Notes under the pieces: model-generated | Databases searched by the model: none | Seen by the model: the letters and a program-made list of their open reading frames with translations, nothing else | What the model was told of the DNA's origin: nothing | Assembly (NCBI GenBank): GCA_041402045.1 | Contig: JAWKSZ010000023.1 | Span: 32,837-96,836, forward strand | Source: Planctomycetota bacterium | GTDB taxonomy: Bacteria; Planctomycetota; J058 | DNA: 64,000 bases | Reading direction: 5' to 3' | Program-made: the position numbers and the translations under genes | Part shown: one piece after another, positions 1 through 64,000 of the stretch | How the letters are laid out: each line of letters begins with the position of its first letter | How positions within the stretch are numbered: the first letter of the stretch is position 1

Positions 1-1913
1 AGGTCGTCCAGGAGGCGACCGGCCAGCGCTACGCGCTGAAGCTGGTCCGGGCCCAGGGCCAGGAGGACCTGGCGCGCTTCCAGCGCGAGGCGCGGGTCCT
101 CGCGGGCCTCGACCACCCCAACGTGGTGCGCCTGCACACCGCGGACTTCAGCGCGCGCCCGCCCTACTTCGTACAGGAGCTGCTCGAGGGCGGGAGCCTG
201 AGCGAGCTCCTGCGGCGGGGGCCCCTGCCGGCCGCGAGCGCGCGCGAGATCCTGCGGCAGGTCGGCGAAGGGGTCGCCGCCGCGCACCGCGCGGGGATCC
301 TGCACCGGGACCTCAAACCCGACAACGTGCTGTTCTCGGCGGAGGGCGTGGCCAAGGTCACCGACTTCGGCCTGGCCGTCTCCGGCGAGACCCGGGAGCG
401 CTTGACCCGCACCGGGGCGGTGCTCGGGACGCCGGAATACATGGCGCCCGAGCAAGCGCTCGACGCGCGCGGGGCGGACGAGCGCGCCGACGTCTACGCG
501 CTGGGGGCCCTGCTCTACGCCATGCTGACCGGGGCCCCGCCGATCCCCGCCAACGGGCGCTCCCTGATCGCGCTGCTCACCGCGCTGCAGACGGAGCCGC
601 CGCGACCCCCCAGCGAGTTCGCTCCCGCGACCCCGCCGGAGCTGGAGCAGCTCTGCCTGCGCGCCCTGGCCAAGGACCCCGAGGCGCGCTTCCCCACGGC
701 GCGCGCGCTGCTCGAGGCCCTCGAGCGACGCTCGAGCGGCAGGGGCTGGGGGCGCCGGGGCGCGGCTGCAGCGGCGCTGGCGCTGGCCGTGGCGCTGGCG
801 CTCGGCGTCTGGCTCTCGCTCCCGACGCGGGGCGCCCAGGAGCCCGCGGCTGCGGCCCCCGCGCGGGTCGAACCCGTGCCGCCGGCCCCGCGACCGAGGG
901 CCGTCTCCGAGGAGGGTCTGCGTCCGGGGTTCGAGCTCCAGCCCCAGGGAGCCCGGCGCGAGGTGCTGGTCGACGGGGACCGCCTGGTCGTCGTCGGCTA
1001 CGAGGCGCTGGCGATCTACGACGGCGGGTCCCACCGCGAGCTGTCGACGGTGGCGCTGGAGCCGAGCGCTGAGCCCGAGCGCCTCGTCGCCCTGGGCGAC
1101 GAGCGCTACGCGATCGCGCGGGAGGAGGGGCCGCTGCTCGTGGTGGGGCCAGGGGAGCGCGTGACGCCGGTGGAGTCCCTGCAGAGCGTGCTGTGCGTGG
1201 CCCGACACGACCAGCTCCTCGCCTGCGGCTTGCGCAGCGGAGCGCTCCAGGTGCTCCGGATCGAGGACTCGGGGGTGACCCCGCTCACGGAGGTCCTGGA
1301 GCTCGCCCCCAAGTTCCAGGTCGAGGACGTGGTGTGGTTGGACGCCCGGCACCTCGTGCTCGCGACCCGCGGGCGGCGGCAGGAGAACGCCACCGCGGGC
1401 ACCGACCGCGACAACGGGAGCCAGCTCGTGCTCGTGGTCTACGACCCCACCGCCAGCGGCCTCTTGCCGGTCGAGTGGCAGGACGTGTTCGGCGCGTTCA
1501 GCCTCGCCGTGCACCCCTCGCGGCCGAACCTGGTGGTCGTGGGCACGGCGCTGGGAGGGCTGCACGCGTTCGAGGTGCGGGACGAGGTGTTCCACGAGCT
1601 GGAGGCCTCCCGCTGGACCTCCGCCACCTTCGGCGCCGGCACCTGCCGCGCCCTGCGCTTCACCCGCCGGGGGCTCGCGGTGTGCGTGTTCGAGGGCAGC
1701 GCCGAGCACCTCAACCGGATCGTGCTCTACGACCCTTGGCGTCAGGGGCGCGACGGGCGGGTCGTGACCCGCATGCTCCCTCTGGGGGCGCTCGCGCCCT
1801 ACTGCCTCTCCCTCGACGAGGAGGAGGAGGTCCTGTTCATGGGCGGCCACTTCGGGGGCGCGCAGCTCCGGAGCCTGGCCGAGGTCGAGGCCGAGGCCAC
1901 GGAGCACCCCTGA
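1..1913 (+). CDS. Ser/Thr protein kinase (5' partial), TM helix and C-terminal beta-propeller-like extracytoplasmic domain
   Basis: Frame continues from window edge (VVQEATGQRYALKLV...HRDLKPDNVLF, DFGLA, GTPEYMAPE kinase subdomains). Hydrophobic AAAAALALAVALALGVWLSL segment follows. TGA at 1911-1913. Confidence 0.85.
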   Translation, partial: VVQEATGQRYALKLVRAQGQEDLARFQREARVLAGLDHPNVVRLHTADFSARPPYFVQELLEGGSLSELLRRGPLPAASAREILRQVGEGVAAAHRAGILHRDLKPDNVLFSAEGVAKVTDFGLAVSGETRERLTRTGAVLGTPEYMAPEQALDARGADERADVYALGALLYAMLTGAPPIPANGRSLIALLTALQTEPPRPPSEFAPATPPELEQLCLRALAKDPEARFPTARALLEALERRSSGRGWGRRGAAAAALALAVALALGVWLSLPTRGAQEPAAAAPARVEPVPPAPRPRAVSEEGLRPGFELQPQGARREVLVDGDRLVVVGYEALAIYDGGSHRELSTVALEPSAEPERLVALGDERYAIAREEGPLLVVGPGERVTPVESLQSVLCVARHDQLLACGLRSGALQVLRIEDSGVTPLTEVLELAPKFQVEDVVWLDARHLVLATRGRRQENATAGTDRDNGSQLVLVVYDPTASGLLPVEWQDVFGAFSLAVHPSRPNLVVVGTALGGLHAFEVRDEVFHELEASRWTSATFGAGTCRALRFTRRGLAVCVFEGSAEHLNRIVLYDPWRQGRDGRVVTRMLPLGALAPYCLSLDEEEEVLFMGGHFGGAQLRSLAEVEAEATEHP

Positions 1914-2825
1914 TCAGCGCCGGGGCGCGTCCCACTTGCGGAGTTGCTTGAGGGTCAGCGTGAGGTCCTTGGGCAGCGGCGCCTCGATCAGGCGGCGCTC
2001 CCCGCAGGGCGCGGTGAACTCCAGGCGCCAGGCGTGGAGCGCGAGGCGATCGAGCAGGGGACGCTCCGCGCGCCCCTTGCGCTGCTGGTAGCCGGGCTTG
2101 AGCTCCGAGAGCAGGAGCTCCTTCCCGCCGCCGTAGTTTGGGTCCACGGCCAGCGGCAGCCCGACCCCTGAGAGGTGTCGCCGGATCTGGTGCGTGCGCC
2201 CGGTCAGGATCCGCACCTGGAGCCAGGCGTGGCGGCGGAAGCGCTCGAGGAGCGTCCAGCGGGTGAGCGCGTCCTGGAGCTTGCCCTTGGCCGTGGCCAA
2301 GGGGGTGTCGACCTCGCCCGCGTCCTCGGGGGGCACCCCCTTGACCAGCGCCAGGTAGTCCTTGGTCACCCGGCGCTCGCTGAACTCGGCGCTCAGCGCG
2401 CGCAGCGCGGGGCGGGTGGTCGCCACGAGCAGGGCGCCTGACGTCCCCGCGTCCAGGCGGTGCACGATCCGCGGGCGGAGCTCGGTGTCCCGCAGGTGGT
2501 GCAGGAGGGCCGCCCACAGCGGGAGCTCGACCCCGACCCCCGCGGGCTTGGCGATCACGAGCAGGCCCGGCTCTTCGTGCAGGACCTCCAGGCCGGGCAG
2601 GGGCTGGGGCTCGACGGCCTGGAGCAGGTCCTCCTCGACCGCGAGCACGTCGCCCTCCACGAGCACCTGGTTGGGGCCGCAGGGGCGCTCGTTGAGCACC
2701 GCGCTGCGGTCGCGCAGCGCGCGGTTCAGCTCCGCGGTCGGGACCCGGGGGTAGACGTCGCTCAAGAGCTGCAGCGCGGTCAATCCGGCGTCGGCGGCGG
2801 AGACGGTCCACTCCCGGTCGCTCAT
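1914..2825 (-). CDS. RluA-family pseudouridine synthase
   Basis: 303 aa ORF with HRLDAGTSG and GRTHQIR motifs. ATG overlaps upstream trmH-like stop (ATGA). Its stop abuts the kinase stop (TGATCA). Confidence 0.85.
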   Translation of the reverse strand: MSDREWTVSAADAGLTALQLLSDVYPRVPTAELNRALRDRSAVLNERPCGPNQVLVEGDVLAVEEDLLQAVEPQPLPGLEVLHEEPGLLVIAKPAGVGVELPLWAALLHHLRDTELRPRIVHRLDAGTSGALLVATTRPALRALSAEFSERRVTKDYLALVKGVPPEDAGEVDTPLATAKGKLQDALTRWTLLERFRRHAWLQVRILTGRTHQIRRHLSGVGLPLAVDPNYGGGKELLLSELKPGYQQRKGRAERPLLDRLALHAWRLEFTAPCGERRLIEAPLPKDLTLTLKQLRKWDAPRR

Positions 2826-3622
2826 GCGCTCCCTCGGGCCCAGAGGTGGGCGGAGACCGCGAAGGCCGCGGCCACGTTCAACGACTCGGTGTGCCCGCCG
2901 AGGGTCAGCGGCAGGCAGTCGCCCAGGAGCTCGGCGGGGACCCCGGGCCCCTCCGCGCCGAGCAAGAGCAGGCAGCGCGCGGGGAGCGAGGTCGGCTCCG
3001 CGCCGCCGTGGGCCACGCAGGCGACCGGCGTGTAGCCGCGGGCGCGGGCGCGGGTCAGGAGCTCCGCGGCGTCGGCGACCTGGGCCGGGGGCGAGCGCAG
3101 GAGGGCCCCGCTGCTCGCTCGCACCAGGCGAGGGTGGTAGGGGTCGGCGCCTCCGCGCAGGAGCACGAGGCCGGCGAAGCCGAAGAACGCGGCGCTGCGC
3201 AGGATCGAGCCCAGGTTCCCGGGGTCCTGGACGCCGAGGCAGGCGACCACCGCTCGGGGCGCCCCGGGGTCCTCGCCCAGGAGCGCGTCCAGCTCGGCGT
3301 AGCGGGCGCTGGCGACCGCCAGGGCCCCCGGCGGGACCTCGAGCTGGCTCAGCTCGGCGAACACCGGCGCGGGGAGCGCGAAGGCGGCCACGCCCTGGGC
3401 CTCGGCCAGCTCGAGCAGCTCGGGGTCGAGGGCCTCCTCGGGGAGGTAGACCTCGCTCACTGCCCCTGGCGCGTCGGTCAGCGCGTCGCGGATCGCGCGG
3501 CTGCCCTCGAGCAGGAAGGCGCCCTCCTTCTTGCGCCCGTGCCGGGTGCGCAGGCGGCGCACCCGCTTGAGGCGGGGGTTCTGGGGGGACTGGATCCGGG
3601 TCGGGGTCAGAGCAGCAGCCAC
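2822..3622 (-). CDS. TrmH/SpoU-family RNA 2'-O-methyltransferase
   Basis: C-terminal ~265 aa of the 451-aa ORF carry SpoU motifs (GNLGSILRSA, LLLGAEGPG, ESLNVAAA). Putative GTG at 3622 overlaps the end of the FHA gene. The upstream part of the ORF is an R/P/G-rich shadow. Confidence 0.65.
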   Translation of the reverse strand: MAAALTPTRIQSPQNPRLKRVRRLRTRHGRKKEGAFLLEGSRAIRDALTDAPGAVSEVYLPEEALDPELLELAEAQGVAAFALPAPVFAELSQLEVPPGALAVASARYAELDALLGEDPGAPRAVVACLGVQDPGNLGSILRSAAFFGFAGLVLLRGGADPYHPRLVRASSGALLRSPPAQVADAAELLTRARARGYTPVACVAHGGAEPTSLPARCLLLLGAEGPGVPAELLGDCLPLTLGGHTESLNVAAAFAVSAHLWARGSA

Positions 3623-4152
3623 CCGACCACGAGGGCCACGAGCACGAGCGCGCCGATCCCGATCGCGGCGAGGGTCGCGGGCGGGAGCGGGAGCGGCGCG
3701 TCGCCGTCGCCGGTGTCTTCGTCCAGGTCCTGCTTGTCCAGGGTCGGGAACGAGGCGTCGGTGGCCGCCAGCTTGCGCCCGCCGCGGGTGCCCTGGGCCG
3801 CCTTGGCGCGCTTGAGCGAGAACCCGCCGCCCTCCTCGTAGGTCACCTGCACCCGCGGGCCGCCGCCGCCGATCTCGAGGGTCGCGCGCTGGGGCAGCCG
3901 CGTGGGTCCCTCGAGCTTGGACCCGTCGAGCAAGACCCCGTTGGTGCTGTCCAGGTCCGCGATCTCCAGGCGACCCTCGGCGTCGCAGCGGATCTCGGCG
4001 TGCTCCGCCGAGACCTTGAGGTCGGTCTCCGGGTCGAACTGGAGCTGGCAGGTCTCGGCGCGGCCGATCCGGATCGGGAGCTGCACGAAGGCCTCGGTCG
4101 TGCCTCGGCGCGCACCCGAGAGGTGCTTGACGGTGATCGTGTACGCAGCCAC
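3607..4152 (-). CDS. FHA-domain protein with C-terminal transmembrane anchor
   Basis: 181 aa. FHA core (RIGR...DLDSTNGVLLDG) and C-terminal AAIGIGALVLVALVVGWLLL helix. GTG start preceded by GAAGGGGG. Confidence 0.75.
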   Translation of the reverse strand: MAAYTITVKHLSGARRGTTEAFVQLPIRIGRAETCQLQFDPETDLKVSAEHAEIRCDAEGRLEIADLDSTNGVLLDGSKLEGPTRLPQRATLEIGGGGPRVQVTYEEGGGFSLKRAKAAQGTRGGRKLAATDASFPTLDKQDLDEDTGDGDAPLPLPPATLAAIGIGALVLVALVVGWLLL

Positions 4153-4221
4153 GTCGGCGCCCCCCTTCAGGCTCCAATTATGCGCAGGGGAGCGGGGGAA
4201 TTGAAGGGCGCCCCCTCTCGC

Positions 4222-4767
4222 TCAGGCCGCCTGGGCGAGGCCCAACTCCCGGGCCCAGTGCTGCATGCGCTCCTGGGAGGCGGCCTCTGGGTAGCTCGCG
4301 GCTTCCAGGGGAAAGTTCACGAGGGCGTCGGGCAGGTTCACGTGGAACACCACGGTGTAGAGCTGCACGTTCCCCGCGCGGGACCTGCCGGCGCTGACCC
4401 GGGACACGCTCACGTTCCCCGCGGCCTTCCCGGCGAACTCGACCTTGCCGAAGGGGTTCCCCCGCGCGAGCTCGAGGGCCTGGGTCTGGGTGTCGTAGCG
4501 CAGGTGGCAGGTGCCGAAGCAGGTGTCGACGAAGCCGTAGGCCGCGATCAGCGCGCCGAGGCCCGCGCCGAGGCGCACCGGGAGCGGCACGTCGGCGACC
4601 CCCACGATCCACACGCACACCCCGGCCATGACCAGGAGCAGGAACGCGGCCAGGCGCAGGCGCCCGTCGATCTCGAGGCGCTGCCCGTCGAAGCGCGTGC
4701 GACAGAGCACGATCGAGAACCGCCGCTTGCGCGGTCCCCGCCGGCTCGCCGCTCCCTCCCGGTCCAC
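4222..4767 (-). CDS. hypothetical membrane protein
   Basis: 181-aa ORF filling the gap between rho and the FHA gene on the same strand. Two hydrophobic helices. Called on composition only. Confidence 0.4.
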   Translation of the reverse strand: MDREGAASRRGPRKRRFSIVLCRTRFDGQRLEIDGRLRLAAFLLLVMAGVCVWIVGVADVPLPVRLGAGLGALIAAYGFVDTCFGTCHLRYDTQTQALELARGNPFGKVEFAGKAAGNVSVSRVSAGRSRAGNVQLYTVVFHVNLPDALVNFPLEAASYPEAASQERMQHWARELGLAQAA

Positions 4768-4776
4768 CCGCCGCTC

Positions 4777-6501
4777 CTAGAACTGCGCCGTGTCGGCCTT
4801 GATGTTCAGGAGGAACTCGGCGTTGGAGCTGAAGTTCTTCAGCCGGCCCTTGAGCAGCTCCATGGCCTCGTTGGGGTTCATTTCGTTCAGCACCTTGCGC
4901 AGGACCCAGGTGCGCTTGAGCTCCTCCGGGTCGAGCAGGAGCTCCTCCTTGCGGGTGCCCGAGCGGCGGACCTCGATCGCGGGCCAGATCCGCCGGTCGG
5001 CCAGCGAGCGGTCGAGGTGCAGCTCCATGTTGCCAGTGCCCTTGAACTCCTCGAAGATCACCTCGTCCATGCGCGAGTTGGTCTCGATCAGGGCGGTGGC
5101 GATGATCGTCAGCGAGCCGCCGAACTCGACGTTGCGCGCAGCGCCGAAGAACCGCTTGGGGCCCTTGAGCGCGTTGGCGTCCACACCGCCCGAGAGGATC
5201 TTGCCCGAGTGGGGGACCTCGGTGTTGTAGGCGCGCCCGAGGCGGGTGATCGAGTCGAGCAGGATCACCACGTCCCGCCCGTATTCGGTCATGCGCTTGG
5301 CCTTGTTGATCACCATCTCGGCGACCTGCACGTGGCGCGCGGCGGGCTCGTCGAAGGTCGAGGCCACGACCTCCGCCGGCACGGTGCGCGACATGTCGGT
5401 CACCTCCTCTGGGCGCTCGTCGATCAGGAGGATGATCAGGTAGCACTCGGGGTGGTGCTTGACGATCGCGTTGGCCAGCTTCTGCAGGAGCACGGTCTTA
5501 CCGGTGCGCGGCGGGGCCACGATCAGCCCGCGTTGGCCCTTCCCGATCGGCGTGAGCAGATCCATGATCCGCATCTCGATCTCCTTGGGATCGGTCGCCA
5601 GGGTCAGGCGCTCCTCGGGGTAGAGCGGGGTCAGGTCCGAGAAGTGCGGGATCTCGCGCAGCTTCTCCGGGGGCTCGCCGTTGATCTCCAGGATCTGGTC
5701 TATGGAGATGAACTTGTCCTTGTTGCCCGGGGGCGAAATGATCCCGCGCACGAAGTTGCCGGTGCGCAGCCCGTGGCGCTGGATCTGCGAGGGCGGGAGG
5801 TAAATGTCCTCCGAGCTCGGCATGTAGCTGTAGTGCTTGGAGCGGAGGAACCCGAAGCCCTGGTGCACGATCTCGAGCACGCCCTCGCCGTAGCTCGTGC
5901 CGAAGCGGTTGCGGCGCACGATCTCGAACACGAGCTTGCTGCGCCGGATCCCGGTGAAGTCGCGGATCCCGAACTCGCGGCCCAGCGCCCACAGCTCCTT
6001 CATGGGCAGGACCTGGATCGTGGCGATGTCGACCTCCTTGTCCCGGGGCCAGGCGTCGTCGTCGTCGGGCTCCTGCTCCTCCTCGAGGCCGTCGTCCTCG
6101 GGCTCCGGCGCGCCCTTGCCCCGTCCGCGGCGGCGCTTGCGGTTGCGGCCCCGTCCGCGGGACTCGTCCTCGGCCTCGTCGCGTCCGTCGTCGCCGTCGT
6201 CCGCGTCCTCGTCCTCCTCGGCGCTGGGCGGGGGCGCCGCGGGAGCCTTGGCCGGCTTCTTCTCGGCCTCGGGCTTGCGGCCGCGGGGGCTGAAGCTGGG
6301 CATGGACGGGCTCTTGCCCTCGTCGGCGCCGTCCTGCTCGTCGTCGTGATCGTCCGCGTCGTCGTCGTCGTCGACGTCGTCCGCGTCGTCGTCCTCGTGC
6401 TCGGCCTTGGCCGTCGACTTCTTCTTCGACGCCTTCTTCTTGGTGGTCTTCTTGCTCGTCTTGCGAGCGACCTTCTTCTTGCCGGAGGAGGAGGTGGTCA
6501 T
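4777..6501 (-). CDS. rho: transcription termination factor Rho with long low-complexity N-terminal insertion
   Basis: 574 aa. Conserved Rho RNA-binding and ATPase core ([30 protein letters not shown]). N-terminal ~170 aa are K-rich then D/E/R-rich. Confidence 0.95.
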
Positions 6502-6547
6502 GCTTGGCTCCGTGGCGGCCGTGGGGCTGCTCGGTGTCGGGCGGCGC

Positions 6548-7141
6548 TCACCGGCGCGGCTCGACGTGTTCCGACCAGAAGCTCGCGACGCGCTGCGCCG
6601 CCTGATCCAGGTCGCCTTCGTTGGAAATCACGTGGTCGGCGCGAGCGCGCTTGACCTCGAGGGGGTCTTGGTTGGCCTCGCGCTTGGCGAGCTCGTCCGG
6701 GGCCCAGCCCCGGGTGGCGGCGCGCGCGGCGCGGGTGGCGCGGTCGACCTCGACGAACAGCCGCAGGTCGTAGCGCTCGACGAGGCGCATCTTGTCGGCC
6801 ACCGCGGCGTCGATCACCACGACCTCGCGGGGCTCGCTGGCGGGGCGCGCCCAGCGGGTGAGGACCTCGCGCACCACCTCGGCCACCCGCGGGTGCACGA
6901 TCCGCTCCAGGGTCTCGAGGGCCGCGGGGTCGGAGAACACGAGCGCGCCGAGGGCCGGGCGCGAGACCGCCCCCGCATCGAACACGCCGTCGCCGAAGGC
7001 CGCGCGCAGGGCGGCCTGGACCTCCGGCTCCGCGAGCTGCTCGTGGGCGACCCGGTCGCAGTCCACCACGTGCGCGCCGCGCTCCGCCAGGAGGCGGCTC
7101 ACGGTGCTCTTGCCGCTGGCGATCCCTCCCTGGATCAGGAT
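6548..7141 (-). CDS. coaE: dephospho-CoA kinase; start codon unresolved
   Basis: Walker-[16 protein letters not shown] is encoded at 7105-7141, upstream of the first canonical start (GTG at 7102). No in-frame ATG/GTG/TTG precedes the P-loop. Confidence 0.75.
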
Positions 7142-7504
7142 CGTGAGGGGCTGGCGAGTGGCCGTGCTGGGCTCGTGCGCTGCTGGAGGGGTTATGAGGG
7201 GTCCCGCTGAACCCGCGAGGGGCTGCCAAGGGTAGAAATGTGCGAGGACGGGGAACGTGAGGACCCCGGCCGGAGGGCGGGGGCACGGGTCGCGCGCTGT
7301 CGCGAAGCTCGAGACGCGCTGCGTTCCCTGTGCTTGAGGTTATGCGGCACCTGGGCCCCAGAGTCAAGCGAAAGTCCGGGAGGACGGGCGGGATCCCCCG
7401 GGCCTGCTCCAGCCCCCGCCTCAAGCCGCCAGGGGCGCGGATCGACGCCACGTCATGGTTCGGTCACGCCGAACCCACGGTTTAACTCCTTCTCTGTGGG
7501 TCGG

Positions 7505-7534
7505 TTGACCCCGGGGTCCGCTGGCTCTTAGAAT
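7505..7534 (+). promoter_or_regulatory. sigma70-like promoter candidate (TTGACC-N18-TAGAAT)
   Basis: Near-consensus -35/-10 pair about 45 nt upstream of the ATG at 7581 in an otherwise GC-rich spacer. Confidence 0.4.
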
Positions 7535-7580
7535 GCGGCCGCTGAGTCCTCCTCGCGCAGGGGACACTCGAGGAGCAACC

Positions 7581-8948
7581 ATGGCCAAAGGTTCGGGCAA
7601 CGTCGCGTACGCCGTCGGGCTCATCTTCGCGATCCTCATCTCGCTGGCCCTCGTGTTCGTGGTCTATCGGACCAACGAGGAGCTCGCCAAGAAGGAGGAC
7701 CAGCTCAAGAAGGCGCTCAACGATCGCCGTGAGGCCGAGAGCACCATCGCGGCCCTCACCGTCGAGGCCGAGGACGTGCGGGAGCTGTTCTTCGGGCCCG
7801 GTCGTCGCGACGCGCCGATCGACAAGGCCTACGTGCAGCAGGTCGTGTTCACCCCGACCGCCGAGACCGTGAAGGAGATCATGGCCTCGGAGTGGATCGG
7901 CGACGAGGACATCAGCTCGATCTCCGACCCCGACGTGGAGAAGGCCTGGAAGGACCTCAAGGCGCTGACCGACGGCGGGCAGGTGACCTTCAAGGATCTC
8001 AAGACCGTGATCGAGGTCCAGCAGGCCCAGCTCCGCGCCGTCGTCGCGCTCCTGCCGCGCCTGCGCATGGACCGCACCGAGCAGCAGGGCAACGCGGCCA
8101 AGACCGCGGAGCGGCTCAAGGAAGAGATCGACAAGGCCAAGAACGACCAGAACGCGCTCTCCGACGAGCTGAACCGGGTCAAGGACGACCTGGTCACCAA
8201 GGACCGTGAGCTCGACCAGGTGCGCCGCGACTACGACGGCAAGCTCGAGGAAGAGCAGCGCACGATCCAGCGCATGACCCGCGACAACAAGATCAAAGAG
8301 AAGCGCATGGCGATCAAGCTCCAGGAGAAGGAGACCCGGATCGCCGAGCTCACCCGCAAGAAGCGCAAGACCAACGCCGACACCTGGAAGCGCGACGGCG
8401 AGGTGGTGTTCTCCGACACCGACCTCGGCTACGCCTGGGTGAACCTCGGCCGCCGTCACGGCCTGCGCCGCAACACGCGGTTCTTCGTCTACCAGCTCGA
8501 GAGCGGCGGGCGCCTGAAGGTCAAGGGCGTGGTCGAGGTGCGGGCGATCGAGGAGGACATGAGCCAGTGCGCGATCCTCGAGGACCAGAGCGTGACCAAC
8601 CCGGTGACCGGCGAGCGCGTGAACGTCCCCGACCGCAACGACCCGATCGTGCGCGGCGACCTGGTGTTCACCCCGACCTTCGATCCCCAGGCGCAGCTCC
8701 TGTTCACCTTCCTCGGTGAGCGCTCGAGCCCGACCAGCCCCTACGACAAGGCCGAGCTCCAGCAGAAGCTGATCGAGATCGGCGCCAAGATCGAGAACCA
8801 GATCTCGACCAAGACCGACTACGTGATCCTCCTCGGCGCCGACGACGAGGCGCGCGGGCAGGAGGTCGAGGCCGAGGCCGAGCGCGCCGCGCAATACGGC
8901 GTGACCTTCATGACCGAGAAGGAGCTGCTCGAGTTCCTCGGCAGATAG
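7581..8948 (+). CDS. membrane-anchored coiled-coil protein with C-terminal BRCT domain
   Basis: ATG at 7581 with AGGAG 7 nt upstream. N-terminal TM helix (VAYAVGLIFAILISLALVFVV), ~250 aa K/E-rich coiled coil, small beta domain, C-terminal BRCT signature (LLFTFLGERS...STKTDYVILLG...GVTFMTEKELLEFLG). Confidence 0.7.
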   Translation: MAKGSGNVAYAVGLIFAILISLALVFVVYRTNEELAKKEDQLKKALNDRREAESTIAALTVEAEDVRELFFGPGRRDAPIDKAYVQQVVFTPTAETVKEIMASEWIGDEDISSISDPDVEKAWKDLKALTDGGQVTFKDLKTVIEVQQAQLRAVVALLPRLRMDRTEQQGNAAKTAERLKEEIDKAKNDQNALSDELNRVKDDLVTKDRELDQVRRDYDGKLEEEQRTIQRMTRDNKIKEKRMAIKLQEKETRIAELTRKKRKTNADTWKRDGEVVFSDTDLGYAWVNLGRRHGLRRNTRFFVYQLESGGRLKVKGVVEVRAIEEDMSQCAILEDQSVTNPVTGERVNVPDRNDPIVRGDLVFTPTFDPQAQLLFTFLGERSSPTSPYDKAELQQKLIEIGAKIENQISTKTDYVILLGADDEARGQEVEAEAERAAQYGVTFMTEKELLEFLGR

Positions 8949-8971
8949 CCCTGCCGCACGACTCGCAGCCG

Positions 8972-8999
8972 AGAGGGCCCGCCGCCGCGCGGGCCCTCT
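8972..8999 (+). terminator. GC-rich hairpin downstream of the BRCT gene
   Basis: Perfect 11-bp inverted repeat agagggcccgc/gcgggccctct with 6-nt loop, 24 nt after the stop. No U-tract. Confidence 0.45.
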
Positions 9000-9089
9000 G
9001 CATGTACGGGCGGGTCCGCCCCTGCCTGCTCCCGCCTCTCTGACGGAGCGCTGCTAGCCGCTCGCGTGCCGACGCCTCAACGAGAGGAA

Positions 9090-9116
9090 CACGGAAGACA
9101 CGGAAGACACGGAAGT
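9090..9116 (+). repeat. 9-bp tandem repeat (cacggaaga x3) in tatC upstream region
   Basis: Direct reading of the sequence. Confidence 0.7.
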
Positions 9117-9346
9117 CCCGCGGTACGTACGCGTGCCCGGTCTACACACCCCACACGGAAGCTCCGCGCGACCCAACGCTTCCTCGAGGTCTAAGCGGAG
9201 AGAGGACCCGCCCGACGCCGCGGACGAGCGCGCTCGGACGCGGGCACGGGGCGCGACCCATAACCGCGCGGTGTCCATTCAGGCGAGGCCCTGTGTGCCC
9301 TCGCAGGGGGCTATACTCAGCGTTCTGAGGCCCGGGAGGGGACCCC

Positions 9347-11202
9347 GTGAGCGACGACGACGCGACCTTCGACGACAGCCGCATGTCGATCGGATCTCAC
9401 CTCGAGGAGCTGCGCTGGCACGTGCTCAAGGCCGTGGGCTACGTGTCCATTGCCTTCGTGATCGCGTTCTACCTGCAGGGGCCCTTGCTCAAGGTGGCGC
9501 AGTGGCCCTACGAGCGCGCCGCCAAGAACGTGATCGACTCGCGCGTGATCCCCGGGGTCGACAACGACCTGCGCGACTCGCTGGTCGCGGTCGACGACGG
9601 CTACCGTCAGCTCGACCAGAGCTTGAACGAGGCGGCCAAGGACGAGCTCCTGCTCCTCGACGCCCTCGAGCCGGGGCAACTGCAGAAGGACCTCGAGCAG
9701 CTGCTCGAGCAGCAAGCGAGCCTGGGCAAGGAGATCGCCGAGCTCCAGGAGCGCTACGTCGCGCTGCTCGACGCCGACGAGGTCAGCTTCCAACAGATCC
9801 TCGACCTGCGCGCCGAGCGCGAGGGCCTGCTCGCGCAGCAGCGGCAGCTCCAGAGTGTGATCGAGGAGCGGGTGGGTCCGTTCAAGGACCGCATGGCCAA
9901 GCTCCCGCGCATGGAGCTGACCCAGATCCGGCCCCAGGAGGCGTTCCTCTCCGCGCTCAAGCTGTCCCTGGTGGTGGCCTTGTTCTGCGCCTCGCCCCTG
10001 GTCGCCCGCGAGCTGTGGAGCTTCGTGTCCAAGGGCCTCTACCACCACGAGAAGTACGATGCGCTACTGCGCCGCTGACCGTGGTCGCGTTCATGTGCGG
10101 CGCCGCCTTCGGCTACTTCGTGCTGATCCCCTACGGCGTCGAGTTCCTGATCGGCTACCTCCCGGACGTGTCGGGGAGTATCTCCTTCGGCGAGTACCTC
10201 AAGCTGTTCACCCTGCTCACCGTGCTCCTGGGCGCGGTGTTCGAGCTGCCGTTGATCATGGTGTTCCTGACCCTGATCGGCGTGGGCAGCGCCCCGCTCT
10301 ACCGGCGCTACTTCAAGTACTGGGTGCTCGCCGCCTTCGTGATCGGCGCCGTGCTCACCCCTCCCGACCCCGTGACCCAGGTGCTGATGGCGGGGCCGCT
10401 GATCGCCCTGTTCTGGGTCGGCGTGGCGGGCTCGGCCTTCGTCGGCGCTCGCGTGCGTGAGACCGACGAGGACGAGGACGAGACGCCGCCGCCGGCAACC
10501 GCCGCGCCGCCGGCGCCGGGACCCCAACCCGCGCCGAGCGCGCAGCCCGCGCCGAGCGCGCAGCCCGCGCCGAGCGCGCGGCCCGCGCCGAGTGTGCCGC
10601 CGCTGCCGGTGCTCGCTCCGCCCCAGGGAACGCGTCCGCGCAGCGACACGCCGGACGAGGACGAGGACGCGGCCACGGCGAGCGCACCGCCTGCGTCCCC
10701 GCGTCGACCGGGTCCCCCGCGTCGCCGCGGACCGACGCGGCGTCCCGCGCGGCGTGCCCCGTCACGCCCTGCGCCGTCGGGGACCGGCTCCGCGCCGTCG
10801 GGGACCGGCTCCGCGCCGCCGGGCACCGGCCCCGCGCCGTCGGGCACTGGCTCCACGCCGTCGGGCACGGGCCCTGCGGCTTCCGGTTCGGGGAGCGGCG
10901 CCGTCGAGCCTCCTGTGCCGGCGGTGCCACAGGTCACCCACGGCAGCCAGTCGCACTACACCCTCAGCTCGAGCGAGCTCGACGACCTCGCGGCCCGGCG
11001 CGCCGCCCTCGAGGCGGAGCTCATGGCCGAGGAGGAGGACGACGAGGAGTTGCCCTGGACCCCGGAGCCTGACGACGCCGACCCCGAGGAGTTCCTCGGG
11101 GAGTCGGTGGAGCAGCCGCCGCCGCCGCGCCCCGGACCGAAGCCGGGCTCCGGCGAGTTCTACGGGGACGCCGCGGAGAGCCAGGACGGCGAACCCCGGT
11201 GA
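9347..11202 (+). CDS. tatC: twin-arginine translocase subunit TatC, oversized, with apparent frameshift near 10060-10078
   Basis: Frame A (9347-10078) carries TatC N-terminus, TM1 and TM2 (SHLEELRWHVLKAVGYVSIAFVIAFYL ... SALKLSLVVALFCASPLVARELWSFVSKGLYHHEKY). Frame B (10060-11202) carries the TatC core (GAAFGYFVLIPYGVEFL, VFELPLIMVFL, LTPPDPVTQVLMAGPL) plus a ~250-aa P/A/S/G-rich tail. RBS GGGAGGGG before the GTG at 9347. Confidence 0.7.
10531..10602 (+). repeat. 18-bp tandem repeat (gcgccgagcgcgcagccc x4) encoding PAPSAQ repeats in the TatC tail
   Basis: Direct reading. Confidence 0.8.
10771..10896 (+). repeat. 21-bp tandem repeat (x6) encoding SGTGSAP repeats in the TatC tail
   Basis: Direct reading. 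Confidence 0.8.
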
Positions 11203-11876
11203 AGCGCGAGGAGCGGAGGGCGGCGCTGGTCGCTGAGATCCCCCGCTCCTACTCGGGCTGGCTGCACTTCGTGGCGATCAACCTCGCGACCGTGGCCGCG
11301 ATCGCGGGGGCGGTCTACGCCGCGCGCGGGGCGGACCCGCGGCTGTGGCTCCTGGTGCTGCCCTGCTTCGCCTTCGCCAACCTCTGCGAGTGGCTGTTCC
11401 ACCGGGGGCCGCTCCACGTGCGCACCCGGGGCCTGGGGCGGCTCTATCAGCGGCACGCCGGCGTGCACCACGTGGCCTTCGTCGAGGGCGACATGGCCTT
11501 CCGCGCGTCGCGGGAGCTGGCCCTGGTCCTGTTCCCGCCCTACATGTTCCCGGTGCTGCTCCTGCTCACCGCGCCGGTGACCGCGGCCCTGGCCCTGGCC
11601 GCGCCGCCCCTGGCCTGGGTGTTCCTGGCCTCGGCCTGCGGCTACTACCTGGTCTACGAGTGGCTGCACCTCCTGCACCACTGGCCGCAGGACGGCTGGC
11701 TCGGACGGCGGCGCGCGGTGGCGTGGCTGCGGCGGCACCACGCCCGCCACCACGACCCGCGGCGCATGCGCGCGGGCAACTTCAACGTCTCGTTCCCGCT
11801 CTGCGACTACGCGCTGCGCTCGGTGCTCCCGGCGACGACGGGCGCGACCGAGGAGCCCGCGGCGTCCCAGGGCTGA
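11199..11876 (+). CDS. fatty-acid hydroxylase/sterol desaturase superfamily membrane protein
   Basis: 225 aa. His-box motifs (HRGPLH, HHVAF, HLLHHW, HHARHH). GTG overlaps the tatC stop (GTGA). Confidence 0.7.
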   Translation: MKREERRAALVAEIPRSYSGWLHFVAINLATVAAIAGAVYAARGADPRLWLLVLPCFAFANLCEWLFHRGPLHVRTRGLGRLYQRHAGVHHVAFVEGDMAFRASRELALVLFPPYMFPVLLLLTAPVTAALALAAPPLAWVFLASACGYYLVYEWLHLLHHWPQDGWLGRRRAVAWLRRHHARHHDPRRMRAGNFNVSFPLCDYALRSVLPATTGATEEPAASQG

Positions 11877-12415
11877 GTCGGGGGCGCGACCCGCAGCCCC
11901 GTGCGCCAGCGGGTCCGGCGCAGCAACCCGCCGGTGACCAACCCCACGCGCAGCTCGAGGGGCCTGAGCCCCGCGCGCCGTACACGGACCTCGATCGCCC
12001 ACGTCCCCGGGTCGCGCTCCCCCGCAGGCAGGAGCGCGAGGCGGGCCTGGGCGTCGCCGCGGGTGGCGAGGGTCAGCGCGCGGATCCAGGTCGGCGTCCC
12101 GAGGGCGAGCTCGACCCGGGCTGCGAGCCAGGGGCTGCGCAGGCTCGCGGGGTCGAGGCTCAAGCGCAGCCGGGGCACGAGCGGGGCGGGGTCCGGTCGG
12201 GGCTCGTGGCTCACGCAGGCCGCCCAGCCGCGGCCCACGGCCCAGGCGTCGCCCTGGCGCGCGGTGGCCAGACGCTCGAGCAGCGCCGCGTCGTCGCAGC
12301 TCGGGCAGCGGGCGAGCTCCCAGCCGCAGCCGGGGTGGACGGGGGCGGCGCAGCGCGGGCAGGCCAGGGTCCCGCGAGCCTCGCCTCGGCAGAAGGGGCA
12401 GCGTGGGCCGCTCAC
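11807..12415 (-). CDS. hypothetical protein with N-terminal zinc ribbon (CPFC...CPRC...CPSC)
   Basis: GTG overlaps the histidine-kinase stop (GTGA), suggesting translational coupling. It is the C-terminal part of a 620-aa shadow ORF. Its 3' end overlaps the convergent hydroxylase gene by ~70 nt. Confidence 0.4.
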   Translation of the reverse strand: MSGPRCPFCRGEARGTLACPRCAAPVHPGCGWELARCPSCDDAALLERLATARQGDAWAVGRGWAACVSHEPRPDPAPLVPRLRLSLDPASLRSPWLAARVELALGTPTWIRALTLATRGDAQARLALLPAGERDPGTWAIEVRVRRAGLRPLELRVGLVTGGLLRRTRWRTGLRVAPPTQPWDAAGSSVAPVVAGSTERSA

Positions 12416-14262
12416 GCCGAGGCCGCCGGGAAGGTGAGGAGGAAGCACGCGCCGGGGTCGCAGGGCTCGAGGCTCAGCCCGGCGCGCATGGCCTCGGCCT
12501 GCGCCCGCGCGATCGCCAGCCCGAGGCCGGCCCCGCCGACCTCCTGCGGCGAGCGCCCGCGCACGAAGCGCTCGAAGATCGCGCGCTGCTCGTCCCCCGG
12601 CACCCCGGGGCCCCAGTCGCGCACCCGGACCTCCACGCCCTCGGCCCCCGCGCGCGCCGAGAGCGCGATCCGCTTCTCCGCGCCGACGCCGTACTTCGCC
12701 GCGTTGTCGAGGAGGTTGCCCACGATCTGGTGCAGGGCGTCGGGGTCGGCCTGCACGGCGGGCAGGTCGTCGTCGAGCTCGACCTCGAGCTCGAAGCCCG
12801 CGCCCTCGAGCCGGGTGCGGAAGCTCTCGGCGATCCCGATCAAGGTCGGCGCCAGCTCCAGGGGGCGGGTCAGGGTGGCCAGGGGCAGGCTGCGCTCGAG
12901 GCGCGAGGCGTCGAGCACGTTGCGCACCAGGCGGCTCAAGCGCTCCGACTCCTGGAGCAGGCTCCCGTAGTAGTCCTGCTGCTTCGCGGGGTCGGTGACC
13001 AGCCCGTCGTGGAGCAGCTCGACCATGGCCCGCATGCCGGTCAGCGGCGCCTTGAGCTCGTGGGTCAGCGCGGCCACGAAGTCGCTGCGGCGGCGGGCGA
13101 GGGTGCGCTCGGCCTGGAGGATCCGCCCCAGGATCCAGGCGCCGCTGCCCACGACCAGGAGCGCCAGGGCCAAGGCGCCGTGCAGGACGCCGCGGCTGCG
13201 GGCGAGGGCGAAGTCGGTGGCGTTGGGCGGCGCAGGGTCGACCACGCTCAGGCCGCTGAGGGGCTCGGGCAGCGGGGTCCCGTGGACGCTGGCCGCGGCG
13301 CTGAGGGCGAACTCCAGGGCGCCGGGCGCGGGGCCGGCCTCCAGCCCAGCCGCCGCCGCGGCCAGGGCCGCCCGAGCCTGCGCGCGCAGCCAGTCGACGT
13401 CGAGCACGAGCCCTTGCCACCACTCGCGGTCGGGCTCGAGGGTCTGGGCGGTCGCGGGGACCTGGACCCGGCGGGCGGCGACGAGGAGCGTCGGCCAGCC
13501 GTCGGGGCCCGAGGCGGCGGCGAACAGGCGGAAGGCCTCGACGCGGACCTCGACCCGCGGCGCCTCGAGCGGCGCGCTGAGCTTGTTCTGGGGGACGTAG
13601 GCCTGTTGGCCGTAGTTGCTGGCAGGGTCGACGTCGTTCGCGCCGCGGCGGGTGCGATACGCCTCCCACTGCCCCTTGAGCTCGGCGTCCACCTGCGGGC
13701 TCCGCGAGGCCTCGTCGATCAGGGCCAGGGTTTGCTCGTTCGAGAGGTTGCTCTCGCAGGTGAGGGGGTCGACCTCGTGCACTCGGGGCGCGACGAGGGG
13801 GCCGTCCTGGGGGAGCAGCTCGACGTGCTCCTGCAGCCGGCGCAGCGCGGGCAGTGTGGACGCGGCCTCGGGGGTGGGGGCCTCGGCCTCGAGCAGCTCG
13901 CCAGGGAAGGCAGGGCTCGAGAGCACCCCGTCGCGCAGCTCGAAGTAGGCGGCCACCCCGGGGCCCGGCTCCTCCGCCAGCGGCGAGACCAGGAGCGCCA
14001 CGGAGTTGGTCACGAGCTCCGGGGGCAGATACAGGTGCCGGAACTGGTCGTAGGGGCGCGCGCTCTCCCGCGTGCGCAGGGCCTCGAGCTCGTGGGCGAC
14101 CTCGGCCACCACCGCCTCGCGGGCGCGCGCGCGCTGACCGAGGGCCTCGGCCTGCAGCCGCTCCTCCTCGGCCCGAATCCCCTGCAGGCCGAGGGCGTAG
14201 AGCATGCCCACCGCGCCGAGGAGCAGCGCGCCCAGGGCGGCGAACACACCTAGCTGCCGCAC
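12412..14262 (-). CDS. sensor histidine kinase (two TM, periplasmic sensor, HisKA, HATPase_c)
   Basis: C-terminal HELKAPLTGM H-box and N/G1/G2 boxes (NLLDNAAKY, DWGPGV, GGAGLGLAIA). GTG at 14262 precedes TM1 (LGVFAALGALLLGAVGM) and overlaps the end of the RR gene. Confidence 0.85.
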   Translation of the reverse strand: MRQLGVFAALGALLLGAVGMLYALGLQGIRAEEERLQAEALGQRARAREAVVAEVAHELEALRTRESARPYDQFRHLYLPPELVTNSVALLVSPLAEEPGPGVAAYFELRDGVLSSPAFPGELLEAEAPTPEAASTLPALRRLQEHVELLPQDGPLVAPRVHEVDPLTCESNLSNEQTLALIDEASRSPQVDAELKGQWEAYRTRRGANDVDPASNYGQQAYVPQNKLSAPLEAPRVEVRVEAFRLFAAASGPDGWPTLLVAARRVQVPATAQTLEPDREWWQGLVLDVDWLRAQARAALAAAAAGLEAGPAPGALEFALSAAASVHGTPLPEPLSGLSVVDPAPPNATDFALARSRGVLHGALALALLVVGSGAWILGRILQAERTLARRRSDFVAALTHELKAPLTGMRAMVELLHDGLVTDPAKQQDYYGSLLQESERLSRLVRNVLDASRLERSLPLATLTRPLELAPTLIGIAESFRTRLEGAGFELEVELDDDLPAVQADPDALHQIVGNLLDNAAKYGVGAEKRIALSARAGAEGVEVRVRDWGPGVPGDEQRAIFERFVRGRSPQEVGGAGLGLAIARAQAEAMRAGLSLEPCDPGACFLLTFPAASA

Positions 14263-14963
14263 GCGACCTCCTCGCCCAGCTTCCAGCCCGCGCCGTGGAC
14301 CGTGAGCACGATTCGGGGCTCGCTGCGCTCGGGCTCGATCTTCTTGCGCAGCTTGCCGATCGTGTTCTCGACCGTGCGCGTCTTGACCCCGCTCGCGGTG
14401 GGGTAGCCCCACACGTTTACGAGGAACTCGGGCTGGGTCACGACGCGCCCCTTGTGCTGGGCGAGGTAGCGCAGGATCGCGACCTCCTTGGCCGTGAGCT
14501 GGATCGGGTCGCCGCCCTCGAGGGTGCACTCCATGCGCGAGAGGTCCAGGTGTACGCCGTCCAGGCTCAGGACCTCGGCCTGCTCCTCGCCGTCGCTCCA
14601 GCCGCTGCGCCGCAGGCGCGCGTCGACCCGAGCCAGGAGCTCGCGCACCGAGAACGGCTTGACCATGTAGTCGTCGGCGCCCAGGGACAGCCCGCGCACC
14701 CGGTCGTCCTCGCTGCCGCGTGCGGTGAGCATGAGCACGGGGGTGCGATCGCCGTCCTGGCGCAGGCGCTGGCACACCTCGAACCCGTCCAGGCCGGGGA
14801 GCATGACGTCGAGCACGATCAGGTCGTAGCGGTGCGCGCGCGCGCGACGCAGCGCCTCGGCGCCGTCCACGGTGTCGTCGACCGAATAGCCCCGCGCGCG
14901 CAGCGCGTCGCGCACGGCGGTGCGAATGCTGGGCTCGTCCTCGACGAGGAGGATCGTCTTCAC
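14250..14963 (-). CDS. OmpR-family response regulator
   Basis: 237 aa. Receiver (ILLVEDEP...LDVMLPGLDG...MLTARG) and winged-helix output (LTAKEVAILRYLAQH...VWGY). GTG with GGAGG 7 nt upstream. Confidence 0.9.
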   Translation of the reverse strand: MKTILLVEDEPSIRTAVRDALRARGYSVDDTVDGAEALRRARAHRYDLIVLDVMLPGLDGFEVCQRLRQDGDRTPVLMLTARGSEDDRVRGLSLGADDYMVKPFSVRELLARVDARLRRSGWSDGEEQAEVLSLDGVHLDLSRMECTLEGGDPIQLTAKEVAILRYLAQHKGRVVTQPEFLVNVWGYPTASGVKTRTVENTIGKLRKKIEPERSEPRIVLTVHGAGWKLGEEVACGS

Positions 14964-15113
14964 GGCAAGGCCTCCACCGGGATCGTAGACGCGGAGCCCC
15001 CCCCGCGCCCTGCAACGCGATTGCAAATCCCCGCGACGTCGAGTTGCAGGCTCGTGGGCGGCGATCCGGGGCGCGCGGGCGTCTACTCGGGTGAGCCACA
15101 GGAGGTCGCTCGC

Positions 15114-16430
15114 ATGAAGTCCCCACACCCCACCCCGAACCCCGTCCCCACCGTCGAAGCCCTGCCCGAGTCCGACACCCGGGCGCTGAGCGTCCTGGCG
15201 CTGTGCGCCCTGGGCCTCGCCGGCGCCGCCTGCTGGGCCTCGCTCAGCGATCGCGCCGCGCCGGTCGTCGTCGGTCCCCCGCCCCGCCTGGCGGTCGTCG
15301 CCGAGCCCGAGCCCGAACCCCTGCCCGAGCCCGACCCGGCGCAAACCCTGGTCACCGTCGAGCCCGGGGTCGAGGAGCCCCAGGTCGACGTCGGGCCGCA
15401 GACCGCGGCCTCCCCCCGGATCGAGGTCGCCTTCGTGCTGGACACCACCGGGAGCATGGGCAGCCTGCTCGAGACCGCCAAGCAGAAGATCTGGGGGATC
15501 GTGAACGTGCTCGCCACGGCGCGCCCGCAGACCCAGATCGCCCTGGGGCTGGTCGCCTACCGGGACGCGGGGGAGGCCTACGTCGCCCAGAGCTACCCGC
15601 TCACCGAGGACCTGGACAGCTTCTACGCCGCGTTGATGGCGCTCCAGCCCGTGGGCGGGGGCGACGCCCCCGAGGCCGTGCTCGAGGCCCTGGCTGCCGC
15701 AGCCAAGGACATGCAGTGGACCGCCCGCGGAGCGCGCACCGTGTTCCTCGTCGGCGACGCTCCGCCCCACCCCGAGACGCTCCAAGCCTGCCTCGGCGCG
15801 CAGGCCTGGGTCGACGGGCAGGGTCAGGCCCTCGAGCCGACGCGGATCAACACGATCCTCTGCGGCGCCGACCGCAGCGCCGGGGCGGCGTTCCAGTCGA
15901 TCGCGGGCGCCCACACCGGCGAGTTCGTCGCGATCGAGCCCAACCCCGCCGCGCACACGATCCAGACCCCCTACGACGCCGAGATCGTGCGGCTCCAGGC
16001 CGAGATCGAGGCCACGGTGCTGGCCTACGGCTCCGCGGAGGACAAGGCCCGGGTGTCGAGCCAGCAGGGCATGAACTACGCCAACAGCGCCGAGGTCCAG
16101 TGCCAGCGCGCCTCGGCGTTGACCAAGACCGGGGGCTTCTACAGCAACGACCTGCTGTGGGCGGTCGAGAACTCGACGGTCGTCCTGGACGAGCTCGACG
16201 ACGCCTGTCTGCCCGACGAGCTGCGCGGGCTGAAGCCCTCTGCTCGGCGCGAGGCCCTCGAGGCCCTGCGCGCCAAGCGCGAGGCCGCGAAGCGCGCGCT
16301 GCTCGAGGTCGTCGCCCAGCGCGACGGCTGGATCGCGCAGCAGCCCGAGCTCCAGAGCGACTTCGAGCGCGAGATCCAGGCGATCCTCGCCTCCCAGCTC
16401 GCCGAGCACGGCTTCTACTTCGGCTGCTAG
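15114..16430 (+). CDS. secreted von Willebrand factor A (VWA) domain protein
   Basis: ATG with GGAGG 8 nt upstream. Signal-like hydrophobic N-terminus. MIDAS-like DTTGSM motif. Divergent from the two-component pair. Confidence 0.85.
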   Translation: MKSPHPTPNPVPTVEALPESDTRALSVLALCALGLAGAACWASLSDRAAPVVVGPPPRLAVVAEPEPEPLPEPDPAQTLVTVEPGVEEPQVDVGPQTAASPRIEVAFVLDTTGSMGSLLETAKQKIWGIVNVLATARPQTQIALGLVAYRDAGEAYVAQSYPLTEDLDSFYAALMALQPVGGGDAPEAVLEALAAAAKDMQWTARGARTVFLVGDAPPHPETLQACLGAQAWVDGQGQALEPTRINTILCGADRSAGAAFQSIAGAHTGEFVAIEPNPAAHTIQTPYDAEIVRLQAEIEATVLAYGSAEDKARVSSQQGMNYANSAEVQCQRASALTKTGGFYSNDLLWAVENSTVVLDELDDACLPDELRGLKPSARREALEALRAKREAAKRALLEVVAQRDGWIAQQPELQSDFEREIQAILASQLAEHGFYFGC

Positions 16431-17036
16431 CTAGCTCGCGAGGGCCCACTCCGTGAGGGACTCCGCCAGCGCCTGGCGCAACGCCTGGCGCTGGTGGCGC
16501 AGCGTCCCCCGCAGGAGCTTGGCGACCTCGTCGACCAGCAGCGCCGCGAACTTGGTCACGTCCTCGGGGGCGGTGGCTCGGAGCAGGCGCTCGGTCCAAA
16601 GGGTCAACCGCGAGCCCTCGCCCAAGGGCGGGGGCGCGGTGCCTGCGCGACAGGCCTCGAGGTGCCCGAGGAGCGTGGCGAGCTCAGCGAGCAGCACGTC
16701 CTCTGCCGGCGCGGTGCTCCCGTCGAGCTCGCGCTGGGCGAGGGCGAAGGCCGCGCCCACCGCTCGGGCGGCGGCGCCGCGGACCAGGAGCGGGTAGCGC
16801 CCGAGGCGCCCCCGCCCCAACCCGCGCACCCAGGTGAGCAGGTTCGGCTCCTCGGCGAAGCCGCGGTCGCCCAGGGCGCGCTGCGCTGCCACCGAGCCCA
16901 CGTAGGCCGCGAACAGCAGCCGCGGGCGAGGGAGCGTCCCCGCCCGCACCCGCGCTTGGACCAGCTCGCGCTCGACGTCCAGGTCCCGGGTGGCCAGCCA
17001 GCGCTGCTCGAGCTCGCGCAGGCGTCGGTCGCTCAC
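16431..17036 (-). CDS. hypothetical protein
   Basis: ~201 aa. GTG overlaps the stop of the upstream WGR/DUF4132 gene (GTGA). Its stop abuts the VWA stop (tagcta). Confidence 0.5.
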   Translation of the reverse strand: MSDRRLRELEQRWLATRDLDVERELVQARVRAGTLPRPRLLFAAYVGSVAAQRALGDRGFAEEPNLLTWVRGLGRGRLGRYPLLVRGAAARAVGAAFALAQRELDGSTAPAEDVLLAELATLLGHLEACRAGTAPPPLGEGSRLTLWTERLLRATAPEDVTKFAALLVDEVAKLLRGTLRHQRQALRQALAESLTEWALAS

Positions 17037-20000
17037 CCGCGGCGCTTCTCGGCGATCGAGGCCAGGTCCCGGGCGACCTCGCTGAGCACGGTGCGGTCGA
17101 GGTCGGCCAGGGGGATCCCGGCGTCGGCCTGGAGCGAGGCGCACTCCCCGGGGCTGAGCGCGCCCTCGAGGAACAGCACGCCGTCGACGGGCTGATCCTC
17201 CTCCCACTCGAAGGGCACCACCGAGAGCCCGCCGTGCTGCAGCACCGCGGTCAGGCCCGCGCCCTCGAAGTGCTTGTAGTGCTCGCCCACGATCCCCGCG
17301 TCCTGGGGCTCGCCGCGCTGCCAGCCGCGCGTGGCGAGCAGCCCGCGCAGGGACTGGGGCGGGATCGGGACCCCGCAGGCGTGGGTCAGGCGCTGGCCCT
17401 GGAGCTCCTGGGGGTCGAGCGAGATCGCCTCGCGCTCGAGCTGGGGGAACGGGGCCAGCCGGCCCTCGCGGTCCCACAGCGCCTGCCAGGTCGCGCGCTC
17501 CTCGTCCTCCAGGTCGAGGGGGTGGAGGACTCCGACCGGGTCGTCGAGGACCCGCGGCTTCCCCGTGAGGTCCCGCGCGCCGCCGGCGTCGTCGAGGCGG
17601 AACGGGACGGGGCCCTCGGGGCCGTAGGTCGCCCACACCGTGCCGGAGGCCAGGTGTCGCAGGAGCGGGTGTTCGACGATCAAGGCCCGGAAGTCGTCGG
17701 GGCTCCAGCGCCGCTGGCCGACCATGGCCTGCTCCAGGCGCTCGCGCTGCAGCGCGAGGACGCCCTGGACCTCCTTCTTGAACGCGCGCCACTCGGCCAG
17801 GGCCTGGGGCGCGAGCTCGGGGTCGTCCTGCTTGCCCGGCTTGGGCGGGGTCTTGAGCAGCTTGCCGTCGGCGCGCTTGACCAGGGGCACCAGCTCGGGG
17901 CCCAGGCAGAAGGCGAAGCTGCGCGGACCGTAGTCGAAGCTGCGCTGGCCCTCGGCGTCGAGGCCGCAGTCCGGGACCAGGCGGTCGGCGAGCTCTTCCC
18001 GGGAGAGGCCCCGGGCGGCGGCGATCTCGTCCATGCACTCCGCCGCGCGCTGCTTCAGCGCGCGGAACTTGAGCTTCTGCGCGATCCCGGCGAGCGCGCT
18101 CAGCGCGCGCTCGCTGCCGATCGTGCGCAGGCAGTCGAGCCCGAGGACCGCGCGAGCGTGCTGGCTCTCCCCGGGCCAGGCGCGGATCAGCGGCGTGAGG
18201 CGCGCGACGGTGGCGTCGCCGCCCAGGTGCCCGAGACCCGCCAGGACCCACTTCTGCTGGGGCGGAGCGCCGTTGCGTTCCCAGGCGCTGTAGGCGCTCC
18301 AGGCGAAGGCCTCCAGGGACTCCGCGCTGGCGGCGGTCTTCAGCGCCGCGACCGCGTCCCGGCCGTCGGCCCCCACCTCGCGCAGCGCGCGCAGCGCGAG
18401 CGCGACCTGAGCTGCGTTCAGGGGCGCGCCTCCCACCCGAGGGGCCTCCAGGCGCTCGGGGCGCAGCCAGGTCGCGGCGTGCTTGCCCTTCAACGGGGCC
18501 AGCCCGGCGACGGCCTCGAAGGCGCGCTCGAGCTCGGCGGGCAAGTCCGCCGGAGGCACGTCCGCCGCCGGCTCCAGCAGCCCTGCGACCTGCTCCGCGA
18601 TCGCGGGGGCGGGGTCCTCCAGCTCGAGGGCGCGCTGGACCGTGGCCGGGGCCGCCTCGGCCAGGTCGAGCAGGGTCTCGCGCGCGTCGTCGACGGCCTC
18701 CCCGCGCGCGAGCGCGCGGATCAAGCCCCGCGCCGCGACGCCGGGGTTCTCCTCGAACCACTGCGTGACGAAGGGCAGCGCGGAGCGCTTGCTGCGCAGA
18801 GCCAAGATCGTGGGCACGAGCTCCGGGTCGCGGACCCCGCGCAGGAGCTCGAGGTAGCGGGGGAGCGAGTCCGTGGTCTGAACCAGGAGCGACTGGGTGA
18901 GCGTGGGGTAGCCCGCGCTGCCGGTGGTCGCGATCCAGGCGGCGAGCTGCTTGGGGTCGGTCACCAGGAGCTTCAGGCGTTCGGCCTCCGCGACCATGCG
19001 CTCAGCGCTCCCCAGCGCGAACAACAGGGCCTGCGGGTCCTGGGCGTAGGCGACATAGGCTCCGCGAAAACGCCCGGGGGGGAACGCGGCGAACAAGGCC
19101 TGGAGTGGCTCGACGCAGCCGAACAGCGCGGCGAAGTAGAGCACCAGGGGCCAGCGCTCCTCGTCGTCCACCGCGTGGAGGTCGAGCCCCGCGAGGTCCG
19201 CGAGGATCTGAGCTCGCATGCGCCCGCGCTCGGCGCGGCTGAGGTAGGGGAGCACCTCCTGCTGGTAGGCTTCCCGCAGCCCCATGTCGCCAAAGTTGCG
19301 CCGGGTCGGGGCGCGCCAGCTCGGCGACGTGCGCAGGCGCTCCAGGAGCAGGTCGTCGAGCTCCTGCTCCGTCAGGAACTGTCGGGTCAGGCGCAGGGCG
19401 GACACGTCGCCGAGGGCTGAGGACGGCCACACCAGGCGGTCCCAGCTCCGGTCGAGGGTCAGGTCCCCGGCGACGGTGGCCAGGTCCACGTCCTGGCCGT
19501 CGCCGACCTCCGCCGCCACCTGGATCGGGGTCCGCTCGCCGTTCACGCGGCGCAGGACCGCGTAGACGAAGCGCGCCCCCTCGGGGGTCAACGGCGGCTC
19601 GAGGGCGCGCCAACTCAGCGCGCCGACGAAGAACCCGCGATGGCCGGCGTAGTCTTCGGTGAGGCTCGCGAGGGTCGCCTCGCGGTCGAAGGGCTGCGGC
19701 GCGGGGCGCTGGAGCGGTTCAGGGTCCTGCCACAGAGGCCAGAACGCGGTCTCCTGAGAGAGGTCGAGCCTGGGCTCGAACTCGACGCTCGGGTCGACCG
19801 CGGCGGGCTTGGCCTTGGCGGAGGCGGCCTTGCGCTCGGCGGGCGGCGCTGTGGCGGGGGTGGCCTGAGCCTTACGGCCGGCGACCTTGGCCTCGGGCGC
19901 CTGCGGCTGGGCGGCCTTGCCCTTGGCCTTGGCCTTGGCAGCCTGCGGCTGGGCGGCCTTCGGCTTGGGGGACGTCGGCTCTGACGGCGGAGCGCCTGCG

Positions 20001-20221
20001 GCGTGGTCCTCGACGTAGCCCTTCTTCTGCTTCTGAGCGATCAGCTTGGTGAAGGAGGCGAGGGCCTGAGCGCTCGTGTCGAAGCCCTTGGTCTTCGTCT
20101 GTCCGGCGCTGCCGCTGCGGCCGAAGTGCACGGTGTGCGCCTCGCCGTCGAGGGTGATCGTCCAGAACTTGTCGGACGTGGCGTCCACGTAGCGGAAGCT
20201 GCGCGTGTGGGTCTCGGGCAC
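17033..20221 (-). CDS. MolR-like protein: N-terminal WGR domain, A/K/P-rich linker, C-terminal DUF4132-like region
   Basis: 1062 aa. WGR signature (DKFWTITLDG...HFGRSGSAGQTKTKGF...QKQKKGYVE). GTG start preceded by GAGGAGGAG. Confidence 0.8.
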   Translation of the reverse strand: MPETHTRSFRYVDATSDKFWTITLDGEAHTVHFGRSGSAGQTKTKGFDTSAQALASFTKLIAQKQKKGYVEDHAAGAPPSEPTSPKPKAAQPQAAKAKAKGKAAQPQAPEAKVAGRKAQATPATAPPAERKAASAKAKPAAVDPSVEFEPRLDLSQETAFWPLWQDPEPLQRPAPQPFDREATLASLTEDYAGHRGFFVGALSWRALEPPLTPEGARFVYAVLRRVNGERTPIQVAAEVGDGQDVDLATVAGDLTLDRSWDRLVWPSSALGDVSALRLTRQFLTEQELDDLLLERLRTSPSWRAPTRRNFGDMGLREAYQQEVLPYLSRAERGRMRAQILADLAGLDLHAVDDEERWPLVLYFAALFGCVEPLQALFAAFPPGRFRGAYVAYAQDPQALLFALGSAERMVAEAERLKLLVTDPKQLAAWIATTGSAGYPTLTQSLLVQTTDSLPRYLELLRGVRDPELVPTILALRSKRSALPFVTQWFEENPGVAARGLIRALARGEAVDDARETLLDLAEAAPATVQRALELEDPAPAIAEQVAGLLEPAADVPPADLPAELERAFEAVAGLAPLKGKHAATWLRPERLEAPRVGGAPLNAAQVALALRALREVGADGRDAVAALKTAASAESLEAFAWSAYSAWERNGAPPQQKWVLAGLGHLGGDATVARLTPLIRAWPGESQHARAVLGLDCLRTIGSERALSALAGIAQKLKFRALKQRAAECMDEIAAARGLSREELADRLVPDCGLDAEGQRSFDYGPRSFAFCLGPELVPLVKRADGKLLKTPPKPGKQDDPELAPQALAEWRAFKKEVQGVLALQRERLEQAMVGQRRWSPDDFRALIVEHPLLRHLASGTVWATYGPEGPVPFRLDDAGGARDLTGKPRVLDDPVGVLHPLDLEDEERATWQALWDREGRLAPFPQLEREAISLDPQELQGQRLTHACGVPIPPQSLRGLLATRGWQRGEPQDAGIVGEHYKHFEGAGLTAVLQHGGLSVVPFEWEEDQPVDGVLFLEGALSPGECASLQADAGIPLADLDRTVLSEVARDLASIAEKRRG

Positions 20222-20331
20222 GGGCTCCTCCTCGGTCTCCGTTATCCCTGGCCCGCGACGAGGGGCAAGCCCCGCCCGACCTCAGCCCAGCGACACCGTG
20301 GGTTACACTCCTGCCCCAACAGGAGGTCCAC

Positions 20332-22113
20332 GTGAGCGGCAAAGAGCGCCTGGTGATCGCCAACTGCGGCGGGTTCTGGGGCGACGACCCCACGGCCGCG
20401 AAGCGACAGGTCGAGGGGGGTCCGATCGACTACCTCGTCATGGACTACCTGGCCGAGGTCACCATGGCGATCCTGCAGAAGCAGCGCGCCAAGAACCCCG
20501 AGGCCGGGTTCGCCACCGACTTCGTCAAGCAGCTCGAGGACGTGCTCCCGACCTGCGTCGAGAAGGGGATCACCGTGATCTCCAACGCCGGCGGCGTGAA
20601 CCCCATGGCCTGCCGGCGGGCCGTCGAGGGCCTGGCCCTGCGCCTGGGGATCGCCGACAAGGTCAAGGTCGGCGTCGTGCTCGGCGACGACCTCTACGGC
20701 GACCTGGACGAGCTGCTCGAGAAGGAGGAGCCGCTGGCCCACATGGAGACCGGCGAGCCCCTCTCCGAGGTTCGGGACAAGGTCCTGAGCGCCAACGTCT
20801 ACCTCGGCGCGCGGGGGGTGGTGCGGGCCCTGGCCATGGGCGCCAACGTCGTGATCTCGGGGCGGGTCACCGACACCGGCGTGACCCTGGCGCCCATGAT
20901 CCACGAGTTCGGCTGGGCCTCCGACGACTGGGATCGGCTCGCCGCGGGGATCGTGGCCGGGCACATCATCGAGTGCGGCACCCAGTGCACGGGCGGGAAC
21001 TTCACGGACTGGAGGACCGTCCCCAGCTACCGCAACATGGGCTACCCCCTGGTCGAGGCCTACCCCGACGGGAGCTTCGTGGTCACCAAGCACCCGAACA
21101 CCGGCGGGCTGGTGAACGTGCACACCGTCAGCGAGCAGCTGCTCTACGAAATGGGCGCGCCGGAGTATCTGGCCCCCGACTGCACCGCGCGCTTCGACAC
21201 GATCCAGCTCGCCCCCGACGGGCCCGATCGGGTCAAGGTGACCGGGGTCAGGGGCGGTCCCCCGCCGGAGAAGCTCAAGGTCTCGATCAGCTTCGAGCAG
21301 GGCTACCGCGCGTTCGGGCGGCTGATGGTCAGCGGCCCCGAGGCCCTGGAGAAGGCCCAGCTCGTGGCCGACACCTTCTGGGCCAGTGTGGGGGGCACCG
21401 AGGCCTTCGAGGGCGCCTCCACCCAACTGATCGGCTACGACAGTTGCCACCCGGCGCTGGGGGGGGAGCCGGGTGAGGTGCTGATCCAGCTCGCCGTGCG
21501 CGACCAGGACCGGGGCAAGATCGAGTCGACCTTCGCGACCCAGCTCGTGCCCAAGGTGCTGGGGACGGTGCCCGGGATCACCTACCTCGCGGATCAGGGG
21601 CGTCCGCGCGCGTCCGGGGTCGTCGGCTACTGGCCGGCCTTGATCTCCCGCGACAAGGTCCGCGTGACCTCGACCGTCGGCGACGAGACGATCCGCCTGG
21701 CCCACGAGAAGCTCGAGGCGCCGCGCGCGCTCGAGGTCGCTCCGGCCCAGGTCGAGGCGCCGGCGCCCACGGGGTCCACGGTCAAGGTCCCGCTCTCCAA
21801 GCTCTGCCTGGCGCGCTCCGGCGACAAGGGCGACACCTGCAACGTGGGCGTGATCGCGCGCAGCCCGGCGATCTACCTCTGGGTCAAGGAGCACCTGACC
21901 GCGGCCTTCGTCAAGGAGCGCTTCCAGAGCGTGTGCCGGGGCGAGGTCGAGCGCTTCGAGGTGCCGAACCTCCTGGCCATGAACTTCCTCCTGCACCACA
22001 GCCTCGGCGGCGGCGGCACGCTCTCGCTGCTGCTGGACGCGCAGGGCAAGACCTATGCGCAGTTCTTGCTCGCGGCGGAGGTCGAGGTGCCCCAGGGGCT
22101 GGTGCCGGCGTGA
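20332..22113 (+). CDS. AtuA-like (DUF1446) protein with C-terminal DUF4387-like domain
   Basis: 593 aa. GTG with perfect AGGAGG 5 nt upstream. Family assignment from recalled AtuA-like architecture. Confidence 0.8.
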
Positions 22114-23033
22114 TGGAACTCGTCGCTCGCCTGCGCGCCCGCGCGCGGCAGACCCCCCAGCGGATCGTGTTCCCCGAGGGCGACGACGAGCGGGTGATCG
22201 CCGCGGCCAAGGTCCTCGAGCGCGAGGAGCTCGCGCGCCCGATCCGGGTGACCCCCGAGCTGATCGCCAAGCACCAGGAGGCCTACGCGCAGCTGTTCTA
22301 CGAGCGCCGCCGCCACCGGGGCATGACCGTGGAGCAGGCTCGGGGCGAGGTCCAGGACCCGCTGTTGTTCGCCGCGCTCATGGTGCGCGCCGGGGACGCC
22401 GACGGCTTCGTGGGCGGCTCGGTGCGCACCACCGGCGACACCGTCCGCGCCGCGATCCTGGGGATCGGCCCCGCCCCCGGGGTCAAGACGGTCAGCAGCT
22501 TCTTCCTCATGATCTACCCCAACGGGAAGGCCTACGTCTTCGCCGACTGCGGGGTGATCCCGGACCCGAACGCCAAGCAGCTGGCCGAGATCGCGGCGGC
22601 AGCGGGGGAGAGCGCGCGGGCCTTCCTCGACGGCGAGCCCCGGGTCGCGCTCCTGAGCTTCTCGACCAAGGGCAGCGCCGAGCACCCCGACGTGGACAAG
22701 GTCCGCGAGGCCACCGAGCTGGTCCGGCGCACCCACCCTGGGCTGTGCGTGGACGGCGAGCTGCAGGCCGACGCGGCGCTGGTCCCTGCCGTGGGCGCGA
22801 AGAAGGCCCCCGGGAGCCCCGTGGCCGGGCAGGCCAACGTGCTCGTGTTCCCCGACCTCGGGGCCGGCAACATCGCCTACAAGCTCGGGCAGCGGCTGGG
22901 CGGCGCCACCGCCCTCGGGCCGATCCTGCAGGGCCTCGATCGCCCCGCCAACGACCTCAGCCGCGGCTGCTCCGCCGAGGACATCGTCGACGTGGCCTGC
23001 ATCACCGCGATCCAGGCGGCCGCCCGGGCCTAG
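22113..23033 (+). CDS. phosphate acetyl/butyryl-transferase (PTA_PTB family, short form)
   Basis: 306 aa. ATG overlaps the atuA-like stop (TGATG). Conserved C-terminal SRG/DLSRGCS region. Confidence 0.8.
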
Positions 23034-23189
23034 GCCAGACCCGGGGCGGGCTCGCGGGGTGCTGCTGGGTTCTTCGAAGCCTCGACCCCGTGAAAGACGT
23101 CGCCGGAGACCCGGACCCTCCCCGTCCTGGCGCTGGTCTCGGAGAGCCACGAAGAGGTCCTGAGCAGACAACTGCGGACGCGTGCCGAC

Positions 23190-23657
23190 GTGACCCTCTC
23201 CCGGGACGACGTCGACGCGGATGCGCTGATCGCTGCGGTGCGCCGCGCGCTCAGTCGCTGGAGCGAGCGCACCCGCCGCGCGCCGCAGGTGCTGATCGTC
23301 GACGACCACGAGCTGAACCGACGCCTCCTGGGAGCCCTCCTCGAGCGCAAGGGCTACCGCACGTTGCACGCGGCCGACGGCGCCTCGGCCCTCGCGCAGG
23401 CCCGAGAGTTCGCCCCTGCGCTCGTGCTCCTGGACCTCGCCATGCCCGAGCGCGACGGGTTCGAGGTGCTCTCCGACCTTCGCCGTACGCCAGAGACCCA
23501 GCACATCCCGGTCGTGGCGCTGACCGCCCTCGCCTCTCGAGAGGACCGCGTGCGGGTCGAGGAGGCGGGGTTCGACGGCTATCTGACCAAGCCCATTGAT
23601 CGCGCCGCGCTGGAGGCCCTGGTCGCGCGGATCGTGCCCGACAGCGACGACGCCTGA
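23190..23657 (+). CDS. single-domain response regulator (CheY-like receiver)
   Basis: 155 aa. VLIVDDHE...LLDLAMPERDGFEV...VVALTAL...GFDGYLTKP. Confidence 0.8.
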   Translation: MTLSRDDVDADALIAAVRRALSRWSERTRRAPQVLIVDDHELNRRLLGALLERKGYRTLHAADGASALAQAREFAPALVLLDLAMPERDGFEVLSDLRRTPETQHIPVVALTALASREDRVRVEEAGFDGYLTKPIDRAALEALVARIVPDSDDA

Positions 23658-23715
23658 GGAGCGGGAGCGCTCCTCGCGGCAGGGACCGGACCTCAGGGAC
23701 CGGGCCGTGCCCTCC

Positions 23716-25896
23716 CTAGCTCCCGCCCAGGAAGCCGAACCAGCGCCGGGGGCGATCCGTGGGCTCCTTGCTCGCGTCGAGCTCGGCCTTGAGCCGCTGG
23801 GAGTCCTGCTGGGTTTCGTCGAGCATGGCCTGCAGGCGCTCGGAGTCGGCGGTCCGCCGCTCGAGCTGCGCCAGGAGCTCCTGCACGCGCTCGGCCTCGG
23901 CGTTGCGCGCGGCGACCAGCTCCTGCTGGCGGCGGGCGAAGCCGGCTCGGGCCTCCGCCAGCTCGTGGGTCAGGGTCTGCACCTTCTCGGCGCTCGCGGA
24001 CGTGCGGGCCTCGGCCAGGGCGCGGGCCAGGGCCTGGCCCTGCTCCCGGGCCTGGAGGGCCTGCGCCATGCTCTTGCGCACGAGCTCCTGGGCCTCGGCC
24101 AGCTGCGACTGCAGCCGGTCGCGCTCGGCTTCGAGATAGACGTGCTCCTCGACGGGGATCCCGCTGCCCTCGGCCAACTGCGCCAGGGCGTGCTGCAGCT
24201 CGCGCTGGGTCCGGCTGAGCTCGTCGTCGTCGCGGGTCAGCTCGCGCAGCTCCTCCAGCGCGCGGTCGCGCTCCTGGCTGGCGAGCTTGAGCGCCGTCCG
24301 GGCGGCGTCGCGCTCGGACTCGGCGTGCACCCGCGACTCCTCGGCGGCGGCCATGCGCTCGAGGGCCGCGGACAGCCCGAGGGTCGCCTGCTCGAGCTCC
24401 GCGCGGGCCGGCTCGCCGCCCGAGCGCGCCTCGGCCAGGGCCTGCTCCAGCTCGCGCACCCGCGCCGCCAGCCTCGCCTCGTCGCCCTCAGGGGCGGGGC
24501 GCGCGGCCTCGGCGCGCACCTCCGCGTGGACCCGGGCCTGGTGCTCGGCCTTGAGCGCGTCCGCGGACTCCCCCAGGGCGCGCTGGGCGGCGTTGCGCTC
24601 GCGCTCGACCGCATGGGTGCGGGCCACCGCCGCGCTGAGCTGTCCCTGCAGGGCTGCGGCCTCCGCGCGCGCGCCGCGCAGCGCGTCGACCGCCTGCTGC
24701 TGCTCGCGCTCGGCGTCGCGCGCCCGGCCGCGGCTGGCCTGGAGCTCGCGCTCGAGGGCCTCGCGCTCGGCGGCGTGCTCGGCGCTCAAGGTCTGCTCGC
24801 GCTGGACCATGCGCTCTCCGGCGCGCTCCAGCTCGCCGTGCAGCGCGTCCCGCTCGGCCTCGAGCCCCGCGGCGCGATCCCGGGCGGCGGCGGCCTCGGC
24901 CTCGGCGGCGGTCAAGCGGGCCTTGAAGGTGCTCACCCGCTCGTCGAGCTCGCGCTGCAGCAGATCCCGCTCGTCGGCGAGGCCCAGGGCGCGGGCCTCG
25001 GCCTCGGTCGCCGCCTCGCGGGCCGCCTCGAGCTCGATCTGCGCAGCGGCGCAGTCGGCCTGGGCGGCGTCGCGGGCGCGGGCGGCGCGGGTCACGTCGG
25101 CCTCCAGGGTCGCGAGCCGGTCGAGGAGCTCGGTGTGCGCCCCGGTGGAGACCAGGGCCGTCTGCTGGGCTTCGCTCAGCGCGTGCTCCAGCTCGTGGAG
25201 GTGGGTCGAGAGGTTCTGGCGGGCGCCGGCGGCCTCGTCGCGCTCGTCGATCAGGCGCTGGCACGCGCTGCGCGCCTGGTCCAGGTCTGCGCGGAGCTCG
25301 GCCAGCTCCTCCTGGTGCACCGCGCCGCGCGCGTCGAGCTCTGCCGTCGCCGCGCGGGCGCGCTCGGTCGCTGCAGCCTGCTCGGCCTCGGCCTCCGCCG
25401 CGCGCCGGGTGGCGCGCAGCGCGTCGGCCTCCGCGGACTCGGCCCGCTCGCGCGCGTCGCGGAGCTCGGCTTCCCGGGCCTCGAGCGCGGCTCGGGTCGC
25501 GTCGAGCTCGGCCTGCACCGCGACGACCGCGGCCCCCGGGAGCTCGGGAGCGTCGGCAGCGGCGGTCTTCTTGGCGGCGGTCTTCTTGGACGCGGTCGTC
25601 TTCTTGGCGGCGGTCTTCTTGGACGCGGTCTTCTTCTTGGCGGCGGTCTTCTTGGACGCGGTCTTCTTCTTGGCGGCGGTCTTCTTGGACGCGGTCTTCT
25701 TCTTGGCGGCGGTCGTCTTGGACGCGGTCTTCTTCTTGGTGGCGGTCTTCTTCTTGGCGGCGGTCTTCTTCTTGGCGGCGGTCTTCCTCTTGGACGCGGT
25801 CCCAGACGGCGGTTCGCCGCCGCTCTGAGGGCGGGGGCGGGCCTGCGAGGAGGCTGCGCTGCGCGGCGACTTGCCGGACGGGGATCGGGAGGGCAT
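23716..25896 (-). CDS. histone-H1-like K-rich repeat / long coiled-coil protein
   Basis: ATG at 25896 with GAAGGAG 7 nt upstream. N-terminal TAAKKK repeats, then ~550 aa of A/E/R/L-rich coiled coil. Confidence 0.8.
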   Translation of the reverse strand: MPSRSPSGKSPRSAASSQARPRPQSGGEPPSGTASKRKTAAKKKTAAKKKTATKKKTASKTTAAKKKTASKKTAAKKKTASKKTAAKKKTASKKTAAKKTTASKKTAAKKTAAADAPELPGAAVVAVQAELDATRAALEAREAELRDARERAESAEADALRATRRAAEAEAEQAAATERARAATAELDARGAVHQEELAELRADLDQARSACQRLIDERDEAAGARQNLSTHLHELEHALSEAQQTALVSTGAHTELLDRLATLEADVTRAARARDAAQADCAAAQIELEAAREAATEAEARALGLADERDLLQRELDERVSTFKARLTAAEAEAAAARDRAAGLEAERDALHGELERAGERMVQREQTLSAEHAAEREALERELQASRGRARDAEREQQQAVDALRGARAEAAALQGQLSAAVARTHAVERERNAAQRALGESADALKAEHQARVHAEVRAEAARPAPEGDEARLAARVRELEQALAEARSGGEPARAELEQATLGLSAALERMAAAEESRVHAESERDAARTALKLASQERDRALEELRELTRDDDELSRTQRELQHALAQLAEGSGIPVEEHVYLEAERDRLQSQLAEAQELVRKSMAQALQAREQGQALARALAEARTSASAEKVQTLTHELAEARAGFARRQQELVAARNAEAERVQELLAQLERRTADSERLQAMLDETQQDSQRLKAELDASKEPTDRPRRWFGFLGGS
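25556..25800 (-). repeat. 33-bp tandem repeat (~7 copies) encoding KKKTASKKTAA units
   Basis: Direct reading (ggcggcggtcttcttggacgcggtcttcttctt units on the plus strand). Confidence 0.85.
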
Positions 25897-26049
25897 GGGT
25901 ACGCTCCTTCGTTTCGACTCTACTCGGGACCTCGGACCGCGGCGTGCGGGCACGTGCACTGCGTTGGATCCCTGGAGCCCCGCGGCCGCTCAGCCCCTGG
26001 GGTCCACGGGACTCTTCGACCCTCTCCTGTCCCTAGCTGAAGGGCTGGT

Positions 26050-28239
26050 TCAGCCCGAGCGCTGCTCGCGGATCAGGCCCAGGAGGTCTTCCAGCTCCTC
26101 CAGGCGCCGCTCGTGCTCGGGGCGCCCCTCCTCCCGGATCAGCTGCTCGTAGCGTCGGCGGGCCTCGCTCAGGTCGAGCTTGGCCTCGCGCAGGTGGTCG
26201 TCCCCCGAGATCAGCCAGCACTTGGCCCGGCGCAGGAGCGCCAGCGGGAGCTGCTGCATGGCCTCGTAGCGGCTCTCGCCGCCGTCCTCGAGCAGCTCGC
26301 GGCAAATGTCGATCGAGCGGGTGAAGTCGTCGGCGGCGAGCAGCGGGTGCCCGACGCGCAGGAGCGCCTCTCCGCGCTGGCGGAACAGCAGGCTCCGGAT
26401 CGCCTCCCGCCGGGGCTCGTCGTCGTCGACCGGGAGCTCGGGATCGAGCAAGGCGTCGGCGCGCTGGATCTGCTCCAGCGCCTCCCGCGGCTCGCCGGTG
26501 AGGTTCAGCGCGCCGGCGAGGTTCACCAGCGCGTAGGCGAGGTCGCCCTGCCCCGGCACGGTCTCGTCGACCCCGTGCTCTTCGAACAGCTCCACGCAGC
26601 GCTTGAGCAGGGGCAGCGCCTCCTGCGCGCGGCCGTGCTCGCTGAGCATGGCCGCCTTCGCCCCGAGGATCGCGGCGTGGACGCCGGGGCGCCCGTCTCC
26701 CAGGCGACACAGGTTCAGCGCCTGGTCGTAGCTCTGCGAGGCCTCCTCCACCCGGTCCAGGTGGTCGACGAGGATCTCCGCCTGGAGCACACAGAGGTTG
26801 ATCACGGTGTCGATCAGCGGGGCGTGCACGTCGGCCTCGCCCTCCCCGCTGTCGCGCACCAGCACCGACAGCAGGAGCGAGACCGCCCGCCGCAGACCCT
26901 CCACGGCGCCCTCCGCGTCGCCCAGGTTCAAGCTGGCGACGGCGCGGAACAGGAAGATCTCACCGAAGTCCGCGAGGGCCTCGGGTCCCAGCCGCGGCGA
27001 GACGGCGCGCACGGCTTCGTCGGAGAGCTGCCGGGCCTCGAGCCACAGCCCGCAGCTCGCCAGCGCGTTCGCTCGGGCGTTGAGGGCCAGGGGCAGGAGC
27101 GCCAGGACCACCGAGTGCTCCGGGGAGAACTGGCGCAGCTCGATCACGGCGTCGTTGTAGCGCGCGCGGGCGGCGTGGGGCTCGTCCAGGTGCATGAACG
27201 CGTCGCCGTGTTGGAGGAAGGTGCGGATCAGCTCGATCCGGTCCTGCTCGTCCTTGTGCTTGCGCACGAGGGTCAGGAGCACCTGGGTGCGCTGGGCGAG
27301 GAGCTCCGCCGCCTCCGGGGGGTCGACCTCCGCCGCGCGCAGCTCCAGGGCCCGGGCCAGCATGCGCCGGCAGCGGGTGGGCAGCGGGGTGAAGTCGGCG
27401 AGCAGGGTCAGCACCTCCCCCGCGAGCTCGGCGCGGGGCGGGCCCTCGACCCGCTGGGCCTGGGTCAGCAGGATCTCGGCGAGCTGCTGCGCGCTGTCGA
27501 GGTCCTCCGCGTCGAGGGTCTCGCGCAGGCGCTCGATCACGATCTGCGTGGCCTCGTAGGCCTCTTGGGTGCGGCTGGCCATGTCGAAGATCGCCGCGCG
27601 CTGCAGGGCCACCCAGGGCTGATCGCGCATGTCCGAGTCCTCGAGCACCTTCAGCGCATGGTTGAAGCGCCCGGCGTTGGCGAGCATCTCGGCGCGGGTC
27701 GAGAGCAGGAGCGCCTGCTCGGTCTGAGAGACGTCCTCCAGCTCGTCCAGGGCGGCTTGGGTGCGCTCGAGCTGGCGCAGCCCGGCCATGAGGTCGTCGT
27801 GGGCGTAGGCCACCCCCAGCTCGCGGTTGGCCTGCGCGCGCCACAGCGGCCCGTGCTCCCCGCTCAGGGCGTCGGCGCGCTCGGCGGCCTCCTCCAGGAT
27901 CCGGGTCGCGTCGAGGAGCTCACCCTCGGCGAGCAGCGCGTGGCCCTGGTGCACGAGGAGCTCGACCACGAGCTCCTCCATGTCCGGACCGACCGAGGTC
28001 GCGAGGCGCACGGCGTCGGCGAGGTCGGTCAGGGCGCGGGCCTCGGCGTGGCCGCCCGCCAGCAGGAGCCGCACCCGCTCGGCGAGGAGCTCGGCCCGCG
28101 CGCGCTCCCGCGCGGGGGAGTCGTCGCCCAGGCGAGTGAGCACGTGCTCGGCCCGCGTGAGCAGGTCCAGCGCGGCGTCGTCTTCGCCCATGGCCAGGAG
28201 CACCTCGGCCCGCTCCCGCAGCGCCCGGCTGAGCTCCAC
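26050..28239 (-). CDS. TPR-like helical repeat protein
   Basis: 729 aa, all-alpha, leucine/alanine-rich with a TPR-like periodicity. GTG start. Confidence 0.7.
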   Translation of the reverse strand: MELSRALRERAEVLLAMGEDDAALDLLTRAEHVLTRLGDDSPARERARAELLAERVRLLLAGGHAEARALTDLADAVRLATSVGPDMEELVVELLVHQGHALLAEGELLDATRILEEAAERADALSGEHGPLWRAQANRELGVAYAHDDLMAGLRQLERTQAALDELEDVSQTEQALLLSTRAEMLANAGRFNHALKVLEDSDMRDQPWVALQRAAIFDMASRTQEAYEATQIVIERLRETLDAEDLDSAQQLAEILLTQAQRVEGPPRAELAGEVLTLLADFTPLPTRCRRMLARALELRAAEVDPPEAAELLAQRTQVLLTLVRKHKDEQDRIELIRTFLQHGDAFMHLDEPHAARARYNDAVIELRQFSPEHSVVLALLPLALNARANALASCGLWLEARQLSDEAVRAVSPRLGPEALADFGEIFLFRAVASLNLGDAEGAVEGLRRAVSLLLSVLVRDSGEGEADVHAPLIDTVINLCVLQAEILVDHLDRVEEASQSYDQALNLCRLGDGRPGVHAAILGAKAAMLSEHGRAQEALPLLKRCVELFEEHGVDETVPGQGDLAYALVNLAGALNLTGEPREALEQIQRADALLDPELPVDDDEPRREAIRSLLFRQRGEALLRVGHPLLAADDFTRSIDICRELLEDGGESRYEAMQQLPLALLRRAKCWLISGDDHLREAKLDLSEARRRYEQLIREEGRPEHERRLEELEDLLGLIREQRSG

Positions 28240-28337
28240 GCTGTCTCCCGCGCGCTCGAGCCGACTGATCTCGCGCGCGGTCCGCCGCAGCTCGTCGGGG
28301 CCCGACGGCTCCGGATCGCTCGGTAGCTCGTTGAGGA

Positions 28338-28946
28338 TCAGGCGGTCGCTTCGACCCGCTGCGCGGCGAGCCGGCGCGCGGTCTCTTCGACGGCCAGGCG
28401 CAGCGCAGCGACGTTGTGCGCGCGAGCGGGGGCGCCGTAGGGCAGGTGCAGGAAGCCCACGGGCGTCCGCTCCTCGCCCAGGCGACAGGCGAGCCAGTAG
28501 TAGACCGCGTTGCAGAGGTAGCCGCCGGCGTCCTCCGAGAGGCTGCAGGCGATGCCTGCGCGGTCGAGGCGCTGCTTGATCCCCGCCACCGGCAGCGTGC
28601 CGTAGACCAGCGCGGGTCCCCGCGGCTCGATCTGGCGGTCCTGGAGCAGGTTGCCGTCGACGTCGGGGATCGTGTAGTCCAGGCGGTTGCGGGCGGAGAG
28701 CTCCAGGCGCACGGGGCCCTGCAGCGCCGCGTAGATCCCGCAGGAGATCACCGCGGCCACCGGCTCGGCGCTGAGCGCCTCTTCGAGGGCCGCGCGGGCG
28801 CGCTCGAACTGCACGGGGAGCACCAGGCTCCGAATGCGGAACCCTTCGTAGGACTCGCCGGCCAGAGCCTGCACCGCGTCCTGTGAAGGGTTCGTCGAAT
28901 GTTCACCGAACGGTCCGAAACCGGTCAGCAGGATCGGCTCCTGCAT
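28338..28946 (-). CDS. pcp: pyroglutamyl-peptidase I
   Basis: 202 aa. ILLTGFGPFG, catalytic LSEDAGGYLCN and His region. ATG with AGGAGG upstream. Confidence 0.9.
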   Translation of the reverse strand: MQEPILLTGFGPFGEHSTNPSQDAVQALAGESYEGFRIRSLVLPVQFERARAALEEALSAEPVAAVISCGIYAALQGPVRLELSARNRLDYTIPDVDGNLLQDRQIEPRGPALVYGTLPVAGIKQRLDRAGIACSLSEDAGGYLCNAVYYWLACRLGEERTPVGFLHLPYGAPARAHNVAALRLAVEETARRLAAQRVEATA

Positions 28947-29032
28947 GCAGCCTCCTGTCGGACGACGCCTGACCCCCGGATCATAGCCGAGTCTCCAGGC
29001 AGAGGCGAGCGCCTCGCGATCCTCGTCGCAGC

Positions 29033-29356
29033 TCAGGAGCCGCCGGCGGATTCGGGGCCAGCGAGCTCCGCGGGGGGTGGAACGGAGTCCTGGTAGCACA
29101 GATCGAAGGGCAGGCAGGCGGTGTCGGCCACGAGGCAGAGCGGCACGTCGACCAGCGCGACCGGAATCCACCAGGGGCCGGAGCCCAGGGACGTGGCCCA
29201 CAGGCGCACACCGGCGTAGGGGACACCCCGCGCGTCGGCGTCGACCGCGTGGGTCGGACCGCCGACCACGACCGTCCCCACCTTGCTGACGACGGTGGCG
29301 CAGCCCGAGGCAGCGAGGAGCAAGCAGAGGATCAGGGAACGCATGAGGGTTGGCAT
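29033..29356 (-). CDS. small putative lipoprotein
   Basis: 107 aa. Signal peptide with lipobox-like LLLAASGC. GGAGAG 6 nt before the ATG. Confidence 0.5.
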   Translation of the reverse strand: MPTLMRSLILCLLLAASGCATVVSKVGTVVVGGPTHAVDADARGVPYAGVRLWATSLGSGPWWIPVALVDVPLCLVADTACLPFDLCYQDSVPPPAELAGPESAGGS

Positions 29357-29499
29357 GACGAGCTCTCCACGCGGCAGGACGGTGCAAGCCTCGTGCCCTG
29401 ACCCAACTCACTTGGTGGAGTGCAAGGCCGTCCAGAGTCCGTCAGGAACGTGAGAAACCGCACGTCGGCGAGCCGCGCGGCGCGCCTCGGCGGCGGGCG

Positions 29500-30180
29500 G
29501 CCGGCGGCCCGCCTGAATGCGACCTCGCGAAGCGCGCCCAGCGAGGGGCGAAGCCCCGAGCGCGCAGCGGCCGGCGAAGCCTGGCCCCCACGCGAAGCGA
29601 ACCGCGACTGCGGTCCAGCGAGGCGGGGGGCGAAGCGCGCAGCGTCCCACACGCGAAGCGGACCGCAGCGGTTCTGCCGAAAGCGGTCTGGCGAAGCGAG
29701 CACCGGCCCCAAACGCGAAGCGGACCGCAGCTGCGGTCCGGCCGAAGCCGCGGTCCGGCCGAAAGCGGTCTAGCGAAGCGGGCACGGGCCCTAACCGCGA
29801 AGCGGCCGGCGAAGCCTGGCCCGCACGCGAAGCGGACCGCGACTGCGGTTCAGCGAGGCGAGGGGCGAAGCCGCGCAGCGGCCCACACGCGAAGCGGACC
29901 GCAACTGCGGTCCGGCTGAAAGCGGTCTAGCGAAGCGGGCACCGGCCCCAAACGCGAGCGGACCGCCCGAACGTACGTCGCGAGGCGCGGCCAGCGAGGG
30001 GCGAGGCCCCGAGCGCGCAGCGCCCAGCGAGGGGCGAAGCCGCGCGGCGGCCCACACGCGAAGCGGACCGCGACTGCGGTCCGCCCGAACGCGACCTCGC
30101 GAAGCGCGCCCAGCGAGGGGCGAAGCCCCGAGCGCGCAGCGGCCGGCGAAGCCGGCCGCGAGCCTTGGGGTGAGGCCGAG
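29500..30180. repeat. mosaic array of palindromic repeats (period ~62/125 bp) between rpsI and the lipoprotein gene
   Basis: At least 7 copies of cacgcgaagcggaccgcRRctgcggtcc, which contains the perfect 18-bp palindrome ggaccgcagctgcggtcc. These are interleaved with two other recurring units and flanked by ~75-bp direct repeats (29517-29590 and 30083-30160). Confidence 0.85.
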
Positions 30181-30236
30181 GGGCTTTGCCCCGAGGCCGA
30201 GGGGGGCCTCGGAAGGCCCCCATAGTAGCGCTTGGA

Positions 30237-30626
30237 GAACTGGAAGGAGGCGCGAGCGCCCCGCTTGCCGGGCTTCTTGCGCTCGACCTGGCGCGAGTCG
30301 CGGGTCAGGTAGCCGGCGTCCTTGAGCTTCTGGTAGTGCTCGGGGTTGGCCTTGACCAGCGCGCGGGCGATGCCCATGCGCACCGCGCCGGCCTGGCCGC
30401 TGAGCCCGCCGCCGTTGACGTTGACGTGCACGTCGAAGTTGTCGCGGGCGCCCACCAGGCGCAGCGGCGCCAGGAGGTGGATCTGATCCTGCTCGCGCAC
30501 GAAGTACTCTTCGAGGTTGCGCTTGCCGGTGAAGAAGAAGTGCCCGCTCCCGTTGGGGGACAGGCGCACGCGCGCGACGGCGGCCTTGCGCCGACCGGTT
30601 CCGCGGAAGAAGTTCTCGTTGCTCAC
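30237..30626 (-). CDS. rpsI: 30S ribosomal protein S9; expected stop codon absent, ORF runs on to 29850
   Basis: GTG start. [12 protein letters not shown]...[19 protein letters not shown]...FQFSKR is the complete conserved S9. The next codon is TAC (30225-30227), not a stop. A GC hairpin (30202-30221) follows. Confidence 0.85.
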
Positions 30627-30639
30627 GACTCGATCCTGC

Positions 30640-31083
30640 CTAGATCTTCTCGAGGTCCAGCGGCTGCGGGTTCTGGGCGCCGTGGGGGTGCTCCGAGCCG
30701 TGGTAGGCCTTGAGCTTGCCCAGCATTTGGCGACCCAGCTTGCTCTTGGGGAGCATGCGCTTCACCGCCAGCTTGAGGGTCTCCTCCGCGCGCCCGGACT
30801 CCACGAACTCACTGAAGGTGTTCGCCTTCAGGCCGCCGATGTAGCCGGTGTAGTAGGGGTATTCCTTGGACTCGGCCTTGTTTCCAGTCAGCCGAATCTT
30901 CCCCACGTTGGTCACGACGACGAAGTCGCCCATGTCCACGTGGGGGGTGTAGGTCGGGCGGTGCTTGCCCATGAGGACCTTCGCCAGCTTCGTGGCGAGG
31001 CGGCCCATGACCTGGTCGGTGGCGTCTACGTGGTACCAGCCACGCTTGGTCTGATCGGCCGTCTTGGCCATGTACGTCTTCAT
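30640..31083 (-). CDS. rplM: 50S ribosomal protein L13
   Basis: 147 aa from ATG 31083 ([21 protein letters not shown]...). A longer ORF from 31188 has a spurious N-terminus. Confidence 0.95.
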
Positions 31084-31271
31084 CGGTACTCGCTCACAAA
31101 CAGAGTCGCGAAGGGTATGAACTCTCAGCCGAAAATCAAGCCTTAAGTGGATTTCCGGCGATGTCCGCCCCCGGGAGACGCGATGCACGCGCGTAAGACT
31201 CCCATCGGCGGACCCCCGCCCGCCGCCGCCCGGGGAGGACGTCCCCGGGTCGCGGCGGGCGAGGCTTCAGC

Positions 31272-32816
31272 TCAGGCGTCGTCGTCGAGGAGACCCGACG
31301 CGAAGTCCGAGCTGACCTCGGGCTCCGCAGCCACGGCCGCGGGGGCCTTCTTGGGCTGCGGCTTGGGCGCGGCCTTGGCCGGAGCCTTGGGCTTGGACTT
31401 GGCCTTGGGAGCCTCCTCCTCGAGCAGCCCGGCCGCGAAGTCGGTGTCGTCGCCGTCGGCGTCGCCCTCGTCGTCGCTGCGCTCGTTCTGCTCGACCGCG
31501 CCCTCGTCGCTGCGCTCGCCGCGACGGCGGCGACGGCGACGGCGACGCTTGGGCTCGTCGTCACCCTCCTCGACGCTGGCCTCGTCCGAGCCGTCGACGT
31601 TGGAGTCGAAGTAGTGGAGGGGATCCCCGCGCTCGGCGCGGGAGCCGCCGCCACGACGCCGGCGACGGCCGCCGCCGCTGGTCGAGGTCTTGAGCGTGCC
31701 CTGAATGATCTCGGTCATGCTCTCGATGTCGCGGTGCTCGTCGGCGTTGAACACGAGGTTCTCGCCGTCGCCCTCGTCGTCGCCTGCGTCCTCGGCGCCG
31801 TCGCGGTCCCGGCCGCGGCCCCGACGCCGACGGCGCCGACGACGCCCGCCCTCGCGGTCGTCGTCGTCGTCGCGATCGCGATCGCGGTCCCGGTCGCGGT
31901 CGCGCCCACGGCCGCCGCGCTCGCCGCGCTCGCGACCCTTGCCGCCGCGGGAGCTGCGCCCGCTGCGCTCACGGCCGCTGCTGCCGCTGCCGCCGGCGAT
32001 CTTCTTCAGCTCCTCGACCTCGTCCATGGCCTGCTCGATCAGGTTCAGCGAGACCTGCTCGCCGCCCTCGATCATGCCCATGAGCAGACCCAGGTCACCC
32101 AGGCGGTTCAGCAGCCGGGGGTAGCCCTCGGCCGCCTGCACGGCCGCGGTCAGGGCCTCGTCGCTCAGCACGTCGGCCTTGGCGCCGGCCTTCTCCAGGC
32201 GGTGCTTGAGGTAGGTGACCCCCTCCTCCGCGCTCAGAGGCAGCAGCTCGTAGCCGACCTCGAGGCGGTGGACCAGGCTGTGGCGCTTCTTGAGGGTCCC
32301 GCGCAGGCGCGGATGGCCGGTCAGCACGCAGGTCAGGAGGGTGGTGCCGTCGGTGGTGGTCAGGTCCAGGATCGTGCGCAGCTCCTCGAAGGTGCGCCCG
32401 TCCGGGAGGCAGTCGGCGTTGTCGATGATCAGCACCGGGTAGCGCGACTTGCTCAGCTTGGACTCGAGCAGCTTGCGCAGCGCGTAGGTCAACTCGGCGC
32501 GGGTGCCGGGCACGGGCTCGCCGTTGGAGAAGGCCACGAAGGCCTGCTGCAGGAGGTCGAGGCCGTGCTCGACGCCAGCGGCGGAGATCCAGGCGGTGTC
32601 GCAGCTGCGACCCTGGAGCTGCTCGGCCGCGCGACGGCAGACGAAGGTCTTGCCGACGCCGCTCTCGCCGATCAGGAGCGCGAGGGGCTTGCGCTGCTCG
32701 ACGGCATACTTGATCCGGACCAGGGCCTCTTTGTGGTTCTCGCTTTCGAAGAAGAAGGCGGTGTTTTGATCGTTCTCAAACGGTTTCTTGTCGAGGTGCC
32801 AGTGGGCTTCGTACAT
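31272..32816 (-). CDS. ExeA/GspA-like AAA+ ATPase with a long R/D/E-rich disordered C-terminal tail
   Basis: Walker A (LLIGESGVGKT) and Walker B (LIIDNADCL). Tail contains RDRDRDRDRDDDDD and poly-R runs. Confidence 0.8.
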   Translation of the reverse strand: MYEAHWHLDKKPFENDQNTAFFFESENHKEALVRIKYAVEQRKPLALLIGESGVGKTFVCRRAAEQLQGRSCDTAWISAAGVEHGLDLLQQAFVAFSNGEPVPGTRAELTYALRKLLESKLSKSRYPVLIIDNADCLPDGRTFEELRTILDLTTTDGTTLLTCVLTGHPRLRGTLKKRHSLVHRLEVGYELLPLSAEEGVTYLKHRLEKAGAKADVLSDEALTAAVQAAEGYPRLLNRLGDLGLLMGMIEGGEQVSLNLIEQAMDEVEELKKIAGGSGSSGRERSGRSSRGGKGRERGERGGRGRDRDRDRDRDRDDDDDREGGRRRRRRRRGRGRDRDGAEDAGDDEGDGENLVFNADEHRDIESMTEIIQGTLKTSTSGGGRRRRRGGGSRAERGDPLHYFDSNVDGSDEASVEEGDDEPKRRRRRRRRRGERSDEGAVEQNERSDDEGDADGDDTDFAAGLLEEEAPKAKSKPKAPAKAAPKPQPKKAPAAVAAEPEVSSDFASGLLDDDA

Positions 32817-33124
32817 GAAGTACTCCAGGCGGCACCGAGTCCCTTCGCCCCCACGGGCGTGATTCGGTTGACGCTGGACGCGGCGGGGAGACCGCCGCGT
32901 GACAGATCGTGTAGGCAGGAAGGGCTTTCGGTCGCCGCATTCGTGGTGGTCTTCAGCTCCCAGGTTGCCGGGGAGCCTGAGGTGGAGCCGGCGCGAGCCG
33001 GCGGGTAGCGCAGCCAGAGTCCGGCCGCCGACGAAATTCTAGGGCCGGGCGGGCGCGAGCGCAAGGATTCCTGCGGGCTGAACGTCGCGCTAACTCCCAG
33101 GAATTCGGGGGCTTCGTGGACCCC

Positions 33125-35561
33125 TCAGCCGCCTCCGCGCAATTGGAGCAGCATTCGGCGCGCCGTGGGGTGCTTCGGGTCACGCCGCAGCGCCTCTCGG
33201 AGGGCGGCCAACGCCGGCTCCCGGCGCCCCGCGGCGGCGTGCAGCCGCGCCGCGTAGGTCAGCGCCAGGACCTCCTCGGGGTCCGCCGCGGTCGCGCGGT
33301 CCCAGGCCTCGAGCGCGCCCTCAGGGTCCCCCGCGCGCTCCAGGGCCACGCCCAGGTCGCGCCAGTTGGCGCCGTCGGGGGCCAGCGCGACCAAGCGCCG
33401 GTAGGCCTCCACCGCGGGACCGTAGGCCTCGGCCAGGAAGCGCACCTCCCCCAGCCGAGCCCAAGCGGCCGCGAGGGCAGGGTCGGCCTCCGTGCTCGCC
33501 AGGAGCCAGCGCTCGGCGGTGGGGTAGTCGGCCTCGAGCCGGGCTGCGTTGCCGCGGTAGAAGCTGGCCAGGGCTGGCTCGAGCGCGGGGCCAAAGCGCG
33601 CCACCGCCCGACGCAGGGCGACCGGGTCCTCGGCGGCCTCGGCGGCTGCGAGGAGGTTCACCCGCGCGCGCAGCGCGGTCTCGGGGTCGGGGTCCCGGTC
33701 CAGGGCCGCGCCGTAGGCGACGAGGGCCGCGCGAGCTTCGCCGCGGCCCATGGCCAACGCCGCCAGCAGGAGGTGCCTCGCGCGCGCTGAGCGCGGTCGC
33801 GACCCAGCGTGACGCCAGCTCCTGGGCGCGCTGGGGGTCGCCGAACAGGCGCTCGAGCTCCGCCGCCGCCTCGAGCACGACGGGGTCCTCGGGGGCGAGG
33901 GCCAGCGCGCCGCGGGCCAGCTCCAGGCCCCGGGCGCCTTCGCCCAGGGCCGGCAGCGCGCGGGCGAGGTGCAGGCGCAGGCGCGGGTGGATCCCGCGCC
34001 GCGGGAGCAGGGTCAGCCCGCGCAGGACCGAGCTCGCCCGAGCCTCGTCGGGGAACGGCGGCTCGCGGCGCCGCGGCGGCGAAGACCGGGGACCGCGCTC
34101 GAAGACCCAGGCCTTGGGCCCCACGTAGCGCACGCTCCAGACCGGGTCGGCGACCAGGGCCTCCAGCAGGAGCGGGGAGTGCTCACGGGGATCGAGGAGC
34201 GCGCTCTGGAACCCTGCCTCGCTCAGGCGCGCGCCGAGCGCGCGCGGGTCTCCGTCGAGCAGCGCGCGGTAGGCCGCGAAGTGCGACCGGGGGTAGAGGT
34301 CGAGGTTGCCGCATATGTAAGGGCGCTGACCGGCGAACAGCAGGTAGTGCCCGGCGCTGAACCCGTTGAACAGGGGCTCCGGGGGCGGGTCGCGCTCCCA
34401 GTCGGCCAGGGCCTCGGGGTAGGCCTTGAACTCCACGCGGCCCCAGCCGGCGGGAGCGTCGAGCTGCGGGTTCTGGTGGAAGCGGTCGTCGACGGTGGCG
34501 CGCGCGAGGAGGAAGGCGAGGCCGCCCAGGGCCACGTAGGCGGGATCGCGGCGCGCGCCGCGCAGCAGCCCACGCGCGAGCAGCGCGAGCCCGGGGCCGC
34601 TGAGCGTGATCAGCCCCAGGGCGGCCAGCGGCAGGGTGCGCGCGTAGGGCGCGCCGAGGACCACCAGCGCCAGCGCCGCGCCAGCGCGGTCCAGCTCCAG
34701 CCGACCGGAGCGCCAGCCGATCCAGGCCAGGGGCAGGCTCAGAACGCACCAGCCCACGAGGAGCAACACCAGCGGCTGCCCCCAGCCCGCGCTCCAGGGC
34801 GCCGCGAGCTCGGCGATCGGCAGGCGCTCGCGCCCCAGCGCGTCCAGCGCGATCCGGGGGAGGTAGCCCAGGGTGCCCAAGGGGTAGGGAGTCAGCGCGC
34901 AGCAGCCGAGGAGCACCCCCGCGGCCACGGCCCAGCCACGCCAGGCGCGCCCGCCGAGGGCCGCGACGGCCGCGCGCAGCCCGAGCAGCGCCGGCCCGAG
35001 CAGCGCGAACCCGTGGGCGTTGGCCCACAGCACCTGCACCGCCGCGGCGGCGCCCAGCCGCCGGCCCGCGGGAGCACGACGCCAGCCGAGGTGCCAGGCG
35101 AGGACGAGGAAGGTCACGAGCTCGGGGCGGACCACGAAGCGTGGACCCGCGAGGACCACGAACGGGATCGCGAGCGCCCAGCGCGCCAGCCCAGGGATCG
35201 GCCGCAGCACGAGCCAGGACAGGAGCAGGACGGCGAGGCCCTTGGCCGCGCCCAGGAGCCGCGCCCCGCCCAGCGCGTCCAGCGCGGCCACGGCGAGCTG
35301 GAACAGCCACTCGGGGTCTACGAAGGCGCGCTCGGCCCCGCCCTGGAGGAAGACGTCGTGGCGGGGGAAGCCGTGCTCGAGGATCCAGCGCGCGCAGGCC
35401 AGGTGGAAGTAGAGGTCGGGTTGGGCGTCGGGCCGGGCGCACCAGGCGACGAGCAGGAGCGCGACCGCCGCCAGGCAGAATCCCCGGGCCGCGCGTGAGG
35501 GCCAGCCACGGACTCCGTCCAAGGAAGGTGAGCGGGGAGGAGCCTCGGCCGACGAAGTCAC
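33125..35561 (-). CDS. GT-C-like polytopic membrane protein with C-terminal TPR domain; reading frame switches near 33760-33790
   Basis: The 35561-33770 frame encodes >10 TM helices and then begins TPR-like helices (…QRAQELASRWVATALSARE). The TPR domain continues in the +1 frame (33757-33125, …AMGRGEARAALVAYGAALDRDP…). GTG at 35561 is a guess. Confidence 0.5.
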
Positions 35562-35852
35562 GCGACGGATTGTGCACTGGATGCGGCCCCGCCGGTATCC
35601 CGGACTGGGGACGCCCGCGACCTCCAACCAGGCCAGCGCGCGGTGACGCGCCCGGGGGTGCGCCCGAGGGGCGTTGGCCCCGACCCGCCTTCCTGAGAAA
35701 CTTTCTCCGGAGTCGAGCTGGCAGGGGGTTGCGTCGTACGGGGGCCGGCTCGGACCGGCCCGGCGCGCGGGCTCGGCCGGCCCTCCCATCTCGGGGCCGC
35801 CTCGGACCGGCTCCGCGGCGACGGAATCCCTTACGCCTCGGGTTCGCTCCGC

Positions 35853-35882
35853 TTGACAGCACCCGATCGGCGGTGCTAAATA
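35853..35882 (+). promoter_or_regulatory. sigma70-like promoter (TTGACA-N18-TAAATA) upstream of the MglA-family cluster
   Basis: Consensus -35 and near-consensus -10 in a locally AT-richer stretch ~85 nt upstream of the ATG at 35969. Confidence 0.45.
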
Positions 35883-35968
35883 ACCCTAAGCTGAGCAGGG
35901 ATTTCTGCTCCTTCACGGGAAACCCTCGGCGCCTCAGAGGCGCCGGGACAGCGGTTGGGCGGGCCCCC

Positions 35969-37063
35969 ATGGGCTTGTGGGCGAACTTCAAGGCGAATCG
36001 CGAGCTGGCCGAAGCCAGGCGGGACGTGGCACGCGCGCGCTCGCCGTACTCGATCGCTCAGTTCATCGACAAATGCATCGAGCTCGGTCGGCTCGATCAG
36101 GCCTTCGAGGACGCCGAGAAAGGGATCCAGGAGTTCCCCGAGTCGGAGTCGCTGCAGGAGGCCTACAAGCGCATGATCCGCGCCAAGTGCGCGGACGACC
36201 TCAAGGCCTACCGCGACGAGATCCGCACCTCCCCCGGCCCGAAGGCGTATTACCGGCTCGCGTGCCTCTACAAGGAAATGCGCGACCTGGACCAGGCCGT
36301 CGAGCTCGCGCGCAAGGGCATGGAGGACTACCCCAACTTCGAGGGCAACTACATCGTGCTCGCGGACCTGCGCTACGAGCGCTTCCAGCGTGACCTGCGC
36401 GCGTCCGACGGGCTCGAGGCGACCCAACTGTTCGAGAAGGCGGTGGACCTCAACGGCGAGAACTACCGCCTGCTGTTCCAGTTGGCCGAGATCTACCGCG
36501 CGATCGGGGCGCGCGACCACGCGATCGCCAAGGTCAAGATGATCTTGAACTTCGCCCCCGACGACCGCAACGCGCTGAACCTGCTGGCCCAGCTCAAGAG
36601 CGCCAAGGCCCCCAAGAGCAACGACCTCAAGGAGATCCTCCAGGACTTCGAGCGTCGGGCCGCGGCAGGCAACTTCCGCCAGCAGGGCCAGCTCTCGGCG
36701 CGTTACCTGGCCAACCCCGACCAGCTCGAGCGCAAGCTGCCGAGCCTGGACCGCATGCCGGGCTTCCAGCGCGTGGTCGTGCTCGGTCCCCACGGCGAGC
36801 TGTTGGCCGCCCACCCCGGCGGCGCTCAGGGCAACCGCAACGAGGCGGACACGCTGAAGAAGATGTTCGCGGCGGCGATCGATTGCTCGCTGCGCATGGA
36901 CATCTCCACCTTCGAGAAGGGCTTGTTCGAGTCCGAGGCTGGGTTTACCTACCTGGTCGTCGCCGACTCCTTGCAAATCGCCGTGCTCTCGAACACGAAG
37001 GTGAAGAAGGAAAAACTACGACAGGACGTGCACCGCTTTGTGGAGCACGACCTCTACATCTAG
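35969..37063 (+). CDS. TPR-repeat protein with C-terminal Roadblock/LC7-like domain
   Basis: 364 aa. N-terminal TPR-like helices. C-terminal ~110 aa (GFQRVVVLGPHGELLAAH...FTYLVVADSLQIAVLSN) fit the Roadblock pattern. Confidence 0.7.
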   Translation: MGLWANFKANRELAEARRDVARARSPYSIAQFIDKCIELGRLDQAFEDAEKGIQEFPESESLQEAYKRMIRAKCADDLKAYRDEIRTSPGPKAYYRLACLYKEMRDLDQAVELARKGMEDYPNFEGNYIVLADLRYERFQRDLRASDGLEATQLFEKAVDLNGENYRLLFQLAEIYRAIGARDHAIAKVKMILNFAPDDRNALNLLAQLKSAKAPKSNDLKEILQDFERRAAAGNFRQQGQLSARYLANPDQLERKLPSLDRMPGFQRVVVLGPHGELLAAHPGGAQGNRNEADTLKKMFAAAIDCSLRMDISTFEKGLFESEAGFTYLVVADSLQIAVLSNTKVKKEKLRQDVHRFVEHDLYI

Positions 37064-37093
37064 GATCGAATCGGGAGACCGCAGTCGGCAGGC

Positions 37094-37444
37094 ATGCAAT
37101 CCATTCTCTCTGCACTGAATCAGGTCGCTGGCGTCAAGGGCAGCATGGTCGTCACCAAGGACGGTGTGGTGGTGGCCGAGGTCCTCGGTCCCGACCTGCG
37201 CAAAGAGGTGGTGGCCGCCGTCTCCTCCCACATGATTCAGGTCAGCGCCCGCTCGCTTGAGGACCTCGGCCGAGGTACCCTGGAGCGCGTGGCCGTGACC
37301 TCTGCCCACGGACGCATGGTGTTCGTGAACCTGGACGTGGGCTACCTGGTCGTGATCACCAAGATGGAGATGAAGCTCGGGCAAGTGCTCATCGAAGTCG
37401 AATCGGCTGCGCGGAAGATCAAGCAGCTACACAGCAGGATCTGA
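37094..37444 (+). CDS. Roadblock/LC7-domain protein (short MglB-like)
   Basis: 116 aa. GVKGSMVVTKDGVVVAEV...GYLVVITKM pattern. Confidence 0.8.
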   Translation: MQSILSALNQVAGVKGSMVVTKDGVVVAEVLGPDLRKEVVAAVSSHMIQVSARSLEDLGRGTLERVAVTSAHGRMVFVNLDVGYLVVITKMEMKLGQVLIEVESAARKIKQLHSRI

Positions 37445-37535
37445 GGGTGGAGGCTTCCGACACCCAAGGGGCGGGATGGTAACGAGGGCTGCGCCGAACC
37501 AGCTCAGCACTCGGTGACCGTGGAGTAGAGCCAGA

Positions 37536-38579
37536 ATGGTCCAGATCAACTTCGCCAAGCGCGAAATCAACTGCAAGCTCGTGTACTACGGGCCGGGGTT
37601 GTCGGGGAAGACCACCAACCTCGAGGTCGTGCACAAGAAGGCACCGGCCTCGAAGAAGGGTGAGCTGACCTCGATCGCCACCGAGGGCGATCGCACCCTG
37701 TTCTTCGACTACATGCCGCTCGAGCTGGGCAAGGTCGGCGGCATGAACACGAAGTTCCAGTTGTACACGGTGCCGGGCCAGGTCTACTACAACGCCACCC
37801 GTAAGCTCGTGCTCCAGGGCGCGGACGGGGTGGTGTTCGTCGCGGACTCCCAGCCCGACAAGATGGACGAGAACATCGAGAGCTTCCAGAACCTGGAGGA
37901 GAACCTGAGGGAGCAGGGCCTGCAGCCCGAGACGATCCCCATGGTCCTGCAGTGGAACAAGCGCGACTTGCCCAACGTCTGCGACGTCAGCGAGCTCGAC
38001 AAGAAGCTCAACAAGTACAACAGCCCGACCTTCGAGGCCGTCGCGGTCACCGGCGAGGGGGTGTTCCCCACCCTCAAGAAGCTGGCGCAGATGGTGCTCG
38101 AGAAGCTCAACAAGGAGTACGGGCTCAACCCCGACAAGAAGGGCGAGGCGGGCAAGAAGGAGACCGCGGCGGCGCCGGCGGCCAAGCCGGAGCCGAAGCC
38201 GGAGCCCAAGCCCGAGCCCAAGCCCGAGCGTCGCCCGGAGCCGAAGCCCGAGCCCGTCGCCGAGCGGCGAGCGGAGCCGAAGCCGGAGCGGCGGGCGGAG
38301 CCGAAGCCCGAGCGGCGCGAGCCTGCGCCGCTGCCCAGCGGCAACCGCAAGCCTCAGGGCTACGACATCGGGAGCGGCGCGCTGCCGCCTCCGCCCAAGA
38401 AGGGCGGCGGCAAGGGCCTGATGATCGTGATGCTCCTGATCCTGGTGGTGGCCGGGGCGTTCATCGGCGGCGGCTATACGGGTAAGCTGGAGCAGGCGGT
38501 GCCTGCGCTCCAGAAGTTCTACGACGACAAGCTCGCACCCACCCTCGGCGGCGGCTCCCAGAGCGCCGGCGGGGAGTAG
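37536..38579 (+). CDS. MglA-family small GTPase with C-terminal PEPK-repeat linker and transmembrane helix
   Basis: First ~195 aa align closely to MglA (GPGLSGKTT, TDRTLFFDY, TVPGQ, NKRD, AVTGEGV). Followed by (PEPK)n/ERRAEPKP repeats, then LMIVMLLILVVAGAFIGGGY and a short tail. Confidence 0.9.
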   Translation: MVQINFAKREINCKLVYYGPGLSGKTTNLEVVHKKAPASKKGELTSIATEGDRTLFFDYMPLELGKVGGMNTKFQLYTVPGQVYYNATRKLVLQGADGVVFVADSQPDKMDENIESFQNLEENLREQGLQPETIPMVLQWNKRDLPNVCDVSELDKKLNKYNSPTFEAVAVTGEGVFPTLKKLAQMVLEKLNKEYGLNPDKKGEAGKKETAAAPAAKPEPKPEPKPEPKPERRPEPKPEPVAERRAEPKPERRAEPKPERREPAPLPSGNRKPQGYDIGSGALPPPPKKGGGKGLMIVMLLILVVAGAFIGGGYTGKLEQAVPALQKFYDDKLAPTLGGGSQSAGGE

Positions 38580-38621
38580 GCCCGAGACACGCAACCGTCC
38601 AGCACGGAAGAGGACATACTC

Positions 38622-39137
38622 ATGGGCGCGAGTGAGACCGATCGCAAGCTGCGTAAGGCTCGCCTCATCTTCTATGAAGACGACGTCGAGCGGATCAACA
38701 AGGCGCTGGAGAACTACCAGAACCTCTCCAAGTCGCGCTGCAACATGCTGATCGACGTCGAGGGGCACCCGGTCACCCAGGTCGGATCCACCGAGGGCAT
38801 CAACCTCGAGACCATCGCCGCCCTGGTGGCGGCGTCCTTCGCCGCCACCAAGGAGGTGGCGAAGATCCTGGGCGAGGCCGAGTTCAGCAGCCTGACCCAC
38901 CAGGGCAAGCACGAGAGCATTCAGCTCTCGCTGGTAGGCGACCGCACGATCCTGGCCACGATCTTCGACTCCGAGGAGACGACGATCGGCATGGTCATGT
39001 TCTACACCAAGGAGTTGGTGGAGAAGCTGGCCGGGATCTTCGCCGAGATCGGCAACCGCAAGGACATGAAGCAGGGCGTGTTCGAACCCATGGAAGACAT
39101 GGAGAGCGTGATCGACGACCTGTTCGGCGACGTCTAG
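38622..39137 (+). CDS. mglB: MglB-like Roadblock GTPase-activating protein
   Basis: 171 aa. Collinear with MglB, including the acidic C-terminal helix (EPMEDMESVIDDLFGDV). RBS GGAAGAGGA. Confidence 0.85.
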   Translation: MGASETDRKLRKARLIFYEDDVERINKALENYQNLSKSRCNMLIDVEGHPVTQVGSTEGINLETIAALVAASFAATKEVAKILGEAEFSSLTHQGKHESIQLSLVGDRTILATIFDSEETTIGMVMFYTKELVEKLAGIFAEIGNRKDMKQGVFEPMEDMESVIDDLFGDV

Positions 39138-39191
39138 GGTCTCCGCGTCCGAGCTCGACACCAGCCCCGCGCGTGAGCGCGGGGCTGTGCC

Positions 39192-39980
39192 ATGTACGGG
39201 GCCGCCGGAACCTGGACAAACGAAGCGGGGTCCGGCACCCTGAGCCCCATGGACGAACCCGCCGCTCACGGTCGCCAGCGCCTCAAGGGCGCCTTCCTCG
39301 CCGCCGCTGCGGTGAGCCTGCTCCTGAACCTCGTGCCCTTCGGGCGCTACGCGCTCTACCCCTTCGGGCTCCTGGCCACCTGGGCCCACGAAATGGGACA
39401 CGGACTCTCCGCGCTCTGCCTCGGGGGCGAGTTCCGTCAGCTCGTGCTGTTCTCGAACCTCGGCGGCTACGCGACCCACACCGCCACGGGCTTCCTGCGC
39501 TCGCCCCTGGTCGCCATGGGCGGACTCCTGGGGCCCGCGGTCGCCGGCGCGGCGGTGATCGTGTGCAGCGCGCGCTCCGAGCGCGCGGCCCGGCTGACCC
39601 TGGGCCTGGTCGTGGGCGCGATCGCGCTCTCGGTGCTGGTGTGGATCCGGCCGCTGTTCGGCTTCGGCTTCGTGGGCATGCTCCTGATCGCGGTCGCCCT
39701 GGGCGCGGTCGCGCTCAGGGGGCACGAGCTCCTGGAGCTGTTCATGACCCAGTTGATCGGGATCCAGCTCTGCCTGGGGAGCCTCAGCAGCTTCGACTAC
39801 ATGTTCACCCGCGACTTCATGCGGGACGGTCAGCGGCTGGAGTCGGACACCCAGGCGATCGCCAACCACTGGCTGCTGCCCTACTGGCTGTGGGGGGCCC
39901 TGATCGCCGCCGCCTCGCTGGCGATCCTGTTGGGCGCCTTCTACCTGGCCTGGGTCCGCCCCGAGCGCAAGCGCGCCTGA
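39192..39980 (+). CDS. polytopic membrane protein with HExxH motif (putative intramembrane zinc metalloprotease)
   Basis: 262 aa. TWAHEMGHGLSA inside a hydrophobic segment, ~6 TM helices. An alternative ATG at 39249. Confidence 0.65.
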   Translation: MYGAAGTWTNEAGSGTLSPMDEPAAHGRQRLKGAFLAAAAVSLLLNLVPFGRYALYPFGLLATWAHEMGHGLSALCLGGEFRQLVLFSNLGGYATHTATGFLRSPLVAMGGLLGPAVAGAAVIVCSARSERAARLTLGLVVGAIALSVLVWIRPLFGFGFVGMLLIAVALGAVALRGHELLELFMTQLIGIQLCLGSLSSFDYMFTRDFMRDGQRLESDTQAIANHWLLPYWLWGALIAAASLAILLGAFYLAWVRPERKRA

Positions 39981-39989
39981 GCGCCGGAG

Positions 39990-40286
39990 CTACTCCTCGA
40001 CGAAGTCGCCGGTGTGGTCGGCGGTGCCCAGCTCCGCGTTGAAGGCCGCCACGAGCTTGGCGAGGGCCTCCTGCTGGTCGACCTTGTGGGCGTGGCGCAG
40101 GGCCCGGGCGATGTGCTGGGCCACGTCGGCCAGGAGCGTGCCCCAGGCCGCCTCGGCGTCCTGTCCGGGGCCCCACTGGCCCACGTCGAAGCTGCAGTGC
40201 AGGCGGCGCTCCGCGATGAACGCGCAGAGCATCTCCCGCGAGTGGGGGTCGGAGATCGCGGGGGCGGGCACGGTCAGGCGCTTCAT
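39990..40286 (-). CDS. hypothetical small protein
   Basis: 98-aa ORF downstream of, and co-directional with, the ALDH gene. Called on composition only. Confidence 0.4.
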   Translation of the reverse strand: MKRLTVPAPAISDPHSREMLCAFIAERRLHCSFDVGQWGPGQDAEAAWGTLLADVAQHIARALRHAHKVDQQEALAKLVAAFNAELGTADHTGDFVEE

Positions 40287-40316
40287 TCGGGCTCCTTGCT
40301 CAGCTCGGCGGGGATC

Positions 40317-41921
40317 CTACCCCGACTCGCCGCGGACCACGCGGGACGCGTCGGTGTCCTTGAGCTGCTCGAACAGGGCGCGCTGCGGGCCCACGTCGCT
40401 GGCCGCGACCACCAGCGGGATCGAGAACACCTCCAGGGCCTCGGTCACCGAGAGCGTCTGGATCGCGGAGTTCTTGCGCCCGGCGAAGGGGAAGGTGTCG
40501 GGGCCGCGCTGACACTGGCGGTTCACGTTGATCCGGCACACCTGGTTCGCCAGCGCGTCCACCGTGGTCCCGACCTCGTCCGGGTCCTCGCCGAACACGC
40601 TCACCTGCTGCCCGTAGGAGCTGGCGGAGATCGCCTCCCACACCTCCGACGGGTCGTCGAAGGGCACCACGGGGACCAGGGGCCCGAACTGCTCCAGGTC
40701 GTAGAGCACGGCGTGCTCGGCGACCGGGTAGAGCACCGCCGGGAAGTAGAAGGTCTCGAGGTGCTGCCCGCCGCGGGCGTTGACCACCCGCGCGCCCTTG
40801 CGCACCGCGTCCTGGACCATGGCGTCCAGGGTCTGGGCCTTGTGGGGCTCTGGCAGCGGGGTCAGGGAGACCCCGGACTGCCACATCAGCCCTGGCACCA
40901 GCGCGTCGACCTGGGCCGCCAGGCGCTCCACGAAGGCGTCGGCCAGGCTGCGGTGCACGAAGATCAACTTGAGCGCGGTGCAGCGCTGCCCGTTGAAGCT
41001 CAACGAGCCCTGGAGCACCTGGTCGACGGCCAGGTCCAGGTTCGCGCTCTCGAGCACGATCGCCGGGTTCTTGGCGTCCATGCCCAGCACGCTGTGCAGG
41101 CGATAGGGCGCCGGGTGCTGCTTCTCGATGATCCCCGCCACGCGGCTCGAGCCAATGAACGCGAACACGTCGATCAGCCCGGACTGCATCAGCGGACCCA
41201 CGAGGGTCGCGCCGTCGCCCTGGAGCACGTTGACCACCCCGGGCGGGAAGCAGGCGGCGAAGTCCTCGAGCAGGGGCAGGTTCGAGAGTTGGCCGAACTT
41301 GGGGAGCTTGACCACCGCGGTGTTGCCCATGAGCAGCGCCGGGATCAGGGTCGTGAAGTTCTCGTTCAGGGGGTAGTTGAAGGGCCCCATGCACAGGCAC
41401 ACCCCGATCGGGCTGCGCCGAACCTGGGCCACCACGCCGCCCTCGCAGCGCATGTCGCCCTCGGTGTAGGGCGAGATCGCGGCCAGGGTGTCGTCGATGT
41501 ACTCCAGGGTGCGGTCGAACTCCTTGCGCGCGTCGCCGAGGGTCTTGCCGATCTCCCACATCAGCAGACGCACGACCTCGTCGCGCTTGGTGCGCATGCG
41601 CGCGGCGAAGGCGCGCACCGCCTCCGCGCGCTGAGCCAGGCGCATGCGCGGCCACTCCCCGCGGCCGCGATCCCAGGCGGCGCAGGCCGCGGCGAGCGCC
41701 GCCCGCGCGCAGTCGGCGTCGAGCTCGGCGGCGTGGCCGATCACGCGCCGGGTCAGTCCGCCCTCGCCGTCGGGTTCGCACACGACGGAGAGCACGGGGG
41801 TCGTGGGACCGTCCCAGCGCTTGATCTCGCCCCCGATCAGGTAGGCGTCGGCCAGCTCGTAGTCCGGCTGCTCGAACTCGGGCGGGATCGGGCCGGCGAA
41901 GATCGCGTCCAGCTCGCTCAT
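40317..41921 (-). CDS. aldehyde dehydrogenase family protein
   Basis: ~534 aa from ATG 41921. ALDH-like catalytic region (…NGQRCTALK…). The ORF track start at 41975 is also possible. Confidence 0.85.
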   Translation of the reverse strand: MSELDAIFAGPIPPEFEQPDYELADAYLIGGEIKRWDGPTTPVLSVVCEPDGEGGLTRRVIGHAAELDADCARAALAAACAAWDRGRGEWPRMRLAQRAEAVRAFAARMRTKRDEVVRLLMWEIGKTLGDARKEFDRTLEYIDDTLAAISPYTEGDMRCEGGVVAQVRRSPIGVCLCMGPFNYPLNENFTTLIPALLMGNTAVVKLPKFGQLSNLPLLEDFAACFPPGVVNVLQGDGATLVGPLMQSGLIDVFAFIGSSRVAGIIEKQHPAPYRLHSVLGMDAKNPAIVLESANLDLAVDQVLQGSLSFNGQRCTALKLIFVHRSLADAFVERLAAQVDALVPGLMWQSGVSLTPLPEPHKAQTLDAMVQDAVRKGARVVNARGGQHLETFYFPAVLYPVAEHAVLYDLEQFGPLVPVVPFDDPSEVWEAISASSYGQQVSVFGEDPDEVGTTVDALANQVCRINVNRQCQRGPDTFPFAGRKNSAIQTLSVTEALEVFSIPLVVAASDVGPQRALFEQLKDTDASRVVRGESG

Positions 41922-42057
41922 GAACCCACGTCCTGTGGCTGCTTTCCTCGGGCGGCAGCCGCCGAGTCGAGCCACGCCTCCGACGGGCGACCCGACCCCC
42001 CGACTACCCCCGTGCAGAGGGTAGCGCCGCTCGAGGAACTTGCACGGCCCAGCGGAG

Positions 42058-44091
42058 TCAGGCGTGCACGAACTCGGCCCGGGAGCGCGGGCCCTTGGTG
42101 AGGAAGTTCGTGATCCCGATCCGCATGTCCTGGGTGCGGACCACGTCGGCGAACAGCTCCGCCTCGTGCTTCAGCCCGTCGGCCAGCGGCAGGCGCGCGC
42201 CCTCGAGGATCGCGCGCTGAATGATCGCGTCGATCGCCGTGCTCAGGTGCCCGAGCTCGACCGCCGGGAGCGTCGCCGGGACGTCCTGCAGGGGCCCCTG
42301 CTCGATCGGGGTCAGGGTCTCCTTGCCCGCCGCGACGTCCTTGACCAGCCGCACCGCGGCGGCGACCAGGTCGCCCTCGACCTCGTCGCGCACGAGGCCC
42401 AGCTCCTTGGCCTGGGCGCTCGAGATCGGGCGCCCGTCGCGCAGGATCTTGGCGGCCGGCTCGATCCCGATCAGGCGGGGCAGGCGCTGGGTGCCGCCGG
42501 CCCCGGGAATGATCCCCAGGTTCGGCTCGGGCTGACCCACGAAGGTGCGCAGCCCTTGCTTGCAGAGGCGGGCGTGGCAGGCCATGGCCAGCTCGTTGCC
42601 GCCGCCGAAGGCCAGGCCGTTCATGGCGCACACCACCGGCTTGCGCATGGCCTCGATCCGGTTCAGCGGGCGTTGGCTGTTGAGCGAGGTCTGGACCCCC
42701 TGCTCGGGGGTCTCGATCTTGGCCAGGAAGCCCACGTCGGCCCCGCTCACGAAGGCCTTGGTCCCGAACCCGGTGAGCACCGCGCCGACCACCGAGCTGT
42801 CGGCGTCGATCGCCTCGGCGTGGGCCTCGAGCTGGGCGAAGACCTCGGCGTTGAGCGCGTTCAGCACCTTGGGCCGGCGGATCGTGAGCACCGCCACGCC
42901 GTCCACGTCCTCGCGCACGACGTAGGGGATCTCCCAGGGCTCGCCGGACGCGGCCTGCTCCTGCAGGCAGCGGGCCAGGGGGAACTCGGCGAAGGCGGTG
43001 TGGCTCTGGCGCAGGGCTTCCACCAGCTGCAGGGCCTCGGCCACGCCGTAGGCGTTCATGCTGGCGAAGGGCGGATCGATCACGAGCCCGATCTCGACCG
43101 CCATGTCCAGGTCGCCCACGGTCGTGATCCCGGAGTCGATCACCTCGCAGGACAGGCCCCAGAAGGTGGCGCGCAGCGCGTCACCCACGGTCTTCTTGGT
43201 CGCGGGGTCGACCTCCACGGTCTCGCCGCGGGCGGGGGTCTCCCAGTCGGCGTTCTGGGCGACCTTCTCCTTGAGCGAGGCCGGGGGCTGGAACCAGGGG
43301 TTCACCCGGGTGTGCAGGAGCTCGAGGCCGTGGCAGGTGATCGGGTTGCCGCCGGTGAGGTTGTGGGCGGTGAAGGGGCCCACGCCGAGGCCCAGGACCT
43401 CGCGGGCCACGGTGTCGATCTGCTTGCTGGTCGCGACGCCGTGCTCCTGGAGCAGCGCCGCGGTCTGCAGCAGGCCCTCGAACAGGGGGTCGATCGCGTA
43501 GCCGTAGCGGCTGCCGACCTGGATCGGGACCTTGCCGATCTCGGTGTAGAACGCGAGCAGCCAGGCGGCGACCTCGGGGTCCGTCTCCTCGCCGGGCACG
43601 ACCTCCAGGGCGCGGTTGCGCTCCGCGGGGAAGAAGTAGTGCACCACGCCGGTGCGCGCCTTGTCCGCCAGGGGCTCGAAGATCACCTCGGGCTCGAGGT
43701 GGCTGGAGTTGCTCAGGAGCAGCGCGTCCGGCGCGCAGATCTGGGCGAGCTGGCTGAAGATCTTGCCCTTGATCGCCTCGTTCTCGGTGGCGGCCTCGAC
43801 CACGAGGTTCGCCCCGCGCAGCGCGTCGTAGTCGCTGGTGAACTGCACGCAGCCGGTGATCGCCTCGCCCTCGGCGGGCTTGAACGCCCCGCCCTCGACG
43901 CCGCGCTGGACCTTCTTCTCCAGGCGCGCCTTGCCCTGGGCGAGGGCCTCGTCGCTGATGTCGACCACGATCACCGAGACCTGGTGCGGGGCCATGACCT
44001 TGGCGAAGTGCAGGGCGATGTCCGGGCCGATCTGGCCCGAGCCGATCACGCCCACGGTGTTCAGGGTGCGTCCGCGGAAGGTGTAGCTCAT
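42058..44091 (-). CDS. bifunctional 3-hydroxyacyl-CoA dehydrogenase / enoyl-CoA hydratase (FadB-like, reversed domain order)
   Basis: 677 aa. N-terminal NAD-binding GVIGSGQIG. C-terminal crotonase fold (…AMNGLAFGGGNELAMACH…). RBS GAGGAGA. Confidence 0.9.
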   Translation of the reverse strand: MSYTFRGRTLNTVGVIGSGQIGPDIALHFAKVMAPHQVSVIVVDISDEALAQGKARLEKKVQRGVEGGAFKPAEGEAITGCVQFTSDYDALRGANLVVEAATENEAIKGKIFSQLAQICAPDALLLSNSSHLEPEVIFEPLADKARTGVVHYFFPAERNRALEVVPGEETDPEVAAWLLAFYTEIGKVPIQVGSRYGYAIDPLFEGLLQTAALLQEHGVATSKQIDTVAREVLGLGVGPFTAHNLTGGNPITCHGLELLHTRVNPWFQPPASLKEKVAQNADWETPARGETVEVDPATKKTVGDALRATFWGLSCEVIDSGITTVGDLDMAVEIGLVIDPPFASMNAYGVAEALQLVEALRQSHTAFAEFPLARCLQEQAASGEPWEIPYVVREDVDGVAVLTIRRPKVLNALNAEVFAQLEAHAEAIDADSSVVGAVLTGFGTKAFVSGADVGFLAKIETPEQGVQTSLNSQRPLNRIEAMRKPVVCAMNGLAFGGGNELAMACHARLCKQGLRTFVGQPEPNLGIIPGAGGTQRLPRLIGIEPAAKILRDGRPISSAQAKELGLVRDEVEGDLVAAAVRLVKDVAAGKETLTPIEQGPLQDVPATLPAVELGHLSTAIDAIIQRAILEGARLPLADGLKHEAELFADVVRTQDMRIGITNFLTKGPRSRAEFVHA

Positions 44092-44161
44092 AAGGTCTCC
44101 TCGAGGCGGCCGTTCTACCGCGTCGGCGCTCCAGTCGCCAGGCGCGGAGCCGGGCGGAGCC

Positions 44162-44178
44162 TATAATCCAGCCGCATG
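44162..44178 (+). promoter_or_regulatory. perfect TATAAT -10 box 9 nt upstream of the channel ATG (possible leaderless transcript)
   Basis: cctataatccagccgcATG. No convincing -35 or SD sequence. Confidence 0.35.
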
Positions 44179-45684
44179 ACGGAGCTCCCCCCGGTCCAGC
44201 GCTTCACCAAGCCGGCCCCCGCGCCGCCGACGACCAAGGATCGGCTGGGCGCCTTCGTCTACAGCCCGGGCGTGAGCCTCCTGATCGTGGCCCTGATCCT
44301 GGTCTCGGTGAGCCTCGTGTTCCTCCAGGTGCTGCTCCCGCCGCACCACCCCTGGCAGCACCCGAGCGAGATCGTGCAGCTCGCGATCACGTGCGTGTTC
44401 CTGCTCGAGCTGGGGGTCAAGGCCTACGTGGCCCAGTCCCGCTACCAGTTCCTGACCCACTACTGGATCGACCTGATCGCGGTGATCCCCTGGGTCCAGA
44501 GCCTGCGCGTGCTCAGGATCCTCAGGATCCTGCGCGTGTTCCGGGTGGCGATCATCCTCTCGCGGCGCGTGCGCTGGGTGTCCCTGCTCCTGCGCTCCGC
44601 CGTCGGCGAATACGTGGTGCTGGGCCTGATCCTGGCGGTGTTCGTGGTCACCGGCTCGGTGGCGCTCTACCACGCGGAGAGCGAGGCCCGGGTCGCCGCT
44701 GCGGGCCCGGTGGACCCCGGCGAGCAGCAGCTCAGCGAGCCCGAGAACGCGTTCTGGGCCACGCTGTTCTTCCTGGTGGCCACCGAGCCCATGGTCTCCG
44801 CGCCCAAGACGACCATCGGCAAGCTCGTGACCCTGGTGATCATGTTCGGCGGGCTGACCACCTTCGCCGTGTTCACCGGTATCGTGACCGCGCTGATGGT
44901 GAACCGGCTCAAGCGCCGGCTGGAGATCAACGAAATGGACCGCTTCCAGCTCACCAAGCACCTCCTGATCTGCGGCTGGAACAACCAGGTCCCGCTGGTG
45001 ATCGAGGAGATCCTGCACGCGCACCACTCCCGCGGGCTGGCGGTGGTCGTGATCGCGGACCTGGCGGAGGCGCCCCAGGAGATCCAGTCCCAGGGCGACA
45101 CCGGCCGGGTGTTCTTCCTGCCCGGGGACTACACCAAGCCCGAGATCCTCGACCAGGCCCGGGTGCGCTACGCCGAGCGGGCGCTGGTGGTCGCCGACTC
45201 GACCAAGCCCCGCAGCGACCAGGACCGGGACGCGCGCACCGTGCTCGCGGCCCTCATGATCGAGCGCATGAACCCCGAGATCTACACCGCCGCCGAGCTG
45301 CTCAACCGCGACAACGAGCAGCACCTGCGCGCGGCCGGGATCGAGGAGGTGATCATGACGTCCGAGGCCGGCGGGCACCACATGGCCATGGCGGCGCTGC
45401 ACTCGGGGCTGTCCCAGGTCGTGGGCGAGCTGCTCACGGTCAAGATCGGCCAGGGCCTGCACAAGTTCCCCGCGCCCAAGGAATACGTCGGCCTGCCCTT
45501 CTCCCACGCCCTCGAACAGTGCAAGCGCGAGCGCGACGCGCTCCTGATCGGGATCGAGGTCCTGGGCCAGGACGGGCCCCGCACCGAGGGCTACGCCATG
45601 CTCGTGAACCCCGACCTGACCGTGGTGGTGGGGGAGCGGGACAACCTGATCCTGATCGCGACCACCGCGCAGCCGCTGCGCTGA
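44176..45684 (+). CDS. voltage-gated K+ channel-like protein with C-terminal RCK/TrkA-N domain
   Basis: 502 aa. S4-like LRVLRILRILRVFR, pore region, and an RCK fold (LICGWNNQVPLVIEE...). Confidence 0.85.
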   Translation: MTELPPVQRFTKPAPAPPTTKDRLGAFVYSPGVSLLIVALILVSVSLVFLQVLLPPHHPWQHPSEIVQLAITCVFLLELGVKAYVAQSRYQFLTHYWIDLIAVIPWVQSLRVLRILRILRVFRVAIILSRRVRWVSLLLRSAVGEYVVLGLILAVFVVTGSVALYHAESEARVAAAGPVDPGEQQLSEPENAFWATLFFLVATEPMVSAPKTTIGKLVTLVIMFGGLTTFAVFTGIVTALMVNRLKRRLEINEMDRFQLTKHLLICGWNNQVPLVIEEILHAHHSRGLAVVVIADLAEAPQEIQSQGDTGRVFFLPGDYTKPEILDQARVRYAERALVVADSTKPRSDQDRDARTVLAALMIERMNPEIYTAAELLNRDNEQHLRAAGIEEVIMTSEAGGHHMAMAALHSGLSQVVGELLTVKIGQGLHKFPAPKEYVGLPFSHALEQCKRERDALLIGIEVLGQDGPRTEGYAMLVNPDLTVVVGERDNLILIATTAQPLR

Positions 45685-45695
45685 AGGAGCCTCCC

Positions 45696-46112
45696 GTGAC
45701 CGGCCTCCCCCCCGACGACCCTCGCCGCGAGCTGTTCGGCAAGCACGGCTTCGACGCTGCGCTGCCCGGCATGACCCTGGGCGAGGTCGGCGCGACCAGC
45801 GCCGAGGTGACCCTCGAGGTCAGCGAGCAGGTGGCGAACATGGTCGGCACGCTCCACGGCGGCGCGATCGCGACCCTGGTCGACGTCGCCGGCACGATCG
45901 CGATCATGGCTGCCGATCAGGCCCACCGCCCGGGTGTGACCACCGACCTCAACGTGAGCTACTTCGCCGCGGGGCGCCTGGGGGACACGGTCACCGCCCG
46001 GGCGCAGGTCCTCAAGAGCGGCAAGACCCTGGCCTTCGTGAGCGTGGACCTCACCAACCCCCAGGGCGCGCTCCTGGCCCAGGGGCGCATGACCAAGTTC
46101 ATGGGCAGGTAA
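45696..46112 (+). CDS. PaaI/hotdog-fold thioesterase
   Basis: 138 aa. MVGTLHGGAIATLVDVAG...TDLNVSYF. AAGGAG 6 nt upstream of the GTG. Immediately follows the channel gene. Confidence 0.8.
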   Translation: MTGLPPDDPRRELFGKHGFDAALPGMTLGEVGATSAEVTLEVSEQVANMVGTLHGGAIATLVDVAGTIAIMAADQAHRPGVTTDLNVSYFAAGRLGDTVTARAQVLKSGKTLAFVSVDLTNPQGALLAQGRMTKFMGR

Positions 46113-46177
46113 GGCTTCCAGAGCTTTGGGTCGTCCGTTGACGGCCTCCGCCCCCGCGGCTAGCATTGGGCCCACAC

Positions 46178-46250
46178 GCAGCCATAGCTCAGTTGGTTAG
46201 AGCGCCTGATTGTGGATCAGGAGGTCGCCGGTTCGAATCCAGCTGGCTGT
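46178..46250 (+). tRNA. tRNA-His (anticodon GTG), atypical acceptor end
   Basis: Manual cloverleaf: acceptor GCAGCCA/TGGCTGT (G1-U72), D arm GCTC/GAGC, anticodon stem CCTGA/TCAGG with loop TTGTGGA, T arm GCCGG-TTCGAAT-CCAGC (one C-A mismatch). Discriminator A73. Base -1 is C. No encoded CCA. Confidence 0.75.
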
Positions 46251-46255
46251 ATGCG

Positions 46256-46290
46256 ACGAAGCCCGCCCCCGTGGCGGGCTTCGTTCGTTC
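46256..46290 (+). terminator. hairpin plus T-rich tract downstream of tRNA-His
   Basis: gaagcccgcc-cccgt-ggcgggcttc followed by gttcgttcc. Confidence 0.5.
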
Positions 46291-46296
46291 CGGAGG
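46261..46296 (+). repeat. 36-bp direct repeat, left copy (att-like)
   Basis: gcccgcccccgtggcgggcttcgttcgttccggagg, identical to 51068-51103. Confidence 0.85.
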
Positions 46297-46439
46297 GACG
46301 GGAGAATCACTGACCTGGTGCCCGGTGGCCCCCCTACGAGCCCCCGGATTGGCGCAACCCTGGCCGGCACGGCCAGCGGGCCCGCCACACCTGGCACAAG
46401 CGTCACTGATCGCGCACTCTCCAGGTCAAGAGGCTGCCA

Positions 46440-47441
46440 ATGAGTGATTCCGACCAGGGCGGTGCGAAGGAAGAGACCGTGGACCCCTTGGACGCCCTCT
46501 ACAAGACGGTCGAGGAAGCGGCGGAGTTCGCCGAGGGGGGAAGTGACGGAATATCAATCGAGGTGTTCTATCACCGGAACGCCGCCGACCCGTTGGCTGT
46601 GCTGAACAAAGAAGCCACGGGGGCTGCGAAGCTCGCTGATCCGACAATCACCGCACGGCGCTCGCACGGCGCTTTCCTGGCGGTATCGGTTCTGGCGTGT
46701 TTGGCGATCTTGTGGTGGGGCTATCAGGTCTACTCTTCTTCGCTGAAGGCCTGGAAGGCAACCGCCGCCTCCGACGCGGACGCCCCCCGCGCCGCCGGCC
46801 CCGACGCACAATCTCACGAAAGTCACTCTGAACCTTCAGCCCGACCCATCGCTGACTACGGGGCGTTTGGAGATAGCCTTGCACCAATCGCGGTGTTTGG
46901 CGCGGTTCTCGCCGTCCTGCTCTCTACGTTCAGCAGCTACCTGCAATCCCGTGACCTCATCGCTCAGCTCGACGAGATGACCGAGTCGAGGAAGTCGCAG
47001 TCCGACATGGTTCGAGTTCAGGCGATCCAGATCGCAATAAGCCAGATCGACCTCCTGTGGAGCCGGGTTGCGCCATACGTTGAGGACGCAAAGGTCCGGG
47101 CCGAGCGCGTTGCCAGGATGGAGTGGTGGCTCGCCGAGAAGGTGGACTTCCTGGATCCAGAAGTGGCGGGAAAGTTCAAGGAGATGTCGGAGGGAGTGAA
47201 GAGCCAGCTCGACCTCTGCAAGAGGGTAGAGGGAGAACTAACGCTGGCGCGCGTTTCTTGCCTGAACCCTGCTCCTATCTGGAGCAAGCGGTTCCTAGCT
47301 CTTCAGCAGACTGTGGCTACCTTCGCGATCCAGATACGGAAGATTGAGCACGACTTCGAGATACTGCAAGTGTTCGGATCGATAGATTTCATTCCCGTCC
47401 AGGAGGACATTGGTCCACTTACGGGACGCCTCTCCGCCTAG
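46440..47441 (+). CDS. hypothetical membrane protein (two TM helices)
   Basis: 333 aa. AAGAGG 6 nt upstream of the ATG. Lower-GC codon usage. Confidence 0.6.
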   Translation: MSDSDQGGAKEETVDPLDALYKTVEEAAEFAEGGSDGISIEVFYHRNAADPLAVLNKEATGAAKLADPTITARRSHGAFLAVSVLACLAILWWGYQVYSSSLKAWKATAASDADAPRAAGPDAQSHESHSEPSARPIADYGAFGDSLAPIAVFGAVLAVLLSTFSSYLQSRDLIAQLDEMTESRKSQSDMVRVQAIQIAISQIDLLWSRVAPYVEDAKVRAERVARMEWWLAEKVDFLDPEVAGKFKEMSEGVKSQLDLCKRVEGELTLARVSCLNPAPIWSKRFLALQQTVATFAIQIRKIEHDFEILQVFGSIDFIPVQEDIGPLTGRLSA

Positions 47442-47848
47442 GCAGACGCCGCTCGGCGCGCTACTAACACCGGATTCAGGGTAGTGAAGGCATGGAGCAG
47501 CTCGTTAACTTGACTCGGCGATCGGCTGACAGAATTCGCCGTAAGTCCCTTTGTGGAAGTCGCCGGATCAACCAACGACTTGCACCGCTCGACGACATGC
47601 ACCATCGCTCAAGTTGATCTCTGCGCACCTGGAGCGGATCGCTGAGGTGCAGGAAGTCAAGTTGCGGTAGCTGCGTGCGAAGGCGTCCCCGAGGGATCAA
47701 GGTCACTCTAGGGCGCGGATCAGCGCCAGCTCCGAGCCCGCCTTCTTCCACAGCTTGAACAGCAGGCGGCGCAGTTCGGCCTCCAGGCAGTCCTGGTGCA
47801 CCCAGCCGACGCTCTCGGCCATGCCTGAGCGCTGTTTCTGATTCGCGA

Positions 47849-48157
47849 TCACGCCGCGCGCTGCGCAAGCCTGTCTGGGCGGTCCGCAGCCTGACCCGCG
47901 GGGGGTAGAGAGCAACTCGAGCATTTGCGCGCTCGACAGCGAGTTCTGCGCAGGGGTGGCCTGAGGCGCCGGCGCGGGCGTGAGTCGCGCTTCTGGCGGC
48001 GGCCGCGCAGGGGGGCGCCCACCCTGTGGAGCCGCTGAACCTCCGTTGCTGGAACCCAGACCCTGCTCCCAGGCCGCGACACCGCCAGGTCCCCCCGGGA
48101 GATCAGCTCTCTGACATGTCGGATGCTGACCCGCATGCGCTCGGCGAACTCGCTCAT
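47849..48157 (-). CDS. AlpA/Xis-like helix-turn-helix DNA-binding protein (excisionase family) with basic tail
   Basis: N-terminal MSEFAERMRVSIRHVRELISRGDLAVSRPGSRVWVPATEVQRL matches the excisionase/HTH_17 pattern. The remainder is R-rich. Confidence 0.5.
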   Translation of the reverse strand: MSEFAERMRVSIRHVRELISRGDLAVSRPGSRVWVPATEVQRLHRVGAPLRGRRQKRDSRPRRRLRPPLRRTRCRARKCSSCSLPPAGQAADRPDRLAQRAA

Positions 48158-48406
48158 GGTCAGATAGCCCGGCGGTGAACTTGCCTTGGCGACCGCGTGT
48201 CTTACAGACTCGCCAAGCGCTGTGAGCCGACGATCAAGCCGCTCCTCAAGGCGGCCGAAGCGCTCGCTGAGGAGACGTGCTCGGGGGAATGAGTAGAGTC
48301 GGGGCTAGCCATGGGGCCTCCTGAAGAGGTCCTGGTCAGGGCCGAAGAAGGTGTTCCAGCACCAACCTCGGCCCGCCCCGTTGTCGCGGATTCCGAGTCG
48401 GCCGGG

Positions 48407-49087
48407 CTACTCCTCCGCTTGCTCGGCGTTGCGCGCGCGATCCAGCTCGCGGTTTCTCTTCCGTTGCTCTTCCTTCTTGCGCCGGTTGTCTTCCGCTTGG
48501 ATCTTGCCCTCGTGCTTCTTGAGGATCTTCTCGTCACGTTCCTCGGCGACCTTCCTCTTGTCTTCCGGTATCAACGCTCGATGGCGCTCAAGTCGCTTCT
48601 GCCTCCCTACAGTCTCGTCCACGAACAGGTTGATTGCGCTGAACAGCTCGTCAGCGATCGAGGGATCCTCGTCGAACTTGATCTCGGACGGGTGCACGGC
48701 GTCGTTGCCGTAGAGCCGGATCAGGTCGGCAGTCCTGATTACGTCTTCGTGGACGCCCTTGACCTTCAACTCAGCGATCTTCTGGTCGATCGTGCTGGTC
48801 GGGCTGTTGGGCTTGCAATCCAGTTGGTCGTGCAGGAAGTGGTCTAGGGCGAGGCGAAGCAAGGCCGCCGTAGCGCGCGTTGAATGCGGCAGGACCCGGC
48901 GCGCTTCCTCGAAAATCTCCAGAGCAGCTCCCTTCAGGTCCTCGTGTGGTTCGGGAGCGTCGAGCTTGAGCGGCCATAGCAACTCGCCAAACCTCGATTC
49001 TACTTCCACTAGATCGTCGTCTTGGACGATGCCTCGAAATTGATCCAGCCAAGTAGCTGTCTTGGAGCAGTGGTGGCGGGTGGACAC
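48407..49087 (-). CDS. DUF4145-domain protein with K/R/E-rich C-terminal tail
   Basis: LDHFLHDQLD...KIAELKVKGV...DLIRLYGNDAVHPSE matches the DUF4145 signature (…KI..L...G.I...IR..GN.aaH). GTG start. AT-richer codons. Confidence 0.65.
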   Translation of the reverse strand: MSTRHHCSKTATWLDQFRGIVQDDDLVEVESRFGELLWPLKLDAPEPHEDLKGAALEIFEEARRVLPHSTRATAALLRLALDHFLHDQLDCKPNSPTSTIDQKIAELKVKGVHEDVIRTADLIRLYGNDAVHPSEIKFDEDPSIADELFSAINLFVDETVGRQKRLERHRALIPEDKRKVAEERDEKILKKHEGKIQAEDNRRKKEEQRKRNRELDRARNAEQAEE

Positions 49088-50089
49088 CAGAAGAGTGAAT
49101 CTGTAGGGTAGCTGACTCCCACCCCTGGTGCTTCACTCGCAGCCAGTTCTGCATGGACGCCGCACCACAGTGCGGACACTTGATCACCCGCTTTCGGAAG
49201 CCCGGGCGCCGAACTTCGCCTTCAAGTGCTTCAGAACTTCTTCCTGGCTTAGCTCGCTCACGTGGATCTCCTTGGTCAATATCTCCGGCGAGGTCGTTGG
49301 CCTGGAGTGCGCACTGGTAGGCGTCATAGACACAAAAGATCGCGAGGCAGAACCAGCCGAGGAAGACCAGTAGGAACGCTGCCGGGTCTGCGTGGCTCGC
49401 GATTATCACCGCCCAGAAGATCGTCACACCAACGATCGGCGCGAAGAAGAAGGTCAAGCCTCGGAGCGCGCGCCCGGCGTAGAGCTGCCCGAGGCCGAGA
49501 ATGAAGAAGGAGAGCACGGCCGCGGTTCCGGGGTTCGCCTGTTGACGGACGATGACGACGCGCGACGACCCCCAGCTCGCACCCGCCCCGACGCGCGTCT
49601 CCGCTGAGAGCTCCTGCGTGAGCTCCCGCGGCGCTGCGGGCCCCTGGCCTCCCGAACCTCGCAGCCGCAGAACCGGCACACGCGGGCGGCCGGTTTGATC
49701 AGCTCCGCGCAGTCGGGGCAAGGAACCTCGGTCACCGGGGTGATCGGCTGGCTGTCGAACCCGCTGGGCTCTTGCTTCGCGGCCTTGGCGCGCTCAAACT
49801 CGAGCTTGGCCCAGGCCAGGTCCAGCTTTTCCTGTTCGAGCTTCGAGCGCTCCTCCTCTACGGTCGGCGGCTCGTTGCCGACCATGGTGTTGAACACCTC
49901 GCCGGAGTCCGTGGGGAGGGCGTCCTCGGCGCTCTGGCTCACCCCTGCGTCCTTCTGCGCCGCGATCTCCGGGAGCGTGGGCACCTTCACGCCGCTCTTG
50001 CACTTGGGACACTTGCCAGTGGCGCCCGCGTGCTTGCTGCTGACCCGGATCCGCCGGGAGCACTGGGGGCAGGGGAAGAAGATCGGCAT
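48771..50089 (-). pseudogene. double zinc-ribbon + TM2-like membrane protein, apparently frameshifted
   Basis: Frame 1 (50089-49454) has CPQC...CPKC and CPDC...CRFCGC zinc ribbons, then an R/S-rich tail. Frame 2 (49721-~49150) carries the TM2-like hydrophobic core (AVLSFFILGLGQLYAGRALRGLTFFFAPIVG...) and runs on across the DUF4145 gene. Confidence 0.4.
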
Positions 50090-50198
50090 GCGCCGAGCCT
50101 ACAGGACTGGTCGCTGCACATCGACCAATCAGAGAATGTTGGCGAGCGGGTGGGCCGAGTGTGTCTTAGCTGTGGCGGCTGCCGCCGGATAGGCTGAC

Positions 50199-50972
50199 AT
50201 GTGGGGAGGTCGCGTGAGCGTCAACGAGCCTATGCAGCCGCAGGAGGAGAGCAAGAAGGAGGTCGTCTTGCGCGGACTCGGGTTCGCGCTGGCGGGTATG
50301 GGGATTTACGCCGCGCCCGCTGTCGTGGAGATGGCTCTTGCAGTCGACAAGGCGAACAAGGCCCGCGTGCAGGAGGCCTTGGCCAGCGAGGTGAGCACCG
50401 CAACCAAGGCCGAGCTTGGCCAGCTGAGGGACCTAATCAGCGGTTTAGAGAACAGGGCCGAACTCAGTGAACGGCGGCAGGCTACCTTCCTGAAGCTCTT
50501 CCTAGAGGCGGGGACCCACCCGGAACCGGACTTTCAGCGCGCCAAGGCCCGCCTTGTCGCCAGGCTGGGTCTTGGGAGGGTTGGTGAGTCAGAAGCCCTA
50601 GAGGCCTCGATGCTCATGGATCGGATGGTCCGGGACGACCTCCTATGCCTCCAGATCGTCGACGGGCTCGAGTCTGAGGGCGTGGGAGTCTGGCCGGAGA
50701 AGGGAAGCGGCCCTAACACCAGCAGGCAGCCGCTGGACAACGTACGCGGGTCGCACGAGGACTCATTGATCGACCTAGCGCGACAGAGAGCAGGTCGCAC
50801 CGAGGACTACTGGGATGAACGGATCACGCGGGCGATCCAGCTGGGCACGCTCAAGACTCCGCGGCGGCGCTCCATCGGTCAGGAGCACTACCGTGTTTTG
50901 GCAACGACTGCGATCGGGCGACTGATCGCCGATCAGTTCCGGTGCGAAGCCAAGCCTGGTCTGAACGATTAG
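50199..50972 (+). CDS. hypothetical protein
   Basis: 257-aa ORF. Alternative starts at GTG 50214 (GGGGAGG upstream) or ATG 50232. Confidence 0.5.
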   Translation: MWGGRVSVNEPMQPQEESKKEVVLRGLGFALAGMGIYAAPAVVEMALAVDKANKARVQEALASEVSTATKAELGQLRDLISGLENRAELSERRQATFLKLFLEAGTHPEPDFQRAKARLVARLGLGRVGESEALEASMLMDRMVRDDLLCLQIVDGLESEGVGVWPEKGSGPNTSRQPLDNVRGSHEDSLIDLARQRAGRTEDYWDERITRAIQLGTLKTPRRRSIGQEHYRVLATTAIGRLIADQFRCEAKPGLND

Positions 50973-51067
50973 CCTACAGCGCGGGTGAGGCAGCCGATCC
51001 AGGGAGAGGTCGTCGGTGAAACTGCTCGGACGACGGGGCGCAGGGCCGTGAGCACCAGTTTCCGCGG

Positions 51068-51103
51068 GCCCGCCCCCGTGGCGGGCTTCGTTCGTTCCGG
51101 AGG
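51068..51103 (+). repeat. 36-bp direct repeat, right copy (att-like)
   Basis: Identical to 46261-46296. Lies just 3' of the convergent secreted-protein gene. Confidence 0.85.
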
Positions 51104-51115
51104 CGGCGAAGGCCG

Positions 51116-52282
51116 CTACTTGGTCCACTTGACCGCGAACACCGCCCGGTGACCCGGGTACTCGCTCAGCGACCAGAGGTTGCCCTTGCTGGGGGTGAAG
51201 GTCAGATCCTCGGGGCCGTAGGCCCACTCCCGCGCCGCGCTCGGGGTGAAAGGGGCCGTGGCGTAGAGCCGGCCGTGGTTGCGGAAGCGGCGGATCTTCT
51301 GGCTGCTGCAGGCGAGCTGGAAGCGCCCGCGCCAGGAGAGGGCCCCCTGTACACGGTCCTGGTTGGCGACGAAGACCTCGGCCGGGTGGATCGCCCCCGC
51401 GCCCTCGAGGAGCCCGCTCACCGGGTGGAAGGACCAGCGCGCGAGCTTGCCGTCGACCGCGTCCTTCACGTACTCGCCGGTCAGGAGCGAGGGCGGGTTC
51501 GTGCTGCGGTCGACCGAGACGAAGGAGAAGCGCAGGTCCGCGCTGGCGCCGGTCAAGCGGTAGGCGCCGACCTGCGGGAGCACGTAGCGGTAGTCGAAGG
51601 CGTAGAACCGGCCCCCGCTGCGTCCGATCGTCTCGCGCTTGCCCGTGCTCACCCGCAGGATCCGCTGGGTGTCGAACACCCGGAAGCCCCGGGTCGTGTC
51701 CACGGCGTAGAGGTAGCGCCCGACCCAGGCGATCCCGCCCGCGTGGATCGGGACCGGACGGAAGCTCGCGTCGCCGCTCGCGTCGCGGGTGGGCTCCACG
51801 AGCAGCACGTGCCGGTAGCGCACCCGCTGCATGGAGGTCACGTCGACGAAGCTGACCCGCACGCCCTTGTTGACCGCGCTCGAGCTCTCCTCGCGCTTGA
51901 AATACCAGCTCGCGAGCAGGATCCGCTTCCCGCCCAGGGACTCCGAGGGGAAGGCGGCGGCGGTCCCGCTGATCCCTTGCGGCCACCAGTACTCGACGGC
52001 GTCGTCGCCGCGGTCCCAGCGGAAGCCGGTGTGGATCCGAATCCCGTCCAAGCTCCTGCCGAGGGGCCGGCCCTCGCGGTTGGCGTCGGCGACGACCTGG
52101 AGCACGCTCGCGCGGGGGAGCTGGCGGGCCAGCTCGTCGGTCAGCCCGTCGAGCCGGGTCCACTCCGCGGGGTCTTCGCCGAGGGAGAACGCGCGGGGGG
52201 AGAGGGGCCGGAGGCCCTGGTGCTCCTGGGCCAGCGCGGGGAAGGTCGCGAGCAGGGCCAGGGCGGCGGTGGGGAGTTTCAT
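51116..52282 (-). CDS. secreted hypothetical protein
   Basis: 388 aa. Signal peptide MKLPTAALALLATFPALA. Mostly beta-like composition. Confidence 0.7.
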   Translation of the reverse strand: MKLPTAALALLATFPALAQEHQGLRPLSPRAFSLGEDPAEWTRLDGLTDELARQLPRASVLQVVADANREGRPLGRSLDGIRIHTGFRWDRGDDAVEYWWPQGISGTAAAFPSESLGGKRILLASWYFKREESSSAVNKGVRVSFVDVTSMQRVRYRHVLLVEPTRDASGDASFRPVPIHAGGIAWVGRYLYAVDTTRGFRVFDTQRILRVSTGKRETIGRSGGRFYAFDYRYVLPQVGAYRLTGASADLRFSFVSVDRSTNPPSLLTGEYVKDAVDGKLARWSFHPVSGLLEGAGAIHPAEVFVANQDRVQGALSWRGRFQLACSSQKIRRFRNHGRLYATAPFTPSAAREWAYGPEDLTFTPSKGNLWSLSEYPGHRAVFAVKWTK

Positions 52283-52406
52283 GCCTGGCTCAGCGCAAAC
52301 CCGAGCCCGGGCGTAAGTCGTGCTTATCGGAGGGAAGCGTGTCGGCTGCAGAGCCGATCGCCTCGCCTGAAAAGAATGCGCACAGGTCGCGGTGACCCGC
52401 GCGCGC

Positions 52407-53828
52407 CTACTTCAGCTCGTCGGTGACGAACGCGCGCCAGCGCGCCTGCAGGGCGTCCAGGTCGACCTTGGCGAAGGAGTCGTCGAAGGCCTCGCGGGCG
52501 TCCTTGCCCCGGGACAGCGCCTTGAAGTAGCGCTTGAGCGGGTCGAAGTAGGCGCGCCCGTCGGCCTCACACAGGAAATACACCATGGCCCAAGCCTGGG
52601 CGTAGTGGTCGCTCACCGACGCCGCGGCGTACATCTCCGCCTGCGTCATGGTCATGAGCCGCTCGAAGGGCACGTCTTCCCCTTTGGCGACGAGCTTGCG
52701 CACGCGCTTGGTCCGCCACGGGTTGGGCCGGATCTTCATGCCCGGGCGCGGCGCCTCCACGTAGTCCGAGGGGCCGAAGTAGTCGGCCAGCCCCTCGTTC
52801 AGCCACTGCGGCGCGGGCTGCTCCAGCACCCCGTCCAGGAACTGGTGGAAGCCCTCGTGGTAGAGCACCAGCAGGGTGTCCGACTCCTCGGGGTAGCGGT
52901 AGAGGAAGAGCTGCTTGAACGCGGGGTCGAAGTGGCCGCCCGCGCTCTGCGGCCCGCCGCTCTGGTGGTACTCCGCCTTCTCCTTGAACACCACGATCGA
53001 GCCCTTGCGCTTGCTCCTCGAGCGGGGGAAGAGCGTGGTGTAGAGCTTGCGGATCAGCTCGGCGTGCTCCGCGATCCGCTCGGCGAAGGCCTGGTCCACG
53101 TTCGTGCGCACCACGTAGTGCTTTGTCTCGCAGGTGAAGGTCTCGGGCCAGTCGGGGCCCTCGAGCACGAGCTTCAGCTTGCGGTCGAGGAGCATGAGCC
53201 CGAAGTGCATGGCGTTGACCTCGAGCCCCGCCCGAGTGTCCTCCCGCGCCTCCTCGAAGCGCTGCAGCCGCGTGAGGAGCGAGGCGCGCATGAGCCGCGC
53301 CTGCTGGACCTGGGGCGCGGCCTTGAGCGCGCGCCCGTAGTGGGTCAGCGCCTCGTCGGCGTCTCCCGCCCAGCGGCACGCGTCGCCCAGGGCGAGCATG
53401 GCCTCGTGGAACCCCGAGTTGCGCTTGATCGCCTCCCGCAGCCGCCGCTGGGCGCGGGGGTAGTCCCCGAGCACGGTGTAGGCGATCCCCAGGTGGTAGT
53501 CCGCCAGCGCGCACGTCGCGTCCAGCTCGCGCACCTCCTCCAGACCCTCGATCGCGGCCTGGACTCGCGCGCGGCCCTCCTCGCCCGAGCGCTTGCCGAA
53601 GGCCGCCTTCCAGCCCTCGATCGCCTGGGCGTAGCGCTCCTTGGTGGCCGCGCTCAGCCAGGCGGGGAGCTCCAGGTTCGGCCCGGGGAGCGGCTCGACG
53701 AAGGTCGGGGTCTCGGCCCCCGGGTCGCGGGGCGCGTGGGGACGCGCGGCGGCGGAGTCTTCACCCGCCCGCGTGGGGGGCGCCGCGAGGCTCAGGAGCA
53801 CGGTCAGGGCGCAGCAGGTCCAGCGCAC
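52407..53828 (-). CDS. secreted TPR protein with DUF1570-like putative zincin domain (HEGFH)
   Basis: 473 aa. GTG with GGAGG 6 nt upstream. Signal peptide. TPR segment. LVLYHEGFHQF motif. Confidence 0.75.
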   Translation of the reverse strand: MRWTCCALTVLLSLAAPPTRAGEDSAAARPHAPRDPGAETPTFVEPLPGPNLELPAWLSAATKERYAQAIEGWKAAFGKRSGEEGRARVQAAIEGLEEVRELDATCALADYHLGIAYTVLGDYPRAQRRLREAIKRNSGFHEAMLALGDACRWAGDADEALTHYGRALKAAPQVQQARLMRASLLTRLQRFEEAREDTRAGLEVNAMHFGLMLLDRKLKLVLEGPDWPETFTCETKHYVVRTNVDQAFAERIAEHAELIRKLYTTLFPRSRSKRKGSIVVFKEKAEYHQSGGPQSAGGHFDPAFKQLFLYRYPEESDTLLVLYHEGFHQFLDGVLEQPAPQWLNEGLADYFGPSDYVEAPRPGMKIRPNPWRTKRVRKLVAKGEDVPFERLMTMTQAEMYAAASVSDHYAQAWAMVYFLCEADGRAYFDPLKRYFKALSRGKDAREAFDDSFAKVDLDALQARWRAFVTDELK

Positions 53829-54037
53829 GAGGCACCTCCAGGCCAGGATCCTAGCGCGTCAGGCGCTAGCGCCGAAGCGCAGCCTTGGATTCTCTGCGTG
53901 TGCAGGCGTGGCGCGCGAAACGTTTCGCAGGGCGCGTCGGTCTCGGGGAACTCAAGGCCAGCGGCGCTCAGGGCTTGGCCGCCTGGCACCGGAAACCTTG
54001 CACGAAAACCTTTCAGCGAATCGTCGCAGGGCGCGAC

Positions 54038-55696
54038 TCAGTAGTCGCTGAACAGGGACTTGAACACGAGGAACGCGCCGCCGAGCCCCGCCAGCACGAA
54101 CATCACGATCGCCAGCGCGGGGTAGCCGAGCAGGGTGTAGCTCGACTCGACCCTCATGACCAGCGCCGCGCCCACGATCATGGCCGCCAGCACCAGGCCC
54201 GCGGCGACGCGGTTGGCGATCTTCTGCAAGCCGCGCAGCAGCTCGCGCTCGTCGATCGCGTCGACCTTGACCTGCAGCTCGTGCTCGGCAGCCATGTCGA
54301 GCAAGCGCGCGACCTGGGCCGGGATCCGTTCGGCCAGGTCGCGCGCCCGCAGCATGCGGTCGAAGGCGTTGAGCAGGGTCACGTCCTGACCCAGGTGCTC
54401 GCGGATCAGGCCCGCAGCCTCCTCTCGGATCAAGCGGGTGGGGTCGAGGTCCGGGGCCAGGATCCGCACCGCGCTCTCGAGGTAGGCCAGCGCCCGCCCC
54501 GCCTGGGGGATCTGATCGGGCAGGCGCACGGTGTGGCGCTGGCAGGCCTTGGCGGTGGCGAGCATGACCTGACCCAGGCGCAGTTGGGCGAAGTCCGAGT
54601 TGTGGTTCTCGACGACCAGGCGCGCGATCGCCTCCACGAAGCCGTGGTGGTCGAGGTTCGGCGGCGCCTGGCCGACGTCGAGCATGAGCCGCGCGACGCG
54701 CTCGCCGCGGCCCTCCGCCAGCGCGAGGACCATCATCAGGAGCTGCTCGCGGAGCTGCGGGCCGACGCGCCCGACCATGCCGCAATCGATCAGCCCCAAC
54801 CGGTCGTCGTTCAGGAGCAGCATGTTGCCGGGGTGGGGGTCGGCGTGGAACAGTCCGGCGACCAGGATCTGCTGGAGGTACGAGCGCAGCAGCTCCTCGG
54901 CCAGCCGCTCGCCGTCGATCCGCTCGAGCTGCTCGGGGGTCGCCTCGGTGATCTTGGTCCCGAGCATGAACTCCATGGTCAGGACCCGCGGGCTGCACAG
55001 CTCGGGGTAGGCCTGGACCACCCGCAGCCCGTCGAAGGGGTCGAAGATCGCCCCCAGCTCCTGCATGTTGCGGGCCTCGGCCTCGTAGTCCGTCTCGTTG
55101 AGCATGGTCCGGCGCGCCGTCTCCAGGGCGTCTTGGATCGCGACCCCCTCCAGGCGGCGCTCGACCAGCGCCGCGAGCTGCTGGAAGGCCTCGAAGTCCA
55201 GCTCGATCTGGCGGCGAATGTTTGGACGCAGGACCTTGACCGACACCTGCCGCCCGTCGAGGGTGATCCCGCGGTGCACCTGACCGATCGACGCCGCCGC
55301 CAGGGGCTCCTCGTCGAAGCTGCGGAACAGCGCCTCGAGCGGCCGGCCGAGGTCCTCCTCGACGATCTCGCGCACCTGCTCCGAAGGGAACGGCTGAATG
55401 TCGCTCTGGAGCTTGGTCAAGGCCTCGACGTAGCGCGGCGGCAACAGGTCGCTCTGCGCGCTCAAGGTCTGGCCGATCTTGACCGCGACCGGCCCCAGCT
55501 TCTCCAGCTCCTCTGCGAGCTGCGCGGGCTCCTCACTGCCTTCGCCCAGCCGCGCCCACTCGGGGTCGGAGGGGCCGTCCCCCCGGAGCAGCGCGCGCGC
55601 GAGGTCGCCGCGGGCGAAGCGCATGACGACCGCGATCAGGTCGCGGTGCCGGCTCCGAATGTCCTTGCGGAACAGGAGTGAAGCGACGAGTCCCAT
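54038..55696 (-). CDS. UbiB/ABC1-family atypical kinase
   Basis: 552 aa. AASIGQVH, HADPHPGN, IDCGM motifs. C-terminal TM helices. Confidence 0.9.
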   Translation of the reverse strand: MGLVASLLFRKDIRSRHRDLIAVVMRFARGDLARALLRGDGPSDPEWARLGEGSEEPAQLAEELEKLGPVAVKIGQTLSAQSDLLPPRYVEALTKLQSDIQPFPSEQVREIVEEDLGRPLEALFRSFDEEPLAAASIGQVHRGITLDGRQVSVKVLRPNIRRQIELDFEAFQQLAALVERRLEGVAIQDALETARRTMLNETDYEAEARNMQELGAIFDPFDGLRVVQAYPELCSPRVLTMEFMLGTKITEATPEQLERIDGERLAEELLRSYLQQILVAGLFHADPHPGNMLLLNDDRLGLIDCGMVGRVGPQLREQLLMMVLALAEGRGERVARLMLDVGQAPPNLDHHGFVEAIARLVVENHNSDFAQLRLGQVMLATAKACQRHTVRLPDQIPQAGRALAYLESAVRILAPDLDPTRLIREEAAGLIREHLGQDVTLLNAFDRMLRARDLAERIPAQVARLLDMAAEHELQVKVDAIDERELLRGLQKIANRVAAGLVLAAMIVGAALVMRVESSYTLLGYPALAIVMFVLAGLGGAFLVFKSLFSDY

Positions 55697-55986
55697 GCCT
55701 CCGGGACTGCAAATCCTCCGCCGGAGGCGTGGCTCCGCGCTCGACGGACTTAGCGACGGCGTGGGACGCAGGTGTCCCGTCCCAGCCCCACGGGTCGCGC
55801 CGAGGTCGGCGGTCGTTTACCGTGGGCGCCATGACGCGCAACACGCACCACGCATACGGCTGAGTGCCCGACTCGGGCGGCGAGTTCGCCGCCGAGGGTC
55901 CGGCCCGGGCGTTCCGGGCGCGGCGCGGCCCCCGGTAGCGTCCCCGCCTCCCGAGGCTCGCTGGTCGGCGAGCGACGGAGGAGTGG

Positions 55987-56604
55987 GTGGAGTCCGAGGA
56001 CTTCCAACTCGAGGCGGGGCTCGACCCCGAGGAGCAGGCCCGCGCTGAGGCGCTGCTGAGCCAGCTCGCGGCCTGGGAGGGCCAGCGCTGCGCCCGCTGC
56101 GCCGTCGCGCTCTGCGGGCACGAGCTGACCGTGAGCTGGGCCATGGGCTTCAAGCGCGCCCCGGTGTGTTTGAGCTGCTTCGCGCAGGTCCTCGAGCGAC
56201 CGCTGGCCGAGGCGCGGGAGGACGTGCACGCGCGGATCACGCGCCGGGACTGCTTCCGCCAGGGGTGGCTCTGGGCCAGCGCCCGCGAAGGCTTCGGGGA
56301 GGACGACCGCCCCGCCTGCCTCTGGGTCGGTGGGTCCGCCGCCGAGGCACCGCCGGCGCCCCCCACGAGCGCCGCCCCCCCCGCGCGCGCCGACGGCCGG
56401 TGGGACGCCGGGGACATGAGCTGCGGCGACCTGGTGCTCGCGCTCCGCGGCAAGCTCGGCGAGCTCCCGCCGGGGGCGGTCCTCCTGCTCCGCGCCCTGG
56501 ACTCCGCCGCGCCCGAGGATATTCCGGCCTGGTGTCGGGTCACCCGCAACCCTTTGCTCCGCGAGGAGCACCCTCTCTACTGGATTCGTCGAAAGGACGC
56601 CTGA
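55987..56604 (+). CDS. Cys-rich N-terminal domain fused to TusA-like sulfur-carrier domain (CGD variant of CPxP)
   Basis: 205 aa. CARCAVALCGHE...CLSC, then GDMSCGDLVLALRGKL...PAWCRVTRN. Confidence 0.65.
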   Translation: MESEDFQLEAGLDPEEQARAEALLSQLAAWEGQRCARCAVALCGHELTVSWAMGFKRAPVCLSCFAQVLERPLAEAREDVHARITRRDCFRQGWLWASAREGFGEDDRPACLWVGGSAAEAPPAPPTSAAPPARADGRWDAGDMSCGDLVLALRGKLGELPPGAVLLLRALDSAAPEDIPAWCRVTRNPLLREEHPLYWIRRKDA

Positions 56605-56605
56605 C

Positions 56606-56971
56606 ATGTCGACCAACAAGATCTGTGTGAGCCTGACCCACGCCAAGAACGACACCGACAAGGCCACCGTGGCCTTCGTCGTGGCCAACGCCAGCGTGGC
56701 CTCGGAGCAGGAGACGACCGTGTTCCTCAGCACCGAGGGCGTGCGCCTGGCCGAGCGAGGCTACGCCGACGACGTGCACGAGGACGGCTTCGCCCCGCTC
56801 AAGGAGCTCATGGACAACTACGCCCAGGCCGGCGGCACGATCTGGGTGTGCTCGCCCTGCTTCAAGAAGCGCGGGCTGAACGAGGAGCGCCTGGTCCCCG
56901 GCGCCAAGATCGTGGGTGGCGCCAAGCTGGTCGAGCTCCTCAGCCAGGGCGCTGGCTGCGTCAGCTACTGA
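56606..56971 (+). CDS. DsrE/DsrF-like (YchN-fold) protein
   Basis: 121 aa. ATG 2 nt after the upstream stop. TIWVCSPCFKKRG motif. Confidence 0.7.
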   Translation: MSTNKICVSLTHAKNDTDKATVAFVVANASVASEQETTVFLSTEGVRLAERGYADDVHEDGFAPLKELMDNYAQAGGTIWVCSPCFKKRGLNEERLVPGAKIVGGAKLVELLSQGAGCVSY

Positions 56972-56975
56972 CCCC

Positions 56976-57710
56976 GTGAGCGCGGAGTCCCCCCTCCCTG
57001 CGCCGGACGCGGTGTGCGACGGCGGCGACCTCGACTGCGGGAGCGGGCTGCTGCTGATCATTCGCGACGCCATGCAGCCCCTCGACCCTGGGGGGCTGCT
57101 CGAGGTGCGCAGCCGCGAGATCTCCGTGGTCGAGGACCTCCCGGCCTGGTGCCGCATGGTGGGCCACGCGCTCCTGGGCGTGACCCCCGGCGAGGGGAAG
57201 TATCAGCACTTCCTGATCCGCAAGAAGGGCGGCGACGACGCGGACCTGGCCACCGACCTCGAGGCGGCGCGGAGCTTCGAGTGGCGCGCGCGGATCCGCT
57301 GGACCGAGGGCATGCGCGCGCGGGCCTACGTGCGCAACCACGTCTGGGAGCTGGGCCAGCCCGCGAGCTTCGACACCGAGGACGCGGCGGCGAGCGCCGT
57401 CGAACACCTGCTCGCCGCCCTCGCCGGCTGCCTGGCCGTAGGCTTCCAGTGGCGCTGCTCGCGGGCCAAGATCGAGGTGTGGAACCTCGAGGTCACGGTG
57501 CGCGCGCAGGCCCAGAACGTGCTCGTGTTCCTCGGGATCGAGGACGAGGGTCACCCCGGGCTGGCCAAGGTCGTGGGCAAGCTCTACGTCGACGCCGACG
57601 CAGACGACGCGACGTTGCAGGCGCTGTGGCAGGAGACCCTGCGCCGCTCGCCGGTGGCCCAGACCCTGCGCCGCGAGACCCCGCTCGAGATCGAGCTCGA
57701 CAAGGTGTGA
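56976..57710 (+). CDS. TusA-like domain fused to OsmC/Ohr-family domain
   Basis: GTG 5 nt after the upstream stop. LDCGSGLLLIIRDAM...PAWCRMVGH (TusA-like) then AVEHLLAALAGCLAVGF (OsmC-like). Confidence 0.7.
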   Translation: MSAESPLPAPDAVCDGGDLDCGSGLLLIIRDAMQPLDPGGLLEVRSREISVVEDLPAWCRMVGHALLGVTPGEGKYQHFLIRKKGGDDADLATDLEAARSFEWRARIRWTEGMRARAYVRNHVWELGQPASFDTEDAAASAVEHLLAALAGCLAVGFQWRCSRAKIEVWNLEVTVRAQAQNVLVFLGIEDEGHPGLAKVVGKLYVDADADDATLQALWQETLRRSPVAQTLRRETPLEIELDKV

Positions 57711-57720
57711 GGCACGCTCC

Positions 57721-58869
57721 ATGACCCAGCTCCCCCTGTTCCCCGTGACCACCGTCGGGAGCTGGCCGCGGCCGGCCTGGCTGCGCACGGCGACCAAGCG
57801 CGGCGCCGCGGACCTGCGCGAGCTCCAGGATCAGGCCACGCTGCTCGCGATCAAGTACCAGGAGGACGCCGGGGTCGACCTGGTGACCGACGGCGAGCAG
57901 CGCCGCGACAACTTCTTCTCCTTCGTGGCCGAGCGCGTGGGCGGCATGAAGCTCCTGACCCTGGCGGAGCTGCTCGACTACGTGGAGGACAAGGCCGCCT
58001 TCGAGGCCCTGCTCAGCGCCCTGGACGTGCCCGCCTTCGCGATCAAGAACCCCACCGTCACCGGCAAGCTCCAGCTCGAGCGCTCCCTCGCCGTCGACGA
58101 CGCGCGCTTCCTGCGCGCGCACACCCGCAAGCCGATCAAGGTCGCGCTCCCCGGGCCCTACCTCCTCAGCCGCTCGACCTGGGTCCAGGGGCTCTCGGCG
58201 GAGGCCTACCCCACCCGCGAGGACCTGGCGCACGACGTGGTCGCGCTCCTGCGCCAGGAGCTCCTGGCCCTGGCCGAGCTGGGGGTGGACATGGTGCAGT
58301 TCGACGAGCCGGTGCTGACCGAGCTCGTGTTCACCGGGAAGTCGGCGACCCGCACCTTCATGTGCGCGGCGCTGGCGGCCGCCGCCGAGCCCGAGGACGA
58401 GCTGCGCTTCGCGGTCGAGCTGATCAACCGCGTCGTCGAGGGGGTCTCGGGCGCCGGCGGGCCGATCGTGGGCCTGCACGTGTGCCGCGGGAACTGGAGC
58501 TCGAACGAGGACGTGCTGCTCTCCGGGTCCTACGACGGCCTGCTCCCACACCTCAGCAGAATGCGCGTCGACCAGTTCGTGCTGGAGTACGCCACCCCCC
58601 GCGCCGGGCGGCTGGAGGCCCTCGCGGGGCTGCCCCCGGGCGCCCAGCTCGGGCTGGGGGCCGTCGACCCGCGGACCTCGACCGTCGAGGACCCGGACTG
58701 GATCGCCGCGCGCGCGCGCACCGTGGCCGAGCTGCTGGGCCCCGAGCGGGTGTTCCTCAACCCCGACTGCGGCTTCGCCACCTTCAGCGAGCGCCCGGTC
58801 AACGAGGCGCGGGTGGCGTACCAGAAACTCTGCGCCCTGAGCGCGGCCGCCCGCGCGCTGCGGGGCTGA
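57721..58869 (+). CDS. cobalamin-independent methionine synthase C-terminal-domain-like protein (short MetE family)
   Basis: 382 aa. VGSWPRP, QFDEP, HVCRGNW and NPDCGF motifs. Confidence 0.8.
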   Translation: MTQLPLFPVTTVGSWPRPAWLRTATKRGAADLRELQDQATLLAIKYQEDAGVDLVTDGEQRRDNFFSFVAERVGGMKLLTLAELLDYVEDKAAFEALLSALDVPAFAIKNPTVTGKLQLERSLAVDDARFLRAHTRKPIKVALPGPYLLSRSTWVQGLSAEAYPTREDLAHDVVALLRQELLALAELGVDMVQFDEPVLTELVFTGKSATRTFMCAALAAAAEPEDELRFAVELINRVVEGVSGAGGPIVGLHVCRGNWSSNEDVLLSGSYDGLLPHLSRMRVDQFVLEYATPRAGRLEALAGLPPGAQLGLGAVDPRTSTVEDPDWIAARARTVAELLGPERVFLNPDCGFATFSERPVNEARVAYQKLCALSAAARALRG

Positions 58870-58966
58870 GCGCGGCGGGGACCTCTCACGATCCCGATCC
58901 GGGGTCGCGGAGCGTCTCAGGGCCCCGCGGAGGGCCCTCGTCGCGTGCCGTCCGCGCCGTGGCCGA

Positions 58967-61063
58967 CTACTCGGGGAGCGCGTCCTCGCCGGTGACGGCC
59001 AGGAGCGCCTCCAGCCGCGAGCCGCTCGCGGGGAGGCTCGGCCGGGGCGCGGGCCCCAGGATCGGGGTGTCGTCGCCGGCGAGGGCGGGGGCGGCGTCGC
59101 CCAGGGCGGGGCGCAGGTCGTCGTCGACCTCGAGCCCCCACCACCACTGGCCCCAGGCCAGCTCCTCCCGCAGCCGCTCGGGGGGCACCCCCTCGGGCAC
59201 CCGACGCGCCAGCTCGGGGCGCAGCGCGCGACCCAGGACCTCGCGGTAGAAGCGCGCGGGCTCGCGCTCGATCAGCCCGCGCTCCTGGCCGCGCAGGACC
59301 TCCTCCAGGGAGCGGTGCTCGTCCAGCGCCGGGACGCCGGCCTCGGGCACGGCGCGGTGGCGCTTGAGCTCGAGGTCGACCTCGGTCACCTCGTCGAAGC
59401 GGTCGACCTCGCGTCCGTCCTCGGCGAGCACGGTGTAGCGGCGGGCGACCACCCCCGAGTAGCGCTGATAGACCACGGGGACGGTGGTCTGGCGCTCGGT
59501 CTCGAGGGGCGGCTCGTCGAGGGCCAGCGCGTCGAGCTGCTGCTGCAGCTCCTCGGCGCGCAGATACTCCGTGCTCGAGGTGTCGGGGACCTGCTCGACC
59601 TCGGGGCGCCCGTCCGAGGTCAGGCGCCCGGTGGGCACGTCGATCGTCGGCGTCGACTGCAGGTTGAAGTCGATCTGGTCCTGCAGGTCCTCCATGGCGG
59701 CATACCAGGTGGCGTACTTCGGGTTGGGGACCGTCCAGGTGATCGTGGCCTCGCCCTCGCGGTTGGGCAGGCCCTCCACCCCGTTCACGTCCTGGGTGCG
59801 CACGGTCCAGCGCGCGAACCCCGGGGCGCGCAGCACGTGGGCCGAGCTCAGGTCGGCGCCGCTGCGCCGGGCGAGGGGCGTCCCCTCCAGGACCTCGGGG
59901 GTGTAGCGCACCTGCCCCAGGAGCACCGGGACCAGCGCCTGCGCCAAGCCCTCGGCGTGGGTCGGGGGCTCGACGCGGGCGCCCGTGTGCAGGCGCCAGG
60001 ACAGCCAGCCCCAGGTCCCGGCGAGCACCGGCAGCCCCTCGGCGCGCGCGGCCTCGGCTTGCTCGTGGGCGTGGCTCGCCAGCCGCGGGAGCGCGCTCGC
60101 GAGCAGCCCCGCGGGGGCGTCGGGGTCGAGCCGGGCCCCGCGCTCCAGCGCGCTGGCGTAGCGCACGGTGTCCAGGAACGACGCGGGGGAGCGGGAGCTC
60201 AGCGCCGCCTGCAAGCGGCCTTCCAGGTCGGCCCGCGCCTCCGCCGAGACCAGCGGGCCGCCGAGGGCGACCTCGACCTCCCCGAAGGCGACGTGGCGCA
60301 GCCAGGGCGTGAGGGGGCCCAGGGGCTGTCCCGCCAGGTGCCGCGCGCGGGTGCGGCGCACGAGCTCGTCCCAGGGGACGAAGCCCGCGGGCAAGGGGCC
60401 CTGGAACGTGGCCGTCACCGCGTGTCGTCCGCCGCCGGCGGTCACCAGCAGCTTCCCTGGGCGACCCTCGACCGCGTAGACCGCGCCGCGGACGGGGTGC
60501 ACCGCCTCCAGGCTGCACGCCGCCTGAGTCACCCCTAGATCCGCGAGCTGCGCGGCGAGCTCCAGCCCCGCGGCGAAGCGCGGCTCGACCGCGACCGCGC
60601 GCAGGCGAACCTCGAGGTCGCTGACCGGGCGCTGCGCTTCGAGCAGGAGCTCGACGAACGAGACGCTGGGGTCGTCGACCCGGGCCTGGACCCGGCGCGT
60701 GGTGTGCCAGGCGCTGTCGCCGGTCTCGAGCTCGCCGAAGAACACGGTGACGAGGTCGTCGGCCACCGTGCACTCGAGCACCTGGCCCGCGCGCTTCCAG
60801 GCGTCGAGGGTCTCGCGCCGGAGGCTGGGGTAGGCCGCGGGGTAGGGGTCGCGGGCGTGGGCGGCGCCCACCGTCTTGGGTCGCGGGTCCACACCGAGGA
60901 TCGGCGGGAGGTGGGCCAGCGGCCGCTCCAACACGGCGGCGGCCGAGGGCAGCGCCGTCCAGGCGGCCGGGCCCTGAGGGCGAGGCGGAGGGGCGGTGGA
61001 GGGGGGCGCGCTCTGGCAGGCGACGAGCAGGGCGCTCAGGACGGGCAGGGTACGACGGGCCAT
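58967..61063 (-). CDS. large lipoprotein, hypothetical
   Basis: 698 aa. Lipobox LLVAC. GGAGG 4 nt upstream of the ATG. Confidence 0.7.
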   Translation of the reverse strand: MARRTLPVLSALLVACQSAPPSTAPPPRPQGPAAWTALPSAAAVLERPLAHLPPILGVDPRPKTVGAAHARDPYPAAYPSLRRETLDAWKRAGQVLECTVADDLVTVFFGELETGDSAWHTTRRVQARVDDPSVSFVELLLEAQRPVSDLEVRLRAVAVEPRFAAGLELAAQLADLGVTQAACSLEAVHPVRGAVYAVEGRPGKLLVTAGGGRHAVTATFQGPLPAGFVPWDELVRRTRARHLAGQPLGPLTPWLRHVAFGEVEVALGGPLVSAEARADLEGRLQAALSSRSPASFLDTVRYASALERGARLDPDAPAGLLASALPRLASHAHEQAEAARAEGLPVLAGTWGWLSWRLHTGARVEPPTHAEGLAQALVPVLLGQVRYTPEVLEGTPLARRSGADLSSAHVLRAPGFARWTVRTQDVNGVEGLPNREGEATITWTVPNPKYATWYAAMEDLQDQIDFNLQSTPTIDVPTGRLTSDGRPEVEQVPDTSSTEYLRAEELQQQLDALALDEPPLETERQTTVPVVYQRYSGVVARRYTVLAEDGREVDRFDEVTEVDLELKRHRAVPEAGVPALDEHRSLEEVLRGQERGLIEREPARFYREVLGRALRPELARRVPEGVPPERLREELAWGQWWWGLEVDDDLRPALGDAAPALAGDDTPILGPAPRPSLPASGSRLEALLAVTGEDALPE

Positions 61064-61134
61064 GGAGCCTCCGGGACCCCGAGCCTACGACGGCTCGGCC
61101 GAGGCTGCAGCCCTGCAGCCTCGCGAGCGCGGAG

Positions 61135-62034
61135 TCAGCCGAAGACCTGGGAGCGGGCGCTCTCGGTGATCGCGGCCACGGCGGGGTGGCGCACCTTGCG
61201 CTCGACCGAGATCGCGTAGAAGCGCTCGCGCACGTCTGGGAGCTCGGCGACCTTGCGCACCTGATACTGCCGACGGACCTCGGCCTCGACCACCGTGGGC
61301 ACGGCGAACACGCCGGCTCCGCTCTGGCCGAAGACCTTGAGCACCGCGCTGTCGGCGAACTCGCCCATGACCTCGGGGTGCAGCTCGTTCTGGTCGAGCC
61401 AGCGCTCGAGCTCGTGGCGCAGCGCCGCGTCCGCGGTGGGCAGGAGCATGGGCTCGCCGTTGAGGGTCTCGGGGAACTTCTTCTTCACCCGCGCGGCCAG
61501 CTCGGGCTCCGCGAGCAGCGTGACCGAGCACTCGCCCAGGAGGTGGTTGTAGGCGCGGATCTTGACCGTGGCCGGGATCGGCGTGTCGCCGATCACCACG
61601 TCCAGCTCGTGGGTCGCCAGCCGCGCGAGGAGCTGCTCCGGGCGGCCGACGTGCAGCACCAGCTTCACGGGCTGCTCGAGGGTCCGCACCGGCTGCAGCA
61701 CCTGATAGGCGAGGAGCTTGGGGAAGGCGTCGATCAACCCCACGTGCAGGGTCACGCTGCGGGTGGTGGGCTGGCCGCGCAGCGCTTCGCTCAGCTCGCG
61801 GCCGAGGCTGAAGATCTCGTCGGCGTAGCGGAACACGAGCTGTCCGGTCTCGGTCAGCTCCATGCGTCGGCCCGTGCGCTCGAACAGCGGCTCGCCCACC
61901 ACCTTCTCCAGGGTGCGGATCTGGGCCGAGACCGTCTGCGGCGTGAGGTGCAGCTCCTCGCAGGCGTGCGTAATGCTGCCGTGGCGCGCGGTCGCCCAGA
62001 AGTAGAGGAGGTGGTGGTAGTTCAGCCAGTTCAT
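61135..62034 (-). CDS. LysR-family transcriptional regulator
   Basis: 299 aa. N-terminal HTH (LNYHHLLYFWATARHGSITHACEELHLTPQTVSAQI) and LysR substrate-binding fold. Confidence 0.9.
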   Translation of the reverse strand: MNWLNYHHLLYFWATARHGSITHACEELHLTPQTVSAQIRTLEKVVGEPLFERTGRRMELTETGQLVFRYADEIFSLGRELSEALRGQPTTRSVTLHVGLIDAFPKLLAYQVLQPVRTLEQPVKLVLHVGRPEQLLARLATHELDVVIGDTPIPATVKIRAYNHLLGECSVTLLAEPELAARVKKKFPETLNGEPMLLPTADAALRHELERWLDQNELHPEVMGEFADSAVLKVFGQSGAGVFAVPTVVEAEVRRQYQVRKVAELPDVRERFYAISVERKVRHPAVAAITESARSQVFG

Positions 62035-62070
62035 GCGCTATTGAATATTCTACAAGCCAACCCGCTCAGG

Positions 62071-63414
62071 TCACCCCAGGCCGTATTTCTTCCGCTTGCG
62101 CCAGAACGTGGGGCGGCTCATGCCCAGGAGCGCCGCCGCCTCGCCCACGTGCCCGTGGCTGGCGGCCAGGGCGTCGCGGATCCTGCGGGCCTCGTCGTCG
62201 TGGGGCGCGCGGCGCGCGGGCGCCGGCGCGCCCTCACGAAACTCGGGGGGCAGCTCGCTCAGGAGCAGCTCGGCGCCGCGGCCGACCGCGAACGCGTACT
62301 GCACGACGTTCTTCAGCTCGCGAATGTTGCCCGGCCAGGGGTGGTCCAGGAGCGCGCGCATGGCCTCCGGCGCCACCCGCTCGACGCGGCGTGGACCGTG
62401 GCGGTTGTGCTGGGCGACGAACCGCCACAGGAGCAGCTCGACGTCGCCGCGGCGCTCGCGCAGGGGAGGGATGAACAGGGGCACCACGCGCAGGCGATAC
62501 ATGAGGTCCTCGCGGAAGCGCCCCGCGCGGACCTCGGCGCGCAGCGAGCGGTGGGTCGCCGCCACCACCCGCACGTCCACCGGCAGCGGGCGTGTCCCGC
62601 CGACCGGCGTCAGCTCGCCCTCCTCGAGCACCCGCAGCAGCTTGGCCTGGAGGTCGAGGGGCAGCTCGGCCACCTCGTCCAGGAACAGGGTCCCGCCGTG
62701 GGCGCGCCGGAACAGGCCCTCGTGCGCGTTGACCGCGCCGGTGAAGGCGCCCTTCACGTGTCCAAACAGCTGCGACTCGAGCAGGCTCGGGGCCAGCGCC
62801 GCGCAGTTGACCGCGACGAAGGGCCCGGCGGCGCGCTCGCTCTCGGCGTGCACGGCGCGGGCCACGAGCTCCTTCCCGCTCCCGCTCTCGCCGCGCACCA
62901 GGACCGTGGCGTCGGTGCGGGCCACGTTCTCGACGATCTGGAACACCTCGAGCATGGCCGCGTCGCCGGTGAGCAGCCCGTGGAACTCGGTGCCCTCGCG
63001 CGGGGCTGGCGCGATCGCGGCGGGCGGGTCGCGAGGCGTGAGGACCTCGACCCCGCCGAGGAACGCGCCGTCCTCGGCGAAGAACCCGCGGGCGGTCTTC
63101 GAGACCTGCGCGGTCGAGCCGTCGGCGCGGTAGAGCTCGAGGGGCACGTCCTGCACCGCGCCTCGGGCCTGGATCCCGCAGCCGGCCATGCAGTTGACGC
63201 AGCGGTTGGTCTTCAGGCAGTGGTTGCCGAGGGCCTCCTCGGCGCGGTAGCCGAGCAGGCGCTCGGCGCCCTCGCTCCAGTAGACGACGGTCCGCTCCGC
63301 GTCCACCGCGAAGACCGCGGCGTCGGGGAACAGGCTCGCCAGCCCGTCGAGGACCTGGGGTGCCCCGACCGCGTTCAGGAGGCCTTGCAGCGTGTCCAGC
63401 GCATGTTTCGTCAT
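62071..63414 (-). CDS. sigma-54-dependent transcriptional activator with N-terminal PAS domain (NtrC/Fis family)
   Basis: 447 aa. GESGSGKE Walker A, GAFTGA sigma-54 contact motif, C-terminal Fis-type HTH. Confidence 0.9.
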
Positions 63415-63434
63415 GTTTCACGCCAGCGTATCAG

Positions 63435-63464
63435 GGCGGTTCGTGAGGAACAACGAACCGCCCT
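63435..63464. promoter_or_regulatory. perfect 10-bp inverted repeat (gggcggttcg-N10-cgaaccgccc) in a divergent intergenic region
   Basis: Lies between the start of the sigma-54 activator gene and the TSUP permease gene. It cannot terminate either gene. Confidence 0.4.
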
Positions 63465-63550
63465 ATCGAAAGGCCTTACGTCGACGCTGGCTCGGCCCGC
63501 CGAGTGCGTTCTGTGGGGCGTCGGCGAGGCGCCGACACCTGCGAGGGCTC

Positions 63551-64000
63551 ATGGTCTTGGCTTCGATCTGCGGCGCGGCGGTGGGGCTCGTCCTGGGGTT
63601 GCTCGGGGGCGGGGGCAGCGTGCTGGCGATCCCGCTCCTGACCTACGGGCTGGGGCTCGAGGCCAAGCCGGCGGTGGCCACCTCGCTGTTCGTGGTCGGG
63701 GCGGCCGCGCTCGCCGGGTCCGGGTTCCACGCCCGTAGGGGGCGCGTGCGGCTGCGGGTCGCCCTGGCCTTCGGCGTCCTGGGCGCGCTCGGCGGGCTCG
63801 GCGGCGCGCAGCTCGCGCGCTTGCTCTCGGGCCGGGCGCAGCTCGTGCTGTTCTCCGCGATCATGCTCCTGGCCGGCGCGCGCATGCTGCGCGGCGGCAA
63901 GGGGCCGGAGGAGGAGCCCGACGTCGCGGCCGGCGCGGCGGCGAAGCCCGGCTGGGTGATCGCCGCGGCGGCCCTCGCCACCGGCGTCCTCACCGGCGTG
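63551..64000 (+). CDS. TSUP/TauE-SafE family membrane permease (3' partial)
   Basis: Open to window end. Gly-rich TM repeats (GLLGGGGSVLAIPLLTY...). Confidence 0.65.
   Translation, partial: MVLASICGAAVGLVLGLLGGGGSVLAIPLLTYGLGLEAKPAVATSLFVVGAAALAGSGFHARRGRVRLRVALAFGVLGALGGLGGAQLARLLSGRAQLVLFSAIMLLAGARMLRGGKGPEEEPDVAAGAAAKPGWVIAAAALATGVLTGV

Follow-up and report, generated by a model that had tools for sequence, protein, structure and literature searches.

The locus described here lies in a 64-kb window, by which we mean the whole stretch of planctomycete DNA that was analysed (64,000 nt). The genes around it are all on the minus strand and comprise rplM, rpsI, an ORF for a 107-aa lipoprotein, pcp and the gene for a TPR protein. 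Downstream of rpsI and upstream of the lipoprotein ORF is a dense non-coding repeat array (29504-30160), which had been noticed in a first-pass annotation and was found again here over this extent; it is assigned to neither strand, its motifs are written on the plus strand, opposite to the flanking genes, and it consists of several repeat families. The core of rpsI, which encodes ribosomal protein S9, is 133 codons long (30228-30626, minus strand) and ends in FQFSKR. The small lipoprotein gene (29033-29356, minus strand) has a LAASGC lipobox and is weakly YceK/DUF1375-like, with a Pfam E value of 0.002 that falls just below the curated cut-off for this family. It is gene-like in other ways: it has a coding GC3 pattern, a GGAG 8 nt ahead of the ATG and about 20 distant homologues. 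A distant homologue, P0130 (42% identity; 3001-3333 in contigs L325/L326), is encoded 123 nt downstream of a gene for a 2002-aa SpvB/TcdB/RHS-repeat toxin, which is the usual position of an immunity gene. The pcp gene (28341-28946, minus strand) encodes pyroglutamyl peptidase I and directly follows rpsI in relatives. On the other side of the operon, upstream of rplM, is an AAA_22 ATPase gene (31272-32816, minus strand) whose product has a very long, low-complexity C-terminal half rich in Arg, Asp, Glu and Gly, a tail also found in the relative L001.

The array has a GC content of about 75% (G260, C244, A121, T32) and is a mosaic of two or three unit types. Both of its ends are formed by a direct repeat on the plus strand. 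The left copy (29504-29581) serves as the reference for family D2, and the right copy (30076-30153) is 96% identical to it and begins 572 nt further on; these are the bracketing repeats that had been put at about 75 bp, and their measured length is 78 nt. Seven units, all read on the plus strand, have only their left half in common, ACGCG(A)AGCG(G/A)ACCGC, so that the start of a unit can be written CCCNNACGCG(A)AGCG(G/A)ACCGC. Six of the seven match the left-half sequence ACGCGAAGCGGACCGC with one mismatch at most, and the seventh has a 1-nt deletion. The remainder of the unit comes in different kinds: the type a tail runs AGCGAGGCGRGGGGCGAAGC...CCCAC, the type b tail runs GGCYGAAAGCGGTCTRGCGAAGCG...CCCCAA, and a third kind of tail is fused to the 78-nt block that also makes both array ends. 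Type a tails are found in unit 1 (29585-29650) and unit 4 (29820-29886), and type b tails in unit 2 (29646-29712), unit 3 (29708-29794), which has an internal 17-nt duplication, and unit 5 (29882-29949). Unit 6 (29945-30055), whose left half carries the 1-nt deletion, is fused to a diverged copy (71%) of the terminal repeat, and unit 7 (30051-30120) continues into the right terminal repeat. The two main tails alternate in a rough A-B pattern, as the first reading of the sequence had proposed.

The second hallmark of the units is an 18-nt palindrome, GGACCGCAGCTGCGGTCC, contained in a 27-nt conserved element and present in five copies with 0-3 mismatches, compared with 0.27 expected by chance. 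A perfect copy is found only in unit 3 (29722-29739). The other four copies have one to three mismatches, mostly in the central four bases, and lie in unit 1 (29599-29616, three mismatches), unit 4 (29834-29851, three), unit 5 (29896-29913, one) and unit 7 (30065-30082, two). In unit 2 the palindrome is degenerate, with a truncated right arm, and in unit 6 it is missing. The array had been described as at least seven copies of a 28-bp element that carry a perfect palindrome; there are indeed seven units with a common left half, but the palindrome is present in five of them and perfect in one.

The units are not evenly laid out. Repeat copies are spaced at 61, 62, 112, 62 and 169 nt, with copy identities of 69-100%, and the reported period of about 62 bp holds for some neighbouring units (61-62 nt apart; family D3) but not for the array as a whole. 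Autocorrelation did not find a single period. Tandem Repeats Finder (TRF) reports a period of 61 with only 2.6 copies, because larger duplications overlie the units. These higher-order duplications occur at offsets of 157, 169, 235 and 572 nt.

Superimposed on the units is a short motif with a striking orientation. The heptamer GCGAAGC occurs 20 times on the plus strand of the array and 0 times on the minus strand, and all units have the same orientation; in the rest of the window its density is about 0.18 per kb per strand. Counted as CGA(A/G)GC, there are 26 motifs in about 700 nt, 20 of them within GCGAAGC, and they are fully strand-specific. The octamer GCGAAGCG had been credited with more than 15 occurrences, but 13 were counted in the array, all on the plus strand; both strands of the remaining 63 kb together have 6. 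Its total over the whole window (19, compared with 11.3 expected; GCGTTGCG is an example of an octamer of the same composition) is near chance, and it is the clustering and the strand bias that are extreme. The base composition of the array is similarly lopsided, with an AT skew of up to +0.67 and an A:T ratio of 3.8:1 on the plus strand. A helical-phasing test of the array motifs gave no signal. Such a complete strand bias is beyond what slippage alone explains, and the make-up of the founder unit may be its cause.

The array is non-coding. GC1, GC2 and GC3 are flat at 0.76-0.78 in every frame, and the GC3 of the flanking genes is 0.89-0.97. Long ORFs can be drawn across the array because its minus strand is A-poor and hence has few stop codons; they give only R/A/P-rich peptides, as was first observed, and a Pfam search of the six-frame translations of the array returned no match. 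Three minus-strand translations of the array were also compared with 5.8 billion proteins, again with no match, which is a weak negative since gene calling had left the array portion of L081, the sister-strain contig described below, without an ORF.

One of these reading frames begins in rpsI itself. The window has TAC TAT in the stop position of the gene (30225-30227, minus strand), which results in a 258-aa ORF that runs 125 codons into the array, to 29850. S9 homologues all end at SKR, and a contig from a sister strain (L084, run SRR33375180), which is 99.85% identical over 2 kb, encodes a normal S9 of 133 aa that ends with a TAG stop. Between the window and this contig, eight positions differ over the 33 nt that follow rpsI, through one substitution and four indels, compared with three substitutions in the 2035 nt before them. 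The source MAG (locus tags R3F62_) has accessions for Pcp (MEZ6186127), the lipoprotein (MEZ6186128) and L13 (MEZ6186129) and no protein record for S9, which falls between the latter two and was therefore presumably annotated as a pseudogene. No record was found by exact look-up of either the 258-aa S9 ORF or the 514-aa ATPase. Because the sister strain has a TAG, the missing stop codon of rpsI probably reflects a mistake of assembly or consensus calling at a GC hairpin. At most it would be a strain-specific lesion, and the run-on into the array is not a translated extension.

Folded as RNA, the whole region exceeds shuffled sequence in stability whichever strand is taken (z = -4.2 and -4.4), and single units folded apart do not outperform shuffles of equal composition (z from +2.1 to -1.9). 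Locally outstanding hairpins, with a local z of about -3, occur only at the rpsI-proximal end. One is a perfect 9-bp hairpin, GCGGCCGGC-GAA-GCCGGCCGC (30139-30159, assigned to neither strand), which reads GCGGCCGGC-UUC-GCCGGCCGC as RNA; the local fold of 30100-30165 on the minus strand has z = -3.0. Another is an 8-bp GC hairpin directly 3' of rpsI (30202-30221, minus strand), which has no U tract and whose stem is 9 bp long in the sister strain, and the third hairpin at this end is a GGGGC-UUC-GCCCC stem. A scan for consensus promoters and terminators found nothing, with 0 intrinsic terminators on either strand: the hairpins are without the run of T that, as a U/T run after a GC-rich hairpin, marks an intrinsic terminator. 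A search with Rfam 15 at the gathering score found only a tRNA in the whole window, and at permissive thresholds the best scores in the array were 13-24 bits, compared with cut-offs of 43-90. Covariation in the stems was not found, variation being confined to the loops.

Comparison with two related Planctomycetota places the array on a segment of its own. Together with the lipoprotein gene, it makes up a lineage-specific segment of 1234 nt (28992-30225, assigned to neither strand), in place of which the closest relative has a 102-nt rpsI-pcp spacer. This relative (L001, MAG HKST-UBA89) has an S9 with 92% identity, its rpsI ends with TAA, and pcp starts about 150 nt later. A second relative (L002; S9 identity of 68%) has the same rplM-rpsI-pcp-TPR order. 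Neither genome has the array or the lipoprotein gene, and the gap between rpsI and pcp in the two is about 100-160 nt. The alignment with L001 (1631-1732) is lost precisely behind the TA of the rpsI stop codon and picks up again upstream of pcp, at a conserved GGCTATGAT block that may be the -10 element of this gene. No target-site duplication was found at the borders of the 1234-nt segment. This distribution suggests that the array and the lipoprotein gene are a lineage-specific gain, as the alternative, loss in both relatives, would require a larger number of events. It is therefore unlikely that a structured RNA or a binding array is conserved at this position. Structured-RNA or protein-binding modules had been among the first suggestions for the array and find little support, given relatives with no array at the locus, single units that fold as shuffles do and the lack of helical phasing.

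Repeats next to rpsI can also be seen elsewhere. Among 20 other rpsI loci examined, hairpin-rich repeats closely follow the gene in two, L004 and L007, which come from unrelated lineages; this is an anecdotal observation. In L004 (10376-10447), a perfect palindromic unit of 30 nt is repeated 2.4 times and begins at the rpsI stop codon. In L007, which is Planctomycetota PNC21, a unit of 293 nt is repeated 1.9 times (10470-11030) and has no fewer than six distinct hairpins, one of which bears a GTAG tag like a REP. Both fit the view that sites 3' of rpsI tolerate or collect such sequence.

A sister strain also reveals how the array varies. The Logan contig L081 (SRR33375180) contains the lipoprotein gene and 530 nt upstream of it, with 99.3% identity to the window, and joins window positions 29918-29942 directly to 29761-29785, so that 157 nt are missing. 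The missing sequence is a higher-order block (29786-29942, assigned to neither strand) which in the window is bounded by identical 25-mers, GAAAGCGGTCTAGCGAAGCGGGCAC, at 29761-29785 and 29918-29942; the exact 25-mer is all that both sites share. Five 31-mers that span the junction in L081 are absent from the window, and since Logan contigs are built from 31-mers, these must be present in the reads. The independent confirmation by sister-strain contigs applies to the window on either side of 30044-30205. A collapse on re-assembly had been named as a check on the array, and none is seen: the independent short-read contig retains the array without one 157-nt block. As a separate short-read assembly contains the array minus this block, the array is real and its length varies between near-identical strains. 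Nested direct duplications, together with a sister-strain block that is bounded by identical 25-mers, are the signature of slipped-strand mispairing or unequal recombination.

Searches for copies of the array at other places were negative. Neither blastn nor a repeat search nor a profile HMM of the unit detected a second copy within the 64-kb window. An exact pattern for a 23-base core had 0 matches in 185,579 GTDB species genomes, JGI metagenome contigs and IMG/VR viral contigs; blastn of the array against plasmids and phages returned nothing, and the array sequences were not found in the literature searched. A loose pattern, in which GCGAAGCG must occur three times with gaps, was searched against metagenomes and viruses, and the matches listed consisted mostly of microsatellites or of repeats within coding sequence; by blastn, none of those listed resembled the array. 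This pattern was run without a control pattern, and no claim is therefore made on the enrichment of stem-GAA-stem arrays. Tandem arrays of this style do occur in three unrelated contigs, which were chosen by the search pattern itself: L154 (145-644), L112 (1850-2060) and L115 (13520-13865), with the unit sequences CCGCGAAGCGG, GGCGCGAAGCGCC and GTGACGAAGTCAC. L154, a soil metagenome contig (Ga0126370_10017689), contains some 20 units, each of 22 nt, and a higher order of 154 nt.

Among the known kinds of repeat, an intergenic minisatellite or VNTR like the MIRU fits the array best, and REP/BIME elements come nearest in anatomy. The array consists of head-to-tail units in the minisatellite range of about 10-100 nt (seven aligned units, with a TRF period of 61), and its copy number is polymorphic between close strains, as L081 without the 157-nt block demonstrates. 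MIRUs are minisatellites with copy-number variation (PMC3635867). Like the MIRUs of mycobacteria, the array has head-to-tail units of tens of nucleotides, lies between co-oriented genes in a GC-rich genome and differs in copy number between strains. Unlike MIRUs, which have one uniform unit and are found at many loci of one genome, it is known from one locus and is a mosaic of several unit types with palindromic cores. A likeness at a smaller scale is to d(GCGAAGC), an extraordinarily stable DNA mini-hairpin that is present at some replication and transcription initiation sites (PMC13037366). This heptamer occurs 20 times on one strand of the array; however, the examples known from nature are isolated hairpins at priming or promoter sites of phages or plasmids rather than arrays in a chromosomal spacer. 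Other candidates were tried and rejected. An element derived from a MITE or IS does not agree with array termini that are direct rather than inverted, with no target-site duplication; an integron attC site or cassette was dismissed as there is no R'/R'' core site, and a retron as there is no reverse transcriptase.

The anatomical likeness to REP/BIME elements raises the question of whether this is a genuine family of that type, that is, a set of dispersed palindromes mobilised by a RAYT-type (Y1/HUH) transposase, of which the locus would be one head-to-tail cluster. REP stem-loops carry an unpaired GTAG or CGTC tag at one end, REP clusters in which units are reiterated in tandem with flanking DNA are known, and REPs have been reported in Planctomycetes (PMC3733652). 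Like these elements, the array has short GC-rich imperfect palindromes in a mosaic with linkers, its 18-nt palindromic cores within 27-nt conserved elements answering to the short (20-40 nt) imperfect palindrome of a REP; it also shares their extragenic position at the 3' end of an operon and their proposed passive roles in mRNA 3'-end protection and termination. The GTAG-tagged hairpins just downstream of rpsI in L007, another Planctomycetota genome, point the same way. However, the REP/BIME-like character that the first-pass annotation proposed holds for anatomy only, in the sense of clustered short palindromes. Dispersal is not seen in the 64 kb, in the 185,579 species genomes and JGI metagenomes searched with the exact pattern, or as a sequence relative in any of the public collections searched. 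No GTAG/CTAC or CGTC/GACG adjoins any of the palindromes, which are flanked by ACGCGAAGC on one side and by GGCC, AGCG or GCCC on the other, and the units are all direct, with none of the alternating orientation of BIMEs. Nor was a transposase, RAYT and Y1/HUH types included, found in a non-exhaustive scan of the window ORFs. On balance, we consider a REP/BIME-type family unlikely. A degenerate or orphan CRISPR array would account for a partly palindromic repeat of about 27 nt that recurs every 61-62 nt over short stretches, but CRISPR arrays have near-identical repeats and regular, unique spacers. In contrast, the 'spacers' here belong to two or three repeated classes that are akin to the repeats and carry the same GCGAAGC motif, the spacing varies from 61 to 169 nt, and there is no CRISPR-DR match in Rfam at E values up to 10. 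The ORFs tested within about 12 kb included no cas gene, and two 'spacer' cores had no match in viral contigs. This reading, which the first-pass annotation had also turned down, is already refuted on its defining features, and its probability is negligible.

It is also conceivable that the array is a functional cis-acting element, either as a regulatory leader or sRNA of the lipoprotein gene or as an array of sites for a DNA- or RNA-binding protein; in one variant, the plus-strand GCGAAGC copies would form mini-hairpins in single-stranded DNA. The density and strand specificity of the CGA(A/G)GC motifs (26 in about 700 nt), the documented stability of the d(GCGAAGC) mini-hairpin (PMC13037366) and the arrival of the array together with the lipoprotein gene all argue for such an element, as do the stem-GAA-stem tandem arrays of L154, L112 and L115, but the search pattern itself had picked these metagenome analogues, and it was run without a control. 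Against a function in cis are relatives that do without the array, a sister strain that dispenses with the 157-nt block, and the absence of helical phasing, of an Rfam family and of stem covariation in the array. We hold a cis-acting element to be quite unlikely. The same three contigs, because they carry arrays of the same style, also leave a slim chance that the array represents an undescribed class of strand-specific stem-GAA-stem (GCGAAGC-type) mini-hairpin arrays, or a newborn REP-like family before dispersal. If true, the mini-hairpin class would act on single-stranded DNA or as RNA, whether as a barrier to replication or transcription or as a platform for a hairpin-binding protein. Very improbable, finally, is an assembly artefact or a translated C-terminal extension of S9. 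An rpsI ORF that continues 125 codons into the array, a source MAG with no S9 protein record and the eight differing positions in the 33 nt after rpsI could be explained in this manner, but the array is present in independent Logan contigs that stem from a different sequencing run, codon-position GC is flat in the extension, homologues all end at SKR, and a 99.85% identical sister strain has the TAG stop and an S9 of 133 aa.

The array is better described as a locus-specific higher-order tandem repeat of variable copy number than as structured-RNA or binding modules or as REP/BIME. The explanation that we favour, with moderate confidence, is a fast-evolving minisatellite of short GC-rich hairpin modules that is non-coding and confined to this locus, and whose role as RNA structure is passive at most; within this minisatellite reading, a measurable effect on expression is perhaps possible but doubtful. 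Its seven units of about 62 nt, of two or three types, were subsequently duplicated in blocks of 157-572 nt. It would have arisen, and would still be changing, through slippage during replication or unequal recombination among its direct repeats, aided by the hairpins. In the cell, its stem-loops would be stacked in the 3' UTR of the rplM-rpsI transcript and in the 5' leader of the lipoprotein gene, where, like the REP clusters of enterobacteria, they could impede or halt read-through and stand in the way of 3'-to-5' exonucleases. The array probably acts, at most, as a barrier of RNA structure, and it would appear to have no conserved sequence-specific function.

Under the minisatellite reading, the array is a case of hairpin-rich repeats that arise and change length fast at the 3' end of a ribosomal-protein operon that is highly expressed. 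As a VNTR marker, it could help to tell strains of this uncultured planctomycete apart. Annotators should take care with such arrays, as their A-poor strand yields long false ORFs. Beyond its source genome the array is of little importance, and it would be of wider interest only if GAA-loop mini-hairpin arrays turn out to be a functional class.

Several other features of the window can be mentioned. A tandem repeat at 25526-25807 (period of 33 nt, 7 copies, 91% matches) lies in a 747-aa minus-strand ORF with no Pfam match, a Pro/Glu/Lys-rich repeat with a period of 12 nt lies in an Arf-like GTPase ORF (38164-38318), and two tandem repeats with periods of 18 and 21 nt are found at 10.5-10.9 kb (10503-10872); the periods of all of these are multiples of three. 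Further along, the gene for tRNA-His (46178-46251, plus strand) is followed by about 4 kb, to position 50000, in which GC content drops from about 72% to 63%. This low-GC stretch, which contains three ORFs with no Pfam match, may be a small genomic island.

Follow-up and report, generated by a model that had tools for sequence, protein, structure and literature searches.

Is an MglA-family GTPase that appears to be fixed in the membrane and accompanied by several Roadblock proteins a switch of its own kind, or is it the familiar MglA/MglB polarity module with an added tail? The question is raised by a locus in a 64-kb stretch of DNA (here, the window), which an earlier sequence-only reading had presumed to come from a myxobacterium (Myxococcota) but which in fact derives from an uncultured Planctomycetota MAG.

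Organization of the locus

The locus comprises five co-directional genes on the + strand between 35969 and 39980, g1 to g5, and every open reading frame that had been described there is present. Its features are as follows.

35853-35915, + strand: promoter-like element and conserved 5' leader (read from the sequence and by comparison with the relative L001)
35969-37063, + strand: g1, 364 aa, TPR protein ending in a Roadblock fold, predicted cytoplasmic
37094-37444, + strand: g2, 116 aa, single-domain Roadblock/LC7 protein
37536-38579, + strand: g3, 347 aa, MglA-type GTPase with a C-terminal transmembrane (TM) helix
37536-38123, + strand: G domain of g3 (residues 1-196), group-1 MglA-type Ras-like GTPase
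38124-38414, + strand: linker of g3 (residues ~197-293), Pro/Lys/Glu/Ala-rich, low complexity
38415-38477, + strand: TM helix of g3, GLMIVMLLILVVAGAFIGGGY (residues ~294-314), from Kyte-Doolittle hydropathy and conservation
38478-38579, + strand: post-TM tail of g3, 33 aa, predicted periplasmic, with stop codon; recognized by a shared tail motif
38622-39137, + strand: g4, 171 aa, MglB orthologue with Roadblock core, C-terminal helix and acidic tail
39192-39980, + strand: g5, 262 aa as called, Peptidase_M50B-like polytopic HExxH membrane protein

The spacers from g1 to g5 are short, as had been noted (30, 91, 42 and 54 nt), and a terminator scan of the locus found no + strand terminator-like site between the genes, an arrangement that fits a single operon.

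Roadblock proteins encoded beside the GTPase

The product of g1 had been described as a TPR protein ending in a Roadblock domain, and both halves of that description held, by different routes. Its N-terminal ~235 residues form a TPR solenoid (Pfam TPR_19, 3.8e-11). The C-terminal domain was not detected in a Pfam search of g1, but structure prediction and profile comparison assign residues ~238-364 (nt 36680-37060) to the Roadblock/LC7 fold. The AlphaFold2 (AF2) model of this segment has a pLDDT of 92.5 (89 for full-length g1), and its top Foldseek matches are all Roadblock proteins; it resembles the Thorarchaeota Roadblock protein 7f8m (TM 0.77/0.81) and also matches LAMTOR2 (TM ~0.73) and MglB. 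In addition, hhalign aligned the g1 C-terminus with the g2 family (72% probability, E 3e-5), and Zixibacteria TPR-Roadblock homologues of g1 give weak Pfam Robl_LC7 matches (3.6e-4 and 1.6e-3). A hydropathy scan found no hydrophobic segment in g1.

The identification of g2 as a short Roadblock protein is borne out by its Robl_LC7 match (5.6e-11). Its nearest solved relatives are Asgard Roadblock proteins (7yh1, 2.4e-11; g2 family profile, 2e-18). MglB scored only 0.01, M. xanthus MglC was not matched in the structure-relative search with g2, and LAMTOR2 reached E 0.03 against the g2 profile, a similarity at the superfamily level only. The protein carries the D-G pair that, according to McLoon et al., marks the MglC-type clade of Roadblock proteins (PMC4719450). 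Its gene lies directly upstream of the GTPase gene, a position kept in Planctomycetota loci and in those of the FCB-group (Fibrobacterota-Chlorobiota-Bacteroidota).

For g4, the earlier assignment as a clear MglB orthologue was confirmed: residues 14-169 align with M. xanthus MglB (6izw_B) at E 9e-21, C-terminal helix included, and the protein also matches Robl_LC7 (1.5e-9), bears the D-x-x-G signature of the MglA-coupled MglB clade (PMC4719450), and scores 8e-22 against the NCBIfam MglB model (78 bits, under the 200-bit equivalog cutoff). By this homology g4 is the cognate MglB, and it is presumably the GAP of g3; mglB lies directly downstream of the long GTPase gene in 13 of 14 Planctomycetota loci. 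Where M. xanthus MglB has G68, reportedly an MglA-contact residue and altered in the GAP-dead A64R/G68R mutant, g4 has Glu (alignment read by eye), so that the MglA-MglB interface may differ.

An MglA-type GTPase with a predicted membrane anchor

Residues 3-196 of g3 align with M. xanthus MglA over 194 residues without a gap (E 8e-73, 59% identity), and the P-loop (G19-T27), R53, T78, Q82 and N141-K142-x-D144 do not vary among 18 diverse members of the family. Judged by its sequence, the G domain is thus complete and of a catalytically intact MglA type. It is followed by a linker rich in proline and charged residues (P 25, K 14 and E 14 of 94 residues), a portion of which, 38184-38313, is a 12-nt tandem repeat encoding KPEP (Tandem Repeats Finder: period 12, 10.8 copies); among homologues of 290-514 aa, the linker varies freely in both length and sequence.

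The sole hydrophobic helix of g3 spans residues ~294-314 (Kyte-Doolittle 2.63 over 19 residues) and is preceded, on the predicted cytoplasmic side, by KKGGGK. Of the 120 best homologues, 116 have an equivalent C-terminal TM helix and 4 are truncated entries, so that hydropathy and conservation together uphold the claim of a membrane-anchored MglA-family GTPase. The absence of a signal peptide, the need for GTP and the lysines before the helix argue for a cytoplasmic G domain, and the 33-aa tail would then be periplasmic. Within this tail, the motif GKL...YD..L.P.LGGG is common to g3, P0001, P0003, P0006 and P0012; post-TM tails in other Planctomycetota subclades measure only 3-9 aa.

A four-gene module conserved across phyla

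The sequence-only reading had proposed a five-gene module. Comparison of loci retains four of these genes: TPR-Roadblock, Roadblock, long MglA and MglB (g1-g4) recur together in Planctomycetota and in FCB-group phyla, and the g5 protease gene is not part of the unit. We found no description of this four-gene set in the searchable literature, in agreement with the suggestion that the arrangement is undescribed; the principal survey of small GTPases in prokaryotes was restricted to proteins of <=240 aa and listed no Planctomycetes.

The uncharacterized modules that we found in Zixibacteria, Ignavibacteria, Fibrobacterota and Brocadiia have the same gene order, and their long MglAs, with disordered linkers, fall in the same tree clade as g3. 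Relatives from these groups and from Chitinivibrionales lack the TM helix and have instead a polybasic amphipathic C-terminal motif (KPGFLKRLFGNK, KKRGFFKRLFGLK, KKGFFDGLFKK, PLFKKFKKFL, ...PGFLKRLFGNK). The FCB-group termini (for example PGFLKRLFGN) nearly match the membrane-targeting sequence of E. coli MinD, KGFLKRLFGG (PMC5471200), and have similar helical hydrophobic moments, although MinD belongs to a different protein family and g3 itself uses a TM helix. The use of two chemically different anchors across lineages suggests that membrane tethering is a selected trait. Zixibacteria and Ignavibacteria modules also encode a polytopic membrane protein that ends in a Roadblock domain and is absent from the Planctomycetota loci. 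Many relatives encode a PATAN-domain protein upstream of the module.

A probable membrane-tethered switch and its alternatives

We consider it likely that g1-g4 encode an MglA/MglB switch tethered to the membrane, which a further Roadblock platform (g1 plus g2) would link to other partners; in this reading the activities of GTPase and GAP, the insertion of g3 into the membrane and its topology, and the pairing of g1 with g2 are inferred. The G domain of g3 would be joined by a ~100-residue proline-rich spacer to its single C-terminal TM helix, and g4 would act on it as a Roadblock-dimer GAP. Co-conservation and the pairing habit of Roadblock domains suggest that g2 and the Roadblock domain of g1 would form a second platform, probably a heterodimer, which would regulate or position the GTPase/GAP pair while the TPR solenoid of g1 would tie this platform to further proteins. 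Because g3 so anchored could not leave the membrane, the switch would work through two-dimensional diffusion and through the GTP/GDP state reached locally, at a site in the membrane such as a pole, a bud or an envelope machine; if so, there would be no cytosolic pole-to-pole relocation of the GTPase, unlike in Myxococcus. The neighborhood of the module holds no conserved effector. Our best guess, from the analogy with MglA and the upstream PATAN-domain protein in many relatives, is that the output would be polarity or type-IV-pilus-like surface machinery.

Alternatively, these Planctomycetota could have no other MglA/MglB polarity module, and the locus would be their ordinary one: an orthologue, not a specialized paralogue, which would do the same job by the same logic as in Myxococcus and Thermus despite its lineage-specific tail and MglC-like accessories. 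A G domain this close to MglA of M. xanthus, with every catalytic residue kept, would agree with this, as would earlier reports of MglC-type Roadblock genes beside mglBA in a few genomes (PMC4719450). The 64-kb window contains no second MglA, MglB or Roadblock gene, and no canonical short mglA from Planctomycetota occurs among the 80 best GTDB loci, where many other phyla do have canonical genes, so that the long mglA may be the only copy in the phylum. However, in a neighbor-joining tree (195 columns) the g3 clade separates from canonical mglB-mglA systems with a bootstrap of 99/100 (internal nodes are weak: 70/100 for Planctomycetota plus Brocadiia, 26/100 with the FCB-group added), and the long and canonical types coexist in one Gemmatimonadota MAG (L036 and L055); both also occur within Thermoanaerobaculia/Acidobacteriota. 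Moreover, the gene order is inverted, a permanent anchor rules out relocation through the cytosol, the defining feature of the Myxococcus mechanism, and the tether is kept across phyla in its two forms. We therefore regard an unchanged polarity module as unlikely.

A further proposal had been that the protease is the effector of the switch. The product of g5 is indeed a predicted HExxH membrane protease by family and hydropathy (Pfam Peptidase_M50B, PF13398, 1.5e-35; four hydrophobic segments), although its true start is probably 39249, giving 243 aa, since relatives have 245-246 aa and the 262-aa version is missing from the protein collection. Its gene begins 54-111 nt beyond g4 on that strand, no terminator-like site separates the two, and a 97%-identical relative (L085) shows the same adjacency. 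Synteny nevertheless largely refutes a five-gene effector system, which we consider highly improbable: the M50B gene adjoins the module only in the window, L085 and L001, with an alpha/beta-hydrolase gene intervening after mglB in L001, and no M50B gene accompanies the module in L002, L004, L086, L087, other Planctomycetota loci and FCB-group loci. Downstream genes for DUF5076, aldehyde dehydrogenase and enoyl-CoA hydratase/3-hydroxyacyl-CoA dehydrogenase travel with the M50B gene, which is ordinary local synteny. The protease is a neighbor specific to this lineage, not a component of the module.

Least credible of all is that the long g3 frame is an artefact or a decaying gene, with a ~195-aa soluble MglA as the real product and the rest read-through of non-coding or frameshifted sequence: the linker is a tandem repeat, g2 and g4 have consecutive NCBI accessions, leaving no protein entry for the intact g3, and a homologous gene is likewise uncalled in GCA_050250455.1, but these gaps look like annotation dropout, GC3 is 0.96 across the whole frame as in neighboring genes, the frame stays open to the TM helix in the 116 homologues despite entirely different linkers, the tail motif is kept within the subclade, and L086 has an intact 391-aa frame of the same architecture.

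Comparison with known systems

The tethered switch that we favor shares with the M. xanthus and T. thermophilus MglA/MglB(/MglC) systems (group 1 MglA; Wuichet and Sogaard-Andersen, PMC4316618) its G-domain family, including Thr78, the intrinsic Arg53, Gln82 and NKxD. As there, the neighbor of the GTPase gene encodes a cognate MglB, complete with its C-terminal helix, and there is an additional small Roadblock protein, with an MglC-type signature in g2. In contrast, Myxococcus and Thermus MglA is a soluble protein of ~195 aa without the spacer and TM helix of g3, mglB lies upstream of mglA rather than downstream, and there is no counterpart of the TPR-Roadblock fusion. Furthermore, g2 has no detectable similarity to M. 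xanthus MglC, being closest to Asgard and dynein-type Roadblocks, and no RomR/RomX was seen near the module.

The locus had also been likened to Rag GTPases on Ragulator (LAMTOR1-5). As an analogy this is fair, both having a small GTPase at a membrane with several Roadblock-fold proteins, but it does not extend to homology of architecture: Rag proteins have their own C-terminal Roadblock domain, which g3 lacks, and form heterodimers, and it is lipidated LAMTOR1 that anchors Ragulator, whereas g3 carries an anchor of its own.

The layout of G domain, variable unstructured linker and C-terminal membrane anchor is like that of lipid-anchored Ras/Rab proteins, and the polybasic, hydrophobic end of the FCB-group proteins resembles the logic of the K-Ras polybasic tail, although the Ras/Rab anchor is a prenyl group rather than a protein helix or amphipathic motif. 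SR-beta is likewise a TM-anchored small GTPase, and binds a longin/Roadblock-like SRX domain; unlike g3, it has an N-terminal anchor and belongs to the Arf-like branch. Homologues of g3 bear the JGI label "signal recognition particle receptor subunit beta", which we assume to be a generic orthologous-group label and no evidence of orthology.

Actinobacterial conservons (CvnA-D) are also multi-gene operons in which a membrane component accompanies an MglA-family GTPase and a Roadblock protein. They differ in having the CvnA histidine kinase and CvnC/DUF742, both absent here, and a group 2 MglA, whereas the g3 G domain is of group 1 type with a canonical NKxD and it is the GTPase that carries the membrane link.

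A promoter-like element upstream of g1

Of the consensus-like promoter proposed upstream of g1, the -35 element is perfect (TTGACA, 35853-35858), but the -10 candidate 18 nt 3' of it (TAAATA, 35877-35882) matches the consensus at only 3 of 6 positions, and a sigma-70 scan returned no qualifying site at this element. The 18-nt spacer holds an inverted repeat, GCACC/GGTGC, and a hairpin, CCCTAAGCTGAGCAGGG, lies 3' of TAAATA. L001 shares the block from TTGACA to ~60 nt almost letter for letter and diverges on either side of it.

A five-gene cluster and its conserved upstream block

The cluster lies in a region of ~62-72% GC, with the following features in and directly upstream of it.

33321-35789, - strand: divergent large ORF with many hydrophobic stretches
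35853-35915: conserved block of ~60 nt upstream of g1
35969-39980, + strand: five co-directional ORFs, g1 to g5, encoding proteins of 364, 116, 347, 171 and 262 amino acids

The five ORFs are separated, in order, by 30, 91, 42 and 54 nt, and no terminator-like site was found on the + strand within the cluster. GC3 of g2 to g5 is 0.83-0.96, comparable to that of neighboring genes.

A consensus-like promoter had been proposed upstream of g1 in the sequence-only reading. As a sigma-70 promoter scan of 35500-40400 passed 0 sites, we speak here only of a conserved TTGACA-containing block. This block comprises, in order, TTGACA, a spacer with the inverted repeat GCACC...GGTGC, TAAATA, and the hairpin CCCTAAGCTGAGCAGGG and ATTTCTGCTCC. 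It is nearly identical to positions ~3915-3980 of L001, a relative's locus, while the flanking intergenic sequence of L001 has diverged. The block may represent either a promoter that includes an operator or an element of the 5' leader.

The divergent ORF at 33321-35789 matched no Pfam family at E <= 0.001; its homologues in L001 (771 amino acids) and in another relative, L086 (840 amino acids), have weak TPR matches, and it adjoins the module only in the window's subclade. Two further features of the window are not related to the module:

17033-20221, - strand: 1061-amino-acid WGR + DUF4132 protein
46178-46251, + strand: tRNA gene, the sole match in an Rfam scan of the window

An MglA-type GTPase with a predicted membrane anchor

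Residues 3-196 of g3 align without gaps to Myxococcus xanthus MglA (E 8e-73, 59% identity), and the G domain matches solved MglA structures along its entire length. The P-loop GPGLSGKTT (residues 19-27), R53, T78-V-P-G-Q82 and the G4 motif N141-K142-R-D144 are invariant in all 18 of 18 diverse family members. In MglA structures, R53 and Q82 have catalytic roles. The replacement of the usual G3 aspartate by Thr78 is described as an MglA hallmark (PMC3000849), and the P-loop, Arg53, Thr78-x-x-Gly-Gln82 and Asn141-Lys-x-Asp144 of g3 read as hallmarks of group 1 MglA. By all sequence criteria bar the single-domain soluble architecture, g3 is a member of the MglA family, as the sequence-only reading had it. 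Because of its 347 amino acids, its linker and its predicted TM helix, it does not conform to the ~195-amino-acid soluble single domain of MglA, and its homologues range from 290 to 514 amino acids.

Past residue 196, g3 continues into a linker of 94 residues rich in Pro, Lys, Glu and Ala. A stretch of this linker, at 38184-38313, derives from 10.8 copies of the 12-nt tandem repeat AAGCCCGAGCCG, which specifies KPEP and recalls the Glu-Pro/Lys-Pro spacer of TonB. The long MglA of L086 carries a different linker repeat, (REERPA)n, and since relatives use other repeats, linker length is probably hypervariable. After the sequence KKGGGK comes the hydrophobic stretch GLMIVMLLILVVAGAFIGGGY (Kyte-Doolittle 2.63), the sole such segment in the protein. 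An equivalent C-terminal hydrophobic helix is present in 116 of the 120 best database homologues, the other 4 being truncated entries. Linkers of homologues are wholly divergent in sequence and length while the helix is always retained, a pattern better explained by a genuine tail anchor than by read-through. The hydropathy of the helix, the lysines that flank it and its conservation fit a tail-anchored protein, and g3 lacks an N-terminal signal peptide; the membrane-anchored GTPase first proposed from sequence stands as a prediction.

The helix of g3 is followed by a tail:

38478-38576: post-TM segment of g3, 33 amino acids (GKLEQAVPALQKFYDDKLAPTLGGG...), conserved in the window's subclade (long-MglA homologues P0001, P0003, P0006 and P0012)

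Other Planctomycetota have post-TM tails of only 3-9 residues, and the 33-residue segment may be a periplasmic contact motif. We also considered whether the hydrophobic end of g3 is a PEP-CTERM/GlyGly-CTERM-type sorting signal; this was rejected because g3 lacks an N-terminal signal peptide, because its GTPase domain is predicted to be cytoplasmic, and because sister lineages carry an amphipathic membrane-targeting motif.

A TM helix on long MglA occurs only in Planctomycetota, Brocadiia excepted. The long MglA of other lineages has an equally disordered linker followed by a polybasic amphipathic C-terminal motif, examples being KPGFLKRLFGNK, KKRGFFKRLFGLK, KKRSFFKKLFGIK and KKKGFFDGLFKKEK; the Brocadiia end is PLFKKFKKFLDEK. 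These amphipathic ends have a helical hydrophobic moment similar to that of the Escherichia coli MinD membrane-targeting sequence, KGFLKRLFGG. Where Planctomycetota have a TM helix as tether, Zixibacteria, Ignavibacteria and Fibrobacterota have an amphipathic tail that is MinD-like. That sister lineages use two chemically different anchors is strong comparative evidence that attachment of this MglA to the membrane is functional, and a predicted membrane tether is a conserved trait of long MglA.

MglB and two further Roadblock-domain proteins

Over residues 14-169, including the C-terminal helix and acidic tail, the product of g4 matches M. xanthus MglB (E 9e-21); it also matches Thermus thermophilus MglB (1e-13) and Pfam Robl_LC7 (1.5e-9). 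Its score against the NCBIfam MglB equivalog is 78 bits, below the cutoff of 200 bits, which makes g4 a divergent MglB orthologue and bears out its original identification. The gene begins 42 nt downstream of g3, a GTPase-mglB coupling that is found in 13 of 14 Planctomycetota loci, with mglB downstream of the long mglA rather than upstream.

The small protein encoded by g2 is a plain Roadblock protein (Pfam Robl_LC7, 5.6e-11). The best sequence relatives of its family profile are Asgard Roadblocks (2e-18) and dynein LC7, with MglB at only 0.01. Residues 21-23 are K-D-G, and a D-G signature is typical of the MglC-type (orphan) clade (PMC4719450). Neither g2 nor its family profile matched an MglC-named PDB chain at E <= 1, in a PDB copy that may contain no MglC.

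In g1, TPR repeats are evident from Pfam (TPR_19, 3.8e-11), and the last ~125 residues have no Roadblock match by Pfam or NCBIfam. AF2 models of full-length g1 (pLDDT 89) and of residues 238-364 (pLDDT 92.5) both contain a C-terminal alpha-beta-beta-alpha-beta-beta-beta-alpha domain, which is the Roadblock topology. Of the 50 best PDB matches listed by Foldseek for this domain, all 50 are Roadblock proteins or Roadblock-containing complexes (TM <= 0.81), among them Thorarchaeota 7f8m (TM 0.77/0.81), LAMTOR2/p14 and M. xanthus MglB. The domain also aligns in register with the g2 family in a profile-profile comparison (hhalign, E 3e-5), which is weak sequence evidence, and Zixibacteria TPR homologues of g1 match Pfam Robl_LC7, weakly. 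A PDB profile search with the C-terminal alignment found nothing significant, the best Roadblock match having E 0.99. Given this result and the silence of Pfam and NCBIfam, the domain call rests on the fold; together with the hhalign alignment and the Zixibacteria homologues, it agrees with the TPR protein ending in a Roadblock domain that had been described.

The conserved module comprises four genes

The product of g5 matches PF13398 (Peptidase_M50B-like) at 1.5e-35 and 123 bits (cutoff 26), and its translation contains HEMGH and four hydrophobic segments, in keeping with the HExxH membrane protease named in the sequence-only reading. That reading had also made the protease part of a five-gene unit and a possible effector of the GTPase, and comparison of loci supports neither proposal. 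The M50B gene adjoins mglB only in the window, in L085 (whose g1 is 97% identical to that of the window) and in L001, all closely related, and in L001 a hydrolase gene is inserted between the two; at all other loci examined, it is absent from beside the module. It travels with downstream DUF5076, aldehyde dehydrogenase and enoyl-CoA hydratase genes, an instance of ordinary local synteny. Because it is limited to three loci and moves with these downstream genes, the module consists of four genes, and a role for the protease as effector is unsupported.

The other four genes recur. Their order, TPR-Roadblock, Roadblock, long MglA, MglB, was found at all Planctomycetota loci of sufficient length that were examined (L001, L002, L004-L009, L011, L012 and L085-L087). 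All-against-all clustering of ORFs from 14 loci returned as recurrent only the four core genes and a PATAN protein, and no conserved effector genes around the module.

L002 3251-6400: PATAN protein of ~1050 amino acids, directly upstream of the module; homologues in L006-L009, L011, L012 and L017

In these 8 Planctomycetota loci, the protein has a PATAN-type N-terminus (PF14332/DUF4388), TPRs and a PQQ-like beta-propeller. A PATAN/TPR/beta-propeller protein was searched for in the window and not found. Genes for a secretin in L086 and for a T2SSE ATPase in L004 lie near the module as single cases.

Nearly all source-named g3 homologues come from "Planctomycetota bacterium" metagenome-assembled genomes (MAGs), as do the records of g1, g2 and g4, and the myxobacterial frame in which the cluster had been placed is wrong.

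Long MglA in other phyla

We scanned GTDB species representatives and then applied ORF calling and phmmer to the best 80 of at least 600 matches listed. Three arrangements were found among these 80 loci. In the canonical one, mglB is followed by an mglA encoding 194-196 amino acids (Myxococcota, Desulfuromonadota, Acidobacteriota and others). In Gemmatimonadota (L023, L025, L036, L046, L058, L068, L073, L078 and L082), the order is TPR-Roadblock, Roadblock, MglB and a 200-amino-acid MglA without an anchor, the TPR-Roadblock gene lying further upstream in some (L023, L025, L082). The third arrangement, Roadblock, long MglA of 290-645 amino acids and MglB, usually with a TPR-Roadblock gene upstream, is carried by Planctomycetota, Brocadiia, Zixibacteria, Ignavibacteria, Fibrobacterota and Chitinivibrionales. 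Beyond this genome, the four genes are conserved across Planctomycetota and the Fibrobacterota-Chlorobiota-Bacteroidota (FCB) group.

In Zixibacteria and Ignavibacteria, the module includes one more gene. Its product has 3-4 TM helices at the N-terminus and a Roadblock domain at the C-terminus (Robl_LC7, 1.9e-8 and 2.5e-5), which brings these modules to as many as four Roadblock-domain proteins each.

Membrane-integral Roadblock genes:
L015 4713-5663
L018 4654-5640
L024 4581-5642
L026 4201-5190
L029 4725-5663
L030 4603-5613

This polytopic protein is absent from the window and the Planctomycetota loci, where only the Roadblock parts of other genes were matched.

In a neighbor-joining tree of G domains, the Gemmatimonadota and long-MglA arrangements and some orphan long forms make up one clade, with 99 of 100 bootstraps separating it from every canonical gene. 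At least one Gemmatimonadota MAG (VSDC01) has both kinds, L036 and a canonical mglBA pair (L055). The split and this co-occurrence indicate paralogous lineages at a deep level. No second MglA, MglB or Roadblock gene was found within the 64-kb window, nor a canonical mglA of Planctomycetota among the best 80 loci of matches listed.

Orphan long MglA-like proteins of 301-533 amino acids occur in Thermoanaerobaculia/Acidobacteriota (L039, L041, L044, L063, L079, L083). They have no adjoining Roadblock genes and share the conserved C-terminal motif ...GLVKEV..PLNLS..EL..H..L.L.ITLDVN.LP.

A proposed membrane-confined switch and its relation to known systems

Among bacterial Ras-like switches, MglA is understood best, and the mechanism described for it needs a soluble protein that moves between the poles. 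In the window and in thousands of metagenomic homologues, the MglA G domain appears to be permanently tied to the membrane, accompanied by MglB and usually by two further Roadblock-domain proteins. What is established here is that the G domain is intact and of MglA type, that a cognate MglB and two further Roadblock domains, one of them fused to TPRs, are encoded with it, that g3 has a hydrophobic helix towards its C-terminus, and that the four genes are co-conserved. These features would imply a different operating logic, in which the switch is confined to the membrane and regulated by a multi-Roadblock platform. In such a scheme, the G domain of g3 would sit in the cytoplasm on a flexible or PPII-like leash of ~100 residues, with MglB (g4) as its GAP. 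Roadblock domains generally pair, and g2 and the Roadblock domain of g1 would pair into a second platform that modulates or localizes the GAP/GTPase pair, with the TPR half of g1 recruiting partners. As the GTPase could not leave the membrane, it would signal by its local nucleotide state at a membrane site. By analogy, the MglA precedent and the upstream PATAN protein of many relatives weakly suggest polarity or pilus-type machinery as the output; PATAN response regulators are described in a preprint as acting on the cyanobacterial type IV pilus motor (bioRxiv 10.1101/2021.06.11.447907).

The module had been likened to the Ragulator complex, and as an analogy the likeness stands: several Roadblock proteins surround a membrane-bound GTPase, and the bacterial module thereby parallels eukaryotic GTPases that are anchored and controlled on Roadblock/longin platforms. 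The Rag architecture itself is absent. Rag GTPases have a C-terminal Roadblock domain of their own and form heterodimers, and their scaffold is anchored by lipidated LAMTOR1. The C-terminal half of g3 has no Roadblock domain, only the low-complexity linker and the TM helix, so g3 is not Rag-type; its Pfam match to Gtr1_RagA (9.8e-5) covers the G domain only. Nor is the module an actinobacterial conservon, in which a CvnA sensor kinase and CvnC (DUF742) are encoded with a GTPase and a Roadblock protein, since neither CvnA nor CvnC (DUF742) domains were found in g1 to g5 or the flanking genes. SR-beta is dismissed because the anchor of g3 is C-terminal and the protein falls in the MglA branch.

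A far-reaching interpretation, which we consider improbable, is that Planctomycetota and the FCB group share an ancient, eukaryote-like system of anchored GTPases under multi-Roadblock control that marks or organizes membrane sites, a distinct and undescribed class of membrane-identity or polarity switch. The GTPase would combine a G domain with a hypervariable linker and an anchor in the membrane, under a platform of MglB and the TPR-Roadblock/Roadblock pair, joined in some phyla by the polytopic membrane Roadblock protein. If true, it may bear on unusual traits of Planctomycetota, namely their envelope, budding and membrane invaginations, and on the origin of Roadblock/longin platforms for membrane GTPases.

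An apparently overlooked family with probable annotation gaps

Membrane-tethered MglA with extra Roadblock proteins is widespread and apparently uncharacterized. The literature searched, of incomplete coverage, contained no description of an anchored MglA or a TPR-Roadblock partner. The reference survey of prokaryotic Ras-like GTPases used a cut-off of 240 amino acids or less and does not list Planctomycetes (PMC4316618), and the present family does not appear in it; that survey and McLoon et al. do mention a small number of cases in which a group 1 mglA is coupled to two mglB-like genes (PMC4316618, PMC4719450).

The family is also missing from some protein records. Proteins identical to those of g1, g2 and g4 are recorded at NCBI as MEZ6186133.1, MEZ6186134.1 and MEZ6186135.1 (Planctomycetota MAG), which leaves no accession between MEZ6186134 and MEZ6186135 for g3 (37536-38579), and the exact g3 sequence was not in the protein collection searched. 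In GCA_050250455.1 (L086), an intact 391-amino-acid ORF (MVQINF...TM) lies at 8716-9891, between the Roadblock and MglB genes, yet the annotation calls no gene there. At least two NCBI MAGs lack the long-MglA gene in their protein sets, a pattern that resembles systematic dropout of the family during annotation in some NCBI records. The 240-residue limit of the survey and the gene's absence from MAG protein sets may explain why the family went unnoticed.

What the first reader, a model, noticed from the sequence alone, without database searches (positions are those of the whole stretch)
38150..38579. MglA-family GTPase carries a PEPK-repeat linker and C-terminal transmembrane helix
After the G5 motif the protein continues for ~150 aa, where M. 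xanthus MglA ends. This extension has imperfect 12-18-bp DNA repeats encoding (PEPK)n and ERRAEPKP, then LMIVMLLILVVAGAFIGGGY. A tail-anchored MglA-like GTPase is not a described architecture to my knowledge.
Basis: seen in the sequence. Interest (0 to 1): 0.6.

Follow-up and report, generated by a model that had tools for sequence, protein, structure and literature searches.

The report
Membrane-anchored MglA GTPase switch of Planctomycetota
This gene encodes a bacterial Ras-like switch protein (MglA type) attached to the cell membrane by a long flexible proline-rich tether and one C-terminal membrane helix, a layout conserved in hundreds of Planctomycetota relatives, absent from the papers I could search, and similar in design to membrane-anchored Ras/Rab proteins of eukaryotes.

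Summary
One continuous ORF (37536-38579, +, 347 aa) encodes three parts. The first is an intact MglA-family G domain (aa 1-196). The second is a 96-aa Pro/Lys/Glu/Arg-rich disordered linker built from 12/36-nt tandem repeats. The third is a single strongly hydrophobic helix (aa 293-314) followed by a 33-aa tail.

It is not a frameshift or an assembly artefact. Two independent assemblies give the same protein. Of 233 homologue cluster representatives, 224 have the same G domain - variable linker - C-terminal TM layout; all named ones are Planctomycetota MAGs.

The gene sits in a conserved cassette: TPR-Roadblock fusion, Roadblock, long MglA, MglB. A PATAN-domain gene often precedes the cassette elsewhere, but not in this window.

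Sister lineages (Zixibacteria, Ignavibacteria, Fibrobacterota) carry the same cassette. There the linker ends in a MinD-like amphipathic membrane-targeting sequence (KKRGFFKRLFGIK; 119 of 120 homologues) instead of a TM helix. Membrane tethering is therefore the conserved purpose of the extension.

The main survey of prokaryotic small GTPases excluded proteins longer than 240 aa and lists no Planctomycetes. I found no description of this architecture.

Verdict: a real, new variant of a known kind. The output function is unknown; cell polarity or pilus control is my inference.

The parts
35969..37063 (+). TPR-Roadblock fusion protein (364 aa): N-terminal TPR repeats and a C-terminal Roadblock/LC7 domain of about 115 aa. 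First gene of the conserved cassette.
   Evidence: Pfam TPR hits. hhalign of the C-terminal 135 aa from 22 orthologues against the small Roadblock family gives probability 99.3%, E 1.4e-20. An orthologue sits in the same position in L003-L015, L017, L020, L026, L028, L031, L032 and L085. The start at 35969 is placed from the codon-position GC switch and the MGLWANF start.
37094..37444 (+). Small Roadblock/LC7 protein (116 aa), second gene of the cassette.
   Evidence: Pfam Robl_LC7 5.6e-11. The nearest solved structure is a generic Roadblock protein, 7yh1_D, E 2.4e-11. It is conserved immediately upstream of the long MglA in Planctomycetota and sister phyla.
37536..38579 (+). Whole gene for the membrane-anchored MglA-family GTPase (347 aa plus stop).
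   Evidence: Single ORF. The frame is supported by GC3 throughout. The identical protein occurs in two other assemblies. The architecture is conserved in homologues.
37536..38123 (+). G domain (aa 1-196), MglA type, with all catalytic motifs intact: G19-PGLSGKTT, R53-T54, T78-VPGQ82, N141-KRD.
   Evidence: PDB 5ymx E 8e-73. Foldseek 6h17 TM-score 0.94, 59% identity. Invariant columns in A1. Identity to family members is 65-97%.
38124..38411 (+). Disordered Pro/Lys/Glu/Arg/Ala-rich linker (aa 197-292; net charge about +8 over aa 197-294; contour length about 30-35 nm). It ends in the basic KKGGGKG patch that flanks the membrane helix (its last two residues fall in the helix).
   Evidence: Composition. 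No secondary structure and block-mean pLDDT of 43-65 in the AF2 model. Only 15-61% identical to relatives, with length varying from 72 to 253 aa in the family. The only Pfam hit is a compositional sub-threshold match to Trypan_PARP.
38184..38313 (+). Tandem DNA repeat array inside the linker (period 12, 10.8 copies; nested period 36, 2.5 copies) encoding (PEPK)n and ERRAEPKP units.
   Evidence: TRF scores 93 and 119. Direct-repeat family D1 with 12-nt spacing. Same length in two independent assemblies.
38412..38477 (+). Single transmembrane helix (aa 293-314, GLMIVMLLILVVAGAFIGGGY core). Predicted N-in/C-out, so the G domain faces the cytoplasm.
   Evidence: KD 2.63 and Hessa dG -3.75. 1 of 2000 shuffles reach this score, and no other hydrophobic segment exists. 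AF2 helix at 293-314. An equivalent helix is present in 224 of 233 homologue clusters. Mean K+R is 2.79 in the 12 aa before the helix versus 0.67 after it.
38478..38576 (+). Tail of 33 aa after the helix, predicted extracytoplasmic, with a clade-specific conserved motif (GKL..P.LQxxYDxxLxPxLGGG). AF2 predicts a short helix at 318-333.
   Evidence: The motif is shared by P0001-P0019 and is 76% identical in P0001. AF2 helix. It is absent from most of the family, where the median tail is 7 aa.
38622..39137 (+). MglB homologue (171 aa, Roadblock fold with C-terminal extension). Presumed GAP of the GTPase and last gene of the cassette.
   Evidence: NCBIfam NF052242 (MglB) 8e-22, below that model's curated cut-off. 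Pfam Robl_LC7. PDB M. xanthus MglB 6izw_B E 9e-21 over residues 14-169. Always immediately downstream of the long MglA.

Best explanation
**What it is.** The gene encodes an MglA-family Ras-like molecular switch that is permanently tethered to the cytoplasmic membrane. The catalytically intact G domain stays in the cytoplasm. A fast-evolving, proline- and charge-rich disordered spacer of 96 aa follows; in this genome it was generated by expansion of 12/36-nt repeats and could reach up to about 30 nm. The spacer links the G domain to a single C-terminal transmembrane helix (N-in/C-out).

**Cassette.** The gene belongs to a conserved four-gene cassette: TPR-Roadblock fusion, small Roadblock protein, long MglA, MglB. 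The cassette defines a 'long MglA' subfamily distinct from the soluble Myxococcus-type MglA, which has the order mglB then mglA and is about 195 aa.

**Anchor swap.** In Zixibacteria, Ignavibacteria and Fibrobacterota, and probably in one Brocadiia MAG, the linker ends in a MinD-type amphipathic membrane-targeting sequence. In the remaining Planctomycetota that peripheral anchor has been replaced by an integral TM helix. The extension therefore serves to place the switch on the membrane.

**How it likely works (inferred).** The GTP/GDP cycle runs in two dimensions on the inner face of the membrane. MglB acts as the GAP. The two other Roadblock domains act as scaffold, regulator or effector platform.

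**Output (inferred by analogy only).** Spatial control of a membrane-associated machine, such as cell polarity or type IV pili.

**Shown:** architecture, conservation, cassette, anchor swap. **Inferred:** topology, GAP role, output.
For: **Continuous ORF.**
- In-frame codon bias throughout.
- Identical protein in two other assemblies.

**MglA identity and intact catalytic residues**.

**TM helix.**
- KD 2.63, dG -3.75, reached by 1 of 2000 shuffles, and a single hydrophobic segment.
- AF2 predicts a folded G domain, an unstructured 199-292 stretch and a helix at 293-314.

**Family conservation.**
- 224 of 233 homologue clusters have the C-terminal TM helix. Two are borderline and 7 are short proteins (216-258 aa) that look truncated.
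- 11 of 12 complete Planctomycetota loci among GTDB representatives have it.
- 60 of the best 150 clusters at 50% identity have it.
- Positive-inside bias: K+R 2.79 before the helix versus 0.67 after.

**Spacer behaviour.** G domain 65-97% identical, linker 15-61%, linker length 72-253 aa.

**Cassette conservation**. The third Roadblock domain lies in the TPR protein. The MglB homologue is confirmed.

**Anchor swap.**
- Sister-phylum long MglAs sit in the same cassette and end in K-rich + GFFKRLFG.
- 119 of 120 homologues of the Zixibacteria protein end this way and have no TM helix.
- The motif matches the E. coli MinD MTS KGFLKRLFGG (PMC5471200).

**Tree.** A neighbour-joining tree of G domains groups the TM and MTS forms apart from short MglAs, including M. 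xanthus MglA.
Against: - No experimental localisation exists, and no dedicated TM predictor (TMHMM or DeepTMHMM) was available.
- The topology rests on the positive-inside rule, the absence of a signal peptide, and the need of a GTPase for cytosolic nucleotide.
- The tree is a quick distance tree without support values.
- The window lacks the PATAN gene that precedes the cassette in many relatives. No neighbouring gene points to the output.
- This protein has a 33-aa conserved tail beyond the helix, which most relatives lack. In this clade the C-terminus may therefore do more than anchor.
- All named homologues come from MAGs. I could not show presence in a cultured strain.
Confidence: 0.82

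Rival explanations
1. Transmembrane signalling variant. In this clade the helix plus the conserved 33-aa outer tail is not only an anchor. It forms a small sensing or partner-binding module that couples something in the periplasm or within the membrane to the GTPase.
For: - The post-helix tail carries a conserved motif (GKL..P.LQxxYDxxLxPxLGGG) across P0001-P0019, although the linker is free to vary.
- AF2 predicts a helix at 318-333.
- The outer half of the TM helix is enriched in Ala/Gly across the family (52-68% at positions 12-15 of the 19-mer). That pattern is typical of helix-helix packing.
Against: - 181 of 224 TM-type relatives have 10 residues or fewer after the helix, so sensing cannot be the general role of the extension.
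- A 96-aa disordered linker is a poor conduit for conformational signalling.
- The sister families use a peripheral amphipathic anchor with no outer part at all.
Confidence: 0.12
2. Artefact. The extension comes from a frameshift, a collapsed or expanded repeat, or a fusion of two ORFs, and the real protein is an ordinary MglA of about 195 aa.
For: The region is a high-GC tandem repeat, where assembly and frame errors are plausible. High-GC DNA also produces long spurious ORFs.
Against: - GC3 stays at 0.93-0.97 in this frame through the linker and the TM+tail.
- The same 347-aa protein is found in two independent assemblies.
- More than 220 homologue clusters have the same three-part layout, with linkers that are different and not repeat-based.
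- The 130-nt array is shorter than a typical 150-nt short read (my assumption about read length; the reads were not examined).
Confidence: 0.02
3. C-terminal sorting signal. The hydrophobic helix is a cleavable PEP-CTERM-, GlyGly-CTERM- or sortase-type signal on an exported protein, not a stable anchor.
For: - Planctomycetota carry many proteins with C-terminal helix-type sorting signals (general knowledge).
- In most relatives the helix lies within 10 residues of the C-terminus.
Against: - There is no N-terminal signal peptide. The P-loop starts at residue 19, and the best 10-mer KD in the first 30 residues is 0.56.
- There is no PEP, GlyGly or LPXTG motif before the helix.
- No sorting-signal HMM matches even at E up to 10.
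- A GTPase needs cytosolic GTP.
- The basic residues lie before the helix, not after it as in those signals.
Confidence: 0.02

Closest known systems
MglA/MglB polarity module of Myxococcus xanthus and Thermus thermophilus (Group 1 MglA; PDB 5ymx, 6h17, 6izw, 3t12)
   Same: - The G domain is about 59% identical, with TM-score 0.94.
- It has the TVPGQ motif, the intrinsic Arg finger and the catalytic Gln.
- An adjacent MglB Roadblock GAP homologue is present.
   Different: - Canonical MglA is a soluble single-domain protein of about 195 aa that cycles between cytoplasm and pole. Its gene order is mglB then mglA.
- Here the protein is 347 aa with a linker and a TM anchor.
- mglB lies downstream, and two further Roadblock domains and a TPR domain are encoded upstream.
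'Long MglA' with a MinD-like C-terminal amphipathic helix (Zixibacteria, Ignavibacteria, Fibrobacterota).
   Same: - Same cassette (PATAN, TPR-Roadblock, Roadblock, MglA, MglB).
- Same long low-complexity linker.
- G domains group together in the tree.
   Different: The anchor is a peripheral, potentially reversible amphipathic helix (KKRGFFKRLFGIK) rather than an integral TM helix.
Eukaryotic Ras/Rho/Rab GTPases: hypervariable C-terminal region plus lipid anchor
   Same: - Design logic: conserved G domain, fast-evolving flexible C-terminal spacer, membrane anchor at the extreme C-terminus.
- The switch acts on the membrane surface.
   Different: - The anchor is a peptide helix, not a prenyl or palmitoyl group. 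There is no CAAX box and no GDI or escort cycle.
- The linker is 2-3 times longer.
- The origin is independent (MglA clade).
[quoted passage not shown]
Eukaryotic GTPases with peptide TM anchors: SR-beta (N-terminal TM) and Miro (C-terminal tail anchor). From general knowledge.
   Same: A Ras-superfamily G domain held on a membrane by a single TM helix. JGI even auto-annotates many family members as 'signal recognition particle receptor subunit beta'.
   Different: There is no specific sequence relationship. SR-beta is anchored at its N-terminus and pairs with SR-alpha. Miro has two GTPase domains and EF hands. The JGI annotation is a domain-level mislabel.
Rag GTPases with Ragulator (LAMTOR Roadblock scaffold on the lysosome). 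From general knowledge and PMC3747258.
   Same: A membrane-localised small GTPase working with several Roadblock-domain proteins. This cassette encodes three Roadblock domains.
   Different: - In Rag/Ragulator the scaffold carries the lipid anchor and the GTPase carries its own Roadblock domain.
- Here the GTPase itself is anchored and has no Roadblock domain.
- No orthology was shown.
Streptomyces/Mycobacterium conservons (CvnA-D; Group 2 MglA)
   Same: An MglA-family GTPase with a Roadblock partner acting at the membrane.
   Different: - Conserons reach the membrane through the CvnA histidine kinase and include a DUF742 protein. Neither is present here.
- The G domain here is Group 1-like (TVPGQ, Arg finger).
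TonB-type (Glu-Pro)n/(Lys-Pro)n spacers. From general knowledge.
   Same: Repetitive Pro-Glu/Pro-Lys sequence acting as an extended spacer next to a single TM helix.
   Different: - The TonB spacer is periplasmic and follows an N-terminal anchor.
- Here the spacer is cytoplasmic and precedes a C-terminal anchor.
- The resemblance is compositional only.

Membership tests
MglA family (Group 1) of Ras-superfamily GTPases | G3 motif TVPGQ (Thr in place of the usual Asp) with the catalytic Gln | tested here: met
   T78-V-P-G-Q82 is present and invariant in the 21-sequence alignment A1. The motif definition is taken from PMC4316618.
MglA family (Group 1) of Ras-superfamily GTPases | Intrinsic arginine finger next to the switch-I threonine | tested here: met
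   D52-R53-T54 is invariant in A1 and aligns with DRTLFFD of M. xanthus MglA.
MglA family (Group 1) of Ras-superfamily GTPases | Sequence and fold similarity to solved MglA structures | tested here: met
   phmmer E 8e-73 to 5ymx. Foldseek TM-score 0.94, rmsd 1.7 A to 6h17.
MglA family (Group 1) of Ras-superfamily GTPases | Genomic coupling to an mglB (Roadblock) gene | tested here: met
   The MglB homologue at 38622-39137 matches 6izw_B at E 9e-21. Its position is downstream, not upstream as in short MglAs.
MglA family (Group 1) of Ras-superfamily GTPases | Single-domain small protein (150-240 aa, the working definition in PMC4316618) | tested here: not met
   The protein is 347 aa with a linker and a TM helix. 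The survey's length filter would have excluded it. It is an MglA-family G domain in a non-canonical architecture.
Tail-anchored membrane proteins | One TM segment near the C-terminus (commonly within about 30-50 residues) and no other TM segment or signal peptide | tested here: met
   The helix spans 293-314 of 347. The next best hydrophobic window scores 0.74, and the N-terminus is not hydrophobic. With 33 residues after the helix this protein lies at the long end. Relatives have a median of 7.
Tail-anchored membrane proteins | N-terminal functional domain in the cytoplasm | tested here: inconclusive
   This is supported only indirectly: by the positive-inside bias (KKGGGKG before the helix; family mean K+R 2.79 versus 0.67) and by the nucleotide requirement of a GTPase. 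There is no experimental topology.
Tail-anchored membrane proteins | Post-translational insertion | not testable with these tools
   Requires biochemical assays.
MinD-type C-terminal amphipathic membrane-targeting sequence | Short basic/aromatic amphipathic helix at the extreme C-terminus (E. coli MinD KGFLKRLFGG) | tested here: not met
   The window protein ends in ...GGGSQSAGGE and has a TM helix instead. The feature is met in the sister subfamily, where 119 of 120 proteins end in KKRGFFKRLFGIK-like motifs. The MinD sequence is taken from PMC5471200.
C-terminal protein-sorting signals (PEP-CTERM, GlyGly-CTERM, LPXTG) | N-terminal signal peptide, a signature motif before the helix, and a basic cluster after it | tested here: not met
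   There is no signal peptide and no such motif. No NCBIfam sorting-signal model hits at E up to 10. The basic residues precede the helix.
Actinobacterial conservon (CvnA-D) | Adjacent CvnA histidine kinase and CvnC (DUF742) genes | tested here: not met
   The neighbours are TPR-Roadblock, Roadblock, MglB and an M50B peptidase. No kinase or DUF742 gene is present.

The most novel reading that the evidence does not exclude
A large bacterial subfamily of Ras-like switches independently evolved the design of eukaryotic Ras/Rab proteins: a G domain, a hypervariable flexible tail and a membrane anchor. The anchor is a TM helix in most Planctomycetota and a MinD-like amphipathic helix in Zixibacteria, Ignavibacteria and Fibrobacterota. 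The switch works on the membrane with a three-Roadblock-domain platform reminiscent of Ragulator. In Planctomycetota, which have elaborate membrane invaginations and polar budding, this could be a dedicated membrane-identity or polarity switch. It would be the first intrinsically membrane-anchored small GTPase system described in bacteria.
Probability: 0.35. Interest if true: 0.8.

Novelty: new variant of a known kind. Interest (0 to 1): 0.62.

Why it matters
**Current view.** In the papers I read, bacterial small Ras-like GTPases (MglA, SofG, CvnD) are treated as small single-domain proteins that reach their sites by binding partners. One recent paper suggests that the Rab-type C-terminal extension used for membrane insertion arose during eukaryogenesis (PMC10933270).

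**What this finding adds.** A widespread bacterial MglA subfamily has its own membrane anchor on a long flexible tail. There are at least 60 TM-type clusters at 50% identity among the best 150 representatives, plus a sister group with a MinD-like helix.

**Questions it raises.**
- Why does permanent membrane attachment matter, compared with the reversible attachment of the sister group?
- How does a switch confined to two dimensions establish polarity?
- What do the extra Roadblock domains do?

**Link to Planctomycetota.** The finding points to a candidate regulator of membrane or polarity organisation in a phylum whose cell biology is still poorly understood.

**Practical point.** The family is currently mislabelled in databases, for example as 'signal recognition particle receptor subunit beta'. 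The standard classification of prokaryotic small GTPases misses it because of a length cut-off.

Tried and rejected
- **Myxococcota origin.** My first guess from the high GC and MglA was wrong. All named close homologues are Planctomycetota MAGs.
- **Frameshift or ORF fusion.** Rejected on codon bias, independent assemblies and family conservation.
- **Sorting-signal reading.** Rejected.
- **Pfam Trypan_PARP hit on the linker.** Compositional EP repeats, 31 bits against a cut-off of 100, not homology.
- **PATAN gene in the window.** Not found anywhere in the 64 kb, although it precedes the cassette in many relatives.
- **Promoter and terminator scan of the cassette.** Uninformative: no promoter-like sites, and the terminator-like sites were on the minus strand only and no more frequent than in shuffles.
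- **Rfam scan.** Only one tRNA, so no rRNA to place the organism.
- **Hydrophobic-moment calculation on the MTS-type tails.** Values (0.37-0.58) were similar to MinD (0.45) but not clearly above the linker maxima. The argument therefore rests on the near-identical sequence motif, not on the moment.
- **Cultured planctomycete carrying the gene.** Not identified.
- **Literature.** Nine full-text searches found no description of a TM-anchored or MTS-anchored MglA. The Cavalier-Smith paper that matched 'Ras-like GTPase' has no relevant passage in the part held.
Full report
**1. The observation**

The window contains one uninterrupted ORF at 37536-38579 on the + strand, 347 codons plus stop. Third-codon-position GC is 0.97 in the part encoding residues 1-196, 0.95 in residues 197-294 and 0.93 in residues 295-347. 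The window average GC is 0.72. The whole ORF is therefore coding in a single frame.

Residues 1-196 match M. xanthus MglA with E 8e-73 (PDB 5ymx) and T. thermophilus MglA with E 7e-67.

Tandem Repeats Finder reports a 12-nt period array of 10.8 copies at 38184-38313 and a nested 36-nt period array of 2.5 copies. An independent repeat search finds the same 12-nt spacing. The repeats encode (PEPK)n and ERRAEPKP units.

Evidence on the hydrophobic stretch LMIVMLLILVVAGAFIGGG:
- Its Kyte-Doolittle 19-mer mean is 2.63, and its summed biological-scale dG is -3.75 kcal/mol.
- It is the only hydrophobic segment; the next best window scores 0.74.
- Only 1 of 2000 shuffles of the protein reaches its score.
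- AlphaFold2, run with a 21-sequence family alignment, gives a folded G domain (1-195), no secondary structure and block-mean pLDDT of 43-65 for the linker (residues 199-292), a 22-residue helix at 293-314 and a short helix at 318-333.
- Foldseek matches only the G domain, with TM-score 0.94 to 6h17.

Two independent Logan assemblies of different sequencing runs encode the identical 347-aa protein. They differ from the window by one mismatch over 1573 and 1402 nt, and that mismatch does not change the protein. The repeat region is therefore reproducibly assembled.

The one correction is that 33 residues follow the helix.

**2. It is a family, not an oddity**

A search of 5.8 billion proteins with the full protein returned long proteins of 290-452 aa. 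A second search, with a distant Planctomycetia member, returned more. Results for the 233 cluster representatives:
- 224 carry a 19-mer with KD of at least 1.6 near the C-terminus. Two are borderline (1.52-1.58). Seven are short proteins (216-258 aa) that look truncated; three of them are labelled 'partial'.
- The tail after the helix has a median of 7 residues, and is 10 or fewer in 181 of 224.
- The linker has a median of 114 residues (range 72-253).
- Lys+Arg average 2.79 in the 12 residues before the helix and 0.67 after it. This is the positive-inside signature of an N-in orientation.
- Every homologue that carries an organism name is a Planctomycetota MAG, apart from one Neolewinella-labelled MAG record whose near-identical neighbour is labelled Planctomycetota.

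Across the family the G domain is 65-97% identical to the window protein, the linker 15-61% and the helix 9-77%. This is the pattern of a spacer plus anchor that is constrained in composition rather than in sequence.

In an exhaustive HMMER scan of 1.84 billion cluster representatives, 2362 clusters match at E of 1e-30 or better. The best 150 are all at least 244 aa, and 60 of them have a C-terminal TM helix.

**3. Genomic context**

In the window the gene is flanked, co-directionally and with 30-91-nt gaps, by:
- a 364-aa TPR protein (35969-37063);
- a 116-aa Roadblock/LC7 protein (37094-37444);
- a 171-aa MglB homologue (38622-39137).

Profile-profile comparison shows that the C-terminal 115 residues or so of the TPR protein are themselves a Roadblock domain (probability 99.3%, E 1.4e-20). 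The cassette therefore encodes three Roadblock domains.

The same order (TPR-Roadblock, Roadblock, long MglA, MglB) recurs in L003-L009, L011-L013 and L015, in the truncated loci L010 and L014 as far as they extend, and on a 4.3-Mb contig (L085). It is often preceded by a large PATAN-domain protein. No PATAN homologue is present anywhere in this 64-kb window.

Short MglAs of 190-209 aa, including those from Myxococcota, show the classical mglB-then-mglA order instead.

**4. The sister group explains the extension**

The genome scan also retrieved long MglAs of 290-645 aa from Zixibacteria, Ignavibacteria and Fibrobacterota/Chitinivibrionales. They lie in the same cassette (PATAN, TPR, Roadblock, MglA, MglB).

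These proteins have no TM helix. Their Pro/Ala/Gln-rich linkers end in a basic-aromatic motif, for example ...NKPGFLKRLFGNK or ...KKRGFFKRLFGLK. A search with the Zixibacteria protein showed that 119 of the 120 best homologues end in KKRGFFKRLFGIK-like sequences and none has a TM helix. This is essentially the membrane-targeting sequence of E. coli MinD, KGFLKRLFGG (PMC5471200).

One Brocadiia MAG, from a class of Planctomycetota, has a long MglA ending in ...KPLFKKFKKFLDEKNKG and no TM helix.

In a neighbour-joining tree of G domains, the TM-type and MTS-type proteins group together, apart from the short MglAs including that of M. xanthus. This is a rough tree with no support values.

The simplest reading is that the long MglA subfamily is defined by membrane tethering through a flexible tail, and that most Planctomycetota replaced a peripheral amphipathic anchor with an integral helix.

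**5. Mechanism**

Shown:
- An intact MglA catalytic core: P-loop, Arg53-Thr54, Thr78-Val-Pro-Gly-Gln82 and NKRD, all invariant in alignment A1.
- A disordered spacer with a contour length of about 30-35 nm.
- A single C-terminal TM helix.
- An adjacent MglB homologue, similar to M. xanthus MglB over nearly its full length.

Inferred:
- The G domain is cytoplasmic.
- The switch diffuses in the plane of the membrane rather than cycling on and off it.
- MglB acts as the GAP.
- The TPR-Roadblock and Roadblock proteins form a platform, regulator or effector.

The output is unknown. MglA controls polarity and type IV pili in Myxococcus. PATAN-domain proteins are known neighbours of Group 1 and Group 5 MglA genes (PMC4316618). 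By these analogies, spatial control of a membrane-associated machine is my best guess, but it remains a guess.

In the window's own clade, the 33-aa tail after the helix carries a conserved motif (GKL..P.LQxxYDxxLxPxLGGG). Across the family the outer half of the helix is rich in Ala/Gly. These two features leave room for partner binding in or beyond the membrane.

**6. Rivals**

- Artefact or frameshift: excluded by the evidence in sections 1 and 2.
- Cleavable sorting signal: excluded. There is no signal peptide and no signature motif, no sorting-signal HMM matches even at E of 10, and the basic residues lie on the wrong side of the helix.
- A transmembrane sensing role for this clade's tail: possible as an addition (about 0.12). 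It cannot be the general function, because most relatives have almost no tail.

**7. Comparison with what is known, and novelty**

The G domain is a member of the MglA family by every catalytic and structural criterion tested. The protein fails the 'small single-domain' criterion.

The reference survey of prokaryotic Ras-superfamily GTPases (PMC4316618) excluded sequences longer than 240 aa. It does not list Planctomycetes among the MglA-bearing phyla, and no planctomycete names occur in its supplementary files held as text.

Nine full-text searches found no description of an MglA with a TM helix or an amphipathic anchor. Public annotations call these proteins 'GTPase domain-containing protein', 'MglA' or, wrongly, 'signal recognition particle receptor subunit beta'.

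In design, the closest analogues are eukaryotic Ras/Rab proteins, which have a hypervariable region plus a lipid anchor, and the TM-anchored GTPases SR-beta and Miro. [quoted passage not shown]

I rate this a new variant of a known kind. It is real, widespread and apparently undescribed, but it is built from known parts.

**8. Limits**

- No dedicated TM predictor, no reads and no experimental data were available.
- Only open-access literature could be searched.
- The genome scan was truncated at 600 candidates. The taxonomic limits of the TM type, and its presence in cultured strains, are therefore not established.
- The tree is a distance tree without support values.

**9. Scores**

- Interest: 0.62.
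- Confidence that this is a membrane-tethered MglA switch: 0.82.
- The broader reading, an independently evolved Ras/Rab-like membrane switch system with a Roadblock platform that is relevant to planctomycete membrane or polarity biology: probability about 0.35, interest 0.8 if true.

Noticed in passing
L017, L020, L022, L024, L026, L028, L029, L031, L032 and L045 (the MglA gene in each starts near 8001 or as listed); P0234-P0353: Long MglA proteins of Zixibacteria, Ignavibacteria and Fibrobacterota end in a near-invariant KKRGFFKRLFGIK motif. It is almost the same as the E. coli MinD membrane-targeting sequence, and it follows a long disordered linker. 119 of 120 homologues have it. I found no published description.
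   Followed up: yes
window 36700-37063 (C-terminal ~115 aa of the TPR protein encoded at 35969-37063): The TPR protein upstream of the cassette ends in a Roadblock/LC7 domain that Pfam does not detect (hhalign probability 99.3%). The cassette therefore encodes three Roadblock domains around one GTPase.
   Followed up: yes
window 38478-38576; P0001-P0019: A conserved motif after the helix (GKL..P.LQxxYDxxLxPxLGGG) is found only in the window's close clade. It is often followed by Gly/Asp/Gln-rich low-complexity tails of variable length, and is presumably extracytoplasmic. Its function is unknown.
   Followed up: partly
TM helices of 282 family members (window 38412-38477 and homologues): The helix is asymmetric. 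The inner half is rich in Leu/Val/Ile. The outer half is rich in Ala/Gly (52-68% small residues at positions 12-15 of the 19-mer). This may be a helix-packing motif, which would suggest self-association or a membrane partner.
   Followed up: partly
L013 (Candidatus Brocadiia MAG), gene at 8001-9209: This Planctomycetota-class member has a 403-aa long MglA in the same cassette. It has a Gln/Pro/Met-rich linker ((PQM)n repeats) and an amphipathic-looking end (KPLFKKFKKFLDEKNKG) instead of a TM helix. It may retain the ancestral anchor type.
   Followed up: partly
L041, L043, L044, L048, L084 (Thermoanaerobaculia/Acidobacteriota); L047, L060: These are a third kind of long MglA (380-480 aa) with an acidic linker. 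The Thermoanaerobaculia/Acidobacteriota proteins read (L041, L043, L084) share a conserved C-terminal strand-like motif (...RRLRLKITLDVNLLP). No adjacent MglB or cassette was detected. They are unrelated to the TM and MTS types.
   Followed up: no
window 33125-35789, minus strand: A multi-pass membrane protein with C-terminal TPR-like repeats and no Pfam hit appears to change reading frame near 33750. The codon-position GC pattern switches from the 33321-35789 frame to the 33125-33757 frame. This is either a frameshift or assembly error, or two overlapping genes.
   Followed up: partly
window 39192-39980 (+) and 39990-40286 (-): A Peptidase_M50B-like membrane protein lies directly downstream of mglB on the same strand, followed by a DUF5076 gene on the opposite strand. 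Neither accompanies the cassette in the other loci whose downstream genes were listed (L003/L004, L085), and no M50B homologue was detected in any fetched locus. They are probably not part of the system.
   Followed up: partly
window 31272-32816 (-): An AAA_22/AAA_16 ATPase gene lies upstream of the cassette region. Any relation to the cassette is unknown.
   Followed up: no
window 46178-46251 (+): This single tRNA gene is the only Rfam match in the 64-kb window.
   Followed up: no
database annotations of P0003, P0005, P0012 and many others: JGI automatically names many members of this family 'signal recognition particle receptor subunit beta'. The label appears to be a domain-level mislabel that hides the family.
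   Followed up: no
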